The translations under genes were made by a program, and so were the position numbers. Of a stretch of DNA of 52,271 bases, positions 1-52,271 are shown one piece after another. The DNA lies in the IMG/VR virus record IMGVR_UViG_3300035070_002934, positions 1 to 52,271 of that record, one strand, 5' to 3'. Numbering within the stretch: position 1 is the stretch's first letter; every line of letters starts with the position of its first letter. Under the pieces are notes generated by a model. It did not search any database and was not told where the DNA came from. It was given only the letters and a program-made list of their open reading frames with translations. The stretch is from a virus. Lineage: Duplodnaviria; Caudoviricetes.

Positions 1-2
1 TA

Positions 3-338
3 GAGATTCGCAGCCTTAAAGAAAGGCTGCAAAAATGTGACAGTGACGATCACTTTTTTGTGAAAGATATTGCTAACCGACTTCCATCTGAACTGCTGCC
101 AAAAAACCCAACATGGGCGGCAATGCTGTCTGTAGTCACTATGTTAAAAACAGAGCGAAATAACGCTATTGCAGAAGCGGAGCGTTTAAAAGATGCGATA
201 AAAGAAACGATAGAAGAAAATTTAGATCTAGCAGATGGAGAAATCTGCACACTAATTAAACTAAAGCGAGCCATAAATTATGATGACAACAAACCGCTTA
301 CAGACGAAGAAATTGCATTTCAACGGTGGTGCGACTGA
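3..338 (+). CDS. hypothetical phage protein, 5'-truncated by the window edge
   Basis: The frame of ORF 60..338 is open back to base 3; the stop is followed immediately by an attC-like site. Confidence 0.6.
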   Translation, partial: EIRSLKERLQKCDSDDHFFVKDIANRLPSELLPKNPTWAAMLSVVTMLKTERNNAIAEAERLKDAIKETIEENLDLADGEICTLIKLKRAINYDDNKPLTDEEIAFQRWCD

Positions 339-339
339 C

Positions 340-394
340 ACATAACCTCGCCAGCAACGGCAAGCGTAGCGCGTCCGTTGATGTTTTGTTATGT
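340..394 (-). repeat. attC-like cassette recombination site 1
   Basis: ACATAAC(340-346)...GTTATGT(388-394) with inner CAACGG/CCGTTG arms. Confidence 0.75.
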
Positions 395-414
395 TCCAAT
401 TTTGAGGATTTGAA

Positions 415-633
415 ATGAGTAAGAACCTACATATAGCAACAAGCCCGCTTACTGGAACCATATTCGCGGGATCAGTTTTAAAAGATGGTAGAACGTGGAG
501 CGCAAACAAAAAAGACGTAACTATTGAGGCGTTAGTTGCTGTTGCTGAACATGCTTTGAAGTTTGGCAAACCTGTCGAAATAAGCAAAGCAGACGGAACG
601 CCAGAATTTAGAATTACAGTTGAACGATTATAG
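415..633 (+). CDS. cassette-borne hypothetical protein (72 aa)
   Basis: GAGG RBS; bounded by complementary GTTATGTTC(388-396)/GAACATAAC(633-641). Confidence 0.8.
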   Translation: MSKNLHIATSPLTGTIFAGSVLKDGRTWSANKKDVTIEALVAVAEHALKFGKPVEISKADGTPEFRITVERL

Positions 634-634
634 A

Positions 635-653
635 ACATAACACCTTATTAGAA
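635..653 (-). other. attI-like simple site A
   Basis: Minus strand reads TTCTAAT-AAGGT-GTTATGT (L box, 5-bp spacer, R box); no attC hairpin; nearly identical to 2851-2869. Confidence 0.55.
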
Positions 654-718
654 GGATTCCATTGATTCAGAAAATAGACGGATTCCGTCTAGTTAAAATA
701 ATGTCGGAGGTTTTAGTT

Positions 719-925
719 ATGGATATGCGCATTTATACAAAACATTGGGAAAATTGTATTGACAATGGCATAGAGCCGTATGCGTATGCTCAGTTGTTGG
801 ATGGGATCTGTGTCATTTGCGCGTCATGCTATTTACCCATAAAAAACGATGAGATAGGTAAAGCTGAAATTGCTGGGGAGTCAGCACACGTGAAGTGTGC
901 AGAGAAGTTCCTGAAGCAGTTTTAG
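719..925 (+). CDS. small Cys/His-rich hypothetical protein
   Basis: GGAGG at 706-710; CxxC and HxxC motifs. Confidence 0.55.
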   Translation: MDMRIYTKHWENCIDNGIEPYAYAQLLDGICVICASCYLPIKNDEIGKAEIAGESAHVKCAEKFLKQF

Positions 926-978
926 TGCTCAGATATTGTGAAACTAAATAATGTCGGGAAAGAGAGTAGGAAAGGTAC

Positions 979-1212
979 ATGAAATTATTAAAGATTGAAT
1001 TACATAGCGACCCTTACTACAGACTTTTATACGGCGATGATGTTTTAGGCATGGTAGAAAAGGTCGAGAAAGGTTACTTGGTGATGGGCAAAAGAAAGCC
1101 CGTTGAAACACTGAAAGACGCCGCCAAGCAGCTACTTGATAAGCAGATGAATAGGTGTTTGGCAGATCATGAAAAATACCGAAAGACACTACGGTCAATA
1201 TTGGACACCTAA
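979..1212 (+). CDS. hypothetical protein (77 aa)
   Basis: ORF with purine-rich RBS; stop TAA lies inside the ACCTAAC box. Confidence 0.7.
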   Translation: MKLLKIELHSDPYYRLLYGDDVLGMVEKVEKGYLVMGKRKPVETLKDAAKQLLDKQMNRCLADHEKYRKTLRSILDT

Positions 1213-1255
1213 CACCACAAGCACAACGGCCATTCCGTTGAACGCCTTGTTAGCT
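1207..1255 (-). repeat. attC-like site 2 (short, degenerate)
   Basis: Minus strand AGCTAAC-AAGGC-GTTCAACG...CGTTG...GTTAGGT. Confidence 0.7.
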
Positions 1256-1276
1256 GAACAGATTAGAGGGTTGAAG

Positions 1277-1519
1277 ATGAGTAGAAACACGCAAGCGTTT
1301 ATTGACCGCGTTGTTGAATACCGCGGGCTACCAAAATTAAAGAAAGGTATGCGATGTGAAGTCAATGGGAAGGCTGGGCGAGTTTGGGGCGGCAATGGCT
1401 CGGCAAATTTGGATGTGTTATTTGATGGCGAAAAACGGACCATGAACTGCCACCCCGACTGGAAGATGAAAATATTTAACGATGCTGGCGAGGTTATACA
1501 TGCCAGCGAAGACAGCTAA
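1277..1519 (+). CDS. cassette-borne hypothetical protein (80 aa)
   Basis: GAGGG RBS before MSRNTQ; bounded by GTTAGCTG/CAGCTAAC. Confidence 0.75.
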   Translation: MSRNTQAFIDRVVEYRGLPKLKKGMRCEVNGKAGRVWGGNGSANLDVLFDGEKRTMNCHPDWKMKIFNDAGEVIHASEDS

Positions 1520-1567
1520 CCAGAGTATTCAGAGGTGCGAAGCATCCGCTGGAATAGGTTGTTATGT
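1514..1567 (-). repeat. attC-like site 3
   Basis: Minus strand ACATAAC-AACCT-ATTCCAGC-GGATGCTTCGCACC-TCTGAAT-ACTCTG-GTTAGCT. Confidence 0.85.
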
Positions 1568-1589
1568 GACGATTAACTAAGGGGTATTT

Positions 1590-1775
1590 ATGACTGATGA
1601 AGAAATATTGAAAGTTTTTGAAAGAAAGGGAATGAGGATCGAGTTGGGCGCGCAATTTTCCGCGCGCGGTCAAATTGCAGCATTACTAGATGCTGCCAAA
1701 GAGATTAGCAAAGAAAGCTATATGCGCGGATCGAATGATTGTTATGCGGCAATGATGGCGCACAAAGTCATATAA
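1590..1775 (+). CDS. cassette-borne hypothetical protein (61 aa)
   Basis: AAGGGG RBS; bounded by GTTATGTGAC/GTCATATAAC (9 of 10 complementary). Confidence 0.75.
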   Translation: MTDEEILKVFERKGMRIELGAQFSARGQIAALLDAAKEISKESYMRGSNDCYAAMMAHKVI

Positions 1776-1824
1776 CCTTTCTATTTTGCGGCTGCTTGCA
1801 GTCCGAAAGAATGGGTTGTTATAT
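1770..1824 (-). repeat. attC-like site 4
   Basis: Minus strand ATATAAC-AACCC-ATTCTTTC-GGACTGCAAGCAGCC-GCAAAAT-AGAAAG-GTTATAT. Confidence 0.75.
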
Positions 1825-1850
1825 TTTATTTTTATTATTTTGGCCGAGCT

Positions 1851-2081
1851 ATGAGCATTAAAAATGATACAGGTTTAATTGAGAAGTACAAAGAACTTGA
1901 GAAGGTTGGCTCTGCAAAAGTTACGATCTTACATGACCAAGTTCTTGAGGTTGTTGTAGGTGACTTGATAGGCAAATATAAATCATGCAAGAAGTATGAT
2001 AATGACTCTGTAGCAAGTTTTGAAAAGGTGCTTAGGTTCTATCTTACAGATGACGAAATGAAAGAGATTGAAGAAATATAA
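1851..2081 (+). CDS. cassette-borne hypothetical protein (76 aa)
   Basis: Bounded by GTTATATTT/AAATATAAC; AT-rich. Confidence 0.75.
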   Translation: MSIKNDTGLIEKYKELEKVGSAKVTILHDQVLEVVVGDLIGKYKSCKKYDNDSVASFEKVLRFYLTDDEMKEIEEI

Positions 2082-2135
2082 CCAATAAGTTAACCGGCGC
2101 CCGAATGGGCGTCCGAGTTGAACTGGCGGTTAGGC
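2076..2135 (-). repeat. attC-like site 5
   Basis: Minus strand GCCTAAC-CGCCA-GTTCAACT-CGGACGCCCATTCGGGCGCC-GGTTAAC-TTATTG-GTTATAT. Confidence 0.9.
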
Positions 2136-2164
2136 GTTTACTCACAAATGTAGAAGGATTGAAT

Positions 2165-2440
2165 ATGCATATTGATGACTGGCTGGATTTGCCGGCCAAA
2201 GACGATGCGGAGAAGTTGGCCAAGGAATTTCTGGAGCACTGCCGTAGACCAGCGGCAGAAAAGGACTATGCATGGATCAGGGCCAACCCCCTGTTTTGCA
2301 CATACAAGGGCGAGCGGTGGCGAGTAGTTGGCGCAAGCCGCCTAGGTGACGTGTGGCTGTCAAAGCAATTCGACCGTGAAAACGGCTACGAAATCCGCCC
2401 CGATGTGGACGCGTGCAGCGATTGGAGCAAAGACGCCTAA
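2165..2440 (+). CDS. cassette-borne hypothetical phage protein (91 aa)
   Basis: AAGGA RBS before MHIDDW; bounded by GTTAGGCGT/ACGCCTAAC. Confidence 0.8.
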   Translation: MHIDDWLDLPAKDDAEKLAKEFLEHCRRPAAEKDYAWIRANPLFCTYKGERWRVVGASRLGDVWLSKQFDRENGYEIRPDVDACSDWSKDA

Positions 2441-2488
2441 CCCAACAGCTAAGCGGCGCTCTGCGTCCGCTTGAGCGCCTGGTTAGGC
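2435..2488 (-). repeat. attC-like site 6
   Basis: Minus strand GCCTAAC-CAGGC-GCTCAAGC-GGACGCAGAGCGCC-GCTTAGC-TGTTGG-GTTAGGC, a canonical R''/L''/L'/R' layout. Confidence 0.9.
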
Positions 2489-2514
2489 CCGTTGCACAAC
2501 TGGAGATAGACAAG

Positions 2515-2856
2515 ATGACCGAGAAGCGAACTGTTTGGGTGGCATACACCAACACCGACCTCACCGAAGGGCGAGGCCATGACGTGCCGATTGCCGTGTG
2601 CTCCGCAGAAGCAACCGCGCTGCGCATGGCGCACAAGCAGTATGTGCAGGGCAGTGACGGCCCGGTGCGGTCGATGGAGCTAGTGAAGATCGACGGCAAG
2701 TGGTACGCGCCGAGCCCCGCAATCAATGTGGTGGAGCCAACCCGAGAGGACGTTGCTGCACAGGCCGCGATTGATGCCAAGCGCGATGCGGTGGCGAAGG
2801 CAAAGGCCGCAGGTTTGACGGACGCCGATCTGCTGGCACTTGGATTAAGGGCCTAA
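2515..2856 (+). CDS. cassette-borne hypothetical phage protein (113 aa)
   Basis: GGAG RBS before MTEKRT; bounded by GTTAGGCCC/GGGCCTAAC; GC-rich. Confidence 0.8.
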   Translation: MTEKRTVWVAYTNTDLTEGRGHDVPIAVCSAEATALRMAHKQYVQGSDGPVRSMELVKIDGKWYAPSPAINVVEPTREDVAAQAAIDAKRDAVAKAKAAGLTDADLLALGLRA

Positions 2857-2869
2857 CACTTTATTAGAC
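2851..2869 (-). other. attI-like simple site B
   Basis: Minus strand GTCTAAT-AAAGT-GTTAGGC (inverted core boxes, 5-bp spacer). Confidence 0.6.
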
Positions 2870-2974
2870 GACAGTCGTCATAACGTGGCGTCTACGGCCT
2901 GTGGCAACACTGGATCGGGAGTTTTCCCGGCCGGCTCGCAAGGGCTTAACGGTAGACTAAGTAGGAGTCGATTG

Positions 2975-3121
2975 ATGTTCAAAAACATTCAGGCGCTACG
3001 TGGAAACATAGCGTGCTTTTATCTGGTTGGCGCGTATACAGAAGTTTGCTTTGAGAATGATGACGACAATCAAGGTGGCAAGGTTTTTATTAATGGCGTT
3101 TACCGCTATGCGTGTTACTAA
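2975..3121 (+). CDS. short hypothetical protein, possibly truncated by an internal stop
   Basis: AGGAG RBS at 2963-2967; frame stays open past TAA to 3190. Confidence 0.35.
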   Translation: MFKNIQALRGNIACFYLVGAYTEVCFENDDDNQGGKVFINGVYRYACY

Positions 3122-3213
3122 AAGACGATTAATACCCAGGCGGAAGAAAATGTTTTTGGTTGGGTCGAAACGCTGGATTTTATGGCGTAACATTTTAATG
3201 AGGAGCTGGCAAA

Positions 3214-3483
3214 GTGAATAACATTAACGTACATGATCTAGTAGTCGCACTGCGAGCCGTTGCTGTTGCCGTGCCGTTCGATCAGCAATGGTTTGATCTT
3301 GATCAGCTTGCTGCGTATCTGTGCTACTCAAAAACGCACGTAGAGCAACGGGTTTTAGGTCTGCCCGGATTCCCGGAGTCTGTAAAATGCGGATCAGGCA
3401 AGCGTTGGAGGGCGCGGGATGTTTGCAAGTGGTTGGAGTCGCAGACGGGTTCCTGTCGGCCTCGCAAGTCGGCATCAGGATAA
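3214..3483 (+). CDS. AlpA/excisionase-like HTH protein
   Basis: Small HTH with 'LAAYL..SKT..PGFP..RWRA.DV..W' pattern directly upstream of attP/int; GGAG RBS. Confidence 0.75.
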   Translation: MNNINVHDLVVALRAVAVAVPFDQQWFDLDQLAAYLCYSKTHVEQRVLGLPGFPESVKCGSGKRWRARDVCKWLESQTGSCRPRKSASG

Positions 3484-3488
3484 TTTTT

Positions 3489-3738
3489 TTGCGCCAAATT
3501 TACGCCAAACAGTTTTAAGTGTTTGATTTTTCAATCTTCTTGGTGCCGCCTCTGGGCACCATTATTATTTACGATATATCCCCGCAAAGCCGCATGAACA
3601 CTGGCTTGCAGCCAAACCAGCAAGGATGCTATGGCGTAAAAACTCTATACAAAATCCCCCATTTTTATGTATATTTTGCGACCCGTTACGCCAAATTTAC
3701 GCCCGGCGTTACGCCAACATTTTTATCAGTTACGCCAA
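3489..3738. other. attP-like region
   Basis: Core CCGCCTCTGGGCACCA (3546-3561, tRNA 3'-end-like); TTACGCC arm repeats at 3489, 3500, 3686, 3697, 3709, 3730; IHF consensus at 3516-3528. Confidence 0.75.
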
Positions 3739-3750
3739 GGACAAGGACGA

Positions 3751-4719
3751 ATGGCAACAATACGCAAAAGAGGCAAATCATGGCGCGCCGAACTCTGCGT
3801 CAACACTGTGCGCGACTCTCGCACGTTTGACACCAAAAGCGAGGCGATGACATGGGCTGTGGCGAGGGAAGCTGAGCTGAAAGTCGTTGCGCCGGGTGAA
3901 GATGACCATTCAAAGCGCACCGGGCCGGATTTGTTTGGCCGTTATTTAAAAGAGGTAAGCTCAATAAAGCGCGGCGCGAAATGGGAAAAGATCAGGCTGT
4001 TGAAGTTTATGGATTACCACCACTTCAAACGGCCTTTACGCCAGATTACGCCAGATCATATTGCGCACTGGAAACAGGAGCGACTGAAATCTGTCTCACC
4101 GTCAACGGTACGGCGAGAAATGAATCTGTTAAGCCACTGCTTTGAGACTGCGCGCAAAGATTGGCGATGGCTATCTGATAACCCATGCACCGATGTTTCC
4201 AAGCCGCCAGACGGCAAAGCAAGGGATCGGCTGATCAGCAACGATGAAATTACACTCATCCGCCATGCGCTTGGCTGGCCGGTCGATGGAGTTGCAGCAA
4301 CAAAAATGCAGTCGGTCGCCGTCGGATTTATGTTTGCGATTGAAACCGGAATGCGAATGGGGGAAATCTGTGGGCTGACGCATGAGGACATTGTCGGCAG
4401 CGTCGCAACACTCCGGCAAACAAAAAATGGCACAGCCAGGCGCGTACCGCTGTCAAAAAGGGCGGTCGAGCTGCTGTCATTTGTACCTGACCTCTGGGAT
4501 ATGAAGCCGCACCAATTTGAAGCGCTCTTCAGAAAAGGGCGCGACAGATCTGGTGTGGTCGGATTGACCTTCCACGACACGAGGCATGAAGCAATCACGC
4601 GACTCGCCAAAAAACTGGACGTGCTGGAGCTGGCGCGAATGGTCGGGCACAAAAACATCAATCAATTATTGGTTTATTTTAACGCTAAAGCGGAGGATAT
4701 TGCAGACATGCTAGGCTAA
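3751..4719 (+). CDS. int: phage tyrosine integrase (Rci/HP1-like)
   Basis: TGMR, K, HDTRH, GH and Y catalytic motifs; N-terminal MATIRKRGKSWRAE arm-binding motif; likely start 3751 with AAGGA RBS. Confidence 0.92.
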   Translation: MATIRKRGKSWRAELCVNTVRDSRTFDTKSEAMTWAVAREAELKVVAPGEDDHSKRTGPDLFGRYLKEVSSIKRGAKWEKIRLLKFMDYHHFKRPLRQITPDHIAHWKQERLKSVSPSTVRREMNLLSHCFETARKDWRWLSDNPCTDVSKPPDGKARDRLISNDEITLIRHALGWPVDGVAATKMQSVAVGFMFAIETGMRMGEICGLTHEDIVGSVATLRQTKNGTARRVPLSKRAVELLSFVPDLWDMKPHQFEALFRKGRDRSGVVGLTFHDTRHEAITRLAKKLDVLELARMVGHKNINQLLVYFNAKAEDIADMLG

Positions 4720-5297
4720 ATATGCGTCCAGCATTTTCTATGCCTCACACTACTTATTGCTGCCGGAGATACACCAAACAGAAGGGCAAGTTCAACGCCC
4801 TTTTTATCGGACAACCTAATATAAATTACATCTTCTGCCTTTAGCTTTGATGAATAATGTTCGCTCCCTCTTTTTAATCTCTCTCTCTGCGTTCTTGATG
4901 GGTGCTCATCCCCTCTTTTAGAGCACTGAGAGCGATCATGAGCCCTGTTCTTCCTGATCATATCTTGGATATTTTCTTTTTGCGTACCTGCAAACAAGTG
5001 TGAAGGATTAAAGCAGCTAGGGTTGTCGCACGAATGGCACACATTCAACCCATCATCAATGCATCCATTAAGCATTTCAAATGAAAATCTATGCGCGTAG
5101 TGGTGTTTTGGCTTCCCATTTTCACATGAAACATATTGACCATACCCGGCGCTAGTCAAGCTTTTTGGCCAATTCCAACACCCATCAACCCCATCAAACT
5201 CCTTAGCAATAGAAACAAATCTACATTTCGGGGAGCAGTATGGCGCTTTTCTGGCGTTCCTTGATTCATATTCTTTTTCACATGTATGACACTTCAT
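4716..5297 (-). CDS. free-standing HNH endonuclease
   Basis: GCWNW..GYG..AHR..VCHSCDNPSCFNPSHL..N motif with N-terminal Zn finger and C-terminal HTH. Confidence 0.88.
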   Translation of the reverse strand: MKCHTCEKEYESRNARKAPYCSPKCRFVSIAKEFDGVDGCWNWPKSLTSAGYGQYVSCENGKPKHHYAHRFSFEMLNGCIDDGLNVCHSCDNPSCFNPSHLFAGTQKENIQDMIRKNRAHDRSQCSKRGDEHPSRTQRERLKRGSEHYSSKLKAEDVIYIRLSDKKGVELALLFGVSPAAISSVRHRKCWTHI

Positions 5298-5618
5298 GCC
5301 AGCCTCATATAAATAACATTAACCAAGGTATTATTATAACGATAAGCTGTATATATATCCAGCATTACAATGAGACAGCCGAGAATCTGGCAGCAAAATT
5401 GAATTAACCCGTCCGCAGGGATGCTAAAACGGGCGCGACACCTGCACAGTGGAGTGACTGCCGGGAGAGACTGGCGCAACACAAACTACATTCAAAGATT
5501 TTCCCCTTTCGGTTTCATTTTGCTACATTAACACCATGGCAACGGATTGACTCTTCCGCGTATCGGCAAGGGCGCCAATGACATTAAGCGAGAATCAAAT
5601 GTACCGATCAGGATTAGA

Positions 5619-5837
5619 ATGGATATATTGCGCGTACCTCTCATTCTATTTCTATTCATCGTAATAGCATTCGCCTTTTCAAATGGCTGGCCACCATTAG
5701 CGTTCCCGGCAGGCATTGGCATATATTACCTGATCAGTAGCGATAAAAGTGGTGCTGGCATCGAAGGCTTTTTTGCTCTACTCTTTGGTTTTCTCGTCAT
5801 TGGCGGGGGGATCATCCTACTTATGAGGCTATTCTGA
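5619..5837 (+). CDS. small membrane protein
   Basis: Two to three hydrophobic segments; AGGA RBS before MDILRV. Confidence 0.6.
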   Translation: MDILRVPLILFLFIVIAFAFSNGWPPLAFPAGIGIYYLISSDKSGAGIEGFFALLFGFLVIGGGIILLMRLF

Positions 5838-6016
5838 TGAAAAAAATAATCACAGCGCTCTTAATCTTGGCGGCGAGCACCGCTTACGCTACCGGGTTCT
5901 TGTCTGGTGAGCGTACAAGCGGCATGAAAAAGATCTGTTATTACGACACACCTAGCGGCACTGTCGCAATAACAATCAAGGCGGTTGAGCTTTGCCCGTT
6001 GACGATTAAGGATTAA
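5837..6016 (+). CDS. small secreted protein (59 aa; not in the ORF track)
   Basis: MKKIITALLILAASTAYA signal-peptide-like N-terminus, two Cys; TGATG coupling with the upstream gene. Confidence 0.65.
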   Translation: MKKIITALLILAASTAYATGFLSGERTSGMKKICYYDTPSGTVAITIKAVELCPLTIKD

Positions 6017-9000
6017 AAAACCTCGTCCGTCAATTCGGCATACTTCTTGGCAATAGCATTACGCTTTTCAATGAGTCCGTCCATCTTCTCGCGCTTGGCC
6101 TCTGCCGTAATGATTCTATTGCGGCTGAGTTGATCCATTTGCTTTCTGATATCGCCAAGCTGGTTTCTTGCCTTGCCTAACTGCCTACGGTAGCGCAGTT
6201 TTTCCAGGTTATCAGCCCTCAATTCTTCCGCCTCTTCTGTGCGGCCTTCTTTCTTGAATGAGTTGATTGTCCTGAAAACCTGATCTATTTCAGACCATCT
6301 ATCGAAAACGTCAGTGGTGTATTGCGTGGACTTGTTGGTATCTCCACGATAGAGTGCTTTAATAACAGGCAGGTCTTCCAGTTTCCATTCTGGTTTATCT
6401 GCTCGCCCGGTCGCATAGTCTGCGAACATATCCGCAATACCAAGCGCATACATACCCATTGTTCCCAGGTAGCCATTCAGCAAGTGCTCTAGCTTCTTGG
6501 GTGAGTACCCAGTCCATTCGCCAAGCACGCGCATAGTCATACTGGTGTTTTCGTCGTACCTGGCGGATTCGATCTTGCCTTCATCGCTCATACCCTCAAT
6601 AGGCTGATCAAAGAAAAACTTACGGTTAGCCACGCTTTCAATTATCGGCATAGCGAATTGTGGCGTAGGATTGATAGCCATGGTTTCCCATAAGTTATGT
6701 TTGATCGACCACAACAATTTTTCGGCGTCTTGTGTACCTGTCAGTGTGTGCGTCAGCCTTTCGGGAATAGTCCCGAACACAATACCAATCTCAAACGGCT
6801 TGGGCAGTCTGTAATGATCATCACCTAGCCAGAAATGCCAGTTTGCATCCTTATCCCAATCAGGAAGCTCCTGATATCTCTCGTCGTCATCATTGAGCAT
6901 GGCTAGTGCAAACGAGAACAAAGCCAACTTGAAACCAGCCTCAACAAGTACCCGCTTAGGGTTCTCATGCGCCGCCCTGACAAGCTTTGACATACCCTGA
7001 AGTCTAGCATTCATAAATGGTACAAGGTCTATCATGTACTGCATCATGGCGAAATTACCGCGCAATGAGTAGTCCATTAAATCCTTAGATTCAAAAGCCG
7101 CCTGCAAGATTGATTTGCCGCTTTTCTTTGCCGCCTTGTATGTTGCCAGTCTGTTAGCATTCTCCACCTTGTCGCCTAGTTCGCGGTACTTCTGCCATCC
7201 TTGTTTTATCGCATCAAGCCCTTTCGCTGGCGTATCCAACAATGACGATTCGTAGGCATGTAGCGCACGAGGTGAAAGCCCTTTCTTCTCTAACGCTCGC
7301 CTAATGATTTGCGCCGAGGCTTCCGGGTCTGTGCCGTGAACATAGCCACCTTGGAACGATGCCCCGGCAAACATTAGCTCTCGGTAGTCGGGGTCTTCTC
7401 TTAAGGCATCCTTCAAGCCCTTAATGCTATCCACGCCAAGCTTAAATCCGTCCGGGTTGATTGCCCAGGCGTGAGCGGCATCTCGAATAAAGTTCCTAAG
7501 AATAAAATCAGGCGAAGAGGTTATCCCGGTTGTTAACAGGCGCTTCATGTAACGCCCAACCTTTGTCACTGGATCATGAAAGCCAGGGTGTGAAAGATGA
7601 GTTATGGCGCGAAGCAATGCCGGGTCGTTAACCTTGTAATACTCCGGTTTTCCGTCACGCTGAATACGAATGATATTCTTGTCAGACTTCTTGCCAACAA
7701 AGTCTACTGAATTTTCGCCTGCAACTTCTTCCAGGTAATCAGAGCCAGCGAGGTTATCAACCGTTTTAACTAGGGCGCTATTCTTCATCGAAGCATCGGC
7801 CAGCTTCATCCAGTTTGCAAGGATGTTTTCTAGTAGATCGTTTGTTGCTTGTCCGCCGCCTTTTAATTGCTTAATACCAGAGGTCTGGTGTGATAACCCC
7901 TTGCTGGTTCTCGGTGCGAGAAGTGAAACATTTCCCGCTTCATCTTCAATTTCACGATAAAAAGGAATATACCAATCAGACTCCCATTTGGCGCGGGACT
8001 CAGCAGAAATAAGGCCAGACTCTTGCGCCATATCAAGCATGGCTTTGTTGAGTTTTTTATATTCCCTATGGATTTCTTTGAATAGAGCCTCTTTGCCTTT
8101 AGCTCTCGACTTCAAATCATCGATATCGGCTTGAGTAAGGTTGTTCTCCCTCCCTTGCGCCATCAACTCTTCTGCCCGGTGAGCGCCAACCCAAGCAAGG
8201 TAACTATGAAGATCTTTCCCGGCTTTGCCAAGGATATCAAGCAAGCCTTGTGTGCCTTCCTTGTATTGCAGCGCACCGTCTTTCCACTTGGGCGCGCCGT
8301 AGTGAAGTATGGCGTGCATAACGTCAGCGATACCCGTTGCCAGCCTCGCGCCAATGTAGCCTCTATTCTCGGCACCAGACACACCTACCGCCTTTTCCGC
8401 CCGATCAATACCGATCAGACCATCAAACATACCCTCATAGGCGCGATGCTTGAACATAGACCATAATGATTTTTCATTTTCTGCGGCAACGACCTTGTTG
8501 ATTGCCTCGGATAGCTTGGCCTTCCTCTTGGCGCCAAGACCGAACTTGTTTAGGGCTTCGTCTGTTTTTGCTGATCTCAGGGAAAACATAGGCCCGGAGT
8601 CATCAACGTCCATCAGAGGAATATCTGTGTAATCAACATAGTTTTCTGACAATCGCTTATCGGACGCCTTGCTATTTGTTCGTGTGTTTCTTTCATCGCC
8701 ATCACCTACATTAAAAATAACTTCACTATTATTGCTATAGTTCTTAGGACCTTTCCCTTCTACGGCCAATCTCGCATTTTTTAACACCAACAACAATTCA
8801 TTGGTATCAACATCAGCTAACTTTAAAAATCCCCGGTCACGCAAAAACTGCCGGATCTTTCCTATTAGCTCCTTGAAGGCTCGCTTAATTCCTGGCTTAT
8901 TGCTTTGAGCAAGGTGCGCAAGCAACTCGTCCATCATGATTTGGATCTTTGCTTCCGTCGGCTGCTTCGCCAGCCCTTCGGCATAAGCTTTCAGGTCAAT

Positions 9001-12000
9001 ACCATTCTTCTGTGCAATCTCATTAAAGCCGCGAGCTCCACCAATGGCGTAAAACAGGCGCATCAATTCACGGCCTACGTTCTCGCCAAGCAGTTTTCTT
9101 ATGCCATAATGTCCATAACCTTCGTGGAAAATAGCTTCTTCGACTTCAAGCGCGCTCATCAGGTTCTCTCTAACAAGGTAGATCTTTCCTTCATGAAATA
9201 CGCCATTTATCTCATTCCTGCCTGCGCCATACTCCTTTGCCTGGCTCTTTATCGCCGACGGAAGATCATCAAACGACTCGACCAAAACGATGTTATCCCG
9301 CCCTTTACTCCAACTGGCTGTGATACGGTCGATAATTTCATTTGCTTTCGCAGAAGTGATGGCAGCACCCTTTCTGGCAGCGGTGATTTTCGGGTTGATG
9401 GAAAACAAAGTCGATGATTCAAGGAAGCTAATATCTTGCAGTTCCACACCATCCGGTTTATGCCTAACGCCTTTGACCTCTATATTTGCCTGCTTGTCTT
9501 TTTCTGCGTAAACGTGAACATACTCACCGGAGTTTATGTTCCGCGATGGATAAACGTCATAAAACAGATTCCCATTCTTTACTTTCATTCCTAGAGTTTT
9601 ATATGTTTCACCTTCAAACATTAATTCTATGGAATCTTCTCTTTTTGATTTTCCTGAACTCTTAACATTTCTTTTTCGCTCGCGCTCGATGTACTTGTTA
9701 GCCTGCGTACTGCGCCTTTGATCTTCTTTCGCATCAGCGACTTCCACTTCCACCGCTAACCAATCATTAAAACTGCGCTCTTCCTCAAGACGATCCTTTT
9801 CTTTGTGTGCGCTTTTCGATACCACTTTCTTGGCTTCAGCGTAAGCATTCTTTTCAGCTTCAATGGCCTGCAATGTTTCAGATATAACAGATGATTTTGC
9901 TCTTTCCGCAACAAGCGGATTTAGCTTGTTTAGCAAATCTTCTGATCCAATAAATGTCGCCATAGCTGGTTTTTCATAGCTATATATCGGCGTCCGACCA
10001 TGAAGATAAGTTATTTCAATATCATAGACAGTCTTGTCCTTGTCGCTGTAAAACGCATTCCTAGAAACATCCACTTCGAGGCTTGAGTTTTCCCCCAGGG
10101 CAATTGATCCACTCCATGAATTGACCTTAGCGTTAATCGCCTCCATTGCTGGCACGACAACCCTTTCATTCAGCAACTTCGTGTAATCGTGCGTTATTGC
10201 GTGGATTTTTGGCCTAATTGGTCTAACTGGCTTCTTGGCTCCCTTTTTTGCCTCATCACTTAACGCCTCATAGGATTCAAAAGCGGTTTCAAAAGCTGAT
10301 AATTCCTTCTCGAATTTTTTATTTTGCTCACTTACTGCCGCATCAAGTGATTGCATGTCAAATTCTGTAACGCTGAACTTATCAGCAGCCTCTTTACGGG
10401 CATACAATCGCGCCAAGTATTCATCATGGTTTTCTATGACTCTTTCGGCTCCGCTTCGGCTTGAACTTGCCGCATAGTAGTCCGTTTGCGCTTCAACCAA
10501 CCGAGCATCCGATTGCAACTTATGCTTATATATTGGATTGCCTGTAGAGGAAGCCTTAAATTCTGCATAACTATCCGCATCCCCCCCTTCATCATCCACA
10601 TATTCATCAAGACCACCAGAACGGAATTGTTCTATTGCTGCCGCTTTTCTTTCCAATATCTGCCACATAACGGGATCTGATGACCCTTGTGTCGCGTAGG
10701 CAACAATCTCAACCTCAAACCCTTCAGGATCACGGGTATACAGGTCGTTACCCTGACGAATGATCCGGCCTTCACGTTGCTCCATGTCGCTAGGCCGCCA
10801 GGGTGCATCCATGTGATGTAATGCAACCAATCGCTTCTGTGCATTGGTCCCAGCCCCCATCTTAGCGGACGAGCCAATTAATACGCGCACATCCCCGGAG
10901 TTCACTTGATCGAATAGCGCCTTTTTCTTATCAACAGAGTCATAATCATGGATAAACGCTATCTCATTCTCAGGGACCCCCGCTTCCATAAGCGATGCTT
11001 TAAGATCATCGTAAACACTAAAGCCCGTATCTGCCGTTAATACAGAAGACTCTAAACTGGATATCATGTCTTGTAGCGCCTCTTCCTGCGAGGCGTCTAT
11101 ATCTCCTGATTGCTGCGCCTTTTCTATCCGCGACACAATATCTTGCAATACTTTTGAGTAGGCATCCTCGTCATAGAAAGCGATACGTTCATTAACCAGT
11201 TTGGTCGCCGCTGCATCTGACATAGCCATTGACGCTAAAGCCTTTAACTCTTTTTTGACGGAGCCTTTTGCATACTTAGCAGGCGTTCCCATGTCACTAA
11301 ATACAAGTTGAGCACCTTTATCATTTTGCCATTGGTCATAAATCCGTTTGATATTCTTTGCTGCTCGTGCAACTTTCCCAGTAGGATCTCTGCGTGATGC
11401 AGGATCAACTAGCCGGATATCAAGCGAAGCCTTGCGAGCGTCAGACAAAACCCATAGAGGGTTATCAATGCTCGCGTATTCTTTTCGCTCTTGCCGCCCT
11501 TTGATCGCCTCAATTGCTGACATTCTAGCTATAAGGTAATCGTTGTACTCTCTCTGTGTTTCGGTTGCTGGCGCTAAATCCAATCTGCGCTGACCACCCT
11601 TTACTTTCGGTATAGGAAAAGCGGTAGAGTCGTTCGTTTTATTCTTCTCGTTCTTCTCTGCGGTATCTTCTGCAAAAATGTTCACCATATCCGCTCTGGT
11701 TATGACATCTGCAAATTGCCGATACTTTACCGACAACTCTTGCATGTTACTTAAACCTTTGAGAACCACCCGCTCTTTAACTGAACCCGTTGGCGTATAT
11801 TCGAGAGCCGTTTCAGTATTTAGAAATGAGCCAGCAAAAGCGTCATAGTGAGAGATAGATCCGTCTTTTAGTACGTCATAGCCGAGGTAATACATCATGG
11901 TATAAACCTCGACAAGACTGTTACTAATCGGCGTCCCAGTCATAAAGGTCACGCCGCCATTATCCAAACCTTGAACTACCCTTGTCTTGGTTAATAGATC

Positions 12001-15000
12001 AAGCGCCTTTTCAGAACCTTTAGGATCATTCATGCCAACAACACGATCACTACTTGTTGAGTAAGTCAGGTTCTTGAATTCATGCGCCTCATCGACAACC
12101 AGGTAATCAACGCCTAGATCAGAGAAATCAAAGCCTATAGCATCGTGCGAAGATTCTATCGCCTTTTTCTTCTTCTCTATCTTATCCACCATGCTAGAAA
12201 TGGAATCTTCAATCTGCTTGGTTGAAGACCCTCTTCGGCCTGATTCTTTTGCTTGAGACTTTGCCTCTTCCAAAGCCGCCCGAAGCTCAGATATCTTTTC
12301 ATTTACAACAGCCGCGAAGGAGTCAAGGCTATTCGGCAAGTAGCGCAAATGGGAATGACCGATGATCACAGCATCATAATCACCCGTAGCAATCCGAGAG
12401 AAGAATTGCTTTCTATGTGCAGGTTTCATCTGCTTTTCAGTCGCGGTAAGAATGTTCGCGCCAGGATATAGTTCATAGAAGTCGGCAGTGAATGCGCCGA
12501 TAATATGGTTAGGCACAACCACCATTGGCTTCTTGCTCAAGCCGAGGCGTTTACGCTGCATTATCCCGCTGATGGATGTAAATGTTTTTCCAGCACCTAC
12601 CGTATGATCCAGCAAAACATTTTTGCTCTGAACCATTCGTAGTGCGCCATCTAACTGCGTCTTACGCATTTCAATAGTGGGGTTCTGTCCAACAGGTGTA
12701 AAATAAAGCCGCCCGTTAAATTTGCGCTCGATATGCGTATTCACGCGCTCGTTAAAGTTTTTGGCGATTCTATCCATTATAGAACTGTTATTGCTCGCCC
12801 AGGTGTTGAATACCTGCGCCATCTTGTTCACCAAGACATTTACCTGCTTTGTTCCCTCTTCATGCTTTACCTGATTACCGTTACCATCCTTAGTGTATAT
12901 AACCAAGGATTTACCCGCCGCCGCCGCTTCGAATAACTCAGGGATACCCTTGTAATCGTTTTTGAACTGCGCTCCAATTTCGGTATTGGACGATCCATTT
13001 ACCGTTGCAATTCGCACCGTTCCAAGTTGACGATTAACATTAACCTTTGCCTTAATGCCTACGTCCTGTAAAAACTGCTCGAATACTTCCGCATCCATCC
13101 AAGACGCACGAACAGAAGCCTTTATTTTATTAACGGGCTTATCTTTTGGCAGCACACTCTTCAACAGCTTTTCGTTAACAACGAGGCCAGCATCTTTTGC
13201 TTCATGGTATTTGCGCTTAACATTGCCAGACAAATAGTCGTCAATAAACACAAGCTCATCTATTGCAGGATCTTTTAACAAATATGGCCTGTTGCCCTTT
13301 GTTAGTGATTCACGCGCTTGTAGCTTTGAAACTCCAAGCAACTTAGCAATGTAACCAATGTCAACCTTGCCATGTTCGCGAATCGAATAATTCACCGCAT
13401 CATGGATATCCGAAGCCTTTGTCGGTTTCTTGTATGGCTGCATCATCCGTTGTGAAAATATCTTATGCTTTTTCACGTTGCCTTTTTTATCAACGCTATC
13501 AAGGCCAGATTCAATGCTGATATCGTCACGCAGAAGATTAAGACTTGCAGATATAGAGGCAGGCTTGTTCTTACTGCCATACGTTTTAGCAAACGCATCA
13601 TATTGCTTATTTAGCCTTGCCCTAAACTGCTCAATCGTTCCGAGATCCTGTTTCTCTGCGCGAATTAAAGATAATGCGGTATTTCTAATGGCTAAAAGGT
13701 CTTTCAGCTTGTTGTATTTGTCGCCAAGTGACGATGAGGCTATGCCGCTATCAAGCTCACGCTCCAAAGTGGCTTTCGATATTTCACGCTTACTATATGC
13801 CTGGATAGCTTTAAAAGGTTTTGATGTGTACCCAGACTTTAACGCGCCACCATTGTTCGTTAAATTTTCCCTGAAAGCTGTCTCGAATGCCGTTTCATCA
13901 TTGAGTAATTTGTCTCTCAGTTCCGCAAGTAATTCGCCGTTGGCCGTCCATGGTGTAGAAGGCGTCACTTCAACAATGCTTGCGCCAAGCTCTGTATCAT
14001 CCCCTCGCATCTGAATCTTGCCGTCTGCATCAAGCATCATGCCACCAATAGGCAAAGAACTTTCTGAAAGCAACACCTCGCCTGCGAGAGAGTCCTTTAT
14101 CTCATCTGTTAACGCAAGGTTATAACCTTTAGCCATTTCCTTTAATGCAATAGACACCGCCGAACGAATATCACCATATTCTTCTGTTGGATGAACCGTT
14201 AACTCTTCCTTTCCAGCCCTTAATGTCCCATCATTCGCTAATCGCCCAAGGATGTTTTGTGGATTGCTTTCAAAGTATTTATTAATCCTGATACCATCAA
14301 TGTTGCCGTTAACATCCGTCCAAACAGTATTGCTCGACTTCTCGCCATTCTTTAATTTGCGGAATACAACGATATCGGTAGTAACTTCCGTCCCGGCATT
14401 GGATTTAAACGCCGTATTTGGTAGTCGGACAGCGCCAACGAAATCTACAACACTGGACAAATTGCGGTGATTTTCGTTTAAGGTATCTAAGAATCGATGG
14501 GTAACGACCATCATCATCAAGCCGTCTTCATGCAACAGTTTGGCGCTTTTCGCAATCATATAATTGTGAATGCGTAAACCTGAAATATCCGGGTTCCTTT
14601 CATCTGTGATTGTTTCACTTCCGAAAGGCGGATTACCAATCGCCAACGAAAAGACATTGCTCTTAAATGGTGTATCCTGGAATCCTCGCACCTGGATATT
14701 CGCGTCATCATAGATCAGCTTTGCTATATTCCCTGTTACCGTATCCAGTTCTGAAGCCGACCACTTGGATTTTTCGCGCATAGCAGAAGGTTGCCAGCCG
14801 ATAAAATTCCCTGAACCGACCGAAGGCTCGACAACATTCATGGCCGAACCACCAAGACCGAACGCCTCAACGCCCTGCCACATAGCCTTCACTATTTCTT
14901 TTGAAGTGTAAAACGCCGTCCTGGTAGAAGATCGAGCATTGTTATATTCAGTTGGAGTTAAAAGCGCCTTTAACTCTGTGTGCGCTTCTTGTGCAAACTT

Positions 15001-18000
15001 CTTTTTCGTAGTGTGGTCGAATACGAAAGACAGACCACCCCATCCAACGTATTTCGCTAGAACATTCTTTTCATCGGTTGTCGCATAACGGCCACTGGAT
15101 TGAATCTCTTTCATTAGCCTGATTGCGGCCAAGTTTGCATCAACCCTTTGTTTATCAGTTCCGTTTGCAATCCCTTCAATGTTTTCTAAAGAAAAGCCTG
15201 GTGCTTCAGGATTATTCGTATTGCTTCGCTCTGAGCTGTCGCTTTCCCCGCTCCCGATGCCATCAATACTTCCATTTCGTCCATCACCATCGCTGCCAGG
15301 GCTTTTGTCTCCCTCTCCAATTCCGTCTGCCCCATCTTCGCGTATCTCCCCTGATCCGCCACGCTGCTCTTCACTATTTCCTGTATTGATTTGATTGTCA
15401 TCTGCCGATTCCTCTAATTGACCATTTCTGATATCTTGCGCAAACCTTACTATGTAGGGTTTCACGCCTACCCCGAAATTGTCAAGAATCGCTCGAATAA
15501 GATCTTTCAAATCTTTTCCTGCCGCCTGAAAATCTCTAAGCATGGAAACAAAGTGAGGCTTGGCTTTTTCGTAAGTTTGCTCGTCAAAAGTAAGGCCGCT
15601 TGATAGTGTGCCTTTCCCTCCAAACAATTCAGCTAGGCCATTGATCGCGTTCATTCCTGCCTTGCTGACATTAACGCCCATGCTCTTGGCTATTTCAGCC
15701 GCCGCTCTTTCTTTGTCTGATTCAGAAGGTGCAGACTCTAACTTTTCGGCTTTTGTTTTTCTTGGTGTTAGCTTGCGCTTGCCGCCTTCTTTTTTGCTTG
15801 AAGGCTTACGCTCTTTGACAGGCTTTGTGTTGTCTACAGGATTTGACTCGTTAGCGACTTCATCTATTAGAGCCAGTAGATCATCATCTGACATAGCGGC
15901 CATTTGCTCTGCTAGTCCAGTATTTTGGCTTTCAGCTTGGTCGCTTTTTGGTGTAGCTTGGTCACTTTTGCCAAGTAAATCAGCTAATTTGTCCCTAACT
16001 GAACTTTCCCTACTCTTCGGAAACATCCATCCTTGCTGTCTTGAATGCCACTTCCCGCCAGCGGCCTTTATCCTGTCCTTATGCGTTCTAGTGTCACCCT
16101 TAACTAGAATTGCCTTATCAGATATTTCCTCGATGTATAACGGGCTGTCAGATTCAATAACCGCATCCTGAAGTGCATCTTTCGGTTTCTTGGCTTGATC
16201 ACTCTCTGACTTCTGCCCTTCAGCCCTCCTTATCCGGTGCGCCTCTCTAAACTCGATAGCATGCTTGTTGCCAATCTCGCTCATCATCATGATGTAATCG
16301 TAGCCGACAGGTGAGTTTGTAATCTCTTTGATAACCCGCTCTTCTGTGCCGTGCTTTGCCGCCAGATCTGATATTTCGCTGTCTGTTAATCTGCGGCCAT
16401 GCTTAATGGTTATCTCTGCAATATCGCGTGCTATTTCCTTTTTTGAACTAGCTTCAACATTAGCCCTGAGCAGTGCTGATATCTTGGAGTTCTCAGGATC
16501 ATAAGCTTTTTCACTCTTTGGCTTTGGCTTTGGCTTGACCTTTGGCTCTTTTGGTTTCGACTCTTCATTTCTCGCTTCCATTTCAAATGGAGTCGAGGAA
16601 TTGTCCTCCTGCTGTCCCTTGCTCTCTGTTTTTGATTCTGGTGTATCAGCAAAAATATCCGTCTGACCATTCGCCATAGCGATATCAGCGGCGCTATCGG
16701 AACCAGACAAGGTGAAACTATCCACCTCTTTGTCGGCATCGATGCGTGCTTCTTCTTGCGCCTTGGCTTCGGCTTCTGCCTGGTTAGCTTTGGTAGCTTC
16801 GGCCTCTTGTTGCGCTAATGATTCTTCGGTTTGCGTTTCAAGCTGGAAGTCTTGCCCCGATACTTCGCTTTGAATTTCGCGCAATAGATCCGGGTGCTTA
16901 TGCCACTCTTCATACCTTTCCGCTTCTGCCGTCAATTCGGCAATGCGCCTCTTCAGGCTTTCAGGATCTTTAACGTCCACGCCTTCTTGCTTGGCCAGCT
17001 TTGGATTCTTAGCCGCACCTTTGACAGCGGCAATACGCTCTTTTATTTGTCTCTGCTTTGAAGAGGCGGCCTTAGCCATTGCCTCGGCTTGTTTCATGGC
17101 AGAGTCATCAAAGCCAAACAAATCACCCTCTTGTGTCATGTCTGGTTTGCTTTTCAGCGTCTTGGCGGCACGAATCATATTGACTGCTACCGACTGCGTC
17201 TTGCCATCCTGAATGGCCTTTAAGCCTATTGCCTGGTAAGCCTCATCTTTCGGCGCTACTCGGGTAATGGCTTCTGCCGCTGCCTCGGTGATTTGATCGT
17301 TACGAAGGGCGGTAACGAGGCTATCACTTCCCTCTTTTGCGATGGTGTAAGCCCTTCGCCCCAATTGGCGAGAGGTGATTCCGAGCTTTTCACTTTCTTG
17401 TTCGGTGATTCCTGATGATCGGAAGAATTCGACATAATCTTTTACGCTCCCTTGGTTGTCTCTAATGTTCAATATAGCATCAAGCGCTTTACCATGATCT
17501 GCGGTGAATCCGTCAGCTTCATAGTGCAATTGTGCGGGAATGTCTTTCTGATTGCTACGCTTGGCAAGGTCGAACCTGTGACGACCTGTCAGGATCTCTT
17601 TCTTGCCATTCTTTCTCACCCACACCTGAATGGGGGCCATGCCCACTTCATCATACTCGCCGCGCAACTGTTCAACCACGCCATCTTTACTAGCACCGGA
17701 TTTGAACTGTGGCACATCCTCAGACAATGTTAGCTCGTCCAGATTAACCCTGGCCTGTTTGCGCTTGGGATCAAACGATTGGCCGCTATCAGTGCTCTCG
17801 TTGTCCAGTTTAGCTACTTTGGCCTTTTCCATTGGCGGCGGCAAGGCTAGTCTTTCCCTGTCATTCCTGCGGGTAATAAGAGGCTTGTCTTCTTTGCCTA
17901 TCCAGTTGTCGGGACCACCTAGTTCCGGGTCGCCCTGTTGTCCGTCAATGAAGGGACGATCAAGGCGCAATCGGTCAATGCCTAGCTGCGGATCTTTCTC

Positions 18001-19242
18001 AAGCAATTCGCCTTCCAATGGCGGCAACTCGGGCATAGTGTTTCTTGCTTCTGCCGGGTACGTTGCGTTTATTTCGTTTGGCACAATGGCAAGCGGGTTA
18101 TTCTGTACGGGTTGTACAGGCTCAAACGGTGGCGGCGTAAACTGCGGATTAGTCCTATCCATTGGGTGCCAGGCTTTTACCGCGCTCAATAATCCGCCTG
18201 CGCCTGCTGTAGCCTGGTCTAGTGAGTCACCACCATTTGCCCTGGTTTCTTCTTGGGCTTTTTGTATGTCGTCGATGGGGTTGGTTTCTGGCTTCTGTCT
18301 GAATGGTGCAGTAACTCCGGCAGACACACCACCCATTAATGCGCCAGCGGCGGCAGCATCGATAATTTCTTTCCAGTGCTCAGGCTGGAACATGCCCTGA
18401 TTATTATCTAGCCAATACTTCGCATGTTGTTCAACAATGGTTTGCAAACCTTCGGTAGAGCCTTCGGCCAGCATCTGCTTACCAACAAACTTCTTCACAC
18501 TTTCCGCTATCTGGTCGGTAGCTTCTCTGCCAACGCCTAATTTGTGAAGGATTCTCATCTGCGGTAAGGCATCTAACAGGCCAGCGACAGCACCATGAGC
18601 GAAGGCGTTGCCAGCCTTGTTCTCTCCTTCAATATCGGCTGTTTCGCCATAAATAGACCCCGTTTCCATCCCTGCGCTTGACCCATAAGCGCCAGCAAGA
18701 GCCCCCCTTGACGCCGCTTTAGCCAAGTGAGATGCGGCTGTTTTTTTGGCAATATCTAGTGAAACCCCTTTGGCAACCTCTGCGGCAATAATCTTCTCTG
18801 CGGCACTGGTTGCCAACTTCTTAGCGGCAATCGCACCAACGCCGCCAGACAACAAGCTAGCTGCAAGCATTGGCCCTTGCTCACCCGCGGTATATAACGC
18901 CCAATCAACCGCATCACCAAAGCCTTCGATGTCCGTAAAGCCTCGAACATTACCCGCATTTTCTTCGGCTTCCCTCATGTTGGCTTCGTAGCCTGAAAGC
19001 CCCCACTCCTTCAGTGACTCACTGCCAAGCGCATCACCGAAAGCGGAGACAAGGCCATAACTGATGCCTTGTAGGTGATCTACGCCAGCTTTAGCCCCCT
19101 TAGTTATCTGCCAAGATTCTTTTTTTGGTGCAGCTTGCGCTTCCTCTGGCGGCAAATAATCCGGGGCGCTCCCCACATCATACCAATCCTCATTTCTCTG
19201 TATGGTGTATTTGCTGATATCTTCAGGCTTAAAGAATGACAT
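6013..19242 (-). CDS. giant DarB-like polyvalent virion/ejection protein (ParB-like, N6-adenine MTase, SNF2/SF2 helicase, zincin-like peptidase, LPD38-like C-terminus)
   Basis: 4409 aa; GRHR, EPSVGSGNF and GNPPF, GAGKT/DEAH/TGTP/QREGR, HEGYGH motifs; last gene of the virion operon. Confidence 0.88.
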   Translation of the reverse strand: MSFFKPEDISKYTIQRNEDWYDVGSAPDYLPPEEAQAAPKKESWQITKGAKAGVDHLQGISYGLVSAFGDALGSESLKEWGLSGYEANMREAEENAGNVRGFTDIEGFGDAVDWALYTAGEQGPMLAASLLSGGVGAIAAKKLATSAAEKIIAAEVAKGVSLDIAKKTAASHLAKAASRGALAGAYGSSAGMETGSIYGETADIEGENKAGNAFAHGAVAGLLDALPQMRILHKLGVGREATDQIAESVKKFVGKQMLAEGSTEGLQTIVEQHAKYWLDNNQGMFQPEHWKEIIDAAAAGALMGGVSAGVTAPFRQKPETNPIDDIQKAQEETRANGGDSLDQATAGAGGLLSAVKAWHPMDRTNPQFTPPPFEPVQPVQNNPLAIVPNEINATYPAEARNTMPELPPLEGELLEKDPQLGIDRLRLDRPFIDGQQGDPELGGPDNWIGKEDKPLITRRNDRERLALPPPMEKAKVAKLDNESTDSGQSFDPKRKQARVNLDELTLSEDVPQFKSGASKDGVVEQLRGEYDEVGMAPIQVWVRKNGKKEILTGRHRFDLAKRSNQKDIPAQLHYEADGFTADHGKALDAILNIRDNQGSVKDYVEFFRSSGITEQESEKLGITSRQLGRRAYTIAKEGSDSLVTALRNDQITEAAAEAITRVAPKDEAYQAIGLKAIQDGKTQSVAVNMIRAAKTLKSKPDMTQEGDLFGFDDSAMKQAEAMAKAASSKQRQIKERIAAVKGAAKNPKLAKQEGVDVKDPESLKRRIAELTAEAERYEEWHKHPDLLREIQSEVSGQDFQLETQTEESLAQQEAEATKANQAEAEAKAQEEARIDADKEVDSFTLSGSDSAADIAMANGQTDIFADTPESKTESKGQQEDNSSTPFEMEARNEESKPKEPKVKPKPKPKSEKAYDPENSKISALLRANVEASSKKEIARDIAEITIKHGRRLTDSEISDLAAKHGTEERVIKEITNSPVGYDYIMMMSEIGNKHAIEFREAHRIRRAEGQKSESDQAKKPKDALQDAVIESDSPLYIEEISDKAILVKGDTRTHKDRIKAAGGKWHSRQQGWMFPKSRESSVRDKLADLLGKSDQATPKSDQAESQNTGLAEQMAAMSDDDLLALIDEVANESNPVDNTKPVKERKPSSKKEGGKRKLTPRKTKAEKLESAPSESDKERAAAEIAKSMGVNVSKAGMNAINGLAELFGGKGTLSSGLTFDEQTYEKAKPHFVSMLRDFQAAGKDLKDLIRAILDNFGVGVKPYIVRFAQDIRNGQLEESADDNQINTGNSEEQRGGSGEIREDGADGIGEGDKSPGSDGDGRNGSIDGIGSGESDSSERSNTNNPEAPGFSLENIEGIANGTDKQRVDANLAAIRLMKEIQSSGRYATTDEKNVLAKYVGWGGLSFVFDHTTKKKFAQEAHTELKALLTPTEYNNARSSTRTAFYTSKEIVKAMWQGVEAFGLGGSAMNVVEPSVGSGNFIGWQPSAMREKSKWSASELDTVTGNIAKLIYDDANIQVRGFQDTPFKSNVFSLAIGNPPFGSETITDERNPDISGLRIHNYMIAKSAKLLHEDGLMMMVVTHRFLDTLNENHRNLSSVVDFVGAVRLPNTAFKSNAGTEVTTDIVVFRKLKNGEKSSNTVWTDVNGNIDGIRINKYFESNPQNILGRLANDGTLRAGKEELTVHPTEEYGDIRSAVSIALKEMAKGYNLALTDEIKDSLAGEVLLSESSLPIGGMMLDADGKIQMRGDDTELGASIVEVTPSTPWTANGELLAELRDKLLNDETAFETAFRENLTNNGGALKSGYTSKPFKAIQAYSKREISKATLERELDSGIASSSLGDKYNKLKDLLAIRNTALSLIRAEKQDLGTIEQFRARLNKQYDAFAKTYGSKNKPASISASLNLLRDDISIESGLDSVDKKGNVKKHKIFSQRMMQPYKKPTKASDIHDAVNYSIREHGKVDIGYIAKLLGVSKLQARESLTKGNRPYLLKDPAIDELVFIDDYLSGNVKRKYHEAKDAGLVVNEKLLKSVLPKDKPVNKIKASVRASWMDAEVFEQFLQDVGIKAKVNVNRQLGTVRIATVNGSSNTEIGAQFKNDYKGIPELFEAAAAGKSLVIYTKDGNGNQVKHEEGTKQVNVLVNKMAQVFNTWASNNSSIMDRIAKNFNERVNTHIERKFNGRLYFTPVGQNPTIEMRKTQLDGALRMVQSKNVLLDHTVGAGKTFTSISGIMQRKRLGLSKKPMVVVPNHIIGAFTADFYELYPGANILTATEKQMKPAHRKQFFSRIATGDYDAVIIGHSHLRYLPNSLDSFAAVVNEKISELRAALEEAKSQAKESGRRGSSTKQIEDSISSMVDKIEKKKKAIESSHDAIGFDFSDLGVDYLVVDEAHEFKNLTYSTSSDRVVGMNDPKGSEKALDLLTKTRVVQGLDNGGVTFMTGTPISNSLVEVYTMMYYLGYDVLKDGSISHYDAFAGSFLNTETALEYTPTGSVKERVVLKGLSNMQELSVKYRQFADVITRADMVNIFAEDTAEKNEKNKTNDSTAFPIPKVKGGQRRLDLAPATETQREYNDYLIARMSAIEAIKGRQERKEYASIDNPLWVLSDARKASLDIRLVDPASRRDPTGKVARAAKNIKRIYDQWQNDKGAQLVFSDMGTPAKYAKGSVKKELKALASMAMSDAAATKLVNERIAFYDEDAYSKVLQDIVSRIEKAQQSGDIDASQEEALQDMISSLESSVLTADTGFSVYDDLKASLMEAGVPENEIAFIHDYDSVDKKKALFDQVNSGDVRVLIGSSAKMGAGTNAQKRLVALHHMDAPWRPSDMEQREGRIIRQGNDLYTRDPEGFEVEIVAYATQGSSDPVMWQILERKAAAIEQFRSGGLDEYVDDEGGDADSYAEFKASSTGNPIYKHKLQSDARLVEAQTDYYAASSSRSGAERVIENHDEYLARLYARKEAADKFSVTEFDMQSLDAAVSEQNKKFEKELSAFETAFESYEALSDEAKKGAKKPVRPIRPKIHAITHDYTKLLNERVVVPAMEAINAKVNSWSGSIALGENSSLEVDVSRNAFYSDKDKTVYDIEITYLHGRTPIYSYEKPAMATFIGSEDLLNKLNPLVAERAKSSVISETLQAIEAEKNAYAEAKKVVSKSAHKEKDRLEEERSFNDWLAVEVEVADAKEDQRRSTQANKYIERERKRNVKSSGKSKREDSIELMFEGETYKTLGMKVKNGNLFYDVYPSRNINSGEYVHVYAEKDKQANIEVKGVRHKPDGVELQDISFLESSTLFSINPKITAARKGAAITSAKANEIIDRITASWSKGRDNIVLVESFDDLPSAIKSQAKEYGAGRNEINGVFHEGKIYLVRENLMSALEVEEAIFHEGYGHYGIRKLLGENVGRELMRLFYAIGGARGFNEIAQKNGIDLKAYAEGLAKQPTEAKIQIMMDELLAHLAQSNKPGIKRAFKELIGKIRQFLRDRGFLKLADVDTNELLLVLKNARLAVEGKGPKNYSNNSEVIFNVGDGDERNTRTNSKASDKRLSENYVDYTDIPLMDVDDSGPMFSLRSAKTDEALNKFGLGAKRKAKLSEAINKVVAAENEKSLWSMFKHRAYEGMFDGLIGIDRAEKAVGVSGAENRGYIGARLATGIADVMHAILHYGAPKWKDGALQYKEGTQGLLDILGKAGKDLHSYLAWVGAHRAEELMAQGRENNLTQADIDDLKSRAKGKEALFKEIHREYKKLNKAMLDMAQESGLISAESRAKWESDWYIPFYREIEDEAGNVSLLAPRTSKGLSHQTSGIKQLKGGGQATNDLLENILANWMKLADASMKNSALVKTVDNLAGSDYLEEVAGENSVDFVGKKSDKNIIRIQRDGKPEYYKVNDPALLRAITHLSHPGFHDPVTKVGRYMKRLLTTGITSSPDFILRNFIRDAAHAWAINPDGFKLGVDSIKGLKDALREDPDYRELMFAGASFQGGYVHGTDPEASAQIIRRALEKKGLSPRALHAYESSLLDTPAKGLDAIKQGWQKYRELGDKVENANRLATYKAAKKSGKSILQAAFESKDLMDYSLRGNFAMMQYMIDLVPFMNARLQGMSKLVRAAHENPKRVLVEAGFKLALFSFALAMLNDDDERYQELPDWDKDANWHFWLGDDHYRLPKPFEIGIVFGTIPERLTHTLTGTQDAEKLLWSIKHNLWETMAINPTPQFAMPIIESVANRKFFFDQPIEGMSDEGKIESARYDENTSMTMRVLGEWTGYSPKKLEHLLNGYLGTMGMYALGIADMFADYATGRADKPEWKLEDLPVIKALYRGDTNKSTQYTTDVFDRWSEIDQVFRTINSFKKEGRTEEAEELRADNLEKLRYRRQLGKARNQLGDIRKQMDQLSRNRIITAEAKREKMDGLIEKRNAIAKKYAELTDEVF

Positions 19243-19249
19243 AGTTTAC

Positions 19250-20356
19250 CTATTTGGATTTGCCAAGGATTTGGGTGATTAACTCTTGCGCTTGCTGAAC
19301 TGAAATCTTATGCCGCTTCGCCATTTCTTCGGCATAGTAAGGGATTTGCCTTTGGTCAATAGACCCGCCAACAGATTGAATATCTCGCTCAATAGCTGCG
19401 GCTGCATTTGTAATAGAAGTTCGATTTGCGGCCTTATCAGCGCCTTTTGCTGTCATGCCTTGCTCGGCGCTTGGTTGTCTGTTTGATACCGCATATTGAG
19501 GCGCAAAAGATGGGTTAGTATTCTCTGAGAGCATTTGTAACAAGCCCTTTTCTTTCGGCTTGTTATCACTCAATATTGGCTGTGCTTGATCACTTCTCGC
19601 TCGACCAGACGACAATCTAGCTCGGAGCAAGTCTGCGGAACCCGACCCAAAGATTGTGTCAGCATCCGACAGGGCGGAATCTAAATCCTTCCCGCTAAGG
19701 CTAGATAGATTATAATCTTTAATTAACTGATCAACTTTCCCAGGGTCGAGACTGGTACTGGTTCTCTGCTTTCCTCCAGTCAGAAGGTTTAACTCATTAA
19801 TTAGCTGTCTCTTCTGGTCTTTGACGCGATTCATTTCTGAAATTTCTTTCTCAGACATTTGAATTGGATTGCCACTTTCATCAGTGCCAGACATGCGCTT
19901 GGTGAAGTACATATCCATATCGTGAAGCTCTTTCAGTCTTGACTCTATGGTTTGCCTTCGGTGCAAACTATCCTCGCCATCTCCACCCTTTCCTGTGCGC
20001 CTCAGATCCGTCAACGAACCATCCTTACCACGCTGAAATGCTGGCACTCCAGTCCCGTTCTCAACAAGGTTCCCACTGTCATCAATGTACAGGTCTGTCT
20101 TTTGGTCGCGCTGATCCAACGCCCACTGCCTGTCATTCTTGGTTCGTTCTCGCGCCTGCGCATCTTGCTTATCAGCAATGGCCTCATTGTTAGAGAATCG
20201 TGTGGCCTCAAGCTCTTGCGCCTGTCCAAACTTCTGATCATTCAGTGCCGCTTCTCTGGCCGCTGCCGCCTCTTTTCTGATTCTGTCGCCGATACCCTGT
20301 CCAACATTCGCCGCCGCGCCAAGGCCCATCTGTGCAAGCATTCCACTCATTCCCAT
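19250..20356 (-). CDS. putative internal virion/ejection protein
   Basis: Gly/Ala-rich N-terminus, coiled coil; position before the giant gene. Confidence 0.55.
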   Translation of the reverse strand: MGMSGMLAQMGLGAAANVGQGIGDRIRKEAAAAREAALNDQKFGQAQELEATRFSNNEAIADKQDAQARERTKNDRQWALDQRDQKTDLYIDDSGNLVENGTGVPAFQRGKDGSLTDLRRTGKGGDGEDSLHRRQTIESRLKELHDMDMYFTKRMSGTDESGNPIQMSEKEISEMNRVKDQKRQLINELNLLTGGKQRTSTSLDPGKVDQLIKDYNLSSLSGKDLDSALSDADTIFGSGSADLLRARLSSGRARSDQAQPILSDNKPKEKGLLQMLSENTNPSFAPQYAVSNRQPSAEQGMTAKGADKAANRTSITNAAAAIERDIQSVGGSIDQRQIPYYAEEMAKRHKISVQQAQELITQILGKSK

Positions 20357-20931
20357 TATCTCACCCCTTGCGGCATTTGCTGTTGTGCATTATTTTGCAT
20401 TGGCTGTTGCTGCGCCTGGCCTTGTGACGGTTGCTGCTGTGCGCCCCCCGCCGCTTTTGATTCCATTTGCTCCAGTAGATCCAGCAATTGCGCGTACTGC
20501 TCCCGGTCGGAGGGTGTTAACGCCTCTTCTCCGGCCTCTTGAGCAAATAGGGTAACGCCATTATAAAAGGCGTCCTCGGTCATTTGCTTTTCGTTTTCTT
20601 TTGTCAATACGCCTTGCTTTTGCCCAAGCTCTGACATGGCTCTTGCCACTTCCATTCCTGCTTGAAACAAAACTTTTGGAGGGATTTTCTTGCCTGCCAA
20701 TGTCGCACTTTGGGCGCTCATTACCATGAGCCTGCCAAGCATGTTTGCCATGCCTGCCGCCGGATCTTGAGTGCTAAGATTGGTTTGCAACGCCTGCATG
20801 CCTGGCTTGGAGTACAGATAAGTGAGGGCTTGCCCGGCAACAACGTCATATTGCTCCTGAGTGCCTTCTACTGTTTTCGTTTGTGGTTGCTGTGGTTGCG
20901 GTGGTCGGCCGCCTGAAAGAATGCCTTGCAT
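20356..20931 (-). CDS. putative virion-associated protein
   Basis: Translationally coupled; Q-rich termini. Confidence 0.55.
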   Translation of the reverse strand: MQGILSGGRPPQPQQPQTKTVEGTQEQYDVVAGQALTYLYSKPGMQALQTNLSTQDPAAGMANMLGRLMVMSAQSATLAGKKIPPKVLFQAGMEVARAMSELGQKQGVLTKENEKQMTEDAFYNGVTLFAQEAGEEALTPSDREQYAQLLDLLEQMESKAAGGAQQQPSQGQAQQQPMQNNAQQQMPQGVR

Positions 20932-20958
20932 AGATAACGCCTTCTATTTTGCTTGCTA

Positions 20959-22062
20959 TTAGCTGGTACGAGAGGCAATGGGAGCGTCCCTATTATACCC
21001 GATTAGCGATGGTGTTGAAGAAAAGTGTTGAGAGGGTGATTTTGCCGGCTGCGGAGCGCTTGGCGACCTCATGGCCGCTGACGCCTTGGCTCTTGATGAG
21101 CCAGAAACTTGGCCACCGGAATTCTTTTCATTACCCTCTGTCGATGGTTGGTTAGGGTTGGCCATATCTCGGTTGCGGTACATCTCCATCATGGTTGGCG
21201 CTGCAATACCCAGTGGTGGAGCCACCATTCCAAGGCCAAATCCTATAGCGCTTTCCATTGTGGTTGGCTCTGCCATTTGCTCACCAAGAGCAAAGCCGTC
21301 CTCTGAATAGGTATGTCTTGCGTCTTCCGGCTTCATGGTCTCCATGCCAAGATTTGATGCCAGCATGCCGCCAAGTTTGGCAACACCTGGAATTGCACCC
21401 AGAGCGCTTGCCGCTTTTGTAATTCCTCCCGACAAAATGCCGCCAATAGTATTTTTGGCCCGCTCATGAGTCATCCCGGCTCGAATGCCGTTCAACGTAT
21501 CCTTCTCAGTCGGGTTTAGCGTCCCTTGCTGCTCTTTGTGCGCAAGCGTTCTGCCGTAGGAATCGTCTTTGTGCGCCAGCGCTGCCCTTGCTCTGGCTCT
21601 CGCGGTATGATCAATACCGGTTATCCCTGCCTTTTGCAGATCCCCATCATTGAGTCCTCCGGGGCCGGTCTCTGATAGTCCTCGATTATTGATATTCCCG
21701 TGCGGATTCATTCCTTCTGGACCAGCTATCCCGACATCGTTCAGGTCTTTCTCTGAAAATCCATAGTCGGCGCGGAATCCGCCAAATCCGCCAGTGTCTC
21801 TGTCGCCGTTATCGGCGCTGTCGCCAGTGGGTGAATTCTTGCCACCAACATCTGCCTGGCCGCCCCGACCCTGTTGGGCGGATTGATTGCTTCCAGCGCC
21901 AGACGAACCGCGACCACCCCCGGATCTGCCGCCGCCATCGCCTACGCCGGAACCGCCGCCATGAGCACCACCATCACCGCGATCATTGCCAAGGCCGCCA
22001 CCCATGCCAATAGAATGAATAGCGCCTTTCGATATAAGGCGCTCAAGCATATTGAAACGCAT
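20959..22062 (-). CDS. Gly-rich putative internal virion protein
   Basis: Low-complexity Gly-rich N-half, hydrophobic Gly/Ala segments; probable start MRFN. Confidence 0.55.
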   Translation of the reverse strand: MRFNMLERLISKGAIHSIGMGGGLGNDRGDGGAHGGGSGVGDGGGRSGGGRGSSGAGSNQSAQQGRGGQADVGGKNSPTGDSADNGDRDTGGFGGFRADYGFSEKDLNDVGIAGPEGMNPHGNINNRGLSETGPGGLNDGDLQKAGITGIDHTARARARAALAHKDDSYGRTLAHKEQQGTLNPTEKDTLNGIRAGMTHERAKNTIGGILSGGITKAASALGAIPGVAKLGGMLASNLGMETMKPEDARHTYSEDGFALGEQMAEPTTMESAIGFGLGMVAPPLGIAAPTMMEMYRNRDMANPNQPSTEGNEKNSGGQVSGSSRAKASAAMRSPSAPQPAKSPSQHFSSTPSLIGYNRDAPIASRTS

Positions 22063-22066
22063 TATT

Positions 22067-22471
22067 TCACGCCCCTTGCTTCTTGGTGAGTGATCCATTC
22101 GTGAGCAATCCATTCGTCAATGATCCATAAGAACCCATGCCGGGGCTGCCACCCACAAAGTAACGCCTATCCTCCCTGTCTTCGCGCCTGTCTAGCGCTT
22201 TCATGTATTGTTCGTTTGCGTCTTTCTGCACCATATAATTAAGTCCGGCAGACGCGCCACCAGCCAGCATATTTGCAGCCCATTCGTTATTGTCGATGTA
22301 ATTAAATGCACTGGTAAATCCGCTACTTACCGTGTCAACGATAGGTGAAAACCAGCTGGAAGAGCTTGCCGCATCCCCGATATAACCATAATCCGGCTCA
22401 AATTCGAACGTCTGCGTAAGAGCGTCCGCCGACGAGCTGGCTGCATCCCCGATAAAATCAAGTATCCCCAT
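22067..22471 (-). CDS. putative ejection protein
   Basis: ORF within the operon; GGASAG segment. Confidence 0.5.
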   Translation of the reverse strand: MGILDFIGDAASSSADALTQTFEFEPDYGYIGDAASSSSWFSPIVDTVSSGFTSAFNYIDNNEWAANMLAGGASAGLNYMVQKDANEQYMKALDRREDREDRRYFVGGSPGMGSYGSLTNGLLTNGSLTKKQGA

Positions 22472-22473
22472 AA

Positions 22474-23796
22474 TTACACCCCTACCGACGGAAACTCGGC
22501 TTGATTAAAATTATAGTTCCACATAGGTTGCGCCTCATAAACAGAGTTGAGAAAAACAAGATCAGCCTCGCGCATCCCAGTAACTTTTCGTGCGCCTGGC
22601 TGTTCTGTGTCGTACTGCTTTCCATTTTCGTCTACCCAGTAGCCATTAATTTTGTTAATGGCGGCCTGACCGGGAGAAACGCCGGTCTTTTCGTCAACCG
22701 CCCCCCACATGGAAGCGTTGGTCATGATGTCAGTAATTTTGGTGCTGTAACGATCAGTAATGATTCCTGCATCGGTTAGGTACTTCCCCTGAAGGTTATG
22801 GGCAACATTTCTATCGACCACCCCTGCGTCTACCGCCTCTTTCATCTTGGCGGTGACAATCTCGTGATCCCGCGCCCGCTCTGCTTCCCACACCTTCAAA
22901 TCCGCCGCAACTTTGTCCGCCGCCGCTGTATTCGCATACCCGGCATTGGCTACGCTAACGGTTGTTTGCTGAATTGCGTTCTCCCTGGCCGCGTTATTTG
23001 CCGCGTTCGCCGCAAATTCTGATTGTCGGTTTTCGGCATTCAGATAGTCCTGCCAAAATTGATTTTCCCGCTCAGCGTTGGCCCTGCTTACTTGTGTCTG
23101 ATTATTTGCATTGGCAACATTCACGTTCGTCTGATTATTGGCATTGCTGATGCTTACGTTGGTCTTGTTGGTCGCATTGGTTCGCCTGGCAGTATTCTCT
23201 TCGGCGATGTGCGTTAATGCTCGCTCGTTATAAGTGCCCGCATCCTGCGAGGCTATGGGCATTGCCCGGTCAATGGCTGCCCCATGCGCCGCGCCTGCTG
23301 CCATGGTGGTATTTAATAGCCCTCTGGCATTGGCTTGCTGAAGCCCTTCTGTTTTTGCCCGCTTAATGTAGTCACTGTTCCCATCAAGCAACTTTTGTAG
23401 GTGATAACTGGTCAGATCCTCTTTTGCTACCGCCTGTTTGTATGCCTCGTATTCATGAGCCTGCGCCATGGCTGCCGCCGCCGTTGCTGCCTTGGCTTTT
23501 GCTACGTCCGCCGGGTTCATTTTTGTCGTGGTATAGCCTGTTGAGCCATATTCGGTTACTGTGGCATTCGTTGGCGTGTACCCGGTATTCGGCTTGAGTA
23601 GTCCGCTTTTTGTGTCTGTCGCGGTATTTCTTGGTGGCTGCTCCGGGGTTGGTGCACTCAATAACGGCTGTTGTGTTGTGCTGGTTGAAGTCGTTGCTGA
23701 TCCCGCTTGTCCGGCCTTTGGTGCTAGTGCCGACCAGTCGCCCTTACTCCACTCATCTGGCAGTGCAAAGTTTGCTGATACATTTGTTAGAGCCAT
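22474..23796 (-). CDS. putative DNA-transfer/ejection protein
   Basis: ANARGLLNTTMAAGAA..A.PIASQDA motif and Asn/Ala heptad repeats typical of podovirus internal proteins. Confidence 0.6.
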   Translation of the reverse strand: MALTNVSANFALPDEWSKGDWSALAPKAGQAGSATTSTSTTQQPLLSAPTPEQPPRNTATDTKSGLLKPNTGYTPTNATVTEYGSTGYTTTKMNPADVAKAKAATAAAAMAQAHEYEAYKQAVAKEDLTSYHLQKLLDGNSDYIKRAKTEGLQQANARGLLNTTMAAGAAHGAAIDRAMPIASQDAGTYNERALTHIAEENTARRTNATNKTNVSISNANNQTNVNVANANNQTQVSRANAERENQFWQDYLNAENRQSEFAANAANNAARENAIQQTTVSVANAGYANTAAADKVAADLKVWEAERARDHEIVTAKMKEAVDAGVVDRNVAHNLQGKYLTDAGIITDRYSTKITDIMTNASMWGAVDEKTGVSPGQAAINKINGYWVDENGKQYDTEQPGARKVTGMREADLVFLNSVYEAQPMWNYNFNQAEFPSVGV

Positions 23797-23799
23797 ATC

Positions 23800-24249
23800 T
23801 TAAACCCATCCTGTTGTTACATCGTAAGCCTCGATGTCGGCATACTCGGTCAGTGCGTTGATTGCTTCATAATGCGCCTTCTCAGCGGTAAAACAGGCTT
23901 GCACATGGTTGGCTACCGCCTTGGATAATGCGCTTGCCGTGGCGTAGTCGATGGTTACAAAGGTGCTGCCAGCCTTGAAGTCGATTGCGCTTGGGTAGTC
24001 GGTGTCCGTCTGCGCCAAGGTCAACACGGTTAACACGGAGTTAATCGCCGCCTGGTCTTCTTTGTCCGTGCCAACGGTTGCGCCGCCGAAGGATACACCG
24101 CCTTGCTCGTATTGCTTGCGTAGGGCGGTGACTTCGTTCAGTCGGGCTTGACGTAATTCGTCAATCGTCGGGGTGCTCTCTGCGATAATTGCGGCAACCT
24201 CACCTTCAGTCAGCTCCACACGTACACCGTTCACTAATCTAGTAGCCAT
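23800..24249 (-). CDS. DUF4376-like tail fibre-associated protein
   Basis: 'HVQACF.AE..H..AI...DVTTGW' C-terminus; follows the fibre gene. Confidence 0.7.
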   Translation of the reverse strand: MATRLVNGVRVELTEGEVAAIIAESTPTIDELRQARLNEVTALRKQYEQGGVSFGGATVGTDKEDQAAINSVLTVLTLAQTDTDYPSAIDFKAGSTFVTIDYATASALSKAVANHVQACFTAEKAHYEAINALTEYADIEAYDVTTGWV

Positions 24250-25379
24250 TATTTAACCCCGTATAGCTTCATCGTCCCTGTCAGCATAGTGCCTGAACCT
24301 GGGTATATTCTTATTGCGTCCACATCAGCCAAGGCCAGGCGGCAACCCATCCCGTGCGCAAAGTTATGTAGCCCGCTATCTCGGTTGGCGAACATGCTGT
24401 ATTTCACGACTGTCTCGCCTGACTCCGCTGGCGCAAACACCTCGATAGTTCCGTTTGTCCCGCTCTTAGCCGTACCAGACAACCAGATAGATGCACCTCC
24501 GACATTTCCCTTATTCCTGAACGTCAGCGTCGTGTCGTCGTCGTCGGCCTCAGTGGTTACAAATGCGTAATCGCTCGCCCCGGCATCGAAGGTGCTGCCA
24601 CCATTCGTGGAGGTACGCATGTACATCGAAACCACCGCCGATGTTGTGACATTCAGAATATCGACGATGTATTTTGTGTACCCGCTGGGGAGAACAAAAT
24701 CTACCGACGAATCCGAAGACACCACTGCGGTACTCAGTAGTTCCGCATACACCGTTAAGGTTTCCCATGATTTATTCACGCCGTCCGTGTACAACCATTT
24801 CCCGCCCTCGCCTGCGACGGGTGGAATATTCAAGGTGTCGGCAGCATCTTCAGCTAACCCCTGTGCAACAATTGCGGCATCCCTTGCGTCTTCTGCTAGA
24901 CCTTGTGCGGTTTCGGCGGCCCCTTGTGCGGTGACGGCTGCATTCTTCGCATTTACTGCGGTATTTACTGCGCCCTGCATAACGCTCGTAATCTGGAATT
25001 TTGTGCCATCGTAAACGGCAGTGATCATCGCCCCGGCAACGACATCGCCGGATTGCAACACCGATCCATCTGTATTAACCAGCGACTTAGCGCCAAGGCC
25101 ATTTACATTTATTGTGCTGGATGTGGTGTTGGCATTAGCGGCCTTAAATTGAATGGTGTAGCCATCATAAAGCGACAATGGAACCTGTGGCATCGTCACC
25201 ACGTAAGCATTCGCCGCCCCGGTATCAACGGCATAGTTAAGCTGCCCTGATTTTAGTTGCGCCTCTGTTGGTAGCTTGTCTAGCCCGGTAACAATCGCTT
25301 GAAATTCTGCCGCTACATCCTCGGCATTGGCTGTTGTGCCGCCAATAAGGGTGTCGCCATAGGTATAAAATTCATTCAC
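24249..25379 (-). CDS. tail fibre protein
   Basis: 'ANTTSSTINVNGLGAK' fibre motif, Ala-rich heptads, C-terminal GTMKLYG. Confidence 0.75.
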   Translation of the reverse strand: MNEFYTYGDTLIGGTTANAEDVAAEFQAIVTGLDKLPTEAQLKSGQLNYAVDTGAANAYVVTMPQVPLSLYDGYTIQFKAANANTTSSTINVNGLGAKSLVNTDGSVLQSGDVVAGAMITAVYDGTKFQITSVMQGAVNTAVNAKNAAVTAQGAAETAQGLAEDARDAAIVAQGLAEDAADTLNIPPVAGEGGKWLYTDGVNKSWETLTVYAELLSTAVVSSDSSVDFVLPSGYTKYIVDILNVTTSAVVSMYMRTSTNGGSTFDAGASDYAFVTTEADDDDTTLTFRNKGNVGGASIWLSGTAKSGTNGTIEVFAPAESGETVVKYSMFANRDSGLHNFAHGMGCRLALADVDAIRIYPGSGTMLTGTMKLYGVK

Positions 25380-26944
25380 CTGATAATTCTCCTGAGAGAG
25401 TATTGAACAGTTACATCATGCACGGTGTAGGGGAGGGTGACTCCTTTACTGTAAACGTGAAGAGACATATTCTTTTCAGTGCCAGTAATGTCGATGATTG
25501 CCTCATCAACCGACTGAGCAGACCAGACGAATTCTCCCCACTTCGATACATCCCAAATACCACCACCACCGTTCATGTCAGCATCCACCTTGCGGTGAGT
25601 TGATATTTTTGTTGAGCCATAGCCAAATTCAGGCTTTACGGATATTGAAAATGAACCATCCGATGCCATCCCGAAAAGCGCCTGCCTAAATCGCTTCCTG
25701 AGCTCTGGTGATCCGTAGTGGTGGTAGGCCAGCTTGAAGTAAGCCTCGATTTCTTCACCATCAAAGCTGTCGCCAACTTCGAGCCGGTAAACAAATCCAT
25801 CCGTGGCGCCAACAAGAATCATTTCATTGCCATCACCATCTTCCGACGAGCATACGCAATTGGTTGTAAATGGGTAAATAAGCCTTCCGTAGCCCTGCAA
25901 TCCGTTTGATCCGAATGTCAGCGTAAGCACCTCGGTTCCGCTGTCGTGGTCGAAGAACAGCCAGTATTGGCTTTGAGAACGATTCAGGCATGACGCTACG
26001 GCGTGCGACTTGCGAAACAGGATGAACTCTTTGATCTGCTGATCAATCGTGCTCGAATTAAAGTTTCCGAAGGTCTGCGCCTGTTGAATGCTGGTCAGCC
26101 CTCTGTCGTCCAGATAGACAATATCATTGCCAATTGACTGCATTGTGAACGGGTATGCGCCGGACTCTTCCGATTGCTGTCTCAAATCGCTGCTTTGCCA
26201 GTCTGCTTGGCTTGATCCATAAAGCATACTCACCCGGTTACGCATGAAAATAGCTAACGCACCACCCACTGTAGATCGCAATCCAACAATGTCGTCGCCT
26301 GTTCCGCCCGCGCCCGCGCCTTCTGTGGTAGCATTCCATTTCTGTGGATCACCGATTCCTGAATGCACCCACTGGCCTTGCGGGTATGTCAAGAATAAGT
26401 GATTACTATGACATCGCAAGTGTTCCGGCTTGACCGTCTCGCCATCCACGCTCAGTTGCGTGAAGGTTGTTCCGTCAAACATGAACGCCTTGTTGACGCC
26501 ATCCACACCATACATCCGCTTTAAGGCTGAAGCCGCAAAGAAGTTGTAATTATCGAACTCATAACGCCCATCAGGATCAAGCGTTACGCCAGTGGTCACT
26601 TCCGACCATCCGGAGACTGTCGATTTGTACATCTTTGCCGAAGCGCCGCCAGTTGCGTTTCTGAATGCATAGACATTGCCATCAAAGATCCAGACACCAA
26701 GAACGCCATCCTCTCCCGGCACAGCTGTAATCGCCGCTCTTGCTGTTTCAGGATCTTCACTAGCATAGGGTGAAGCTTGACCATCGTAACGCTCATAGCC
26801 GCCAACCCTTGTGTAGCCGCCACCATTCTTTGCATGAAAGTTCTTGCAAGCAATCATGCCTCCCGGATTGATCTTTGTTGGATTGCTTTCCAAATCAAGA
26901 CCGCTTTCACAGGTGATTGTCTGGTGCCTTGGTCGCTGCATCAT
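25376..26944 (-). CDS. tail nozzle/stabilisation protein (podovirus tubular B-like)
   Basis: 522 aa, beta-rich; follows the adaptor gene. Confidence 0.65.
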   Translation of the reverse strand: MMQRPRHQTITCESGLDLESNPTKINPGGMIACKNFHAKNGGGYTRVGGYERYDGQASPYASEDPETARAAITAVPGEDGVLGVWIFDGNVYAFRNATGGASAKMYKSTVSGWSEVTTGVTLDPDGRYEFDNYNFFAASALKRMYGVDGVNKAFMFDGTTFTQLSVDGETVKPEHLRCHSNHLFLTYPQGQWVHSGIGDPQKWNATTEGAGAGGTGDDIVGLRSTVGGALAIFMRNRVSMLYGSSQADWQSSDLRQQSEESGAYPFTMQSIGNDIVYLDDRGLTSIQQAQTFGNFNSSTIDQQIKEFILFRKSHAVASCLNRSQSQYWLFFDHDSGTEVLTLTFGSNGLQGYGRLIYPFTTNCVCSSEDGDGNEMILVGATDGFVYRLEVGDSFDGEEIEAYFKLAYHHYGSPELRKRFRQALFGMASDGSFSISVKPEFGYGSTKISTHRKVDADMNGGGGIWDVSKWGEFVWSAQSVDEAIIDITGTEKNMSLHVYSKGVTLPYTVHDVTVQYSLRRIIR

Positions 26945-27591
26945 GACACCTCAATAATCATGTTTGGATTTGACCACGCATGATTATGCGCCATGGGTAG
27001 TTGCGATGATTCAAGCCTCGGCAATCGCTCCATGAGTCTGTCTTTTGCCCGCTGAAGCACCTCGTCGGCGGCCTCATAGTAGGCGTAGTTCACCAAGGCA
27101 TAGAGCCAGATCACATCATGATAGGTTTCTGGAATGCGCGGAATGTCGGCATTATCAGTCAGCTCTTGCGGAGACAGGTAATAATCGCCAGTAACCGTGT
27201 AAATGGCGTCCGGCGTTGGAACGAACATCAGGCTGTTGTTAGGCATAACAACAATCTGGGAAGGCTTTCCGCTCGATACTGCGCCAAAATCTGACCATTC
27301 AGCATAGTCGATACTTGGCACTACCTCGCCATCAATCTTGAATCTGGATCTATCCCAGCTTTCAAGGTCAGAAGGAGCTGTATTAATGCTCACTCCAATG
27401 GACGTAGTATCGCTCGACTGAGCAAAATTAAACTTCCAGTTTGCCCATAACGATTGAATATCAGAATTGGCTCGGCGTATCCACTCAACAAACCGCAGAT
27501 TCTCGCCTATCGCCCCGGTCACAGTGGTTAACGTGCTGCTTGACGCGCCGCTTTCTCTCGCCAGAGTCTGGCAAAGGGTTAGGAAGTTCAT
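26941..27591 (-). CDS. head-tail adaptor (tubular A-like)
   Basis: MNFLTLCQ.. N-terminus, 'PTPD', 'IPETYHDVI' motifs. Confidence 0.7.
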   Translation of the reverse strand: MNFLTLCQTLARESGASSSTLTTVTGAIGENLRFVEWIRRANSDIQSLWANWKFNFAQSSDTTSIGVSINTAPSDLESWDRSRFKIDGEVVPSIDYAEWSDFGAVSSGKPSQIVVMPNNSLMFVPTPDAIYTVTGDYYLSPQELTDNADIPRIPETYHDVIWLYALVNYAYYEAADEVLQRAKDRLMERLPRLESSQLPMAHNHAWSNPNMIIEVS

Positions 27592-27770
27592 TTATTCTCG
27601 CCGGAAGGTTTCATTTTGAGGGTTGTAGTTCGCTTGTCCTTCTCTATGATCTCGCCGTCCCAGTTCAGCTCTTCATCTTTCGAATTAAAAATTCTGGCGC
27701 CTTGCTGGTATTTCGCGCCCATCGGGTTTGGACCGTCAAAAGTGGTGAATGGCTTACTTCGATCCAGCAT
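27588..27770 (-). CDS. small hypothetical virion-region protein
   Basis: Overlapping ORF in the operon. Confidence 0.5.
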   Translation of the reverse strand: MLDRSKPFTTFDGPNPMGAKYQQGARIFNSKDEELNWDGEIIEKDKRTTTLKMKPSGENK

Positions 27771-27954
27771 TGCACACTCCCGTATTCTGAATGTAGCGGT
27801 CGTTCATGCGCTTATTGCTTGCCAATCCATCTTTCACGCCTTCAGGAATGAACTTATTGATCCCGGTATTCATGTCGCGCTCAAAATCCTCCCAAGAGTC
27901 AGGTTGCGGCTTGTCTATCACCTTCTTTCGCTCATCCTCGAATCTGCTGTACAT
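27754..27954 (-). CDS. hypothetical protein
   Basis: GGAG RBS; within the operon. Confidence 0.5.
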   Translation of the reverse strand: MYSRFEDERKKVIDKPQPDSWEDFERDMNTGINKFIPEGVKDGLASNKRMNDRYIQNTGVCNAGSK

Positions 27955-27965
27955 ATTGATACTCC

Positions 27966-27990
27966 AAAAAAAAGGGAGCCGAAGCCCCCT
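27966..27990 (-). terminator. intrinsic terminator
   Basis: AGGGGGC-TTCG-GCTCCCT followed by a T run. Confidence 0.8.
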
Positions 27991-27999
27991 ATGATTAAC

Positions 28000-28398
28000 T
28001 TAGAACCATTCAATAATAACGATCACAGACGCAATTCCGGCAGGTGTGCCGCCAGTGGGCGAGGTGAACTTCACCTGTACCAGCGAATCTGCCGCAATCG
28101 TGTCGCTTAGGATGAAGTTGGTAGCCGTTTCAGTTGCAGCACCCGCTGAAGCGGTGGCCGCCGCCGCCGTAACCAAACAATCCATCTGCGCATAGGCATC
28201 CGGATCAGCCACGGTCCCGACCTGAATTTTGCCGGTTAATGTGGTGTCGGTAAACGTTTCGGTGACATCAACCAGTAGAATGTCTTTTACTCGCCCTGTC
28301 ATTCCGGCCGGGCCGCGTATTTCATTGGTTGCTGCACCAGCGCCAAAATCATGCGCCGTCCATTTGTATGTGACTGGTAGTGTATTATCGTAAGCCAT
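28000..28398 (-). CDS. putative capsid decoration/cement protein
   Basis: Beta-rich Thr/Ala/Gly protein downstream of the MCP gene. Confidence 0.6.
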   Translation of the reverse strand: MAYDNTLPVTYKWTAHDFGAGAATNEIRGPAGMTGRVKDILLVDVTETFTDTTLTGKIQVGTVADPDAYAQMDCLVTAAAATASAGAATETATNFILSDTIAADSLVQVKFTSPTGGTPAGIASVIVIIEWF

Positions 28399-28407
28399 AA
28401 TGGTTCC

Positions 28408-28548
28408 TTATGCTCTGTCGCTGCCTTTGGGCATCCGTTGGGATTTGTCGTGCGGCTTGTTCATATCCTTGACCTTGACTGTCTCTTTGGATTTCAAGCC
28501 TTCGCTGATTGCGCTTTCGTTGCCTTTTGCGCCTGATTTGTCTTGCAT
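28408..28548 (-). CDS. small basic protein (46 aa; MQDKSGAKG...)
   Basis: GGAG RBS; not in the ORF track in this frame. Confidence 0.45.
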   Translation of the reverse strand: MQDKSGAKGNESAISEGLKSKETVKVKDMNKPHDKSQRMPKGSDRA

Positions 28549-28568
28549 AATCTTTACTCCAAAATATC

Positions 28569-28591
28569 AAAACAAAGGGGGCAAAGCCCCC
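28569..28591 (-). terminator. intrinsic terminator after the MCP gene
   Basis: GGGGGC-TTT-GCCCCC then TTTGTTTT. Confidence 0.7.
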
Positions 28592-28597
28592 AATTGA

Positions 28598-28702
28598 TTA
28601 AGCTGCTGAATCCCACTTAATGATTCGTGAGTTCGCTGCAACGGTATGGCAGATGCCAAAGCCGCCTACATACATCCAGGCCATACCTCTTGACCTTCCA
28701 TA
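28598..28702 (-). CDS. major capsid protein exon 3
   Basis: YGRSRGMAWMYVGGFGICH...KWDSAA*; continues PGD from exon 2. Confidence 0.88.
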   Translation of the reverse strand, partial: YGRSRGMAWMYVGGFGICHTVAANSRIIKWDSAA

Positions 28703-29630
28703 CATACATTCGACGCCATTCGCTACTATGACGTCCGCCCCATAAACTCTTGATACCCTTTCCCGCGCTTCATATCCTTTACGGTATCAACAGGAACACC
28801 TACCAATCTCGCTATCTCAACGGAGTTCAACTTACCGTCTTGCAGCAATCTCGCAACCTTATACGCCTCTTCATCGCTCATTTTGCGCTTAGGGCTTGGC
28901 TGATTCTTCCTGGCGTATCCCGCCTTTATCCTGCTGACATGAGAAGGCGAGAGGCCTGTTAGCTCGCTAACCTTTCTGCCAGTCCTGCCTTCATCAAGAA
29001 GGTGCTTAACTTCTCTAATCTGCTCGTCAGAATATTTGCTAAGGTTACTCTCTGTTCCTGAGAAACCTCTATTCTTGTCGAAGCAGTCTTTGATGTTGTC
29101 GCTTTGAGACCCAAGGAATAAGTGGTCTGGATTAAAGCACTTAGGGTTGTCGCAGTGATGGCAAACAAAGACATCATCAGGTATCAGCTCACCCTTGAAT
29201 GCGGTGTAAGCTGCTCGATGAGCCATAATCTTTTTGCCCTCAAACACGCCGGGTATTCTAAATGATCCATACCCAATGGTTGTGGACCCTTGCCACTCCC
29301 AACAACCTTTTTTGCTTATCTCCATCTTTGTTACTAAGAGTTTTAGGACTGCCTCACGTTTCCATGAGGATTGGACTATATCTTCACCCAATCTATTAAA
29401 TTGGGGCTGGGCGCTTCCATCCTGCTTAGGATGTACTCTACTAACTGCACTTGTTGATTGTGCGTTTTCGATAGTCTCTGAACGTTCCCCTTTCGGGGCT
29501 TCGCTGCTGATTGTCATCTTATAATACCTCTCAATACCTCGATTGAGTCCATATTATACATTAGAGTTCCAGCAATTCACCCAGTTTTTAGCATTAGATC
29601 ACTCTAATGGGAGACCACAGTATAGGTCGA
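28703..29630 (-). ncRNA. group I intron 2 of the MCP gene (928 nt)
   Basis: 5' exon ends in U, intron ends in G; P1 GGAGAU/GUCUCC; P 29569-29577, Q 29504-29512, R 29472-29482, S 29374-29384. Confidence 0.9.
28726..29517 (-). CDS. intron-encoded HNH homing endonuclease
   Basis: GCWEW..GYG..AHR..VCHHCDNPKCFNPDHL motif plus two HTH-like repeats. Confidence 0.88.
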   Translation of the reverse strand: MTISSEAPKGERSETIENAQSTSAVSRVHPKQDGSAQPQFNRLGEDIVQSSWKREAVLKLLVTKMEISKKGCWEWQGSTTIGYGSFRIPGVFEGKKIMAHRAAYTAFKGELIPDDVFVCHHCDNPKCFNPDHLFLGSQSDNIKDCFDKNRGFSGTESNLSKYSDEQIREVKHLLDEGRTGRKVSELTGLSPSHVSRIKAGYARKNQPSPKRKMSDEEAYKVARLLQDGKLNSVEIARLVGVPVDTVKDMKRGKGYQEFMGRTS

Positions 29631-30200
29631 ATCTCCAGGTAACTTAGCTCTGATCTGCTCTGGCTCGACAATCGCCTCCGCCACGGTGTCAGCGCCGAAG
29701 AAGAAGGCCGCATCAGACTTAGCGTTATTCCAGGCTTCATAGGCGATATTGGTCTGCGTGAAGAAACGAATTCCCTCATAACGACCGATTTCACCCGCTG
29801 CAATCCGACTAAAACCAGATTCGATATAGAAACTGATAGCTTCCAGATCGTCCTTAAAGGCGCGGAAGGTTGACGGACGCGCCAATGCACAGTAGTTCTC
29901 ACCGTCATAAGGCGTGATATTGCGCTCTGCCATCGCATCAGCGATTAACTTCACATGCTCTTTTCGCAATGCTACGTTGTTGGTGACACCGCCTGCCGTG
30001 CCATCAGTATTAATAGCACTGATCGTGGTGGCAGAATCACCCGTACCGCCTGCGGTCACTGTCAACTTGGTTTTGTTGAACTCAGTGTAAGCCGCGGCGT
30101 CCAGCGTTTTACAAGCATCATTCTTCAACACCTTGTCAATCACACGCTCGCAAGAGTGCTTAGATAGGATATCGACCTTGCGAGTGTAGGGAACAGAGTT
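29631..30200 (-). CDS. major capsid protein exon 2
   Basis: NSVPYT...GEIGRYEGIRF...RAKLPGD, N4-gp56-like. Confidence 0.9.
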
Positions 30201-31226
30201 CATTGTGTTATCGCGGCTTTTTTAATTGCACCGCTTCTGCATGTTTCCATGCAGTTCAGACTATATCTTCGCTTTCGCGTCCCGCACTCTTGGAGCTATA
30301 CCGTCCACTTGGGACTCCATGCTCTAGTCGTTGAACCTTCAGCCTATTGCTAGGTAGCTTGGCTGCTGATTGCCCAATCCAAACAATTTTCAAACATTCA
30401 CGCCTGCCGTTACCAGCTACGTTGTAGTTTATTTGGCTCTAAGGGTGTCCCAGCAATTCACGGGATTTTCTACAATTCCATGTTTCGTGTATAATGTTCC
30501 GATATACGAAATGGAGGCCATAATGGGTGTATCAAAAAAGCAACAAGAACGAGTTAGCCAGATCTGCAAGTGTGGATGCAATCAACAATTCATGGCTTTC
30601 CCAGCGTACCGCCCCAAATCAGAGGGTGGAGGGCTGCGAGTGCCTGAATATAAACGAGGGCATCACCCAACAAGCAAAGCAAAGTTAAGCAAAGACGTGC
30701 CGTGGAATAAGGGTCTAACCAAGAATGATCACCCATCCATTGCGAAAATGGGGTTTCAGCCTGGCCATGAACCATACAGCGACTGGTCTAAGGTTAACGA
30801 TAAGCTAGCAAATGATCCTAAAATTAGAGAAAGATGGCTTAAAGCAAAAAAAGGTCAGATCCCTTGGAACTCTGGGCTGACCAAAGACCAATATGCCACC
30901 GACTTTCCTGTTGGTGAAGATCACGGCAACTGGAAGGGTGGTCACCGGGGCGTGGTTGATACCGCCGCCTGGAAATCGCTTAGACTCAGCATTCAGCGAA
31001 GAGACAAATTTACCTGTCAAGAATGCGGAGATAAAAACTACAAAGGGCGCGGTTCACGCATCAGGCTTGAAGTTCATCATATTCAAGCTTTGTGTGATCG
31101 ACCAGATCTTGCGTTGGAGCCATCCAACTTAATTCTTCTTTGTCACTCCTGTCATGTAAAAACACACAATTATGGCACTAAGGCTTGGCAAAATAAGTCT
31201 TAGTGAACTGTAGCGGCAACTAATTT
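30201..31226 (-). ncRNA. group I intron 1 of the MCP gene (1026 nt)
   Basis: Exon ends GGU, intron ends in G; P1 CGGU/GCCG; P 30449-30458, Q 30363-30371, R 30325-30335, S 30259-30269. Confidence 0.9.
30523..31203 (+). CDS. HNH endonuclease inside intron 1, antisense to the host gene
   Basis: GGAGG RBS at 30513-30517; CKCGC, two PWN.GLTK repeats, RDKFTCQECG..LEVHH..NLILLCHSCH. Confidence 0.85.
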   Translation: MGVSKKQQERVSQICKCGCNQQFMAFPAYRPKSEGGGLRVPEYKRGHHPTSKAKLSKDVPWNKGLTKNDHPSIAKMGFQPGHEPYSDWSKVNDKLANDPKIRERWLKAKKGQIPWNSGLTKDQYATDFPVGEDHGNWKGGHRGVVDTAAWKSLRLSIQRRDKFTCQECGDKNYKGRGSRIRLEVHHIQALCDRPDLALEPSNLILLCHSCHVKTHNYGTKAWQNKS

Positions 31227-31499
31227 ACCGTACTCAGTAATCGTCATACTTTCTTGGGTGATAGTGAAATTGGTTTCAGGCATTGCGTCTGTTTCGGGGA
31301 GCGCTGCGCCTTGGGTTGCTACATCGCTGTAGACGTTCCAAGAGAAGGTGTCACCTGTGCCTTTGTCTTTCGCATCTTCCACATCGCAGAAGTTACGGAA
31401 ACGGGTCAGGGGTTGAAGTTTGGTACGGAGAGTGTCGGACAATTGGTCCGAGTACATGAATCCGCCCAGGGTATCGGTAGTCCATAATTGGCCTGCCAT
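31227..31499 (-). CDS. major capsid protein exon 1 (N4-gp56-like; spliced product 315 aa)
   Basis: MAGQLW...ITEYG joins NSVPY in frame; AGGAG RBS. Confidence 0.9.
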
Positions 31500-31520
31500 A
31501 GTGTATTACTCCTAAATTAT

Positions 31521-32516
31521 TTATAGTGTCGCTGCGCCACGCGCTGCCCTGATATCGTTCAGAACATCGTTGCGTGACTTTGGTTTGGGTGCTGGATTAC
31601 CTGCGCGTCTTGCACTGTTGCCGCTCATACCGCCACTGGCTTTCTGCTTGCGCTGCACACGAGTGTCGTTACTTTTCATGCCATACCAGTCGCGAGTTCG
31701 CTTGCCCGCTTCCGTCACCACTTCTTTGGGTGATAGGTTCGGGTTTTCTTGCATGATCTCGATGGTAAATTTGTCGGCCACATCGTAAAGAATCTTGTCT
31801 TTCGCAATGTCGGCAAACTCGGTAGAAAAGAACTGTTGTGCGTCCCGTAGCTCTGCCTGGCGTTTTTCTGCGGCGTTACGTTGCTCAATCGTTCGGTAAA
31901 TGTTGTCTGCTAATTTCGACTCATCGAGGGTAGGCATCTGCCGCCCTTGGTTTTGAATCTCTATCAGTAGCTCGTCTGCGCGATCATCGTTGCCGTCCAG
32001 CAAGGCTTCGTGATACTCCCGCGCTTTTTGCTTGAGTTCGTCAGAACCCATTTTCTTGCCAACGTCCTGGGCGGATGGTTGACCTTTTGCGGCTTTCGCC
32101 TCAAATTCTCGTAGTTGCGCCTCTCTTAATTCCGCCTCTTGCATTCGGCGTGAGGCTTCCTGTAGCCGTAAATCTGCGGCTTCAGACTTCTGGGCAATAG
32201 CAATGACTTGCTCCATTGTCATTTCGCGCTCTTGCCCATTGACCTTCAGCTTGACGGTTTTCGGGGCTTTGTCGGTAACGCCTTCGTCGTCGTCACCGTC
32301 TAGCACTTCCTCTTCGTCATCATCATGGTCGCCGTTATATTCGCGCTCTGCTTCTGCCAAATCTTCATTGAGTCGTTCGGCTTGCTCTGCAAGGATTGCT
32401 AACGAATCATCTTCGTCCTGCTCTTTGTCTTCTTTTCTGGACGCCGATATTGCGTTGATCTTTGCTAGTCGATCACTGCCGAAACCAGAAACGTCCTCAT
32501 GGATAGCTTCACTCAT
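31521..32516 (-). CDS. capsid scaffolding protein
   Basis: Acidic/coiled-coil, KLKVNGQERE motif; directly upstream of MCP. Confidence 0.75.
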   Translation of the reverse strand: MSEAIHEDVSGFGSDRLAKINAISASRKEDKEQDEDDSLAILAEQAERLNEDLAEAEREYNGDHDDDEEEVLDGDDDEGVTDKAPKTVKLKVNGQEREMTMEQVIAIAQKSEAADLRLQEASRRMQEAELREAQLREFEAKAAKGQPSAQDVGKKMGSDELKQKAREYHEALLDGNDDRADELLIEIQNQGRQMPTLDESKLADNIYRTIEQRNAAEKRQAELRDAQQFFSTEFADIAKDKILYDVADKFTIEIMQENPNLSPKEVVTEAGKRTRDWYGMKSNDTRVQRKQKASGGMSGNSARRAGNPAPKPKSRNDVLNDIRAARGAATL

Positions 32517-32584
32517 TTATAACTCCATACTTTTCTTTTGACATAAAAAGGCCGCTTATGCGACCCGGTTAACTTGACTCGTGA

Positions 32585-32839
32585 TTAGTAGTACGTCCCG
32601 GATTCATGCATTCTTGTGTCTACGCACACATCTATGATGTCGCGCTCAAGTAAGCGTATTTCACCCAGCATTGCTACCGGGCGTGTATGGCAATGAAAAA
32701 CCGTTCCGGTGGTTGCTGCTGGCCCTGCAAAGGCTACGGCAACTGAAAGGATTTCCCCTTGCTTTGCAAGATCGAGCAAATTCTCTAGCACCTCGATGCA
32801 TTCCGGACTTTTCTGGGCCAACTCAACTGGCGATACCAC
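32585..32839 (-). CDS. hypothetical protein
   Basis: Coupled ORF in the head operon. Confidence 0.6.
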   Translation of the reverse strand: MVSPVELAQKSPECIEVLENLLDLAKQGEILSVAVAFAGPAATTGTVFHCHTRPVAMLGEIRLLERDIIDVCVDTRMHESGTYY

Positions 32840-33126
32840 TATCGACCCTCCTCGGCATCCATCTCACGAAGTTTGAATTCTGCTTCTTCTCCAGCGTTGA
32901 TGGCTTCTATTATCCAGTTGATCGCATCTCTTGCCCGTTGCGCATCTTTCTGGTGTGTCACCATGGATGAATTCAGGAAAGCCTCAAAGCACTGCTCAAT
33001 ATCCTGTACCGCGCACCCGACAAGATATTTGCCAACGCGAGAATTGAGAAAATTTTGCGCCTCGGTGCCAAGGTCGAACTGGGCAAAAAGGAACTTCTCG
33101 GTATCGTAGAGGTTAGAATGTATCAT
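32839..33126 (-). CDS. hypothetical head-region protein
   Basis: Overlaps the portal 3' end. Confidence 0.65.
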   Translation of the reverse strand: MIHSNLYDTEKFLFAQFDLGTEAQNFLNSRVGKYLVGCAVQDIEQCFEAFLNSSMVTHQKDAQRARDAINWIIEAINAGEEAEFKLREMDAEEGR

Positions 33127-35179
33127 GACCCTGCCTCAAGTTGGTTGCCTGCAACGCCTGCTGTGCCTGCTGAAGCGTCAGCCTTGTGCCTTCAATTTGC
33201 CGTTGTGTGGCAAGCTTCTGTTCTTCCATGCCCAGCTTCTTGTAGAGCTCTTCCAGCTTCATGTTCTGCGTTGCAGCAATCTTCGCCATTTCGATTTCTT
33301 GGCGCATCTGCAACTCCGCTTGTTTGTACTGCATTTCAAACTGCAATCGTTGCTGGTCTATCTGCACCTTAGCCATTGCTACTGGATCTACTGGCGGCTG
33401 TGGTGGCTGCGCATTCTCATCGATCGGCTTAAAGAATCGCTGACCGTCCCGGTAGCCGGACTTGCCGAATACCTCTTTGGCAATCTCATCACCATCCAGT
33501 CTCTCAGCCATACCCGGAAGCATAGCCACGCTTTGGATGGCGTAGTTCAGCCTTTCCAGCTTCTGTTGCGGGTTAGTGTTGCCAAAGCCCACATTGACGT
33601 TAACGGTTAACTGCGCACGCAATAGCTCATCTGTCACCTGATCCACGCCAAACTTCTGATAAAGCTCTGCCCTGTCTGCGGCAATGCCAAGTATTTTATG
33701 GTCAGTCTCGTAATGCTGCTCCATTCGCACCAGTTGACGAATAACGGGCTCCATCCAGGTTTCAATAAACACCCGGAAGGAATACTCGGACATTGAATCC
33801 GCGCCCTGACTCATCAGGTTCATGCCGCCCACGGTTTCATTCAGGTTTCGGTTGTTTTGTACCGACTGCTGACTGAATGCCCCGGTGATTTCATCGATCT
33901 GTAAATCAAGTCTATCCTGCTCTTGGTAGCTAGATCCGGTGATATCCGGCGTATCCACCACGCGCACATCACCAACAGGGTCGTTCACCATAACAGTGCC
34001 GCCGGGGACGTTACGCGCCAGTGATTGCAGATCAGCACCGGTAGCCCCTCGACGGATAAAGTAACGCTTGTTCAGCACCAGCTTGACGTTATCAAAGCGC
34101 TGGTTAGCAATGTCGTTAGCATCTGTTTGTAAATGCTCAATCAATGCCGTGGGCGATTTCGGGTAATTCTTGTGGGCTTCTAATACGCAATAGCCCAACA
34201 CGACCGGGCGCTCACCAAACTCCAGGTGGGGATACATTTCTTGTACTGGCACCGGATCAGAAAGTAAGTGCTTAGTGCCTAGCGTCCAATAAACGTAATC
34301 GTCACCGTCCGGCAGTCGAATATAGTTCTCATGTAACCAGATCAACTCAAATTCATTGTGCCGGGCTTCTGATTCACTGGGATCGATGCGCCCTTTGCCT
34401 TCCCGATTCTTTCTGGTGCTGTCGTCCTGCGCTTCACTGGCGGAGGTGCAATAAGTGCCTAACGAGTATTCACGCCAGCCTCTTGCCTCTGCCTTGGCTT
34501 TCGCCTCGCCTGCGTACATTGGGACCAGACGCACCATGTAAGGTGAGGTGTTAATAGGGTCGCGCCAATCTGCGGAAGGCTCAAACCGGATATTCTCAGG
34601 CGGCAATAGATCGATAGTCGGCTCATCCTTGCGCACCTGGTCGCCAATAGCGTCATACTCCCATGCCTGGTACGAGGCGCACACCCCATAGACTCGGGCA
34701 TCTTGAAACGCACCCATAACAGTGAGAAACCACGGAATGGTATGCGTTAACCGATACTGCAATAACTGCTGGTTAATGTCGGCACTCGCCGCCTGCATCT
34801 CGTCATTGTCATTAATGGCTGTAATGGACACCAGATCATTGGTTGCAAACACCGCTCTGGCGAATTGTGCTTCGGCGTTGAGGTTGTTCGCCCTTGTCTT
34901 TGGCCTGAATGTCTTGGATCTCGCCCGGTATGCGTCCGTATGGTACTTGCTGCCGGGGGCATGCTCTCCATTCTGGTGAGCAATAGCCGTTTCCCAATCC
35001 TTGCGAATATTTGAATCAAGGTAGTCGGTAGAGGAATCATACGCATCTCGCGCCATCGACAACCAATAATCATCATCATATTCTGGTTCTTTATCTGTGC
35101 CGAAATCAGATTGCAGTTCGTCAAGTTCAGACTGGTAGCGCTCTTGCAATCCATCCAGCGTAGTAATGTCGTCCATCAT
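33113..35179 (-). CDS. portal protein
   Basis: 688 aa after TerL; NETVGGMNL motif and Q-rich coiled C-terminus as in P22/N4-like portals. Confidence 0.85.
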   Translation of the reverse strand: MMDDITTLDGLQERYQSELDELQSDFGTDKEPEYDDDYWLSMARDAYDSSTDYLDSNIRKDWETAIAHQNGEHAPGSKYHTDAYRARSKTFRPKTRANNLNAEAQFARAVFATNDLVSITAINDNDEMQAASADINQQLLQYRLTHTIPWFLTVMGAFQDARVYGVCASYQAWEYDAIGDQVRKDEPTIDLLPPENIRFEPSADWRDPINTSPYMVRLVPMYAGEAKAKAEARGWREYSLGTYCTSASEAQDDSTRKNREGKGRIDPSESEARHNEFELIWLHENYIRLPDGDDYVYWTLGTKHLLSDPVPVQEMYPHLEFGERPVVLGYCVLEAHKNYPKSPTALIEHLQTDANDIANQRFDNVKLVLNKRYFIRRGATGADLQSLARNVPGGTVMVNDPVGDVRVVDTPDITGSSYQEQDRLDLQIDEITGAFSQQSVQNNRNLNETVGGMNLMSQGADSMSEYSFRVFIETWMEPVIRQLVRMEQHYETDHKILGIAADRAELYQKFGVDQVTDELLRAQLTVNVNVGFGNTNPQQKLERLNYAIQSVAMLPGMAERLDGDEIAKEVFGKSGYRDGQRFFKPIDENAQPPQPPVDPVAMAKVQIDQQRLQFEMQYKQAELQMRQEIEMAKIAATQNMKLEELYKKLGMEEQKLATQRQIEGTRLTLQQAQQALQATNLRQGHDTF

Positions 35180-35526
35180 GATAAGTCACCTATGGCACTA
35201 CCGCGCAAATCACGCTTGAGGTCGAGCACTTGTGCTTCATCCATGCCCGAACGAGACACCCGGTAACGCTCCAGTATCTCGCCGCCTGCATGAATGATCT
35301 TCTTGTTGTGATTGTCGATCTTGTCAAGGTGCAGGTAAAAACCGAACTCACCCGATAGCGCCAGGTTTTGCACGGTCGCAATGTTGTTCTTCACATCAGC
35401 ATGGACGGCCCACATATAACCAGGGAAATGCTTGTGCAAACACTCACCTATTCGCTTAGACCACGCCATAGACTGCATTTCCGCCTGAATGTCGCTGTCA
35501 TCTTCTGCAAGAATGATATCAACCAT
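35176..35526 (-). CDS. conserved hypothetical protein
   Basis: 'L.KHFPGYMW.V...AGGEILERY' pattern between TerL and portal. Confidence 0.65.
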   Translation of the reverse strand: MVDIILAEDDSDIQAEMQSMAWSKRIGECLHKHFPGYMWAVHADVKNNIATVQNLALSGEFGFYLHLDKIDNHNKKIIHAGGEILERYRVSRSGMDEAQVLDLKRDLRGSAIGDLS

Positions 35527-35676
35527 GATTTATATTTGAGTCCACTGAGTGAGTGCTTTCGCCTGGCGGCTTAGGGTTTTGAGTAAACTGCTTTTGTCCG
35601 AATTGATAAGTCGGCTCTTTTGGTTTCTGTCCTGCTGCGTGATTAACGAGCGTGGCCCAATCGATTGTCTTTGCCA

Positions 35677-37245
35677 TTAGTCATAGTCCGGTTCGTATGA
35701 ATCAATACCGTCATACATGCGGAAGCCTCGCGCCATCTGCTGGAAGGCATCATTCCCATGTGACGACCAGTCGTGCCGGGGAATTGATTTGTAACACCCC
35801 ATCTTGTCGTTCCATTCTTTCCTGTAGTGATCTAACGCTTTAATTCCTGGCGCACACTTCTCTTCATCGAACCAGCACAGCGGCAAAATATCCCGCACTG
35901 CATGGATAGCATCGAGCTTGTCCGGCACCCTTGGCACCACTTCCACTCGAAAGCCTGCATCCTCTGCTATCTGTCTGCGTGATTTATTGTCGCCCTGCGA
36001 TAGATCCACAATGTCCGCATCGTGCGGCATGTACACTGTGCCGTAGAGGTAGTCGTAGTCTTTCCTTAGCTTGCGCAAGTAGAATTGAAGGCTTTCACCG
36101 CTGTTTTCGTAGTAATCGATCATGCGGTACTGGTTATTTGCGTACTGCATAAACCAGATAGCCATCGAATCGTTACGGCCCAGATCCCAAAACGTGTAAA
36201 CAGGTAGCCGCTGATCATATGGGAGCTTGAGAATCTGCCCCTTCTCCCTGATCTTCGCCATGATAGTCGCGTAGTACGCGCCATCAATTGACTGCTCAAA
36301 GGCTTCATCAGGTGTGCTTGGGTACTCGCGCTTCATGTCGTCCTGCAACACATCAGACTTCTTGACGTACCATGCACGCTGTCTATTCGTGGTTTTGATT
36401 CCGAAATCAGATTCAAGCCGCTCAAAATACGCCAGGCTTTGACTATCAATGACCACATGCTTAGGGTCCATCTGATAGTCTTTGTTCTCGTGCCACGGAT
36501 AGAAGTGAAAACGAAAATCCAGGAGCGTCAGCCCTTTCTTTTGCTTCTTTCTGTCCTGCGCTTCTTTGCAGTAGCTATAAAAATAGCCTTCCTGCCCTTC
36601 TGCCGTGCTTTCAATCGTTAGCACGCCATTAAGTGCCACCGCTTCAAACGCGCCTGTTACGATCTCCTGCGCCTTCTCCGGGTACTTGCGACATATCTTG
36701 CCAAACTCGGAAACGTGCAATCTTTGCAATGTACCGCCCCGGTATGAAACACCCACCCGGATTGACGATCCATTGCTGAAAACATAACCCTCATTCTTGT
36801 CTGTGGTCGGCGTAGGGAATGCCAATCCAATCAGGTCGAATATCGCCATCCACTCGCTTTCAATCAGTCGCTCATACGCAAACTTGATCTTGTTACGAAA
36901 GATATCCTTCGCATCGTCCAGCGTGTGAGCTATACAGCCAGCGGCGAAGTTGTCCGTAAACAAACAATCGTCCGTTGCATCAATCATCTCAAACGTGGTG
37001 AAGCCAAGTTGCCTGGCTTTTAGAATCACGTTTCGATTGTGGTTATCGATATACCGTTGCCGTTGCGCCTCATTCGGCGTAAACCGCACCACACGACCAT
37101 CTTTATCTTTGATCTTGTATAGCGCACAAAGCCTAAACCACTTCAGATTCAGTGCTTTTATCAAATCCTTTGGATTGTTTAACTCTTTGTTGTCTAACCT
37201 GGTTAAGTAGATATCAGCTTGTTTGACTTCTTCGGTTCTAATCAT
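35677..37245 (-). CDS. terL: terminase large subunit
   Basis: ILKARQLGFTT Walker A, LHVSEFG, ESTAEG, WDLG, HDWSSH..DA nuclease motifs. Confidence 0.95.
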   Translation of the reverse strand: MIRTEEVKQADIYLTRLDNKELNNPKDLIKALNLKWFRLCALYKIKDKDGRVVRFTPNEAQRQRYIDNHNRNVILKARQLGFTTFEMIDATDDCLFTDNFAAGCIAHTLDDAKDIFRNKIKFAYERLIESEWMAIFDLIGLAFPTPTTDKNEGYVFSNGSSIRVGVSYRGGTLQRLHVSEFGKICRKYPEKAQEIVTGAFEAVALNGVLTIESTAEGQEGYFYSYCKEAQDRKKQKKGLTLLDFRFHFYPWHENKDYQMDPKHVVIDSQSLAYFERLESDFGIKTTNRQRAWYVKKSDVLQDDMKREYPSTPDEAFEQSIDGAYYATIMAKIREKGQILKLPYDQRLPVYTFWDLGRNDSMAIWFMQYANNQYRMIDYYENSGESLQFYLRKLRKDYDYLYGTVYMPHDADIVDLSQGDNKSRRQIAEDAGFRVEVVPRVPDKLDAIHAVRDILPLCWFDEEKCAPGIKALDHYRKEWNDKMGCYKSIPRHDWSSHGNDAFQQMARGFRMYDGIDSYEPDYD

Positions 37246-37759
37246 CCGCTACTTTTGCGAGCAAATCAGCCAGAGAGCCCTTGGTAGTGATCTCTGTTTC
37301 CACTTTGTCAGTAAACAACTTCAGATGCTTGCCCAGCTTTTCCAGCGCATTCATCTTGTCGTTCAGCTTGTAGCGTCGCTCAACAATGGGCAGATCATTG
37401 CCGCCCGCCACCCGCTCAGTAAACTCCTGCACTGCCGCCATGTGCTCGCGCTTGATCCGGCCAGGCGGTAACATTTGCCCTTCTTCGTCCACAAAATCGG
37501 CCAGATTGATAAATGCAACCTTGGCAATCTCTTGCAGCACCATATCAGCCGTAATCTGTGTGCGCTTGGATCTTTCGGCCATGAGCTCGGCGATATACGA
37601 CTGCACTGCGGGCTTCTTTAGGTTCTTCGAGCCTATTTTTTGGGCATTGTCTTTCGACTTTACCTTATAGCCTGCCGCAATGGCTGCCTTTCCAGCGTCT
37701 AAGGTTTCAGTCGCCACATACTCTTCACAAAATAGCTTTAATAGCCCGGTCATTTTCAT
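37238..37759 (-). CDS. terS: terminase small subunit
   Basis: FCEEY..AAIAAGY..ITADMVLQE..KMNALEKLGKHL pattern. Confidence 0.88.
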   Translation of the reverse strand: MKMTGLLKLFCEEYVATETLDAGKAAIAAGYKVKSKDNAQKIGSKNLKKPAVQSYIAELMAERSKRTQITADMVLQEIAKVAFINLADFVDEEGQMLPPGRIKREHMAAVQEFTERVAGGNDLPIVERRYKLNDKMNALEKLGKHLKLFTDKVETEITTKGSLADLLAKVADD

Positions 37760-37861
37760 CGTGTTTTCTCCGTCCAGGGATAGGAGCATTGCTTATTGAT
37801 CGCGGTGATTTGCTCTCACCGTGATTGACGGTGTACCCGCCCCGTTGCTTGAACGTCAACA

Positions 37862-38143
37862 TCATGCATCTCTTTGCATCACATATGCATCAATGGATGG
37901 AGCTCCAGCGCCGTTGCTGGTCCGCAGTCTAATAACGGCGCCCCGCCATAGCCTGACCAGTTTTTCATTGCTGGATGTCAGCTCGCCATCCGCAAGCGGG
38001 TTGTAGCTTCCATCATCGCGTTTGCGCTCAATAAATACCGACTCACCATCAAAAGTTCCATCTACAATAATGACTACGTCAGCCTTTGCGAAGGCTATAT
38101 CTATGCTGGACGTGTTTTTCCCTGCACTTGATAGCACTCTCAT
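37862..38143 (-). CDS. hypothetical (possible virion) protein
   Basis: Coupled ORF. Confidence 0.55.
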   Translation of the reverse strand: MRVLSSAGKNTSSIDIAFAKADVVIIVDGTFDGESVFIERKRDDGSYNPLADGELTSSNEKLVRLWRGAVIRLRTSNGAGAPSIDAYVMQRDA

Positions 38144-38361
38144 TATTTTTTACCTGTCAGCTCTTCCAGCTCATTTTGAAGCTTGCGCTTCATCTCTTGC
38201 AGCTTGTCCTGCTTGAGCCTTAGTTTGATTCGCTTCGCTTCGAGCCTTGCCTTGCGCCCCGCTTTTCTGAGCTCCGCAACCATAGCCCAATCCGTACGCC
38301 ACGCAATTACTGCAACAATGACGATCGACACAGCAAGAAAACCAATCAGATCATTACTCAT
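38143..38361 (-). CDS. membrane-anchored coiled-coil protein
   Basis: N-terminal TM segment, basic coil. Confidence 0.55.
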   Translation of the reverse strand: MSNDLIGFLAVSIVIVAVIAWRTDWAMVAELRKAGRKARLEAKRIKLRLKQDKLQEMKRKLQNELEELTGKK

Positions 38362-38371
38362 TATCAGCCCC

Positions 38372-38776
38372 TTACAGCTTGAATATCTTGTTTGCGCCAG
38401 AATCCCAGGTGACGTTTATGTCACCGCCGTTTGGAGTGACCGGTAACGAACTGTCCGATGTTTGATCAATATAAGCTATCAGCTTGTCCGTGCTGTCACC
38501 TGCGACATGCTGATATGCCACAAGATAGGAGCATTCAGCGCCCGTCACAGCTGTAAAAGTAATATCTGCCGCATCCGCAACGCCTGCCGTTGTTGTTTTC
38601 GATGCCAGCGCGCCCGATGTTGCAACTACGTTAGCGCCTAGATCAGACACTGTCGTGTGCGTTGAAGCGTTAGGCGTATATGCCGTTGCCACAAGCTTTA
38701 CCCTGATATCATCCGTGTCATACGAGATATCACCCTTCAAAAAAAGTTCCCGCGCATTGTCATACAAGCCGCTCAT
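38372..38776 (-). CDS. minor structural protein
   Basis: 'D.IRV.LV..Y...DAADITF...LIAYID...PNGGDINVTW' pattern seen in phage structural proteins. Confidence 0.65.
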   Translation of the reverse strand: MSGLYDNARELFLKGDISYDTDDIRVKLVATAYTPNASTHTTVSDLGANVVATSGALASKTTTAGVADAADITFTAVTGAECSYLVAYQHVAGDSTDKLIAYIDQTSDSSLPVTPNGGDINVTWDSGANKIFKL

Positions 38777-38842
38777 TTGTTGACCCTCTAAAACGAAAAA
38801 GAGCCGCACAAGGCGACCCGTAAATTGAATAAAACTGTCAGT

Positions 38843-40327
38843 TTACGCTGCGATTGCTGTAACCACAGACTGAACAACCCCCGTCACAACTGGCGAAACA
38901 ATGGCGTAATCACTGGAAACGTATGTGAAATCGCCGCCAACAATGACCACGCGACCAAACGTCATACCTGAATAAATGCCTTCCGGTCTGATAAATAGTT
39001 GCGCAAGCCTTACCTCTGGCTGACCCATAACCTCGCCATTATTGGCAGATGTGACCGATACCGTAACATCGCCAACCAGAATCATGGGTTCGCCAATGAG
39101 TGCCGAAGAGCTGACACCCGTAGCGCTAATTGTCACCGCCTCTCTTGGTACCGATGGCAAGCCAAATGCTTCAAGAGACCCAATGCCAACCGGGGAAATG
39201 TCAACGCTTAGCGCCTGAACTTCTGGCTGTCCAAGCGCCTCGACAGATGTGATTCCGTCCGGCCTTACATAGGTACCTGCCGCAATTGACACAACCCCAA
39301 CAGCCTCACCAGAAGCAATGCCAAGCGTGGATATTGTCACTGAACCAGCGCTAACCGAGCACAGCCCGAACGCTTCCAGGCTAGGGATTCCTGACGGGAA
39401 TAGCTGCCTTGTCGTGTCTATTGTCACCTGCCCGAACGCCTCGCCAGATGCAATGGCGGACACTGACAGCGCTATTGCATTGAAGCTGATAGATGGCTGA
39501 CCGAACGCCTCACCTGTGACGATGGATGATACGAGCAGGGTTTGTGTGCTTGGGCCGCCGCCACCAGACTGCACAGGGAAATAGTACAGATCGTTAACAA
39601 GTTTTAGGATCTGATACGGATTATCTGACAATGACCTGATTTCACTGGCAGATAACGACCGGTCAAACATCAACACAAAATAAATATTGCCTGTGAAGAA
39701 ATCGGCGGGGTTTGTCCCGTTCGCTAATCGAAACCTCGTACCGATTGCGAGCGCTGCGGCATCCGTATCCATTGCCCCGGTTACGTTAAGAGCAGCGTCC
39801 TGTACGCCATTAACAAAAACCTTGGCCGTGGCAACGGTCAGGCTTGCGTCATACGTTGCGGCCAATGCGTATGACTTATTAGCTGTCAGTGTCGTTGCGC
39901 CAGTCAATGTTTTAGCTGCGTTGGCAACGAATGGGATAAACTCCAGCTTTGCGCCGGCCGTAATTCTAAACTGAAAATTTGCCAACCCCGACAGGTCGCT
40001 ATGACAGCCGACGATATTCCCGTTCCCAGTAAATGATGCGGGCTTTGCAACAGCCAGCACGGTAAAGCTTCCGTTGTGCGGCGACCTGTTGCCACACAAT
40101 AGGCCACTCCCGCCAGCAAAAGATCGACCCGAGCCATCTAAATCCATGATTTTTTGCTGGGTGCCGTAGGTGATCAATTGGCTTTTGTTGGCTGGGTCAT
40201 ATAGGTCATCAACCGCGATTAGACGTGTTAAGCCTCTTGCAATTGGATTACCACAATCAATCTCAACCAGGCCAGTCGGCTTGATTTTTGGCTGAGGAAA
40301 ACTAAACGATTTTGGGAGCTTTAACAT
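38843..40327 (-). CDS. LamG/concanavalin-like domain protein with C-terminal repeats
   Basis: LamG-like motifs (ATYD..KVFVNG..IG..F.G.I..FDRSLSASEI); about nine 'I.SGEAFG.P.V' repeats. Confidence 0.7.
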   Translation of the reverse strand: MLKLPKSFSFPQPKIKPTGLVEIDCGNPIARGLTRLIAVDDLYDPANKSQLITYGTQQKIMDLDGSGRSFAGGSGLLCGNRSPHNGSFTVLAVAKPASFTGNGNIVGCHSDLSGLANFQFRITAGAKLEFIPFVANAAKTLTGATTLTANKSYALAATYDASLTVATAKVFVNGVQDAALNVTGAMDTDAAALAIGTRFRLANGTNPADFFTGNIYFVLMFDRSLSASEIRSLSDNPYQILKLVNDLYYFPVQSGGGGPSTQTLLVSSIVTGEAFGQPSISFNAIALSVSAIASGEAFGQVTIDTTRQLFPSGIPSLEAFGLCSVSAGSVTISTLGIASGEAVGVVSIAAGTYVRPDGITSVEALGQPEVQALSVDISPVGIGSLEAFGLPSVPREAVTISATGVSSSALIGEPMILVGDVTVSVTSANNGEVMGQPEVRLAQLFIRPEGIYSGMTFGRVVIVGGDFTYVSSDYAIVSPVVTGVVQSVVTAIAA

Positions 40328-40339
40328 AGAAAACTCCCG

Positions 40340-40789
40340 TTAGGCGTGAGGGCCTATTGTTTTAGGCGTTATGTACAACGCCCAGTCTGAATCAATAGTC
40401 TGTCCACCGTTGTTTTGGATGTAAAAGTCGTACTGCTGGCTTGTTTGCGTGTTTGGCAGTCTAATATCAATCGCAATATATTGCTGAGTCGTCACATCGT
40501 TGAGCGGGAATGACCCAACATAAATGTGTCCAAAATTAGCGTCCGGCACATCGCCATCATTTGTAGACTGGATGTTGAGCGGACACAGGTAGAGATTGAC
40601 TGATCTGTTAGCAGTCGGCGCAGTAGTGTACGATGCAGACAAAACAACCGAGGCCATAGGCGCATCGTCGTCATTTGTCCATGTTGTAGCCGCCGCACCA
40701 AAAGCACCATCTACAACAGTTGAGCCGCTACCTGTAATTGTGTCCTGAGTGCCAAAAAATTCTATTGCTGCATTAGTAGTAATAGCCAT
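40340..40789 (-). CDS. hypothetical structural protein
   Basis: Beta-rich; coupled ORF. Confidence 0.6.
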   Translation of the reverse strand: MAITTNAAIEFFGTQDTITGSGSTVVDGAFGAAATTWTNDDDAPMASVVLSASYTTAPTANRSVNLYLCPLNIQSTNDGDVPDANFGHIYVGSFPLNDVTTQQYIAIDIRLPNTQTSQQYDFYIQNNGGQTIDSDWALYITPKTIGPHA

Positions 40790-41229
40790 TATTCAGCACC
40801 TCTGATATTTACAACGTCTACCATTCGGATATTGGGAAACTCAAGTTCAACAGTTTGGCCAATCTGCATGATTGCCGCCTTAACCACATCTGGATTAATA
40901 GATTGCGCTGCCAGCATGGCCGCAACGGTCGCATCCGCCAGAAACTCATCCAGAACAGCAACATTGCTGGCAACGGACAGATCGACCTGACCATCAGGCC
41001 CAAACCTTTTTTCCAGCGCGATACACATATTGCGTAGTGGAGTGTGTTCACCAACCGCGTTTTTCTGATCTTCGACCAGCGACAGCAGTCCGACAGACAG
41101 CAGGACACCGCTGATTTCTGCACCCGCTGCCATGCCATATTTAGTGACTGTTCTAGCGCGTAGTTGATCAAGCATCTCTTGATGACTTTGACCAGATTCT
41201 AGCTCCGCTATTGCTGTTTCAAGACTCAT
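40789..41229 (-). CDS. hypothetical protein
   Basis: Coupled ORF. Confidence 0.6.
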   Translation of the reverse strand: MSLETAIAELESGQSHQEMLDQLRARTVTKYGMAAGAEISGVLLSVGLLSLVEDQKNAVGEHTPLRNMCIALEKRFGPDGQVDLSVASNVAVLDEFLADATVAAMLAAQSINPDVVKAAIMQIGQTVELEFPNIRMVDVVNIRGAE

Positions 41230-41476
41230 GCGTCAAATCCTTGTTTTTATGTTCCCACTTAACTTTCTTCGCGCCCAGCGTTTCACAGTGCGTCAAAATT
41301 GCGCGGAAAACTGGTATTGAAAAATGCCCGTGCGCGGCGTAAACGTAGGCCGTGTCGTCGCCGCAGTATTTGATTTGTGCGACTGCGTCATATGTCTCGC
41401 GGTTTGCGTAGCTGTCTGCATTGCCGTTGACGTAAACGCGGCAGCTCTCTTCCTCAACTTTGAAATGCACGTGCAT
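41219..41476 (-). CDS. hypothetical protein
   Basis: Coupled ORF. Confidence 0.55.
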   Translation of the reverse strand: MHVHFKVEEESCRVYVNGNADSYANRETYDAVAQIKYCGDDTAYVYAAHGHFSIPVFRAILTHCETLGAKKVKWEHKNKDLTHES

Positions 41477-41868
41477 CAGATTTGCTCCGCCAGCACTGCA
41501 ATAACATGCACTGCAAACAGCGCTCCCGCGATTGACACCCAGCCAGCCCAGCCAGAGGGGTAATTCACAGTGCTTGGCCTATCGTGCTCGATCGCGTTGT
41601 TGCAATGATCATGCTCATCTCTGAGCATTAAAAACAGTCGATCTATAGTGTCAGCAAGTAGCGCCCAAACACCTTGATTTCTGTGCTTTCGGCGATTCAC
41701 TCCACAGCGGCCTGAAAAAGATTGATCTGGATGTCCGCCGGTCAGGGTGTTTAGAAACTGCGTTGCAGTCATCAGCAAGTGCCGCGAATATAATCCTAAC
41801 GCCGAGTTTGCAGGCGTGAATGCAGCTGATGCTATGACGACAATCCAAAAAGCTATGATGTAGCTCAT
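41476..41868 (-). CDS. membrane protein
   Basis: TM segments; 'NTLTGGHPDQSFSGR..ID.LF..HC' motif. Confidence 0.65.
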   Translation of the reverse strand: MSYIIAFWIVVIASAAFTPANSALGLYSRHLLMTATQFLNTLTGGHPDQSFSGRCGVNRRKHRNQGVWALLADTIDRLFLMLRDEHDHCNNAIEHDRPSTVNYPSGWAGWVSIAGALFAVHVIAVLAEQI

Positions 41869-41871
41869 TGA

Positions 41872-42174
41872 TCAGCCCTCAAATAGCCGCTGCTTTAATA
41901 GATAGCCTTCCAGCATCCAGATTTTGTTTCGCGCATTTTCAAAAGCTATTTTCTCGCCCAGTTCTTTATTGAAGTTCGCAGGGCTTGCGCAGGCTGACTC
42001 GCCCGTCACTGCGAATCCGTTTTGCAGTGTCAGGCAACAAACAGTCAAGCAGGTGTCACCGAAGACATGGAAAGCCTTGTCCTTTACCGCTTTATCGATT
42101 AGTTCCGGCGTCAACCTTGGTGCAGTCAACCCTTTATCTTGAATCTCTTGCTCTACCGCCGCTTCATTGCTCAT
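41872..42174 (-). CDS. Gp49-like phage family protein
   Basis: APRLTP..LTVCCLTLQNGF.VTGESAC.SPANF..IWMLEGYLL. Confidence 0.8.
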   Translation of the reverse strand: MSNEAAVEQEIQDKGLTAPRLTPELIDKAVKDKAFHVFGDTCLTVCCLTLQNGFAVTGESACASPANFNKELGEKIAFENARNKIWMLEGYLLKQRLFEG

Positions 42175-42731
42175 AGTGTCGCCCCCAGTGCCATCATGTA
42201 AGTGAGTGTTGCGCACAGGCCGCCCCGGATCAGCTCTTGCAACTGCCAGGTGTTTTTGTGCTTGTATTTGCCGCCCAGCTCGCGCGCCACTACAACGGCG
42301 ACCGGCATGGCGACCGGCATGGCGACAAAAATGTAAATAAACTCTGGATACCAGCATGACATAAGCAGAGCGGGTAACGCCCAGATCCCGCCTCGCGCAA
42401 TCAACGCAAGCACCGGATTAGTTTTTAGAATGCCGACTTGCCAGCGCTCTAAACCGGTTTTGCCCATCTCAGTGTCATAAAGTAGCGCACCCAGTGGCGC
42501 ACCCCAGCCGGGCCATTCACAGACCGCGAAAAGCAGGGCAAATCCGAGCGTAATTGCGGCCGTTTCAGACAGTCCATAGTCGCTGTAGATAGTAGCGAGC
42601 AACGCCAGACATGCGCCCATGAGCATGGCCTCGGCGAAATTGCTGATAATGGTCAGTTCTTTTGACCCACGGCACTTATCAAAAATAGAGCACATCGTTA
42701 TCAAAATGATCGCGATTATGAATTCTGTCAT
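42171..42731 (-). CDS. multi-pass membrane protein
   Basis: Several hydrophobic helices. Confidence 0.6.
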   Translation of the reverse strand: MTEFIIAIILITMCSIFDKCRGSKELTIISNFAEAMLMGACLALLATIYSDYGLSETAAITLGFALLFAVCEWPGWGAPLGALLYDTEMGKTGLERWQVGILKTNPVLALIARGGIWALPALLMSCWYPEFIYIFVAMPVAMPVAVVVARELGGKYKHKNTWQLQELIRGGLCATLTYMMALGATL

Positions 42732-43105
42732 TTTCCCAGCACCCCTTTTAATCCCTTAATCCCGAACGACGCACAAATTGCCGCCATGAATGACCACTGA
42801 TACCACTCGGGAGTTTTTGCCATCGCATCAAACCCGGCAATGATGTACGGCACAGCGCTAGGAAAGAACGATGCAAGAAAAGGCGCGGATAGAATCAGCG
42901 TTAAATACTCATCTTTCCAGCTGGATTCTGCCGCCTTCGCCTGCAACTGCTCCCAGCTCGCCACACTCTCTGCCGCAATCAGCATGGCCTTGGATTCGGC
43001 TTCGACTCTAACTATCTGCTTTTGCTGCTTACCTTTGATGTAGCTAGAGCCTAGCTCGATCAAATCACTGATAATAGGGATACCAGACAGCCAACTCATA
43101 ACCAC
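42728..43105 (-). CDS. holin-like protein
   Basis: SWKDE..P...PEWY..SFG pattern with TM segments, near the endolysin. Confidence 0.65.
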   Translation of the reverse strand: MVMSWLSGIPIISDLIELGSSYIKGKQQKQIVRVEAESKAMLIAAESVASWEQLQAKAAESSWKDEYLTLILSAPFLASFFPSAVPYIIAGFDAMAKTPEWYQWSFMAAICASFGIKGLKGVLGK

Positions 43106-43386
43106 CCCTTAACCAATGCGCCGACAAACGCAGCAACGATGAGCCAGCCGACTTTTGCAAAGGCTCCCGTCCAAACACTATTTTGAGAGACTGCCACCTC
43201 GATTTTTTCAACGCGCCCGGCAAAGCGTTCGAGTTTTTTAAGTATGATCTGCGTCAATTCTTCGTTGTTCGCTTGCCGCTCTTCGATTCTTGCCATACTG
43301 ACAAGCACTTCTTGTATCTTGTCGAGCTTGTTTTCGATCCTGAGCAACCGATTATCCGTGTTGTCCATACCAACCCCGCACATCAA
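43096..43386 (-). CDS. coiled-coil, C-terminally anchored lysis-region protein
   Basis: RIENKLDKI coil plus C-terminal TM. Confidence 0.6.
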   Translation of the reverse strand: MMCGVGMDNTDNRLLRIENKLDKIQEVLVSMARIEERQANNEELTQIILKKLERFAGRVEKIEVAVSQNSVWTGAFAKVGWLIVAAFVGALVKGWL

Positions 43387-43774
43387 AGCACGGGCAGTCC
43401 TTTGCCACCTCCGGGAAATCTCTATGACCCATCAATTGTGCGCCAGGGTATCTCGTCTGCATTTCATCTATGATGCTTCGTAGCGTGGTGAATTGAGCTT
43501 CTGTGAAGTTGTTCTCATCTTTGCCATCATCGTCAATACCGCCTACAACACAGATACCGACACTACAATGATTATGGCCGTACACGTGTGCGCCGACTGA
43601 ATTGAGTGCTCTACCAATCTCTAGCGAGCCATCGCGCCTGATGATCAGGTGATAACCAATGTCTTTCCATCCACGAGCCTTGTGCCAGTAGCGTATTTCT
43701 TCCGCGCCAATGTCCATACTTGTCGTTGTCGCACTACAATGCACCACGATGTAATCGGTTTTTTTTCGCTGCAT
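43352..43774 (-). CDS. endolysin, N-acetylmuramoyl-L-alanine amidase (T7 lysozyme-like)
   Basis: IVVHCSAT, IGYH, GAH, GHRD, KDCPCF motifs. Confidence 0.93.
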   Translation of the reverse strand: MQRKKTDYIVVHCSATTTSMDIGAEEIRYWHKARGWKDIGYHLIIRRDGSLEIGRALNSVGAHVYGHNHCSVGICVVGGIDDDGKDENNFTEAQFTTLRSIIDEMQTRYPGAQLMGHRDFPEVAKDCPCFDVRGWYGQHG

Positions 43775-43802
43775 GGATACTGCCTAACTCCAAATTTTGA
43801 GC

Positions 43803-43836
43803 AAAAAAAAAGCCCGGATATTTGACTATCCGAGCT
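43803..43836 (-). terminator. intrinsic terminator upstream of the lysis genes
   Basis: AGCTCGGATA-loop-TATCCGGGCT plus a long T run. Confidence 0.75.
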
Positions 43837-43906
43837 TTGGGTTGACTTATTGCAATTATGGGGATTTTACCCCCTATTTTTGCGTAAAGCTAGTATTGCT
43901 GTGTTT

Positions 43907-44308
43907 TCATACAGGTTTTTCCCAAAACCTTTGAGTCATATCAATGACCGCTAACCGCTCCGCTGCATTCCATCCCCGCGCCTTTGCCTTAAACTCTTCG
44001 TGATCAATGCCGTGGTGCGTTAGCAGCTCGGCCACATTCCCGTCGTACTTAATCGCCTCACTTACCTGCCAATCTAGCCCGGCAACTTCTTGCATCACAT
44101 CATCCGCCAACATATGCCCATTGTATGCCTGGCATAGCGCCAGCTTCTCACCTTCTGCAAGCTCCGGCATTACCGCCGCTATCAGTATGTTGTATCTCTG
44201 TGCGAGAGAGTTCAGCGACCCAGACCAGTTGGTCTCGCCGTTTTGCGTTAAGATTTTGCATAGCTTGATGGTTTCATCCACCAAGCGTACTGATTTTTTA
44301 ATAGCCAT
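43907..44308 (-). CDS. hypothetical protein, possibly with an RHH-like N-terminus
   Basis: KKSVRL beta-strand followed by helices. Confidence 0.6.
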   Translation of the reverse strand: MAIKKSVRLVDETIKLCKILTQNGETNWSGSLNSLAQRYNILIAAVMPELAEGEKLALCQAYNGHMLADDVMQEVAGLDWQVSEAIKYDGNVAELLTHHGIDHEEFKAKARGWNAAERLAVIDMTQRFWEKPV

Positions 44309-44317
44309 AATTCCCCC

Positions 44318-44337
44318 AAAAAAGGGGCTTTCGCCCC
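44318..44337 (-). terminator. intrinsic terminator
   Basis: GGGGC-GAAA-GCCCC-TTTTTT. Confidence 0.7.
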
Positions 44338-44346
44338 ATGTTTTAT

Positions 44347-45039
44347 TTATGCGTTAGCAAACTCCCTTAACTCTTCCATCCACTCGCTATCATCGCAAGT
44401 GTGATTGTCGATGAGGAGTTTCGCAACATTGGCCGGAATATCGTCACCGCTGTATAGTGCATCTGCCCAAAGATCCAGCAATTCGGATTTCATCGAATCA
44501 ACATCATTGAAAGACGAACTAAAGAAATATCCATTATCACCATCACAATCCAACAAGTCTTGTGCGTACTCGTCGAAACTCTTGCCCTCCGGTAGATATC
44601 CTCTGCCATCCAGCCACTCGCCAAGATCGTCAATCATGCCGCCCTCGTGGTCGCAGCAAAAGCCGTTTCCGTAGTCGTCCAATCTTTCGTAGACTTCTTG
44701 AGCCTCTGCGTTCAGCTTACCGACATAGTTATTGCCGTCCCACACCACATCAGCGCCATCCAGTATCTGCTGGAATGCTTCAGCGTTATCATTAATGATC
44801 TGTTCGATCTGATCCGCTGTTGATTGTGGGTTGATTGCAAACCGGATTACGATGCCGTGCCAGACACGTGCAGGTACTGCATTGCCTATCTCGCTAGTGT
44901 AATCAGCATCAATGTCGCCATCTTCAAGATCAAGCGTTATAAATGCTGGCTGGGCATTAAACTGCCCAGGGTATTTGCAATAGACTGGGAATCTTTCTGT
45001 TTTTTCGGAAGCGTTGAAAAGAATATTTAATGTGGTCAT
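44347..45039 (-). CDS. acidic hypothetical protein (230 aa)
   Basis: AAGGA RBS; D/E-rich. Confidence 0.75.
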   Translation of the reverse strand: MTTLNILFNASEKTERFPVYCKYPGQFNAQPAFITLDLEDGDIDADYTSEIGNAVPARVWHGIVIRFAINPQSTADQIEQIINDNAEAFQQILDGADVVWDGNNYVGKLNAEAQEVYERLDDYGNGFCCDHEGGMIDDLGEWLDGRGYLPEGKSFDEYAQDLLDCDGDNGYFFSSSFNDVDSMKSELLDLWADALYSGDDIPANVAKLLIDNHTCDDSEWMEELREFANA

Positions 45040-45094
45040 GATGTTTATCCTTACTTACGCCCTCATTGAAGGGGCTGATTAGTTGGTGTACTCA

Positions 45095-45136
45095 AGGTAC
45101 GATTTAACTATATCTCACTCGTATCGCACCTGTCAA
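45095..45136 (-). promoter_or_regulatory. sigma70-like promoter with an overlapping inverted repeat
   Basis: TTGACA(45136-45131)-18 bp-TATAGT(45112-45107); AGGTACGAT/ATCGCACCT inverted repeat. Confidence 0.65.
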
Positions 45137-45296
45137 CACTTTATTTTATTTCCCCCTACGCAATTAATCCCCACCAGGTGCTCCTTCGGCAGAAGAAGAA
45201 ACGGGCCTTGCTCTGCATCCCAGGCGGTCAATGCAATCATTTCTGTGTTATTTTCCGCCGCCACTACTAACGTACCATCATCGTCAAAATAAACTT

Positions 45297-45866
45297 TCAC
45301 ACCGCCACCCTCTCGCCAAATAGTTTCGCATCCATGATGTATAGCGTGCTGGTTTCCCACTCCCCAACCTTTGCCTGAAAGAACTTAAACAGATCGATAT
45401 ACTTCCGATTTCTAAATGTGTGCCTGTCTATGTCGCACAGTTCCGCCAGTTTCGATTCACTGAATGTTACGCGCCCGGCCCCATCGCATCGCTTGCACGG
45501 TTGCAGCAACCCTCGAACGATGACCTCTTTTCTCCCTTGGCACTTTGGGCAACGGTCCAATCCTGGCTCAACTTCAAAATCCACAATGATTTCTGACAAC
45601 TTCTGCGCGTCCTCTTGCTCAATCAGACTTTTCTCACCCATCATCAGTAGCGGGTGAACCAGCAAATTAATAGCTTTTACCCGCGCATTAGTATCACGCG
45701 AATACTTTGCTAAACAGACATAACTACCAATCTTTGGACATCCAGCCATAGCGCCCATTACATCCAGTCCATTTATGAGCGGCGCACGTCCACCTGGAAT
45801 GTGTGGTTCTATCCCTGGAGACTTTACAGCCGCTTTTGCTAACATCATTTTTACTCGCTCGCTCAT
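45297..45866 (-). CDS. Q-like late antiterminator
   Basis: CPKCQG..CKRCDG zinc finger; position after nin genes and before lysis. Confidence 0.7.
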   Translation of the reverse strand: MSERVKMMLAKAAVKSPGIEPHIPGGRAPLINGLDVMGAMAGCPKIGSYVCLAKYSRDTNARVKAINLLVHPLLMMGEKSLIEQEDAQKLSEIIVDFEVEPGLDRCPKCQGRKEVIVRGLLQPCKRCDGAGRVTFSESKLAELCDIDRHTFRNRKYIDLFKFFQAKVGEWETSTLYIMDAKLFGERVAV

Positions 45867-45923
45867 AATGCCTCGCTGATTATTAGTGTTGTCTGCCGAT
45901 GCCGCTGTGCCGTTTGTGCTCTG

Positions 45924-46151
45924 TTAGTCCGCACGATTTGCTTTTGTCGATTGGTGTAATGACCAGGCAGTTTGATTTTTATGTGTCACTCGCCACGCCG
46001 GGAATCTGTAAAACCGCTCCGCGCTGTTTGCAATTTTGACCAACTCCCCGACCGTTTTTTTTAGTTCTGGCGACAGGGCTTTGTAATGTCGCACCTGCTC
46101 CGCTCTATCTGTCATATCCAAAATTTTATTAGCTTCGTCGTGGCATCTCAC
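45924..46151 (-). CDS. hypothetical protein
   Basis: Coupled ORF. Confidence 0.5.
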   Translation of the reverse strand: MRCHDEANKILDMTDRAEQVRHYKALSPELKKTVGELVKIANSAERFYRFPAWRVTHKNQTAWSLHQSTKANRAD

Positions 46152-46432
46152 ATCATGCCGCGAATGACACTGTTTGCCGCTTTAACGTCCCATGCGCACT
46201 TTGTAAATTCGCTCCAATCCGTGAGATGTCTATTTTCTGCGCGTGCCAGTCGATTGATGTGTCCTGCTCGCCAGGCGGCAACGTATTTGCTTTTGCATAG
46301 CCTGCACGTTGTCGCGCGGCTCTGTGTGCCGTCCTTTTTGATGTCGCTCATCAGCGCATAGTCGTCGTCTGTTAAGTGCCCGTTCCGCGGGTTCTCGCAC
46401 GTTTTTGATTTGCATTTTGCACTCATAATCAA
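46148..46432 (-). CDS. Cys-containing hypothetical protein
   Basis: Coupled ORF. Confidence 0.5.
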   Translation of the reverse strand: MIMSAKCKSKTCENPRNGHLTDDDYALMSDIKKDGTQSRATTCRLCKSKYVAAWRAGHINRLARAENRHLTDWSEFTKCAWDVKAANSVIRGMM

Positions 46433-46815
46433 AACTCCTCAGATATTTCAGTGATGTATATTTGCCCAGTGTCGCCCCACACCTTGCGGCTATGCAGTTG
46501 CCAGATGTGCGAGTCCTCGGTCAGCACGGCATCTAGTAGAGCCTTGTCCAAATTGTCCAGATCCGGCCTTTGCCTGTGCGGCTTCCCGCGCATCTGCTCA
46601 CGCTTTTTCTGCGACCAGCTCGCAGGCATCGGGATAGTGTATTCAACGCTTGCCGACTCCGGAACGTTAACGCCGTGCGCCCGGCACTGGTCTTTAAAAT
46701 TCCGGTATCTGATGACGCAATCGCGCTTTTTCCACCTGTCAGATTGCGTCATCCTTGGCTTCGGCATCGGCTCGATATCAAACAGAGGCACTGCGAGCAC
46801 TCCGGTACAGAGCAA
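46429..46815 (-). CDS. rusA: RusA-like Holliday junction resolvase
   Basis: PKPRMT..RPDLDNLDKALLDA..EDSHI..K motif. Confidence 0.85.
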   Translation of the reverse strand: MLCTGVLAVPLFDIEPMPKPRMTQSDRWKKRDCVIRYRNFKDQCRAHGVNVPESASVEYTIPMPASWSQKKREQMRGKPHRQRPDLDNLDKALLDAVLTEDSHIWQLHSRKVWGDTGQIYITEISEEF

Positions 46816-47146
46816 TGAATTTCAGCGCATCGGTCTTGCGGAAATGCGCCTCTCTGCCGCGCCAGTCGCCAGCTCTGGCGCTGTAGCTATGCACTGGCGG
46901 CAACGCCACACCATAGCAGACGCCATTGATTTGAGCCGCCCTCAGTTGCAGCGGAGCCAGCCCTGTTTGACGCGACAACCAGTCAAGATCTACCAGCTCG
47001 ACCTGCTCGCTACCGGCGGCACAAGTGACAATCTCGCCGCCTTTAGCCATAAACGACTCTATGTCGGCAGCCAGTCTCGCTCTGTGCGCGTCTTTTTGGC
47101 TCTTTGACGTGATTACGTCATCTTCTCTAAACGCAATGCTGCTCAT
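46778..47146 (-). CDS. hypothetical protein
   Basis: ORF with GGAGG RBS in the nin-like region. Confidence 0.55.
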   Translation of the reverse strand: MSSIAFREDDVITSKSQKDAHRARLAADIESFMAKGGEIVTCAAGSEQVELVDLDWLSRQTGLAPLQLRAAQINGVCYGVALPPVHSYSARAGDWRGREAHFRKTDALKFIALYRSARSASV

Positions 47147-47294
47147 TTTGTTACCGCCTCCATCACTTTTTTCAATCTGTTTTCTGCTACTCTCAGCGCA
47201 TCCTGATAACGCGCCGCCACCTCCTTGGCAGCGCTTAGCATTCCGCCCAGCCGCAATATCTCTTGCTTTTGTCGCTCGATGATTTCTGACTCGC

Positions 47295-47603
47295 TCATTT
47301 CAGCCCCTTAACTGTTACCAATCCGATCTCAATCCATCGCCGCCACGTTCTCACCATTGCCCGGCGCAAGTACCACTCCCTATCTGATTCGAGCTCTGCC
47401 GATTTAAAGCGCCGATCAATTGCGTCATGGCACGAACTGCAAGAATAACAAACGCTAATGTCGTCACTTTTTTTGCCCATCCCGCCGGACTCATCGGGCA
47501 GGTGTGCTAAAACCGTTGTCTCTGTGTCGCCGTTGCAGAGGCCGACGATTTGCAATGTGCAAACCTCGCCTCTTGCCGATTCTCGTAGTGCGTTTGATCT
47601 CAT
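47295..47603 (-). CDS. DUF1364/YbcO-like nuclease
   Basis: LRESARGE.C..C..ETTVLAH..G.K.DD..CSSCHDAID. Confidence 0.85.
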   Translation of the reverse strand: MRSNALRESARGEVCTLQIVGLCNGDTETTVLAHLPDESGGMGKKSDDISVCYSCSSCHDAIDRRFKSAELESDREWYLRRAMVRTWRRWIEIGLVTVKGLK

Positions 47604-48073
47604 GACTGCGCCTCTCCGTAATAATCAAATGCCTCTAATGCCGGATCAGACCACTTGACGCCATGCTCGGCCCCGAAAGCGTTTATCAGCTCGAACAGGT
47701 CAGAAAACCATGGCTTGCTCTTGCCGCGAGTCGAAACGCCCAACACAACAAAGCCGCCATTCACGCCGGGAACCGCTTGCTGTTTTTCGATCGCCGATGA
47801 AAAAACGTGTTTCCAGTCCTCTTCACACAGCTTTTGCCCGTACCACTCAACTTGCCCGGCAACATCCCTCAAAACTGCCCACAGTCTGCGATTCTGAGCC
47901 GGCGTTCTAGTTTCGCGCCCGAGCGTCACCACAACAGGACCGCCTTTGATGCCTCTGCTAACCAGGTCGAATATCTGCGCCAGCTTGCCGGGTACGTCCT
48001 TTGCATCGTTGACCGTAATTTTTAATTCACTCACAGAGTCACGATCCACGCCGAGAGCCAGACACAAGCGCAA
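47600..48073 (-). CDS. ninB: NinB-like recombination protein
   Basis: RT..QN.RLWA.L.D.A.QV.W..WK..F..STR..FGAE.GV.W; start probably GTG at 48034. Confidence 0.85.
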   Translation of the reverse strand: MRLCLALGVDRDSVSELKITVNDAKDVPGKLAQIFDLVSRGIKGGPVVVTLGRETRTPAQNRRLWAVLRDVAGQVEWYGQKLCEEDWKHVFSSAIEKQQAVPGVNGGFVVLGVSTRGKSKPWFSDLFELINAFGAEHGVKWSDPALEAFDYYGEAQS

Positions 48074-48117
48074 AATCCGCCGATTAAAACTGAAACCATT
48101 AATCTATCGTTCATCGC

Positions 48118-48303
48118 TCACCACCTTCGGTATTTTGCAGGGATCGTGCTTGCGTCTCGTACCACAGCCGATTGCGATACGAGATACGCCAGAGCGACAG
48201 CGACCCTCTCAGATCCGACATGCAGCTGGAGAGCGATTTCATCCAGCGTGATCCACTCATCGCGCTCCAACACTTCAAAAACCATTTTCTGATCATTTGT
48301 CAT
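48118..48303 (-). CDS. small winged-HTH-like protein
   Basis: ITLDEIA.QL...V...L..L pattern. Confidence 0.5.
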   Translation of the reverse strand: MTNDQKMVFEVLERDEWITLDEIALQLHVGSERVAVALAYLVSQSAVVRDASTIPAKYRRW

Positions 48304-48436
48304 TTCCGCCCCTCTGTTTTTGTTAGAGTTTGCAGTCTTTCCCGCTGCCAGCCCGTCACACCCGTGAGATTTCGAGACAAGGAGCGGGTGCCGAACTGCC
48401 GAGGTTATTAGCCCCACTCACGGCTTGGGTGATCTG

Positions 48437-49054
48437 TTAGGCGCCCATGCCAGCCCGCAATTCCCTCAAAACATCCAGACCTTTCTGTCTGCACTTTTGC
48501 GCGTATATCGGATCTTTCATTTTTTCGGCATGCTCCCGACCCTTTTGCTCTTCCTCGGTCTCTATCTGCAAAGGTGGCCGCTCAAACTCGTGCCCACCCT
48601 TTGCAAGCCTGATAGCTTCTTTGTATTTCCGAGCGAATACGGTTCGCGAGTCCTTTTCATTCATGCGAGCCCACGAATATGCGTTTATATTTTTATACAT
48701 CCAGTACATGGCTGGCGGCAGGACGCTAAAATCCTTTTGCTTGCCGAATGGCGGCATGCTAGTAACAAACCCAAGCAGCGCAAGGTATGCGGCCTCTTCG
48801 CTATCCAGCCCGATTTTTTCGGCAACATTACCGATACACAAGTCGCGAAATTGCGGCAGGTTTGGCGGGTATCGCGGGAGATCGTCGAAAAGCCGCTCAA
48901 CGCCTGCTGCGATGTCGTTGATGCTCATGCCAGCAAGCGCTTTGCACCACGTGGCCCACCCGCTTCCACCGTTCTCGCCGTACTGATTAACCCACGCAGC
49001 TCCGTAGATCTCGCCCATCCGGGTCCACAACCTCGTAACAGCTGCCGATGTCAT
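48437..49054 (-). CDS. replication protein P-like helicase loader
   Basis: RLW.RM.EIYG..W..QYG..W..L..YPPNLPQF..LC; start uncertain (49054 or 49183). Confidence 0.7.
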   Translation of the reverse strand: MTSAAVTRLWTRMGEIYGAAWVNQYGENGGSGWATWCKALAGMSINDIAAGVERLFDDLPRYPPNLPQFRDLCIGNVAEKIGLDSEEAAYLALLGFVTSMPPFGKQKDFSVLPPAMYWMYKNINAYSWARMNEKDSRTVFARKYKEAIRLAKGGHEFERPPLQIETEEEQKGREHAEKMKDPIYAQKCRQKGLDVLRELRAGMGA

Positions 49055-49964
49055 TTTCAGCTGCTTCGATTTCTGCGATTTCTCGCATAAGTCTTGCTTC
49101 GATTTCTGCGCCCTTGCGGCTATTTCGCTCAACTGTTGAGAGTTTTTGCTGATTATCGCCGCCTGAATTCCAGTTACGCTCATGTGCCTGTCTCCCGTTT
49201 TTATCCCACTCAATGGCCGCTTGCAGGTAGCCGTCGAACTTTTCCGCGCCGTAGATCGTTGCAGGCTGGATGTACTGGCGCATTCTTGGGTCTTTTGCCC
49301 ACTCAAAAACCTTGTGCTCGGCAACGAGCGCAAGGTCCTGGTAGCTGTTACCGTCAGACAGCCGGCCACTTATCAGCCGAAGATTTGACTTCACTGTTTT
49401 AAATGATTTCCCTGACACGCTGTTGAGGTGTGAAATAACAAGCCTTGCGACTTCATGATTTTTTTTAGTTTTATCTGACACCGGTTCGGCTTCAGCCGGA
49501 CAAGAGTGTTTTAAAACATCTTTAATTGGTGAAGGTGAAGGTGAAGGTGAAGGTGAAGGGCATTCCTCATGCATTGCTTGTTTTATGCTTGGAGCATTGC
49601 TTGGAGCATTTTGGTTGTTGTTTTTGCCGTTTTTCCATCTTGCCGAAGCTGCTTTTGTCGCTTTCTCTTGGGCCATTGCCTTTTTAGCAGACGCTTGAGC
49701 AAGCTCTTCTTCGATCCTTTTATGCTTCCAGCATCCATTTTCTATTCTAAAAAAATGCTTGAGGATGTGCTTGGAGCATTCCCATTGCTCAGCGTTCATT
49801 CTGGTGATGTTTGCTAACACCTGGTCGCTATCCGGGAGCGGGCCGTTCATCCAGTAGTCCATTATCAGTAGCAGGTACGCGCCATGCTGCTCGACCGTCA
49901 ATCGAGATGTTCCGGCGAGGTAATCGCCGATATATAGCGGCATAAATACGTCCGGCCTATTCAC
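48987..49964 (-). CDS. replication initiator (DUF1376/YdaU-like)
   Basis: FMPLYIGDYL..T..L...HGAYLLL; PSPSPS linker; C-terminal W..D..M..Y..P.T...KF..YL. Confidence 0.85.
   Translation of the reverse strand: MNRPDVFMPLYIGDYLAGTSRLTVEQHGAYLLLIMDYWMNGPLPDSDQVLANITRMNAEQWECSKHILKHFFRIENGCWKHKRIEEELAQASAKKAMAQEKATKAASARWKNGKNNNQNAPSNAPSIKQAMHEECPSPSPSPSPSPIKDVLKHSCPAEAEPVSDKTKKNHEVARLVISHLNSVSGKSFKTVKSNLRLISGRLSDGNSYQDLALVAEHKVFEWAKDPRMRQYIQPATIYGAEKFDGYLQAAIEWDKNGRQAHERNWNSGGDNQQKLSTVERNSRKGAEIEARLMREIAEIEAAENDIGSCYEVVDPDGRDLRSCVG
49575..49779. repeat. iteron-like TGCTTGGAGCAT repeats (putative ori)
   Basis: Exact copies at 49586, 49598, 49768; variants at 49575, 49756. Confidence 0.55.
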
Positions 49965-49966
49965 TC

Positions 49967-50170
49967 TCAGACTCCATAATTCGCTGAATCATTTTTGACT
50001 GCCTTTCGTGGCCCTTTTTTGGCCACAAAACGGGTGATTTTATTTAGATTGACCATGTGTGACTGAACAAACTCACTCACGACCTGATCTATTGATATGC
50101 CTCGATCCCTCGCGATCTCGCAGAGCTGTTCCGTGCGCTCTGGTGTTAGCGTTATGTCGTACTGCGGCAT
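49967..50170 (-). CDS. small RHH-like DNA-binding protein
   Basis: YDITL..E..EQL..IA.DRGIS. Confidence 0.5.
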   Translation of the reverse strand: MPQYDITLTPERTEQLCEIARDRGISIDQVVSEFVQSHMVNLNKITRFVAKKGPRKAVKNDSANYGV

Positions 50171-50202
50171 TGGTAAACCCTGTTTTTTTGGCTGGCGTTT
50201 GG

Positions 50203-50397
50203 TCACGCGCAACGGTTTATATTGTTGTTATTCTCGGTAGCGTAGGACTCAAGATGAGCCTCAATAATTTCAGCCAAAAAAGAGGCCGCTTGCTTCCTGT
50301 GCAGAGCGGCCAAGGCTTCTACAGCAGCGGCTTGATAGTGGTTCAGATTGACCCTGAACCGGACTTCCTTTTTTGCTTTGGGGTCTATGTGTGCCAT
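50203..50397 (-). CDS. small regulator in the CII position
   Basis: AGGA RBS; directly downstream of cro. Confidence 0.5.
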   Translation of the reverse strand: MAHIDPKAKKEVRFRVNLNHYQAAAVEALAALHRKQAASFLAEIIEAHLESYATENNNNINRCA

Positions 50398-50407
50398 GGC
50401 ATTTTCC

Positions 50408-50605
50408 TTATGCGGCTTTGGGTTCTTCGCTGTTGAGGTAGTCTTCGATGGCTTGCATTGTTTTTGCTGTTGGGTTGCTTTTTTCCCCGCACGCAAGCTT
50501 TGTTATGTGCGAATACGTCAGCCCCGTTCTTTCGGCGACTTCTCGCCATGTGATTTGTTTGCTTTTTTTATGAGCAATCAGGCGTTTGATTATTTGCTTA
50601 TACAT
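50408..50605 (-). CDS. Cro-like HTH regulator
   Basis: TWREVAERTGL..SHITKL..G...NPT..T...I XRE HTH; divergent from the repressor. Confidence 0.8.
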   Translation of the reverse strand: MYKQIIKRLIAHKKSKQITWREVAERTGLTYSHITKLACGEKSNPTAKTMQAIEDYLNSEEPKAA

Positions 50606-50623
50606 GACCGTTTCCATTTCTAT

Positions 50624-50668
50624 TTCCACTTTATTGGACAGCATACTTTCCACCATTGTGGAAGTCAA
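50624..50668 (-). promoter_or_regulatory. PR-like promoter with operators
   Basis: TTGACT(50668-50663)-17 bp-TATGCT(50645-50640); TTCCAC-CATT-GTGGAA 50648-50663; TTCCACTTTATTGGAC 50624-50639. Confidence 0.75.
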
Positions 50669-50704
50669 GAGTGACATAATGGAAACAAGTCGGCGTGACA
50701 GGGG

Positions 50705-51079
50705 TTGGTGTCCATGAGAGCAAAATACACATTTGGCAAGCGCGTCGCTGCAAAACGCGAGCGACTAGGGTTTACGTTGGCTGGGCTGGGTAAAAAGGCT
50801 GGCGTTGGCAAGTCCACAATCGGTTATGTCGAAAACGCCGGAGAAAAAAGCAATGTCAGCCTGGATAAAGCCGAAGCAATAGCCGAATCTCTGGGCGAGC
50901 CGCTGTGGTACATGCTTATGCCTGATGATAAGTATCAGAGCGGTGATGACGCGCCGATTAATGAGGTGTGCGCATTGTTTTGCAGGCTGGAAGCCACATC
51001 AAGAGACAAGGTTTTATCGTATCTGCGCGACCAGGTTGCATTGCAGAATTCAAATATGCCAAAAAACCATTATTTTTGA
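50705..51079 (+). CDS. CI-like XRE repressor (no S24 peptidase domain)
   Basis: FTLAGLG.KAGV.KSTI.YVE..NVSLD....IA..L; start may be 50714. Confidence 0.8.
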   Translation: MVSMRAKYTFGKRVAAKRERLGFTLAGLGKKAGVGKSTIGYVENAGEKSNVSLDKAEAIAESLGEPLWYMLMPDDKYQSGDDAPINEVCALFCRLEATSRDKVLSYLRDQVALQNSNMPKNHYF

Positions 51080-51155
51080 TATTGATACTTAATCAGGAAA
51101 TATGACGCAAACGTCAGTCTATACTTTCGCGACTTAACCAATCGCGGAGATAGAT

Positions 51156-51329
51156 ATGCATCCCACACGCACGCAAACTGAACAGGCTTTAGGTGAAGCT
51201 GAGGCGCTATTGCTTCATCTGAAATCGCAGGATATTACAGATATCCATCCCGATGTTTTTGCCATCCTGATTGACTCCACAATACAAAGAATACAGACGG
51301 CATCTGAATTCATAGAAAATATAAAATAG
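51156..51329 (+). CDS. small hypothetical protein (57 aa)
   Basis: GGAG RBS; not in the ORF track. Confidence 0.45.
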   Translation: MHPTRTQTEQALGEAEALLLHLKSQDITDIHPDVFAILIDSTIQRIQTASEFIENIK

Positions 51330-51390
51330 TTCCACTATAGTGGTTTACAATACGTCCGCGTTATGCCATGATTATTCCACGATATTGGAA
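51330..51390 (+). promoter_or_regulatory. PL-like promoter flanked by operators
   Basis: TTTACA(51344-51349)-17 bp-CATGAT(51367-51372); TTCCACTATAGTGGTT 51330-51345 and TTCCACGATATTGGAA 51375-51390. Confidence 0.7.
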
Positions 51391-51410
51391 TTGCCATAGC
51401 AGAGGGCGAA

Positions 51411-52160
51411 ATGACAAACATAGTGACAATCGAAAGCGGCGAGGCGGTAACAACGTCGATGGCAATTGCTGACGGCGTTGGTTATGACCACGCAACGGTT
51501 ATCCGGCTTGTTCGCGATAACAAAGATGACCTTGAAGACTTTGGAAGGGTCGGATTTCAAATCCAACCCTTAGAAACCGCCGGAGGATTGCAGCAGCGCG
51601 AAATTGCCCTGCTCAACGAACAGCAAGCAACGTTGCTGATTACCTACATGCGAAATAACGACGTTGTGCGGGCTTTCAAAAAGCAGCTGGTCAAGGCGTT
51701 TTATGAAATGCGAGTTCAGCCAGGCATTACCCTGCCGAAATCACTGCCGGAGGCTCTAAGACTTGCCGCAAAGCTTGCAGAAGAGCGCGATGAGGCTATC
51801 CGCACCAAGGCACAGATCGGCAGCAGCCGGGAAGCGTCTGCGATGGCAAGAGCATCTGCGGAGACGCGAAGAGCAAACAAGCTTGCGGAACAGATCGGCG
51901 ACGGTCGCGACTGGAAAGCGGTTAAGTCTATTGACTGGCTGGGCGAAGTTTTTGAAATCACCAAGGTGATGTACCAGCAGGTCGGCAAAAAGCTGAAAGC
52001 GATATCGGCTGAAATGGATCTTGACGTTAAAGACATTGAAGACTCTGCATACGGCGTGATCAAAGCGTATCACATCGACGCTATCAGCGAGCTGCACAAT
52101 CGGCTGCTTGAAGACAGCAACCTGTTAGCGAAGTACAGGCAGCAATCAAAAGCAGCATAG
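51411..52160 (+). CDS. Rha-family regulatory/antirepressor protein
   Basis: TTS..IA.G...H..V..L..LNEQQATLLITYMRN..V..FK..LVKAF, then LP.SLPEALRLAA. Confidence 0.85.
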   Translation: MTNIVTIESGEAVTTSMAIADGVGYDHATVIRLVRDNKDDLEDFGRVGFQIQPLETAGGLQQREIALLNEQQATLLITYMRNNDVVRAFKKQLVKAFYEMRVQPGITLPKSLPEALRLAAKLAEERDEAIRTKAQIGSSREASAMARASAETRRANKLAEQIGDGRDWKAVKSIDWLGEVFEITKVMYQQVGKKLKAISAEMDLDVKDIEDSAYGVIKAYHIDAISELHNRLLEDSNLLAKYRQQSKAA

Positions 52161-52271
52161 GAGGGGAATCATGAGAGTAGTTATCACAACACATCTTGGA
52201 CTGGCGGCACAGTGGAGGCTTCATGAAACTGAATAAATCAGCTACGCAAACTCAGCTTGCCGCCTTCTTTG

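Follow-up and report, generated by a model that had tools for sequence, protein, structure and literature searches.

Reverse-facing integron-type cassette arrays in a phage operon suggest borrowing of host cassette-shuffling machinery

Positions 340 to 2857 of the window (the whole 52,271-bp stretch of phage DNA analysed) are best read as two integron-type arrays without an integrase in a phage early/accessory operon, where a host IntI would mobilise the cassettes. The probability of this reading is put at roughly 0.65. One array comprises S1 and ORF2, and the other extends from S3 to ORF9; ORF3 and ORF4 part them (Table 1). Cassette arrays in such an operon had been proposed in the original prediction. 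The plus-strand operon stood, but a single array gave way to two. The window cassettes are a variant in respect of polarity, and their reversed orientation is the new part. Such reverse-facing cassettes without the integron enzyme suggest that the phage borrows the cassette-shuffling machinery of its host for accessory genes.

Each of the cassettes consists of one attC site, then an RBS and one small ORF, whose TAA stop coincides with the presumed crossover TAA^C. Read canonically, each array would run right to left from the attI-like junction CTAATAARGTG^TTA at its right end. In the proposed mechanism, the IntI of a host with an integron may excise and insert the cassettes in trans, acting on the folded single-stranded bottom strand, and their entry into the phage would be at a target that is present more than once and resembles attI or attG. 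Since the ORFs face the same way as phage transcription, phage promoters and not Pc would drive expression of the cargo.

Table 1. Features of the array region and its right flank, in window coordinates (R1 and R2, covariance-model scores; ^, crossover or junction point).
Feature	Position	Strand	Description
ORF1	3..338	+	5'-open, cut by contig start; stops just before S1 left box
attC-type site S1	340-394 (55 nt)	+	R1 31.3 bits; R2 26.7 bits, E 0.0038; fold -12.1 kcal/mol
Cassette 1	346..640	+	C, S1 hairpin, GTTATGTTC, RBS, ORF2 (415-633), GAACATAA (reverse-polarity reading)
attI-like junction B	639..665	-	minus strand reads ...CTTCTAATAAGGTG^TTATGTTC
ORF3, ORF4	719-925, 979-1212	+	between the two arrays; no hairpin, no complementary boxes
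attC-type site S3	1207-1255 (49 nt)	+	R1 26.6 bits; R2 15.2 bits, E 1.6 (lowest of six)
Cassette 2	1213..1519	+	S3 hairpin, GTTAGCTG, ORF5 (1277-1519, phrog_6245), CAGCTAA
attC-type site S4	1514-1567 (54 nt)	+	R1 45.0 bits; R2 18.2 bits; bulged G 9-10 nt before GTT (plus strand)
Cassette 3	1520..1775	+	S4 hairpin, GTTATGTGAC, ORF6 (1590-1775), GTCATATAA
attC-type site S5	1770-1824 (55 nt)	+	R1 52.6 bits; R2 23.7 bits
Cassette 4	1776..2081	+	S5 hairpin, GTTATATTT, ORF7 (1851-2081; GC 0.33), AAATATAA
attC-type site S6	2076-2135 (60 nt)	+	R1 40.1 bits; R2 16.5 bits, E 0.79; bulges T, A, G in plus-strand 3' arm
Cassette 5	2082..2440	+	S6 hairpin, GTTAGGCGT, ORF8 (2165-2440), ACGCCTAA
attC-type site S7	2435-2488 (54 nt)	+	R1 50.2 bits; R2 32.2 bits; bulged G exactly 9 nt before GTT
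Cassette 6	2441..2856	+	S7 hairpin, GTTAGGCCC, ORF9 (2515-2856; GC 0.61), GGGCCTAA
attI-like junction A	2855..2885	-	minus strand reads ...GACGACTGTCGTCTAATAAAGTG^TTAGGCCC
xis/AlpA-like gene	3214-3483	+	context only
Phage tyrosine integrase	3667-4719	+	context only; not an IntI

Hairpin sites, cassette units and array ends

All six imperfect hairpins of 49-60 nt in the original prediction were found where it had placed them, with predicted folds of -5.8 to -17.7 kcal/mol. Every site opens with xxxTAAC and closes with GTTAxxx. Read by eye, two of the six left boxes and two of the six right boxes comply with strict RYYYAAC/GTTRRRY, and a strict-consensus scan returned S7 as the sole complete site pair. 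Since so few boxes meet the strict consensus, the predicted wording, RYYYAAC-like, is apt. Within one hairpin, left and right boxes agree more poorly (1-4 of 6 positions outside TAAC) than do the two boxes at the ends of a unit (see below). The inner inverted repeat, which attC sites preserve in structure more than in sequence, was assessed in an alignment of 18 sites, the six of the window and 12 from other viral contigs. In this alignment, 82.2% of cells are paired, compared with 68.1% after shuffling (0 of 500 shuffles as high), and changes on both sides (covariation) occur in 12 of the 18 aligned pairs; as a control, sliding the partner by 1-3 columns lowers pairing to 34-43%. The GTCC and TTGTTA motifs in the sites are those of genuine bottom strands. 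In attC sites, asymmetric extrahelical bases mark the recombinogenic strand. S4, S6, and S7 clearly have such a base, a G located 9 nt before GTT, as on the bottom strand of the aadA1 attC, which S7 closely resembles. The minimum-energy folds of S1, S3, and S5 are without a clean bulged G at -9: S1 has a mismatch only at this place, S3 has an AA bulge, and the G of S5 is possible only in a hand-worked alternative pairing.

Two covariance models were used reciprocally. R1, trained solely on 18 phage sites, matches the class 1 attCs aadA1, qacH, psp, and aadA2 with 33-39 bits (E 1e-7 to 6e-6) as well as attCs of Shewanella and Vibrio arrays, and it has zero matches outside arrays across 152,865 nt. 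An attC covariance model had been proposed as a check on the original prediction. R2, trained solely on 18 genuine attCs from three integrons, recovered all six window sites on one strand (15.2-32.2 bits), two of them, S6 and S3, with weak scores; it gave no matches on eight array-free loci or on three cultured phages (42,636 nt). The R2 training sites were picked and aligned with R1, and the two tests are therefore not fully independent. All sites fall within 340-2488. Neither model found further sites in the window at E<=10, bar a 13.6-bit minus-strand echo of S1, and 394 to 1207 is without a match to either model. Rfam returned no attC-family match across the array region. By these reciprocal tests, and as judged from sequence, the six hairpins are attC-type sites.

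Each of the six units contains a single ORF of 61-113 aa, and GC varies from 0.33 to 0.61 among units. The six box pairs quoted in the original prediction exist, and the boxes at unit starts and ends are reverse-complementary at 29 of 36 positions (positions 5-10 beyond GTTA). Among the 720 possible start-end pairings, the true one alone attains 29, and the 265 derangements have a mean of 12.4 and a maximum of 21. The boxes flanking cassette 1 have reverse-complement identity over 9 nt. A hairpin lies directly upstream of all six box-complementary units and directly downstream of four. The units thus bear the footprint of circular cassettes cut in the R box. Insertion of such circles at G^TT had been predicted; the footprint was borne out, but the right-box crossover was not. 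What is the bottom strand in canonical arrays corresponds here to the plus (coding) strand, and the canonical IntI crossover would therefore be in the left box, at TAA^C of the plus strand. Given the reversed polarity, the hairpin upstream of an ORF belongs to that ORF's cassette.

ORF2 is a member of DUF7446/phrog_1578 (Pfam PF24233, E 4e-20). ORF3 and ORF4 are probably backbone genes. ORF1, which has no match in Pfam, PHROG, or NCBIfam, is either the array-distal flank or one more cassette; one freshwater contig joins its end box to an S5-type hairpin, a weak joint with a side of 23 nt. At the right end of both arrays lies the same 14-nt sequence, AACACYTTATTAGA, of which the window has two exact copies. 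The junctions, CTAATAARGTG^TTA, can be compared with the Shewanella attI, CACTAATAAAATG^TTA, a likeness that spans only about 14 nt. None of the 167 other loci examined has the attI-like motif.

Polarity and phage context

In a standard integron cassette, the ORF is on the attC top strand, which makes it sense to Pc once the cassette is inserted at attI. The window ORFs are instead on the bottom-strand-like strand, where every site match also falls; the plus strand of S1, for example, is bottom-strand-like. R1 matches in genuine integrons are on the strand opposite the cassette ORFs in 18 of 18 cases. When measured by the longest ORF between sites, polarity is opposite in genuine arrays (10/10) and same-strand in the window (5/5). 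The matches in other viral loci are all on the ORF strand (29/29 and 34/34). Reversed polarity is also found in seven independent IMG/VR array loci (eight were taken, two of which have one sequence) and in most metagenome arrays with one of these attC types. Several of the reverse-polarity metagenome arrays adjoin phage hallmark genes. Arrays of this kind would be misread by standard pipelines, in which cassette ORFs are predicted on the top strand of the attC.

In agreement with the original prediction, a six-frame search of the whole record gave no TIGR02249 match, and no gene of the window codes for a recombinase of these sites. The record is linear and 86% complete, so intI could still sit in the missing part. 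No IntI was found in five other records or across 89 array loci (375,761 nt). As attC sites without IntI, the array is a CALIN, usually defined (IntegronFinder) as at least two same-strand attC sites in a span of a few kb, without a nearby intI. In the window, all six sites share a strand and a span of 2.2 kb, with no intI. The arrays lie in a plus-strand operon of small ORFs leading into the xis-like gene and the phage integrase, which an HNH nuclease gene (4716-5297) abuts. Integron cassettes usually have no promoter of their own; in the window, a consensus promoter scan, which is weak evidence, returned no plus-strand promoter-like sites within the units. Terminase relatives suggest a marine gammaproteobacterial host.

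Related arrays have a similar setting. The source of one, locus L015, is a complete 40-kb direct-terminal-repeat phage genome with at least seven sites, in which the array sits between recombination and lysis genes. Some array-bearing metagenome contigs have terminase, D5-type primase domain, or polyvalent-protein genes. The cargo matches phage families: DUF7446/phrog_1578, phrog_6245, and Atlas clusters with a viral share of 58-67%.

Mobility and alternative explanations

Both the cassette families and the attC types of the window recur in other, mostly phage, contexts. The DUF7446 ORF has differing neighbours in loci L014, L015, and L016, and the likeness among these loci begins in the upstream hairpin and stops at GCCGTATAAC. 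For these near-identical ORFs, the upstream hairpin cores are 0.68-0.80 identical, and the sole downstream hairpin comparison gave 0.58 (95th percentile of background, 0.67). A soil-metagenome contig matches 2463-2857, including ORF9, and departs exactly at 2857. Seawater and freshwater contigs have end boxes joined to an S5-type hairpin; these joints come from contigs matched at 90% likeness with short sides of 23-62 nt, and repeats or other organisms can yield such joints. The S6 sequence is covered by contigs from all four metagenome runs examined, and exact copies of the 24-nt 3' part of S7 are present in at least 120 metagenome contigs. Homologues of ORF8 are found in L045, with a site upstream, and in L046, with sites downstream; the boxes flanking the L045 homologue are not complementary.

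An unlikely alternative is that the hairpins derive from attC sites that are no longer integrase substrates and are kept in phages as conserved hairpins between genes, and that general or phage RecE/RecT-type homologous recombination between like hairpins shuffles the modules, in the manner of the stem-loop shuffling of T4-type phages. The L015 site at 7216-7263 combines parts of two neighbouring sites that meet within the loop: its left half is identical to the site at 5652, and its right half to the one at 5918. Such a chimera is the outcome expected of homologous recombination and not of a box crossover. An exonuclease VIII-type gene (phrog_412, E 2.8e-70) is located just upstream of the array in the same complete phage, same-type hairpins are near-identical over many contigs and so offer homology, and the absence of IntI from all 89 array loci is in keeping with this alternative. 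However, homologous recombination leaves unexplained the complementarity of flanking boxes, which is to be expected only where a paired R box has to form anew on the excised circle. Nor does it explain the covarying conservation of asymmetric bulges on the recombinogenic strand, or why contigs diverge at the box (2857; GCCGTATAAC) and not inside the hairpin.

It is improbable that positions 1 to about 3500 are a host-chromosome CALIN beside a prophage that begins at the integrase. The contig is linear and incomplete, the integrase follows the array closely on its right, the hairpin at 3541-3561, which has a T-run and lies between the xis-like gene and int, is a possible marker of an att core, and prophages with captured chromosomal-integron fragments have been published (Qi et al., 2023, PMC9892861). 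Yet the cargo matches the phage families given above, and its ORFs run in the same direction as the xis-like gene and int. From the order of these two genes, the xis-like gene first and then int, an att site would be expected on the downstream side of int, still within the contig. No tRNA lies beside int, genuine bacterial arrays have the opposite polarity, and like arrays occur within the complete L015 phage genome and on the contigs with terminase, primase, or polyvalent-protein genes. Somewhat less probable still is that a phage recombinase works the sites, be it the tyrosine integrase or a different enzyme, for example the HNH nuclease. Relative to the attI-like junction, the integrase is placed and oriented as intI is to attI: about 800 nt separate it from junction A, and with the minus strand taken as the canonical top strand it diverges from the array. 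The HNH endonuclease gene is its immediate neighbour. The integrase is not IntI-like, however; only Xer-type models match it, weakly, with 30-37 bits against cut-offs of 220-335. Moreover, the junction of the second array has no integrase beside it, the complete L015 phage has no PF00589 match despite its sites, and a tyrosine recombinase match is missing from four of five array-bearing viral records and sub-threshold in the fifth. It is very hard to credit that the hairpins simply terminate transcription, serve RNA processing, or are palindromes by chance, although they are intergenic and would fold in mRNA too. A terminator has a GC-rich stem and a T-run, and a scan for these picked only the S5 region, the other sites being without a T-run; its region count of 12 is not clearly above that of shuffles (7.3, sd 2.7). 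Both models find sites in arrays only, and the complementarity of unit-end boxes plays no part in termination.

Relation to known systems

A broader and more tentative idea is that phages keep their own branch of the cassette pool, in which reverse-polarity cassettes with small early/accessory genes move between diverse phages by exploiting the IntI of the host. If so, these cassettes would be expressed from phage operons and silent once captured at a bacterial attI. In an operon that runs in the direction of replication, the lagging-strand template would carry the bottom strands; in Vibrio cholerae, this orientation is reported to make excision more frequent (Richard et al., 2024, PMC13108822).

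The canonical arrays used for comparison were the class 1 array on P1 phage-plasmid MH445380 and those of Shewanella phage M16-3 (MZ568829) and Vibrio phage p16 (MK672802). In common with them, the window sites have AAC...GTT boxes around an imperfect inner palindrome, with a G bulging out 9 nt from GTT and a T bulge in a GTC context, and their sizes are similar to those of class 1 sites (59-60 nt). One-ORF units, a stop in the TAAC box, complementary unit ends, and mutual recognition by the models are also common to both. Unlike the canonical arrays, the window has no intI and no recognisable Pc, its ORFs are on the bottom instead of the top strand, and its cargo consists of small phage-type proteins. 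Transcription in the window must start at phage promoters and heads towards the attI-like end, whereas it runs away from attI in canonical arrays.

Phage CALINs have already been published (Qi, Rajabal, Ghaly, Tetu, and Gillings, 2023, Front Microbiol 14:1091391, PMC9892861). That study reports 17 CALINs among 10,705 phage genomes, with a minimum of two attC sites compared with six in the window, and recombination of five of six tested phage attCs with attI1 by IntI1. As in the window, its phage genomes are described as having attC sites and single-ORF cassettes without IntI. The polarity of ORFs relative to the attC strand is not discussed in its main text. The TJE1 phage CALIN, scored here with the covariance model, has its bottom strand opposite the ORFs, which is canonical, whereas that of the window is on the ORF strand. 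In further contrast to the published phage CALINs, relatives of the window arrays are widespread among metagenome contigs and contigs of uncultured viruses.

IntI is also reported to insert cassettes at non-att genome sites, or attG (Loot et al., bioRxiv 10.1101/2022.09.11.507474). This route is described as cassette entry without an integron platform, by way of a short double-stranded target with G^WT. Both window arrays abut what may be such a target, short, repeated, and ending in GTG^TTA. At roughly 14 nt and apparently used twice with multi-cassette arrays, this candidate target would be more attI-like than a random attG site.

The PeSLs of T4-type phages are units of a promoter and a stem-loop, through which early-gene modules are shuffled by homology. 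The window resembles them in that small early/accessory phage genes are parted by conserved stem-loops and the modules are reassorted among relatives. It differs from them in that its sites fit attC models and have AAC/GTT boxes, asymmetric bulges, and the circular-cassette footprint.

Six attC-type hairpins and their cassette units

The six imperfect hairpins expected from the original prediction (S1 and S3 to S7) were all recovered at the left end of the record. Each is 49-60 nt long, starts with xxxTAAC and ends with GTTAxxx. The box after each hairpin and the box that closes the next ORF are reverse complements. Counted at positions 5-10 beyond GTTA, this unit-end complementarity is 29/36, a value that the true start-end pairing alone reaches among 720 pairings (best of 265 derangements, 21). 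The two boxes within one hairpin agree more weakly (1-4/6 positions). Matching unit ends, with site ends free to differ, are the classical sign of a circular form cut within the box. The proposal that reverse-complement boxes bound single-ORF units is thus borne out. The GC content of the six units spreads widely, from 0.33 to 0.61. Many cassette ORFs of the window and of the array in another viral locus, L015, end in ...GAC NNN TAA C, which places their last two codons inside an extended box pairing with GTTANNNGTC.

Rfam gave no attC-family match here, cmscan of positions 1-6000 (E ≤ 10) yielding just two chance-level matches; two covariance models were therefore built. R1 was trained on 18 ORF-strand phage sites, six from the window and 12 from IMG/VR loci. 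It was run on the window and on three genuine-integron records, namely a class 1 array (P1 phage-plasmid), the integron and CALIN (cluster of attC sites lacking an integrase) of Shewanella phage M16-3, and a Vibrio phage integron. R1 matched 18 genuine sites in total, with 33-39 bits for the attCs of aadA1, qacH, psp, and aadA2, and across 152,865 nt none of its matches fell outside an array. These 18 genuine sites were the sole training set of R2, which used a model-guided alignment; MAFFT, applied to 14 genuine attCs, gave an alignment too poor for structure annotation. In the window, R2 matched 6/6 sites at 32.2, 26.7, 23.7, 18.2, 16.5, and 15.2 bits, the two lowest being individually non-significant, and nothing else. 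The two tests are not fully independent because R1 selected and aligned the training set of R2. R2 was negative in eight array-free loci and in three cultured phages (Aeromonas, Vibrio) encoding DUF7446, and no named isolate with such an array was found. The common structure of the sites is backed by covariation. By these two models the six window hairpins fit attC sites, in line with the prediction.

Other searches were less useful. A strict consensus scan is too strict for real sites because only S7 emerged from it as a proper site pair, and loose AAC/GTT-plus-hairpin scans were discarded for excess noise. A terminator scan ruled out transcription terminators as the identity of the six sites. 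Two further candidates, "S2" (635-721) and "S8" (2850-2960), are matched by neither model as attC sites and have been reinterpreted as attI-like junctions.

Cassette polarity and the predicted crossover

In the genuine arrays, 18/18 R1 matches lie opposite the cassette ORFs, on the canonical bottom strand. Every match in the window lies on the ORF strand, as do those in the other viral loci (29/29 with R1 and 34/34 with R2). A longest-ORF test between adjacent sites returned "opposite" for 10/10 intervals of the genuine arrays and "same" for 5/5 in the window and 18/22 in four other viral arrays. The window strand carries a bulged G 9 nt before GTT, a bulged T in a GTCC context by the loop, and TT before GTTA, all shared with the bottom strands of the aadA1 and Shewanella attCs. 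Cassette polarity in the window is reversed relative to canonical integrons.

Canonical integron recombination cleaves the bottom strand between the A and the C of its RYYYAAC box. Given the reversed polarity, the crossover here should be TAA|C at each ORF end, and a cassette would comprise C, hairpin, GTTRRRY, RBS, ORF, and RYYYAA. A strand preference of ~1000-fold and its role in cassette orientation have been described (Richard et al., 2024, PMC13108822), likewise in a preprint (Loot et al., 10.1101/2022.09.11.507474). The original prediction placed the crossover at G^TT. Its cassette footprint stands, but the reverse-polarity unit fits the window better than the G^TT reading on three grounds: the upstream hairpins, the DUF7446 comparison, and the right-end junctions.

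A hairpin lies directly upstream in 6/6 complementary-box units and directly downstream in 4/6. Among near-identical DUF7446 ORFs on three contigs, the upstream hairpins are 0.68-0.80 identical with compensatory changes, and the downstream hairpins are at background (0.58 vs. a 95th percentile of 0.67). This co-travel of hairpin and ORF was judged on four informative ORF pairs, loci L045 and L046 being ambiguous. The third ground is an identical 14-nt sequence at the right end of both arrays, directly after TAAC, which has no further exact copy in the window. Read along the minus strand, the canonical top strand, the junctions are CTAATAAAGTG|TTA and CTAATAAGGTG|TTA and resemble the Shewanella attI, CACTAATAAAATG|TTA, a sequence also quoted by Qi et al. 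(2023, PMC9892861). The attI-like target as reconstructed spans 22 bp (…GACACMTAA|CACYTTATTAGA…). The right-end junction is treated as a putative attI-like or attG-like entry site; the motif is absent from all other fetched loci.

ORF3 and ORF4 are non-cassette genes without cassette features. Together with the right-end junctions, they divide the region into two arrays, S1-ORF2 and S3 to ORF9. The 12-mer AAATAATGTCGG occurs at 700-716 and 944-960, just 5′ of the ORF3 and ORF4 start codons.

Phage setting and occurrence elsewhere

Features of the record, with positions and strands
Feature	Position	Strand	Description
Record	52,271 bp		linear, whole IMG/VR viral record; CheckV completeness 86%
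Left end	left 4.7 kb	+	string of small ORFs, terminated by xis/AlpA-like gene, then tyrosine integrase
S1	340-394	+	imperfect hairpin
S3	1207-1255	+	imperfect hairpin
S4	1514-1567	+	imperfect hairpin
S5	1770-1824	+	imperfect hairpin
S6	2076-2135	+	imperfect hairpin
S7	2435-2488	+	imperfect hairpin
xis/AlpA-like gene	3214-3483	+	
Tyrosine integrase	3667-4719	+	
HNH_3 endonuclease gene	4716-5297	-	its end overlaps the integrase-gene stop by 4 nt
Large polyvalent protein	6013-19242	-	one 4,409-aa ORF; LPD38 (E 4e-45), SNF2-related, ResIII, and Eco57I-methylase-like matches
SU10-type portal, terminase, further large ORFs	6 kb onward	-	
Early genes	right end	+	include Rha regulator

The closest relatives of the terminase (~50% identity) are in Pseudoalteromonas, Vibrio, and Shewanella phages. 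Positions 1-5300 (distant mode) and 20001-45000 (near mode) have no DNA similarity to cultured phages, and searching with the integrase found no close phage relatives (the best matches were 44% identical in viral contigs and 39% identical in bacterial genomes). As predicted, no intI is present in the window: the integron integrase profile TIGR02249 finds none in the whole record (86% complete). The tyrosine integrase is matched solely by Xer-type models, at scores far under their cut-offs, and by these profiles is not of the integron type. A tRNA search of the window was negative. At 3541-3561 (plus strand), separating the xis-like gene from int, lies a GC-rich hairpin that has a T-run and ends in ...GGGCACCA; it may act as a terminator or belong to an att core. 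A small ORF (5837-6016, plus strand) with a signal-peptide-like N-terminus (MKKIITALLILAASTAYA...), which may be a moron, sits between the HNH and polyvalent-protein genes.

Cassettes of the window's kind recur elsewhere, mostly in phage contexts. Homologues of ORF2 (DUF7446, phrog_1578) occur in 21 IMG/VR loci, and homologues lie in like arrays in seven independent loci (L006, L007, L012, L014, L015, L016, and L021); L008 repeats the L007 sequence and was not counted. Sites are absent from 13/21 DUF7446 loci and from five loci fetched with other queries. Homologues of ORF8 adjoin sites in L045 and L046, and the ORF9 homologue in L005 lacks a nearby site. The genome to which L015 belongs is complete (40,196 bp, direct terminal repeats) and gave no IntI or tyrosine recombinase match; its array has an exonuclease VIII-type recombination gene on one side and lysis/structural genes on the other. 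IntI is likewise absent from 375,761 nt of array loci. Longer sites of 79-87 nt with a common inner ...GTGACCATGAG... occur in L015 (5330-5408 and 6512-6598) and L016 (6714-6798), and an L015 ORF (5385-5657) begins inside the first of these.

At least 120 metagenome contigs carry an exact copy of the 3′ part of S7 (24 nt), so such sites are not rare. In 80 of these contigs, R2 matched 88 sites, on a single strand within each contig. The longer ORF lies on the bottom strand in 21 of 37 inter-site segments, on the other strand in 8, and is ambiguous in 8, the test being noisy here owing to high GC. Ten large proteins from six longer contigs include two gpA-type terminases, one D5-type primase domain, and one LPD38 polyvalent protein resembling that of the window. 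A distant relative of the window's 4,409-aa protein (22% identity over ~630 aa) adjoins an attC array in L059 and is all that L059 shares with the window. L059 also carries a full-length RtcB RNA ligase gene (1225-2445, E 2.6e-127), which is flanked by two attC-type sites and lies on the bottom-strand side, a cargo far larger than the window cassettes.

Metagenome contigs from four studies (runoff, freshwater, seawater, and soil) were aligned to 1-5300 at 90% likeness; 5-10% of the sampled words of this region occur in each run, and uncovered parts are uninformative. Contigs in 4/4 runs cover S6 and S7, and a soil contig matches over 2463-2857 and diverges exactly at 2857. In some joints, an S5-type hairpin is connected with the end boxes found at 341 and 636, which is weak evidence because of short sides and the 90% likeness. 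Joints 2123>2435 and 2133>2464 fall off box boundaries and were given no weight.

Origin of the arrays and relation to known integrons

The best reading of these sequences is that the array is probably a genuine CALIN of reverse-polarity cassettes, in which a host IntI would serve the phage cassettes in trans. IntI1 recombines phage-borne attCs (Qi et al., 2023, PMC9892861), IntI is able to place cassettes outside att sites (Loot et al., 10.1101/2022.09.11.507474), and folding and excision are favored when the bottom strand is on the lagging-strand template (Richard et al., 2024, PMC13108822). In the main rival explanation, the sites no longer work as integrase substrates, and homologous recombination reshuffles them. 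A chimeric L015 site (7216-7263) favors this, as its left half equals 5652-5699, its right half equals 5918-5965, and the switch falls in the loop; a RecE-type gene also neighbors the L015 array. However, homologous recombination leaves both the maintained box complementarity and the conserved strand asymmetry unexplained.

Two other explanations are unlikely. The left 3.5 kb could be host flank, but its cargo is of phage type, its ORFs are co-oriented, and like arrays lie inside a complete phage genome. Action of the phage's own integrase on the sites is unlikely because array-bearing phages can be without any tyrosine recombinase.

Integrons are known as bacterial devices. Their cassettes store anti-phage defenses (preprints 10.1101/2024.07.02.601686 and 10.1101/2024.07.02.601719). 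If phages keep their own opposite-sense arrays served by the host integrase, one recombination machinery would fuel both sides of the arms race, and the small unknown phage genes in cassettes would form a ready catalogue of exchangeable accessory, possibly counter-defense, functions. Phage CALINs are already published (17 in 10,705 genomes; Qi et al., 2023, PMC9892861). No reverse-polarity cassette arrays in phages were found in the literature searched, with subscription journals and supplements outside its scope. Arrays with all ORFs on the recombinogenic strand thus appear to be new relative to print, though the supplementary tables of Qi et al. may list related cases. The same applies to the phage-family gene cargo of these arrays, to how often they occur in viral and metagenome contigs, and to the putative repeated attI-like entry site in a phage.

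Reversed polarity is no general property of phage CALINs, as that of phage TJE1 is canonical by the same model. In Polaribacter phage P12002L (L039), a weak R2 match at 30005-30058 (18.4 bits, E 0.13) shares its strand with the two flanking methyltransferase genes, so a reverse-polarity site may also be present in one published phage CALIN. ORFs have been assigned from the attC strand in a previous survey (Buongermino Pereira et al., 2020, PMC7370490), and any survey assuming canonical polarity would miscall what reverse-polarity arrays carry.

Follow-up and report, generated by a model that had tools for sequence, protein, structure and literature searches.

In integrons, selectivity for the bottom strand of the attC site orients promoterless genes correctly behind Pc; some toxin-antitoxin cassettes of sedentary chromosomal integrons carry their ORF in the reverse orientation. 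By definition (PMC4889954, PMC9892861), a CALIN comprises at least two attC sites on the same strand, less than 4 kb from one another, and has no IntI close by. Sites in phages TJE1, PH101 and P12002L recombine with IntI1, those of TJE1 and PH101 being described as typical in layout and those of P12002L as "divergent" (Qi et al. 2023, PMC9892861). Clusters of this kind are thus already known in phages, and we found no description in the literature of reversed attC cassettes in phages; the systematic reversal presented below is the new part.

The window (a viral record of 52,271 nt, about 86% complete, analysed over its whole length) is a lambdoid temperate phage. At its left end, positions 1-3200 form a + strand early-left accessory operon upstream of xis/int, in which small ORFs lie between attC-like hairpins (Table 1). 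The sites lie where the first-pass annotation had placed them; the array extends over 340-2857, further than the 1207-2857 given there. Three matches to an attC covariance model with E<0.1 fall within 1 kb, all on the + strand, in a record that holds no IntI, as expected of a CALIN; a complete integron would have an IntI-specific domain adjoining the array, and the TIGR02249 model has no match anywhere in the record, at its ~86% completeness. Nor was attI found in the record. The left phage end is probably, as part of the explanation developed below, an array of integron-type attC sites that lacks an integron integrase. Neither positions 1-5300 nor a 63-nt family site matched cultured phage genomes by blastn, and with a 3.4-kb array query the only matches in those genomes were methylase genes.

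Table 1. Sites, ORFs and neighbouring genes at the left end of the window.
Feature	Position	Strand	Remarks
orf1, 5'-open, 111 aa	3..338	+	TGA stop 2 nt before box 340
attC-like hairpin, ACATAAC/GTTATGT	340..394	+	polarity ambiguous; missed by model R1
orf2	415..633	+	DUF7446 / phrog_1578
Lone left box ACATAAC + 15-nt repeat (TAACACCTTATTAGA)	635..652	+	no attC-like fold after it
orf3 (719-925) and orf4 (979-1212)	719..1212	+	no attC between them; orf4 stop is the TAA within box 1207-1213
Short weak attC-like site, ACCTAAC/GTTAGCT	1207..1255	+	R1 11.8 bits, E 1.3
orf5, phrog_6245/2730	1277..1519	+	stop TAA in box 1514-1520
attC site, + = bottom strand	1514..1567	+	3'-arm bulges; R1 17.6 bits, E 0.058, + only
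orf6	1590..1775	+	stop TAA in box 1770-1776
attC-like site	1770..1824	+	3'-arm bulges G, T; missed by R1
orf7, cassette GC 0.35	1851..2081	+	stop TAA in box 2076-2082
attC site, + = bottom strand	2076..2135	+	R1 32.7 bits, E 2e-5, + only
orf8, cassette GC 0.54	2165..2440	+	stop TAA in box 2435-2441
attC site, widespread proteobacterial family; + = bottom strand	2435..2488	+	bulges G, T; matched by R1
orf9, cassette GC 0.62	2515..2856	+	stop TAA in box 2851-2857
Lone left box GCCTAAC + 15-nt repeat	2851..2868	+	right array edge
xis/AlpA-like small ORF	3214..3483	+	phrog_4996/6355; context
Phage tyrosine integrase, not IntI	3751..4719	+	phrog_1, PF00589; context

Every ORF is on the + strand, with its stop in or close to a crossover box as the first-pass annotation had said: the TAA of the box is the stop codon in six of the nine, and in two more the stop lies 2-3 nt ahead of the box. 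The next start codon follows the attC after 20-29 nt, with an RBS in the gap; these RBSs, the start codons and the DUF7446 and PHROG matches support the + strand ORFs as genes. Left boxes, NNNTAAC, begin at 340, 635, 1207, 1514, 1770, 2076, 2435 and 2851, and right boxes, GTTANNN, at 388, 1249, 1561, 1818, 2129 and 2482; all six hairpins have this relaxed pair, the strict RYYYAAC (R'')/GTTRRRY (R') consensus being present at 2435-2488 only. The right arm of 1770-1824 is 81% alike to that of 1514-1567. An attC-like fold was looked for at 635-705 and 2851-2900, behind the two lone boxes, and none was found; the 15-mer that follows them there has a slight likeness to attI1, and scanning the collection with it gave at least 118 matches, mostly chance. 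Four loci among those matches have a longer element in common, with ACGGAATCCGT-type palindromes.

The sites had been read as reversed relative to their genes, most clearly at 1514-1567, 2076-2135 and 2435-2488, and the arm carrying the bulges, a covariance model and an intI-linked site family all bear this out. The position of the extrahelical bases was read by the polarity rule (PMC5027507) from folds in which AAC and GTT were forced to pair. In these constrained folds four of the six sites have one-sided + strand bulges on the 3' arm, opposite 5'-AAC-3'; site 1514 has G,(A.G),T, site 1770 G,(G.A),T, site 2076 G,A,T (at 3 bp spacing) and site 2435 G,T. The last two patterns match those of the oxa2 and aadA7 attCs, given in the same source as G16/A20/T24 and G16/T23, and in class-1 attCs, read on the gene strand, it is the 5' arm that bulges (13 of 13 cases). 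Four of the six sites thus form an imperfect hairpin whose central spacer is unpaired and whose extrahelical bases lie on one arm. By fold alone, 1770-1824 has the same polarity as the three clearest sites; 340-394 is ambiguous, as is 1207-1255, which is too short. Neither the free-energy difference nor purine skew told the two strands apart. A rigid 5/8...7/6 pairing count was dropped in favour of constrained folding, being too stiff for real attCs.

The covariance model, R1, is based on 42 sites of the family together with 7 class-1 attCs, all in bottom orientation, and it recovers all three published TJE1 sites. It has 11 matches with E up to 10 across the 52 kb, of which the best five are all in 1207-2488; E falls below 0.1 at three sites only, and 340 and 1770 are missed altogether. 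At 2435-2488 it scores 62.1 bits on the + strand (E 3.5e-12) and 17.6 bits on the minus strand. This site is near-identical to family members adjoining IntI genes, and in that family, over 23 loci, the pattern strand is the intI strand and intI lies downstream for 51 of 51 sites. These sequence criteria confirm the + (coding) strand as the bottom, recombinogenic-type strand of an integron site at 1514-1567, 2076-2135 and 2435-2488. A canonical cassette has its ORF on the attC top strand and its attC downstream of the ORF; this is not the arrangement here, because the ORFs are on the strand with bottom-strand geometry.

With the coding strand as the bottom strand, the cassette reads |C-attC-RBS-ORF-TAA|, and each attC lies upstream of its own gene, as had been proposed. 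The boxes support this assignment of each attC body to the downstream gene, those on either side of an ORF being complementary at 7/7 positions in five of the six single-ORF units and at 6/7 in the sixth, and those within one hairpin matching 7/7 in only three of six. So do comparisons across loci: of 73 HSPs with at least 100 nt of downstream flank (39 unique pairs, 9 cassette families), 72 begin 2-10 nt before AA|C, at the left box. Positions 2082-2856 form a GC-rich block with AA|C at either edge, GC stepping from 0.35 to 0.54/0.62 and back at 2081|2082 and 2856|2857. Homologues of the ORFs are on the bottom strand of the nearby site in 8 of 8 contigs that have such a site, and homologues of orf1 adjoin family attC sites on the same strand at four loci. 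Homologues of orf8 and orf9 also occur without attCs (L004 and L001, the latter being orf9's one viral relative), and the window and L002 have different attCs ahead of orf8, so that no intact transfer of a unit of the window is seen.

Single metagenome contigs join 341 to 1772 and 636 to 1772, left box to left box, and also 2850 to 2435; there is one contig for each, with 88% likeness and sides of 23-62 nt, and they are weak support for the mobile units proposed below. A recombination product of the window's own phage was not seen. The proposal that new cassettes are added at the promoter-distal end is not supported: no attI was found, so that insertion by attC x attC exchange could occur at any site, and the only hint in its favour is one metagenome contig (run X1) that matches only from 2851 rightwards, the DNA to the left of that box being different.

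Orientation was compared over cassettes of the attC family of 2435-2488, 101 from viral and 137 from bacterial contigs. The ORF is on the bottom strand in 28 viral cassettes and on the top strand in 9 (64 unclear), and in bacterial contigs the corresponding figures are 9 and 65 (63 unclear), a difference with Fisher p = 4e-11 per cassette and 8e-8 per locus, to be read with strand calls that are heuristic, 127 of 238 cassettes unclear and loci that are not independent. A first, crude count of ORF ends, noisy, pointed in the same direction (viral, 36 bottom and 26 top of 87; bacterial, 24 bottom and 58 top of 139). The GC3 signature agrees with 89% of viral-bottom calls and 22% of viral-top calls, and Pfam matches were obtained for 12 of 37 bottom ORFs, none of 9 viral-top ORFs and 24 of 60 bacterial top ORFs. 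Clear phage genes are present at 13 of the 18 viral loci tested, the loci at which IMG/VR labels were checked. The cargo of the viral reversed cassettes includes methylases, RNA ligases and DpdA. Reversed cassettes also occur in IntI-linked arrays at three loci, and one family of them is common to four loci, including one of these three. The survey data thus support an enrichment of reversed cassettes, with phage-type genes, in phage contigs, and to this extent the earlier interpretation is supported. Reversal is neither exclusive to phages, a few reversed cassettes being in IntI-linked arrays, nor universal in them, because the published TJE1 array is canonical. The occurrence of the mirror-image layout in many phage contigs suggests that phages keep a pool of swappable genes of their own.

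The explanation that we consider probable is that these are genuine integron-type sites, reversed relative to the genes, in mobile units of the form C-attC-(20-29 nt, RBS)-ORF-TAA. The promoterless genes would be read through from a phage promoter; reading from the phage early operon is plausible, since promoter-like sites are not in excess and the one candidate for a + strand terminator is a weak consensus match within 1770-1824. Since the record has no IntI, we infer that a host-encoded IntI would excise and insert the units, exchanging the bottom strands of two attC sites (attC x attC) at 5'-AA|C-3', a point that would sit in the box overlapping each stop codon; excision circles would have junctions such as GCCTAA|C-CCAACAGC. 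With orientation relative to attC preserved, units passing between phage arrays of the same polarity would arrive in sense, and the same units moved into a bacterial integron would be antisense to Pc, as the first-pass annotation had noted and as follows from the polarity.

The same polarity might arise from the way in which attCs enter phages, by target or survivorship bias, without any adapted cassette class, a reading that we hold unlikely while giving it serious weight. ORF-less or decayed cassettes could insert at attG-type sites directly after stops, where TAA|C supplies the sense strand with 5'-AA|C-3', or bacterial cassettes might survive only where they had inserted antisense, their ORF being lost later; the phage genes would then be residents that became attC-flanked, which is compatible with later mobility. 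IntI is reported to insert cassettes at 5'-GWT-3' genome sites in either orientation (10.1101/2022.09.11.507474), the attC-less homologues of orf8 and orf9 are ordinary phage genes, orf8 of the window has a shorter C-terminus than its attC-less homologues, with its stop supplied by the box, and ORF-less arrays of 57-nt sites, spaced ~80-207 nt, exist (L222). However, the site body together with downstream DNA is common to unrelated contigs, with a break at the left box, and the units therefore move together; the bias, which is strong, also calls for an extra assumption. That the hairpins are instead fossil or exapted, no longer recombining and serving some RNA- or DNA-level role such as RNA processing or translation coupling, seems improbable to us. 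The lack of IntI in the record would fit, as would the degenerate sites at 340 and 1207, the lone boxes at 635 and 2851 and the modest fold z-scores at 1514 and 1770; but the boxes pair across ORFs in the chimeric way seen in live arrays, base composition changes mosaic-fashion at AA|C, 2435-2488 closely resembles sites beside IntI genes, and no Rfam family matches the hairpins.

Two further readings have very little to recommend them. Were the orientation canonical after all, with + the top strand or the true genes on the minus strand, the stops in RYYYAAC-type boxes would be unremarkable, since ordinary cassettes often have theirs in R'', and minus-strand folds are slightly stabler at 1207 and 2435; the constrained folds, R1 and the intI-linked family nevertheless all place the bottom strand on +, where the ORFs have RBSs, Pfam/PHROG matches and homologues. 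Use of the sites by the phage's own integrase is just as hard to credit: the gene is downstream on the same strand, as intI is relative to bottom strands in real integrons, but its product is a generic phage integrase that TIGR02249 does not match, TTACGCC repeats around it resemble its own attP arm sites, and Cury et al. take the same view of such neighbours (PMC4889954).

More tentatively, and with considerable doubt on our part, the mobile units may belong to a mirror-image pool of promoterless counter-defence and accessory genes (methylases, DpdA, RNA ligases, small unknowns) held by phages of beta- and gammaproteobacteria, in which the inversion would be adaptive. SOS-induced host IntI would shuffle units between phages at induction; the recombinogenic strand of each attC would be the non-template strand of the early operon, so that transcription would expose the folding strand, and units would stay in sense when passed between phages but be silenced on their way into or out of bacterial integrons.

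Phage early operons thus appear to use sites of the family found in class 1 cassettes systematically the opposite way, and the cargo is of phage type. Should host integrases move the units, phages would gain site-specific modular swapping of early accessory and counter-defence genes, and a single recombinase would serve the phage and the bacterial pool, neither being expressed in the arrays of the other. The proposal can be tested as to the strand, the point of crossover and the dependence on SOS; and surveys that assume ORF-then-attC will mis-annotate phage arrays.

Set beside class 1 and related beta- and gammaproteobacterial chromosomal integrons, the window has the same boxes, unpaired central spacer, extrahelical G/x/T and AA|C crossover, and every column of 2435-2488 can be aligned to the bottom strand of the aadA1 attC as well as to IntI-adjoining sites. 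It differs from bacterial integron cassettes in having the ORF on the bottom strand and the attC before the gene, with neither intI nor attI and with phage-type genes as cargo. Cassettes with their own promoter, e.g. the toxin-antitoxin cassettes of sedentary chromosomal integrons, likewise have the ORF opposite to the usual attC orientation; they are scattered exceptions, whereas the array of the window is wholly reversed, promoterless (20-29 nt leaders) and co-oriented with the phage operon. Off-target attG insertion (Loot et al., 10.1101/2022.09.11.507474) offers an entry route at short GWT/AWC sites, and the lone boxes 635 and 2851 resemble attG-type junctions; no orientation bias is reported for it in the part of that source available, whereas the bias in phage arrays is strong. 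Closest are the phage CALINs of Qi et al. (2023, PMC9892861), likewise attC clusters without IntI, with methyltransferases frequent as cargo in relatives. P12002L has one weak R1 match (13.2 bits, E 0.56), which falls between a pair of methylase genes and is on the coding strand. TJE1 is canonical by R1, its three sites on the minus strand and its genes on +, whereas the window is reversed throughout.

The canonical attC layout was taken from 13 attCs of class 1 integrons (plasmid records R100 and eight others) read on the gene strand. The attC of aadA1 so read is GTCTAAC-AATTC-GTTCAAGC...GCTTAAC-TCAAGC-GTTAGAT, and this is indeed the 7-5-8...7-6-7 layout that the first-pass annotation had quoted. 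When AAC and GTT were forced to pair and one-sided bulges were located arm by arm, those of the class 1 attCs lay beside the L box on the 5' arm in 13/13, and those of the window's attC-like hairpins, named here by their start coordinates, lay on the 3' arm of the + strand at four sites (table). A 3'-arm placing of the extrahelical bases thus held at 1514, 1770, 2076 and 2435, and not at 340, where the pattern is ambiguous, or at 1207, which has no bulges. According to Nivina et al. (PMC5027507), extrahelical bases of the bottom strand, the recombinogenic strand of attC, sit on the arm opposite 5'-AAC-3', at G16/T20/T24 in VCR2, G16/A20/T24 in oxa2 and G16/T23 in aadA7; the window sites have the same geometry and spacing as these bottom strands. 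Among the window hairpins only 2435 satisfies the strict RYYYAAC/GTTRRRY consensus; fold z-scores are -3 to -4 at 340, 2076 and 2435, and weak at 1514 and 1770.

Hairpins (NNNTAAC ... GTTANNN), lone left boxes and integrase gene of the window; bulges are from the constrained fold of the + strand
Feature	Position	Strand	Setting	3'-arm bulges
hairpin	340-394	+	intergenic space	
hairpin	1207-1255	+	intergenic space	
hairpin	1514-1567	+	intergenic space	G,(A.G),T
hairpin	1770-1824	+	intergenic space	G,(G.A),T
hairpin	2076-2135	+	intergenic space	G,A,T
hairpin	2435-2488	+	intergenic space	G,T
lone left boxes	635 and 2851	+	unpaired with a right box	
integrase	3751-4719	+	preceded by small xis/AlpA-like ORF	

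The right arm of site 2435, CCGCTTGAGCGNCNGGTT, served as search pattern for its attC family. At least 120 viral contigs contain it, and in 87/133 of the matches listed it belongs to one shared element of 55-70 nt; a stricter two-part pattern was found in at least 120 bacterial contigs, chiefly MAGs of Betaproteobacteria and Gammaproteobacteria. IntI (45-74% identity to IntI1 over at least 250 aa) is encoded at 23 loci, and at 51/51 sites in these the pattern shares its strand with intI, which lies downstream: the bottom-strand geometry of an integron. A covariance model, R1, made from 42 family representatives and 7 class 1 attCs, all aligned as bottom strands, scored site 2435 at 62.1 bits on the + strand and 17.6 on the minus, and matched the + strand at 2076 (32.7 bits), 1514 (17.6 bits) and 1207 (11.8 bits, E 1.3). 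Beyond these four, R1 gave no match better than E 3 across the 52 kb, and its scan of the window did not detect 340 and 1770. The reversal of attC polarity proposed in the first-pass annotation is borne out by the + strand 3'-arm bulges at four sites and the + strand R1 matches at 2435, 2076 and 1514, the genes also being on the + strand.

Across an ORF, the right box of one hairpin is complementary to the left box of the next at 7/7 positions in 5/6 single-ORF units and at 6/7 in the sixth. Inside a single hairpin, full 7/7 agreement of the boxes is seen in only 3/6. Such chimeric boxes are what exchange inside one box should leave, a pattern that does not itself tell which box; GC steps and cross-locus homology both single out the left one. 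GC content is 0.35 at 1776-2081, 0.54 at 2082-2440 and 0.62 at 2441-2856, and drops again after 2856, so the foreign block is bounded by the AA|C of left boxes and takes in the hairpin body ahead of each of orf8 and orf9. In the fetched loci, of 73 HSPs whose shared sequence reaches 100 nt or more past a site on its downstream side, 72 cover the whole site too and end 2-10 nt before the left-box AA|C (39 unique pairs in 9 cassette families once duplicates are merged); only 7 HSPs enter from upstream. The attC body therefore moves together with the DNA that follows it on the bottom strand, which is what integron chemistry predicts; in the window that DNA is a + strand gene. The window unit is thus C-attC-leader-ORF-TAA, the stop codon forming its final three bases for orf4 to orf9.

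Small parts of 1-5300 are present in four metagenome sequencing runs, whose contigs matched at 88% likeness with short sides. Depth is greatest over the two GC-rich attCs. In several contigs the match begins only at 2079, or at 2430-2438, and runs rightwards; one contig agrees with 2851-3182 apart from 2 differences, and the 1,225 nt ahead of that stretch do not match. Joins within single contigs (341 to 1772, 636 to 1772, 2850 back to 2435) all lie at left boxes. These breaks and joins weakly suggest exchange at AA|C, though the contigs may be of other organisms.

The ORFs of the array are real genes of the + strand. Their RBSs lie 20-29 nt past the right box; orf2 is DUF7446/phrog_1578, orf5 matches two PHROGs, and relatives of orf8 and orf9, 45-78% identical, occur in other viral contigs. 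Where a contig has a homologue of orf1 or orf8 no more than 600 nt away from a family site, that homologue is on the site's bottom strand (8/8 contigs). Promoter-like sites are not in excess in the array (7 found, 7.6 expected), and + strand terminator-like sites are absent inside it except for one weak match within site 1770. An exact 12-nt repeat, AAATAATGTCGG, closely precedes orf3 (at 696-707) and orf4 (at 946-957), and no attC separates these two ORFs. A further repeated element, TAAC-AC(Y)TTTA-TTAGA then ACGGAATCCGT-type palindromes, starts at a stop-codon TAAC box (638-652, 2854-2868); the element, common to L359, L277, L305 and L285 (4 among at least 118 pattern matches in viral contigs), is a candidate degenerate attC, operator or promoter.

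The window is an entire IMG/VR virus record, linear, 52,271 bp long and about 86% complete, and its PHROG matches identify it as a lambdoid temperate phage: terminase, portal, tail, lysis, Q-like antiterminator and O/P-like replication genes are on the minus strand, and a repressor-like and an Ant/Rha-like gene are on the + strand at the right end. The + strand run of small ORFs at 3-3121, which contains the reversed array, leads into xis and int and occupies the position of accessory early-left genes. Profile and domain comparison of the window proteins indicated that the integrase is no IntI, the conclusion also drawn by Cury et al. (PMC4889954) for such neighbouring integrases of attC clusters. 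Many TTACGCC(AA) repeats (3489-3750) and a + strand terminator-like hairpin (3541-3561) lie between xis and int, a stretch that probably represents attP together with arm-type sites for the integrase. Immediately beyond the integrase gene, and convergent to it, is an HNH endonuclease gene (4716-5297, minus). The structural/late region has two group I introns (29352-29633 and 30237-30543, both minus; Rfam RF00028, 100.1 and 75.1 bits), the first overlapped by an HNH endonuclease ORF (28726-29517, minus); a single 4409-aa ORF (6013-19242, minus) adjoins the tail genes.

An nhmmer profile of the alignment mapped 482 full sites in all fetched loci, and each inter-site unit was classed by its dominant ORF. 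Units of viral contigs (n=101) are 28 bottom, 9 top and 64 unclear, whereas those of bacterial contigs (n=137) are 9 bottom, 65 top and 63 unclear (Fisher p = 4e-11 per cassette, top vs bottom). Per locus, 19 viral are bottom-majority and 6 top-majority, as against 3 and 32 bacterial (p 8e-8). Codon-position GC backs 89% of viral bottom calls and only 22% of viral top calls. Pfam matches were obtained for 12/37 bottom ORFs—N6_N4 methylase (four), RNA ligase (two), Phage_gp49_66 (two), DpdA, a methyltransferase, REP_ORF2-G2P and, weakly, Acb2/Tad1—for 0/9 viral top ORFs, and for 24/60 bacterial top ORFs, whose functions are those usual in cassettes (e.g. tautomerase, glyoxalase, GNAT, TIR, Barstar, Imm53). 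Clear phage genes (tail, terminase, RecT/Erf, primase, NinG, etc.) are present in 13/18 viral loci with bottom units; two others have a methylase or thymidylate synthase only, and three have none.

Several IMG/VR 'viral' contigs (L063, L078, L093, L067, L030, L102, L065 and L095) have 7-14 attC sites on one strand, some with a true IntI; instead of plain phages they may represent integron arrays, or prophages that carry an integron. One 96-aa bottom-strand cassette is common to a phage-like contig and IntI-linked arrays (L034:742-1032, L102:2244-2534, L189, L202), so reversed units are also present in real integrons. In a bacterial MAG contig (L222, 6445-7158), seven tandem 57-nt family sites, spaced ~80-207 nt and so too closely for ORFs to fit, look like ORF-less cassettes.

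These data demonstrate the identity and polarity of the sites, the boundaries of the units, the strand of the genes and the contrast between phages and bacteria. In the mechanism we envisage, reversed units would be read through from a phage promoter and moved by host IntI, and their polarity would leave them sense-oriented in phage arrays of the same kind and antisense-oriented in integrons. The reversal could have originated by insertion at TAA|C secondary sites (attG), a form of cassette insertion described in 10.1101/2022.09.11.507474; other candidates are that antisense insertions of bacterial cassettes alone survive, or that there is an advantage in the folding strand being the non-template strand.

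The literature, as far as its accessible text goes, describes phage CALINs (attC clusters lacking an integron integrase), attG insertion and strand selectivity; a full-text search turned up no report of phage cassettes being systematically reversed, though figures or supplements of Qi et al. (PMC9892861) may show attC directions. That paper reports 17 CALINs in 10,705 phage genomes, with IntI1 recombination demonstrated for five sites, and notes 'divergent directions' in P12002L; R1 gives one weak match there (13.2 bits, E 0.56), flanked by two methylase genes and on the coding strand. In phage TJE1, R1 detects three sites, scoring 24.5, 20.2 and 19.3 bits; each is at the 3' end of a + strand gene and is itself on the minus strand. 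R1 can thus recognise attCs of either orientation, and not all phages have reversed arrays: the TJE1 array is canonical, as Qi et al. say, whereas that of the window is reversed.

Follow-up and report, generated by a model that had tools for sequence, protein, structure and literature searches.

How can a phage make its major capsid protein if the gene encoding it is broken into three pieces separated by about a kilobase each? The question arises from a metagenomic phage contig (86% complete; the whole 52,271-base stretch analyzed is referred to here as the window), in which the capsid coding sequence is split over three exons (Table 1). The answer that we regard as very probable is that two mobile group I introns have settled in the 315-aa HK97-fold capsid gene of a lambdoid-type temperate phage and are spliced out in frame.

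Table 1. Features of the interrupted capsid gene and its two introns (positions in the window)
Feature	Position	Strand	Remarks
Capsid exon 1	31499-31227	minus	91 aa, MAGQLW...ITEYG; 96% identity to P0001 residues 1-91
Intron 1, group I	31226-30201	minus	1026 nt; after U31227, ends with G30201
Intron 1 P1	31230-31214	minus	CGGUAA (31230-31225) with UUGCCG (31219-31214), U31227-G31217; ORF-masked MFE
Intron 1 P2	31213-30470	minus	9-bp helix, CUACAGUUC (31213-31205) with GAAUUGUAG (30478-30470); 726-nt loop
HNH endonuclease gene	30508-31203	plus, opposite to capsid gene	Wholly in P2 loop of intron 1; PF01844, 36.4 bits (cutoff, 21.4)
Intron 1 P3-P9 core	30465-30237	minus	Within RF00028 match 30543-30237
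Capsid exon 2	30200-29631	minus	190 aa, NSVPY...KLPGD; 94% identity to P0001
Intron 2, group I	29630-28703	minus	928 nt; after U29631, ends with G28703
Intron 2 P1	29636-29631 with 29615-29610	minus	GGAGAU with GUCUCC, U29631-G29615; by eye
Intron 2 ribozyme P1-P9	29633-29352	minus	RF00028, 100.1 bits
HNH_3 + helix-turn-helix endonuclease gene	29517-28726	minus, sense	PF13392, 42.7 bits (cutoff, 24.8), plus HTH domains
Capsid exon 3	28702-28601, stop 28600-28598	minus	34 aa, YGRSRG...KWDSAA; 97% identity to P0001
Terminator-like GC hairpin + T run	28577-28591	minus	7 nt 3′ of capsid stop codon

Joined, the exons (91 + 190 + 34 aa) give a protein of 315 aa, as does the uninterrupted homologue P0001, and the exon coordinates and in-frame join of the original prediction all hold. 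The prediction had also named an alignment with intronless major capsid proteins as a check. In that comparison, with homologues of 310 to 315 aa, the exons are colinear to the codon and abut exactly at ITEYG/NSVPY and LPGD/YGRSRG, with neither gap nor overlap (8/8 aligned homologues). Relative to the intact homologue, they contain no frameshift or stop codon. If read without splicing, the exon 1 frame continues for 8 further codons into intron 1 before a stop at 31202-31200, and that of exon 2 for 8 codons into intron 2 before a stop at 29606-29604.

The exon translations alone found no family match in Pfam, PHROG, or NCBIfam, and a sequence-profile search of the capsid protein against PDB gave no matches. 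P0001 itself scored below the cutoffs for PF25209 (26.0 versus 27) and TIGR04387 (37.5 versus 60), while another homologue, P0006, scored above that for PF25209 (33.2 versus 27). A structure model of P0001 (94 to 97% identical to the exons) has an HK97-like fold (pLDDT 79.4, pTM 0.80), and Foldseek returned at least 364 PDB matches for it at E ≤ 0.001; among the matches listed, all are capsid-shell structures, nearly all from tailed phages, including NF5 (E = 3.8e-12), N4, HK97, and SU10. The gene order is portal, coiled acidic protein, capsid gene, and then an SU10-type adaptor. By the modeled fold, the interrupted gene is a predicted HK97-fold major capsid gene of the N4-gp56-like / Phage_capsid_4 type, and fold and neighborhood both agree with its earlier designation as a major capsid gene. 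The phage had also been called temperate, in keeping with the integrase and the Q-like, NinB, RusA, and O/P-like replication genes in the window.

Two matches to the Rfam group I model RF00028 were found in the window, both inside the capsid introns and on the minus strand. The scores of 100.1 bits for intron 2 (29633-29352; E = 8.3e-25) and 75.1 bits for intron 1 (30543-30237; E = 2.4e-17), compared with a gathering score of 50 bits, confirm by covariance model that there are two group I introns. Both alignments span model positions 1 to 253, and the P, Q, R, and S segments claimed for the two introns are visible in each; the same blocks are invariant in an alignment of six ribozymes. Core helices P3 to P9 were recovered for both introns by minimum free energy (MFE) folding with the ORFs masked, as the unmasked insert of intron 1 pairs with the core in silico. 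In an unconstrained MFE fold of the full intron 1 RNA the core misfolds against the insert, which counts against the proposed structure. A duplex search on intron 1 was uninformative for the same reason, the insert pairing with the core. Extra hairpins lie between P7 and P3′ in both introns (29463-29447 and 29433-29418 in intron 2; 30324-30293, enclosing 30315-30303, in intron 1), and by these P7.1/P7.2-type hairpins both may be IA-like.

At the splice sites, both introns follow a U and end in a G, as had been described. The P1 helix with its U-G pair was also borne out, with different kinds of support for the two introns: U31227-G31217 comes from the ORF-masked MFE fold and U29631-G29615 from inspection by eye only. 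For intron 2, neither the constrained MFE fold nor the Rfam alignment returned this P1; the fold instead paired 29618-29611 with 29478-29471 and 29632-29626 with 28714-28708, and the Rfam P1 columns hold nonstandard pairs. Counting against intron 1, its P1 has six pairs only and an antisense gene occupies its 726-nt loop. A candidate P10 in intron 1 (by eye) would pair AGUU (31221-31218) with the first bases of exon 2, AACU (30200-30197). From ribozyme family membership, exon colinearity, and the homologous introns and intron-free alleles described below, we infer that both introns are spliced. In the late transcript, two guanosine-initiated self-splicing reactions would ligate 31227 with 30200 and 29631 with 28702, re-establishing the frame, and the stop eight codons into each intron would halt ribosomes on unspliced RNA.

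In intron 1, the RF00028 match begins 683 nt past the 5′ splice site. The gap corresponds to a 732-nt insert (31212-30481), and the P1/P2 columns of the Rfam alignment, at 30543-30480, are misplaced, falling inside the P2 loop. L039, a related locus, has at this site an ORF-less intron that matches intron 1 at 25/26 nt at the 5′ end and is 70% identical over 311 nt but lacks these 732 nt, having 4 nt there instead. Position 30543 was considered as a separate 5′ splice site or the mark of an additional exon and was rejected: the exon 1 frame ends at 31200, the homologues leave no residues to be accounted for, and comparison with the L039 intron indicates a simple P2 insert. The HNH gene within the insert could start at ATG 30508 (231 aa) or at ATG 30520 after a GGAGG (227 aa; Shine-Dalgarno recognized by eye), and in a PHROG search both this product and the intron 2 endonuclease match HNH families. 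No close relative of the antisense HNH protein was found (2 loci, the best with 39% identity over 61 aa), its sequence-profile search against PDB gave 0 matches, and a promoter scan of the region returned 2 sites versus 4.4 expected, neither placed for this gene. Positions 30476-31203 have nearly no cover in four sequencing runs, which says nothing either way. Intron 1 would thus have been an ORF-less resident of site 91 that later gained an antisense HNH gene in its P2 loop.

The intron 2 endonuclease lies on the sense strand, with its HNH_3/HTH coding sequence after P9. Its homologous domain extends from ATG 29325 (199 aa), and the frame is open from ATG 29517 (263 aa), just before the Q element, so that it overlaps P4′ to P9. 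The same ATG, Shine-Dalgarno sequence, and open frame are found in 3/3 homologues, and the frame would seem to have its start within the core of the ribozyme. As it overlaps the core, translation and ribozyme folding should exclude each other on any one RNA molecule. A search of the protein against PDB profiles returned only a "CAP REPEAT" chain on the HTH part, which is uninformative. Both intron endonuclease genes are intact and score above the Pfam cutoffs. Their activity, target, and regulation are presumed: each would cut the intron-free alleles of co-infecting relatives, into which the intron would then be copied. The opposite-strand HNH gene of intron 1, the core-overlapping frame of intron 2, and the other intron sites in relatives go beyond the original prediction.

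An alternative that we consider improbable is that at least one of the introns has decayed and now splices poorly; the capsid gene would then be a pseudogene, and the contig would derive from a defective or cryptic prophage. Among the sequencing runs listed for the sequence none is on record as RNA, the large antisense insert of intron 1 misfolds readily in silico, the antisense HNH protein has no close relative among the loci found, and the contig is incomplete. Against this, the cores exceed the gathering score by 25 to 50 bits and lack none of the core helices, the exons, free of frameshifts and stops, retain 94 to 97% identity to an intact homologue, neither endonuclease gene is disrupted, and the P1 guides still match their own exons. 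Furthermore, phage LittleE is described as splicing a capsid intron that carries a bottom-strand HNH gene (PMC3706429).

Relatives of the phage bear on whether the introns belong to the gene. Group I introns occupy five capsid-gene sites in these relatives, up to three per gene (about 48, 80, 91/92, 281/282, and 291 in P0001 numbering), and the five sites are concentrated in the two blocks where the capsid sequence is most conserved. Introns homologous to those of the window were found at site 281 in L038 (68 bits) and at sites 91 (77.8 bits) and 281 (86.5 bits) in L039, in capsid genes that are only 45 to 54% identical. At site 281, P1 covaries between the window (GGAGAU/GUCUCC) and L038 (GACGAU/GUCGUC) with two compensatory pairs, and at site 291 the helix reads CGUGGU/GCCACG in L006 and CUUGGU/GCCAAG in L039, all by eye; counting against this pattern, P1 of L039 at site 281 has 4 pairs only, also by eye. 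These comparisons suggest that the P1 guide sequence changes to fit each site. The relatives were found by P0001 peptide patterns spanning sites 91 and 291, a search that under-samples alleles split at these sites, and "5 of 17" is therefore not a frequency. Metagenome contigs identical to IMG/VR loci were counted once (L022 = L003, L024 = L004, L025 = L008, L029 = L010, and L034 = L018).

Empty alleles were found as well. L021 is a syntenic, intron-free allele with ~85% DNA identity, and among contigs of four runs (X1, X5, X6, and X7) the exon 1-exon 2 joint was present in 3/4 and the exon 2-exon 3 joint in 1/4. The runs consist of contigs that are probably DNA (X7 is labeled "probably DNA"), and because of this the joints represent intron-free DNA alleles, not splicing. 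Intron 2 was present in 2/4 runs, contiguous with exons in X5 record 9 and X1 records 2 and 3. The same sites are thus polymorphic for intron presence, empty in L021 and at the contig joints versus occupied in L038 and L039.

These data also bear on the possibility, which we regard as very remote, that the assembly of the metagenome stitched intron-like sequence from other phages into a capsid gene. The source is indeed a metagenome-derived viral contig, and the ribozyme core recurs in hundreds of phage records (partial matches to the query in 449), repeats of a kind that can confuse assemblers. However, independent contigs hold intron 2 together with exons 2 and 3 and with the same junctions (X5 record 9, 28608-29766), L038 and L039 have homologous introns at identical codon boundaries, and perfect in-frame junctions, U/G boundaries, and matching guides argue for genuine introns. 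Equally remote is a split at the protein level, with three polypeptides building the capsid and the endonuclease cassettes kept in the RNA: the ORFs containing exons 1 and 2 do have possible start codons (for exon 2, ORF 29604-30203 starts with ATG one codon ahead of it), but exon 3 codes for 34 aa only, both split points interrupt conserved strands (E88-95; 278-298 region) in what is a single-domain fold, and the RNA between the exons constitutes a complete group I ribozyme, splice-site pairings included. The data are explained without any split form.

Across intron copies in the capsid family, the endonuclease may be encoded in sense, in antisense, overlapping the core, as a LAGLIDADG-like ORF, or as a free-standing gene downstream. 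The LAGLIDADG-like label, given to a 252-aa ORF in the first interruption of L018, rests on motifs recognized by eye, and the ORF matched no Pfam family. In Vibrio phage 1.232.O, a GenBank isolate with the same capsid family, a truncated capsid gene is annotated beside an unannotated intron, an actual case of the gene fragmentation by annotation pipelines that had been anticipated. It is conceivable, though we hold this only tentatively, that the capsid family (N4-gp56-like, aquatic phages) is a previously unreported group I intron hot-spot, with each guide retuned to its own site. If so, introns would spread from site to site within one gene and act as weapons between co-infecting related temperate phages, and late transcription of the capsid gene, running toward the antisense HNH gene of intron 1, would either silence that gene or suffer interference from it.

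Capsid introns of this kind have been described before in other phages, and the two reported here add to their number. The td, nrdB, and sunY introns of T4 reside in nucleotide-metabolism genes of virulent phages and carry sense-strand GIY-YIG or other endonucleases; they are IA-type introns that resemble those of the window in their group I core, endonuclease genes, and presence/absence polymorphism and differ in interrupting metabolism genes of virulent phages as opposed to the capsid gene of a temperate one. For structural genes, the view that double splicing is unusual was overstated, given the precedents in the available accounts of LittleE (PMC3706429), Tuc2009, and crAss-like phages (PMC7886860). 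LittleE, a temperate mycobacteriophage, has one 819-bp group I-type capsid intron with a bottom-strand HNH gene (Pope et al. 2013, PMC3706429), and its splicing was shown by RT-PCR and N-terminal sequencing (PMC3706429). The likeness extends to the temperate lifestyle, HK97-type capsid, U before the 5′ splice site, G at the intron 3′ end, and colinear intronless relatives, whereas the window has two introns instead of the one described, both strong RF00028 matches, with another capsid family and intron sequence and with splicing that is predicted. Tuc2009, a temperate lactococcal phage, is cited as having one group I intron in its major head protein gene (via PMC3706429 and PMC2504315), likewise a temperate phage with a head-protein intron but with a single intron and a Gram-positive host.

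The crAss-like phages come closer in intron number, with a capsid gene in five fragments and three group I introns (Yutin et al. 2021, PMC7886860), and share the fragmentation by endonuclease-bearing introns, metagenomic discovery, and complicated annotation (PMC7886860). As described there, they are large, virulent-type phages of Bacteroidota whose introns (as many as 14) and inteins are spread over the whole genome (PMC7886860), whereas the window is lambdoid-type temperate and ~52 kb, with Rfam group I introns only in the capsid gene (2/2). Other multi-intron phage late genes on record are Twort orf142 (three introns), the JCL1032 late genes, and, with several group I introns in one structural gene, the tape-measure genes of Bacillus cereus-group prophages (PMC2504315); the host genes and phage groups differ from ours, and in such late genes, as in the relatives of the window, related introns are described as fitting their P1 guides to different sites. 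General features listed for group I introns (Hausner et al. 2014, PMC3984707) include an early in-frame stop and an endonuclease ORF that either occupies a peripheral loop or extends into the core, features common to the T4 introns and those of the window.

As delivered by gene callers, this capsid gene is a set of pieces without a family match. Genes of this kind would therefore be overlooked, or given a wrong size, in capsid-based classification and marker-gene surveys. For the phage itself, virion production would require two ribozymes to act on the late transcript with the heaviest expression. The related phages, with zero to three introns at five sites, constitute a natural series in which intron movement and guide adaptation may be followed and in which it may be asked whether the result of a mixed infection is determined by intron endonucleases, a role reported for a jumbo-phage intron endonuclease (PMC11620839).

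The capsid gene had been predicted to be split by two group I introns, and a scan of the whole window with RF00028, the Rfam model for group I introns (gathering score 50), bore this out, returning exactly two matches, both on the minus strand and both within the proposed introns (see the table). The base preceding each intron is U (31227 and 29631) and the last intron base is G (30201 and 28703), as the original prediction had it, and the U-G pair that it placed in each P1 was also found, in the masked fold of intron 1 (U31227-G31217) and by reading the sequence of intron 2 (U29631-G29615). The constrained MFE fold of intron 2 did not recover the P1 helix and instead placed 29618-29611 opposite the P7 strand and 29632-29626 opposite 28714-28708, close to the 3′ end; this is a weakness of the reading. 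The latter two segments form a 7-bp perfect complementarity (AUUCGAC/GUCGAAU), the second lying 6 to 12 nt before the 3′ splice site, and their pairing, as drawn in the masked MFE fold, joins both intron ends in competition with P1. In each intron, the capsid frame reaches a stop codon eight codons past the 5′ splice site, a feature linked by Hausner et al. (PMC3984707) to ribosome stalling that lets the ribozyme fold. The one basis for a subgroup call, hairpins between P7 and P3′ in the MFE fold, suggests that the introns may be IA-like. Overall, the introns are real and their structure was correctly read.

A search with exon 2 as the only query found 2573 proteins at E <= 0.001 among 2681 candidates; of the 120 homologues listed, most are 310 to 317 aa long, and the best match, P0001 (315 aa and intronless), is 94% identical. 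Aligned with eight homologues, the three exon translations are colinear with the intronless capsid proteins and abut in frame at ITEYG|NSVPY and LPGD|YGRSRG with neither gap nor overlap, with identities to P0001 of 96%, 94%, and 97% for exons 1 to 3. On their own, the exon pieces match no Pfam, PHROG, or NCBIfam family, and an annotation pipeline would therefore lose or fragment the gene, as had been anticipated. The complete three-exon gene encodes the major capsid protein. Source records label full-length homologues "phage major capsid protein" or "N4-gp56 family major capsid protein," and another homologue, P0006, passes PF25209 (33.2 against a cut-off of 27), P0001 itself falling narrowly under the cut-offs (26.0 versus 27 for PF25209; 37.5 versus 60 for TIGR04387). 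An AlphaFold2 model of P0001 (36-sequence alignment; pLDDT 79.4, pTM 0.80) gave at least 364 Foldseek matches in the PDB at E <= 0.001, those listed being capsid-shell structures, nearly throughout of tailed phages (NF5 [3.8e-12], GP4, N4, HK97, and SU10). The gene also occupies the expected capsid location, 3′ of the portal gene and of a coiled acidic 331-aa protein and 5′ of the adaptor, with a terminator-like hairpin 7 nt past its stop codon. The flanking minus-strand genes, 28003-28398 (132 aa) and 31521-32516 (the 331-aa protein), have no family match in Pfam, PHROGs, or NCBIfam; judged by position, the former may encode a decoration or head protein and the latter a scaffold.

The record is linear and complete as an IMG/VR record (52,271 bases; CheckV completeness, 86%), with late genes running in the minus-strand direction. 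Its integrase, Q-like antiterminator, RusA, NinB, O/P-like replication, and Rha/Ant-type genes make the label "temperate" a reasonable one. A single 4409-aa ORF (6013-19242, minus strand) spans a quarter of the genome and is a "large polyvalent protein," with Pfam domains LPD38 (E 4.3e-45), SNF2-related helicase, Eco57I-type methylase, and ResIII/Helicase_C.

Features of the window and of related capsid loci (L numbers, loci of relatives; sites in P0001 codon numbering; guide pairings taken by eye)
Feature	Position	Strand	Evidence or sequence
Integrase	3667-4716 (gene span also given to 4719)	+	PHROG, E 1.6e-52
Q-like antiterminator, RusA, NinB	window		PHROG
P-like helicase loader, O-like initiator	window		PHROG
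Rha/Ant-type regulator	window		PHROG
Small and large terminase	window		PHROG
Tail proteins	window		PHROG
Portal	33116-35179		PHROG
SU10-type adaptor	26944-27591		PHROG; Pfam PF24175
Capsid exon 1	31499-31227	-	91 aa
Capsid exon 2	30200-29631	-	190 aa
Capsid exon 3	28702-28601	-	34 aa
Intron 1 ribozyme match	30543-30237	-	RF00028 75.1 bits, E 2.4e-17
Intron 1 P1	CGGUAA 31230-31225 with UUGCCG 31219-31214	-	masked fold; U31227-G31217 wobble
Intron 1 P2, 9 bp	31213-31205 with 30478-30470	-	masked fold; encloses antisense gene
Intron 1 P3	30465-30460 with 30285-30280	-	masked fold
Intron 1 hairpins	between P7 and P3′	-	masked fold
Intron 1 P8; P9; one more 3′ hairpin	P9, 30254-30237	-	masked fold
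HNH endonuclease gene, intron 1	30508/30520-31203	+ (opposite to capsid)	PF01844 36.4 bits, cut-off 21.4
Intron 2 ribozyme	29633-29352	-	RF00028 100.1 bits, E 8.3e-25
Intron 2 P1	GGAGAU 29636-29631 with GUCUCC 29615-29610	-	read from sequence; U29631-G29615
HNH_3 + helix-turn-helix endonuclease gene, intron 2	after P9	- (sense)	PF13392 42.7 bits, cut-off 24.8
L006, L007, L008 intron	~codon 291		RF00028 + tblastn
L017 intron	~codon 48		RF00028 + tblastn
L018 intron	~codon 291		RF00028 + tblastn
L038, one intron	site 281/282		RF00028 68 bits
L039 first intron	site 91/92		RF00028 77.8 bits
L039 second intron, with HNH	site 281/282		RF00028 86.5 bits
L039 third intron	site 291		RF00028 66.1 bits
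Exon/guide, L017	site 48		GGCGAU/GUCGCC
Exon/guide, L018	site 80		CACGGU/GCCGUG
Exon/guide, window and L039	site 91		CGGU/GCCG
Exon/guide, window	site 281		GGAGAU/GUCUCC
Exon/guide, L038	site 281		GACGAU/GUCGUC
Exon/guide, L006 and L020 (Vibrio phage 1.232.O)	site 291		CGUGGU/GCCACG
Exon/guide, L018	site 291		CGUGGU/GCCAUG
Exon/guide, L039	site 291		CUUGGU/GCCAAG

Intron-free alleles of the gene exist. The contig encoding P0001 is syntenic with the window, ~85% identical in DNA over exons 1 and 2, and carries neither intron; its junction bases are G and C versus the required U in the window. When contigs from four public sequencing runs were aligned to window positions 28500-31600, exons 1 and 2 were directly joined in three runs (X1, X5, and X7), with twelve divergent letters between the two sides, and exons 2 and 3 in one (X5). 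Intron 2 was in place in X5 record 9 (28608-29766, 28 differences) and in X1 records 2 and 3. Since all four contig sets are of the DNA type, these joints represent intron presence/absence polymorphism, not splicing.

Intron 1 (31226-30201, 1026 nt) has its RF00028 match starting 683 nt downstream of the 5′ splice site, the gap being occupied by the plus-strand HNH gene, which was masked for MFE folding. A candidate P10, identified by eye, would pair AGUU (31221-31218), the four bases 5′ of the guide, with AACU at the start of exon 2. The viral contig L039, whose capsid gene is ~52% identical to that of the window, has an ORF-less group I intron at the identical codon boundary, matching intron 1 at 25 of the first 26 nt and at 70% of 311 nt of the core, with only 4 nt in place of the window's 732 nt at 31212-30481. 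This comparison is decisive: intron 1 is a resident intron of the site into whose P2 an endonuclease cassette has been added in antisense orientation. The Rfam alignment simply misplaces its first ~60 columns (30543-30480) within the P2 loop. No close relative of the antisense HNH protein was found in IMG/VR, where the search gave two loci with a top identity of 39% across 61 residues. Its TAG stop (31201-31203, plus strand) overlaps the TAA (31200-31202, minus strand) that ends the read-through of exon 1.

Intron 2 (29630-28703, 928 nt) begins with 279 nt of ribozyme, and its endonuclease gene stops 23 nt short of the 3′ splice site. Homology of the endonuclease starts at ATG 29325, with the frame already open from ATG 29517, immediately before the Q element. 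The endonucleases of L038 and L039 (58% and 49% identical, respectively) have an ATG at the equivalent place, preceded by a purine-rich Shine-Dalgarno-like run and followed by ~66 open codons, a stretch in which the other two frames have 2 to 7 stops. Given this core-overlapping open frame with an ATG in all three copies, we think that the endonuclease is translated from within the ribozyme core (P4′ through P9), an overlap described in general terms by Hausner et al. (PMC3984707). Translation and ribozyme folding would then exclude each other on one molecule. Another HNH_3-type endonuclease, a free-standing paralogue 33% identical to this one across 150 aa (E 4e-23), is encoded at 4716-5297 on the minus strand, adjoining the integrase gene (3667-4719, plus strand) and outside any Rfam intron match.

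An IMG/VR pattern search with P0001 identified 17 loci, five of them with an RF00028 match at gathering; the search peptides span two of the intron sites, and these counts are not frequencies. L038 and L039 were added by searching with the intron 2 endonuclease, and exons were mapped by tblastn in P0001 numbering. In L018 the gene is interrupted a second time, within codon 80 (L018 2102-3000), with a weak group I match (27.8 bits, E 7.2e-5) and a 252-aa sense ORF which overlaps the 3′ half of the ribozyme, shows LAGLIDADG-like motifs by eye, and matches no Pfam family. L039 has three RF00028 matches in one capsid gene (1056-3563), which thus consists of four exons, the third of just ~10 codons. 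Among isolated phages, 32 records have a 52 to 57% identical homologue, every one a single tblastn piece. One of these, Vibrio phage 1.232.O (MG592596; gene region L020 2018-3816), has an ORF-less, unannotated intron (RF00028, 83.1 bits, L020 2870-3140) directly past the W290 codon, and a last exon of 24 to 29 codons 300 nt further on (L020 3195-3281); its deposited capsid CDS is truncated, and the annotated "HNH nuclease" is free-standing and downstream.

All five sites lie in the two stretches where the family is best conserved, TEYGNSVPY and PxDYGRSRGxAW (invariant alignment columns), the sort of target expected for homing endonucleases. Across the six aligned ribozymes, the P, Q, R, and S blocks do not vary, and P9 is shared. 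In pairings taken by eye from the junction sequences, with no tool score, the guide of each intron matches the exon just upstream of that intron, the junction pair being U-G. At site 281, L038 and the window differ by two compensatory changes, and the L039 pairing is just 4 bp. Such guide and exon changes are covariation of a kind expected only if P1 is used. This capsid gene has been invaded repeatedly among relatives.

Pope et al. (2013, PMC3706429) report a spliced capsid gene in the temperate mycobacteriophage LittleE, by RT-PCR and N-terminal sequencing, and cite a capsid-gene intron in Tuc2009, which Tourasse and Kolsto (PMC2504315) also give among their intron matches as "Tuc2009 (major head protein)." For the window, we infer splicing, along with endonuclease activity, target sites, and expression timing. 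Tourasse and Kolsto further describe related introns in prophage tape-measure genes that retune P1 for different sites. According to Yutin et al. (2021, PMC7886860), Delta-group crAss-like phages "typically" carry group I introns in core genes, the capsid gene included, and three group I introns occur in a Zeta-group capsid gene that is broken into five fragments; jumbo gut phages are described with ~18 per genome, some backed by metatranscriptome reads (PMC12880540). With these precedents and those of Hausner et al., every element is already known in print: capsid gene, temperate phage, several introns, antisense HNH, and core-overlapping ORF. In searches of the main text of freely available full-text articles, we found no description of introns in this capsid family or of the five-site pattern, which is weak evidence of absence. 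What the case chiefly adds is a comparative series, with five sites and zero to three introns per gene, which also holds ORF-less and ORF-bearing versions of one intron and guides that track their sites.
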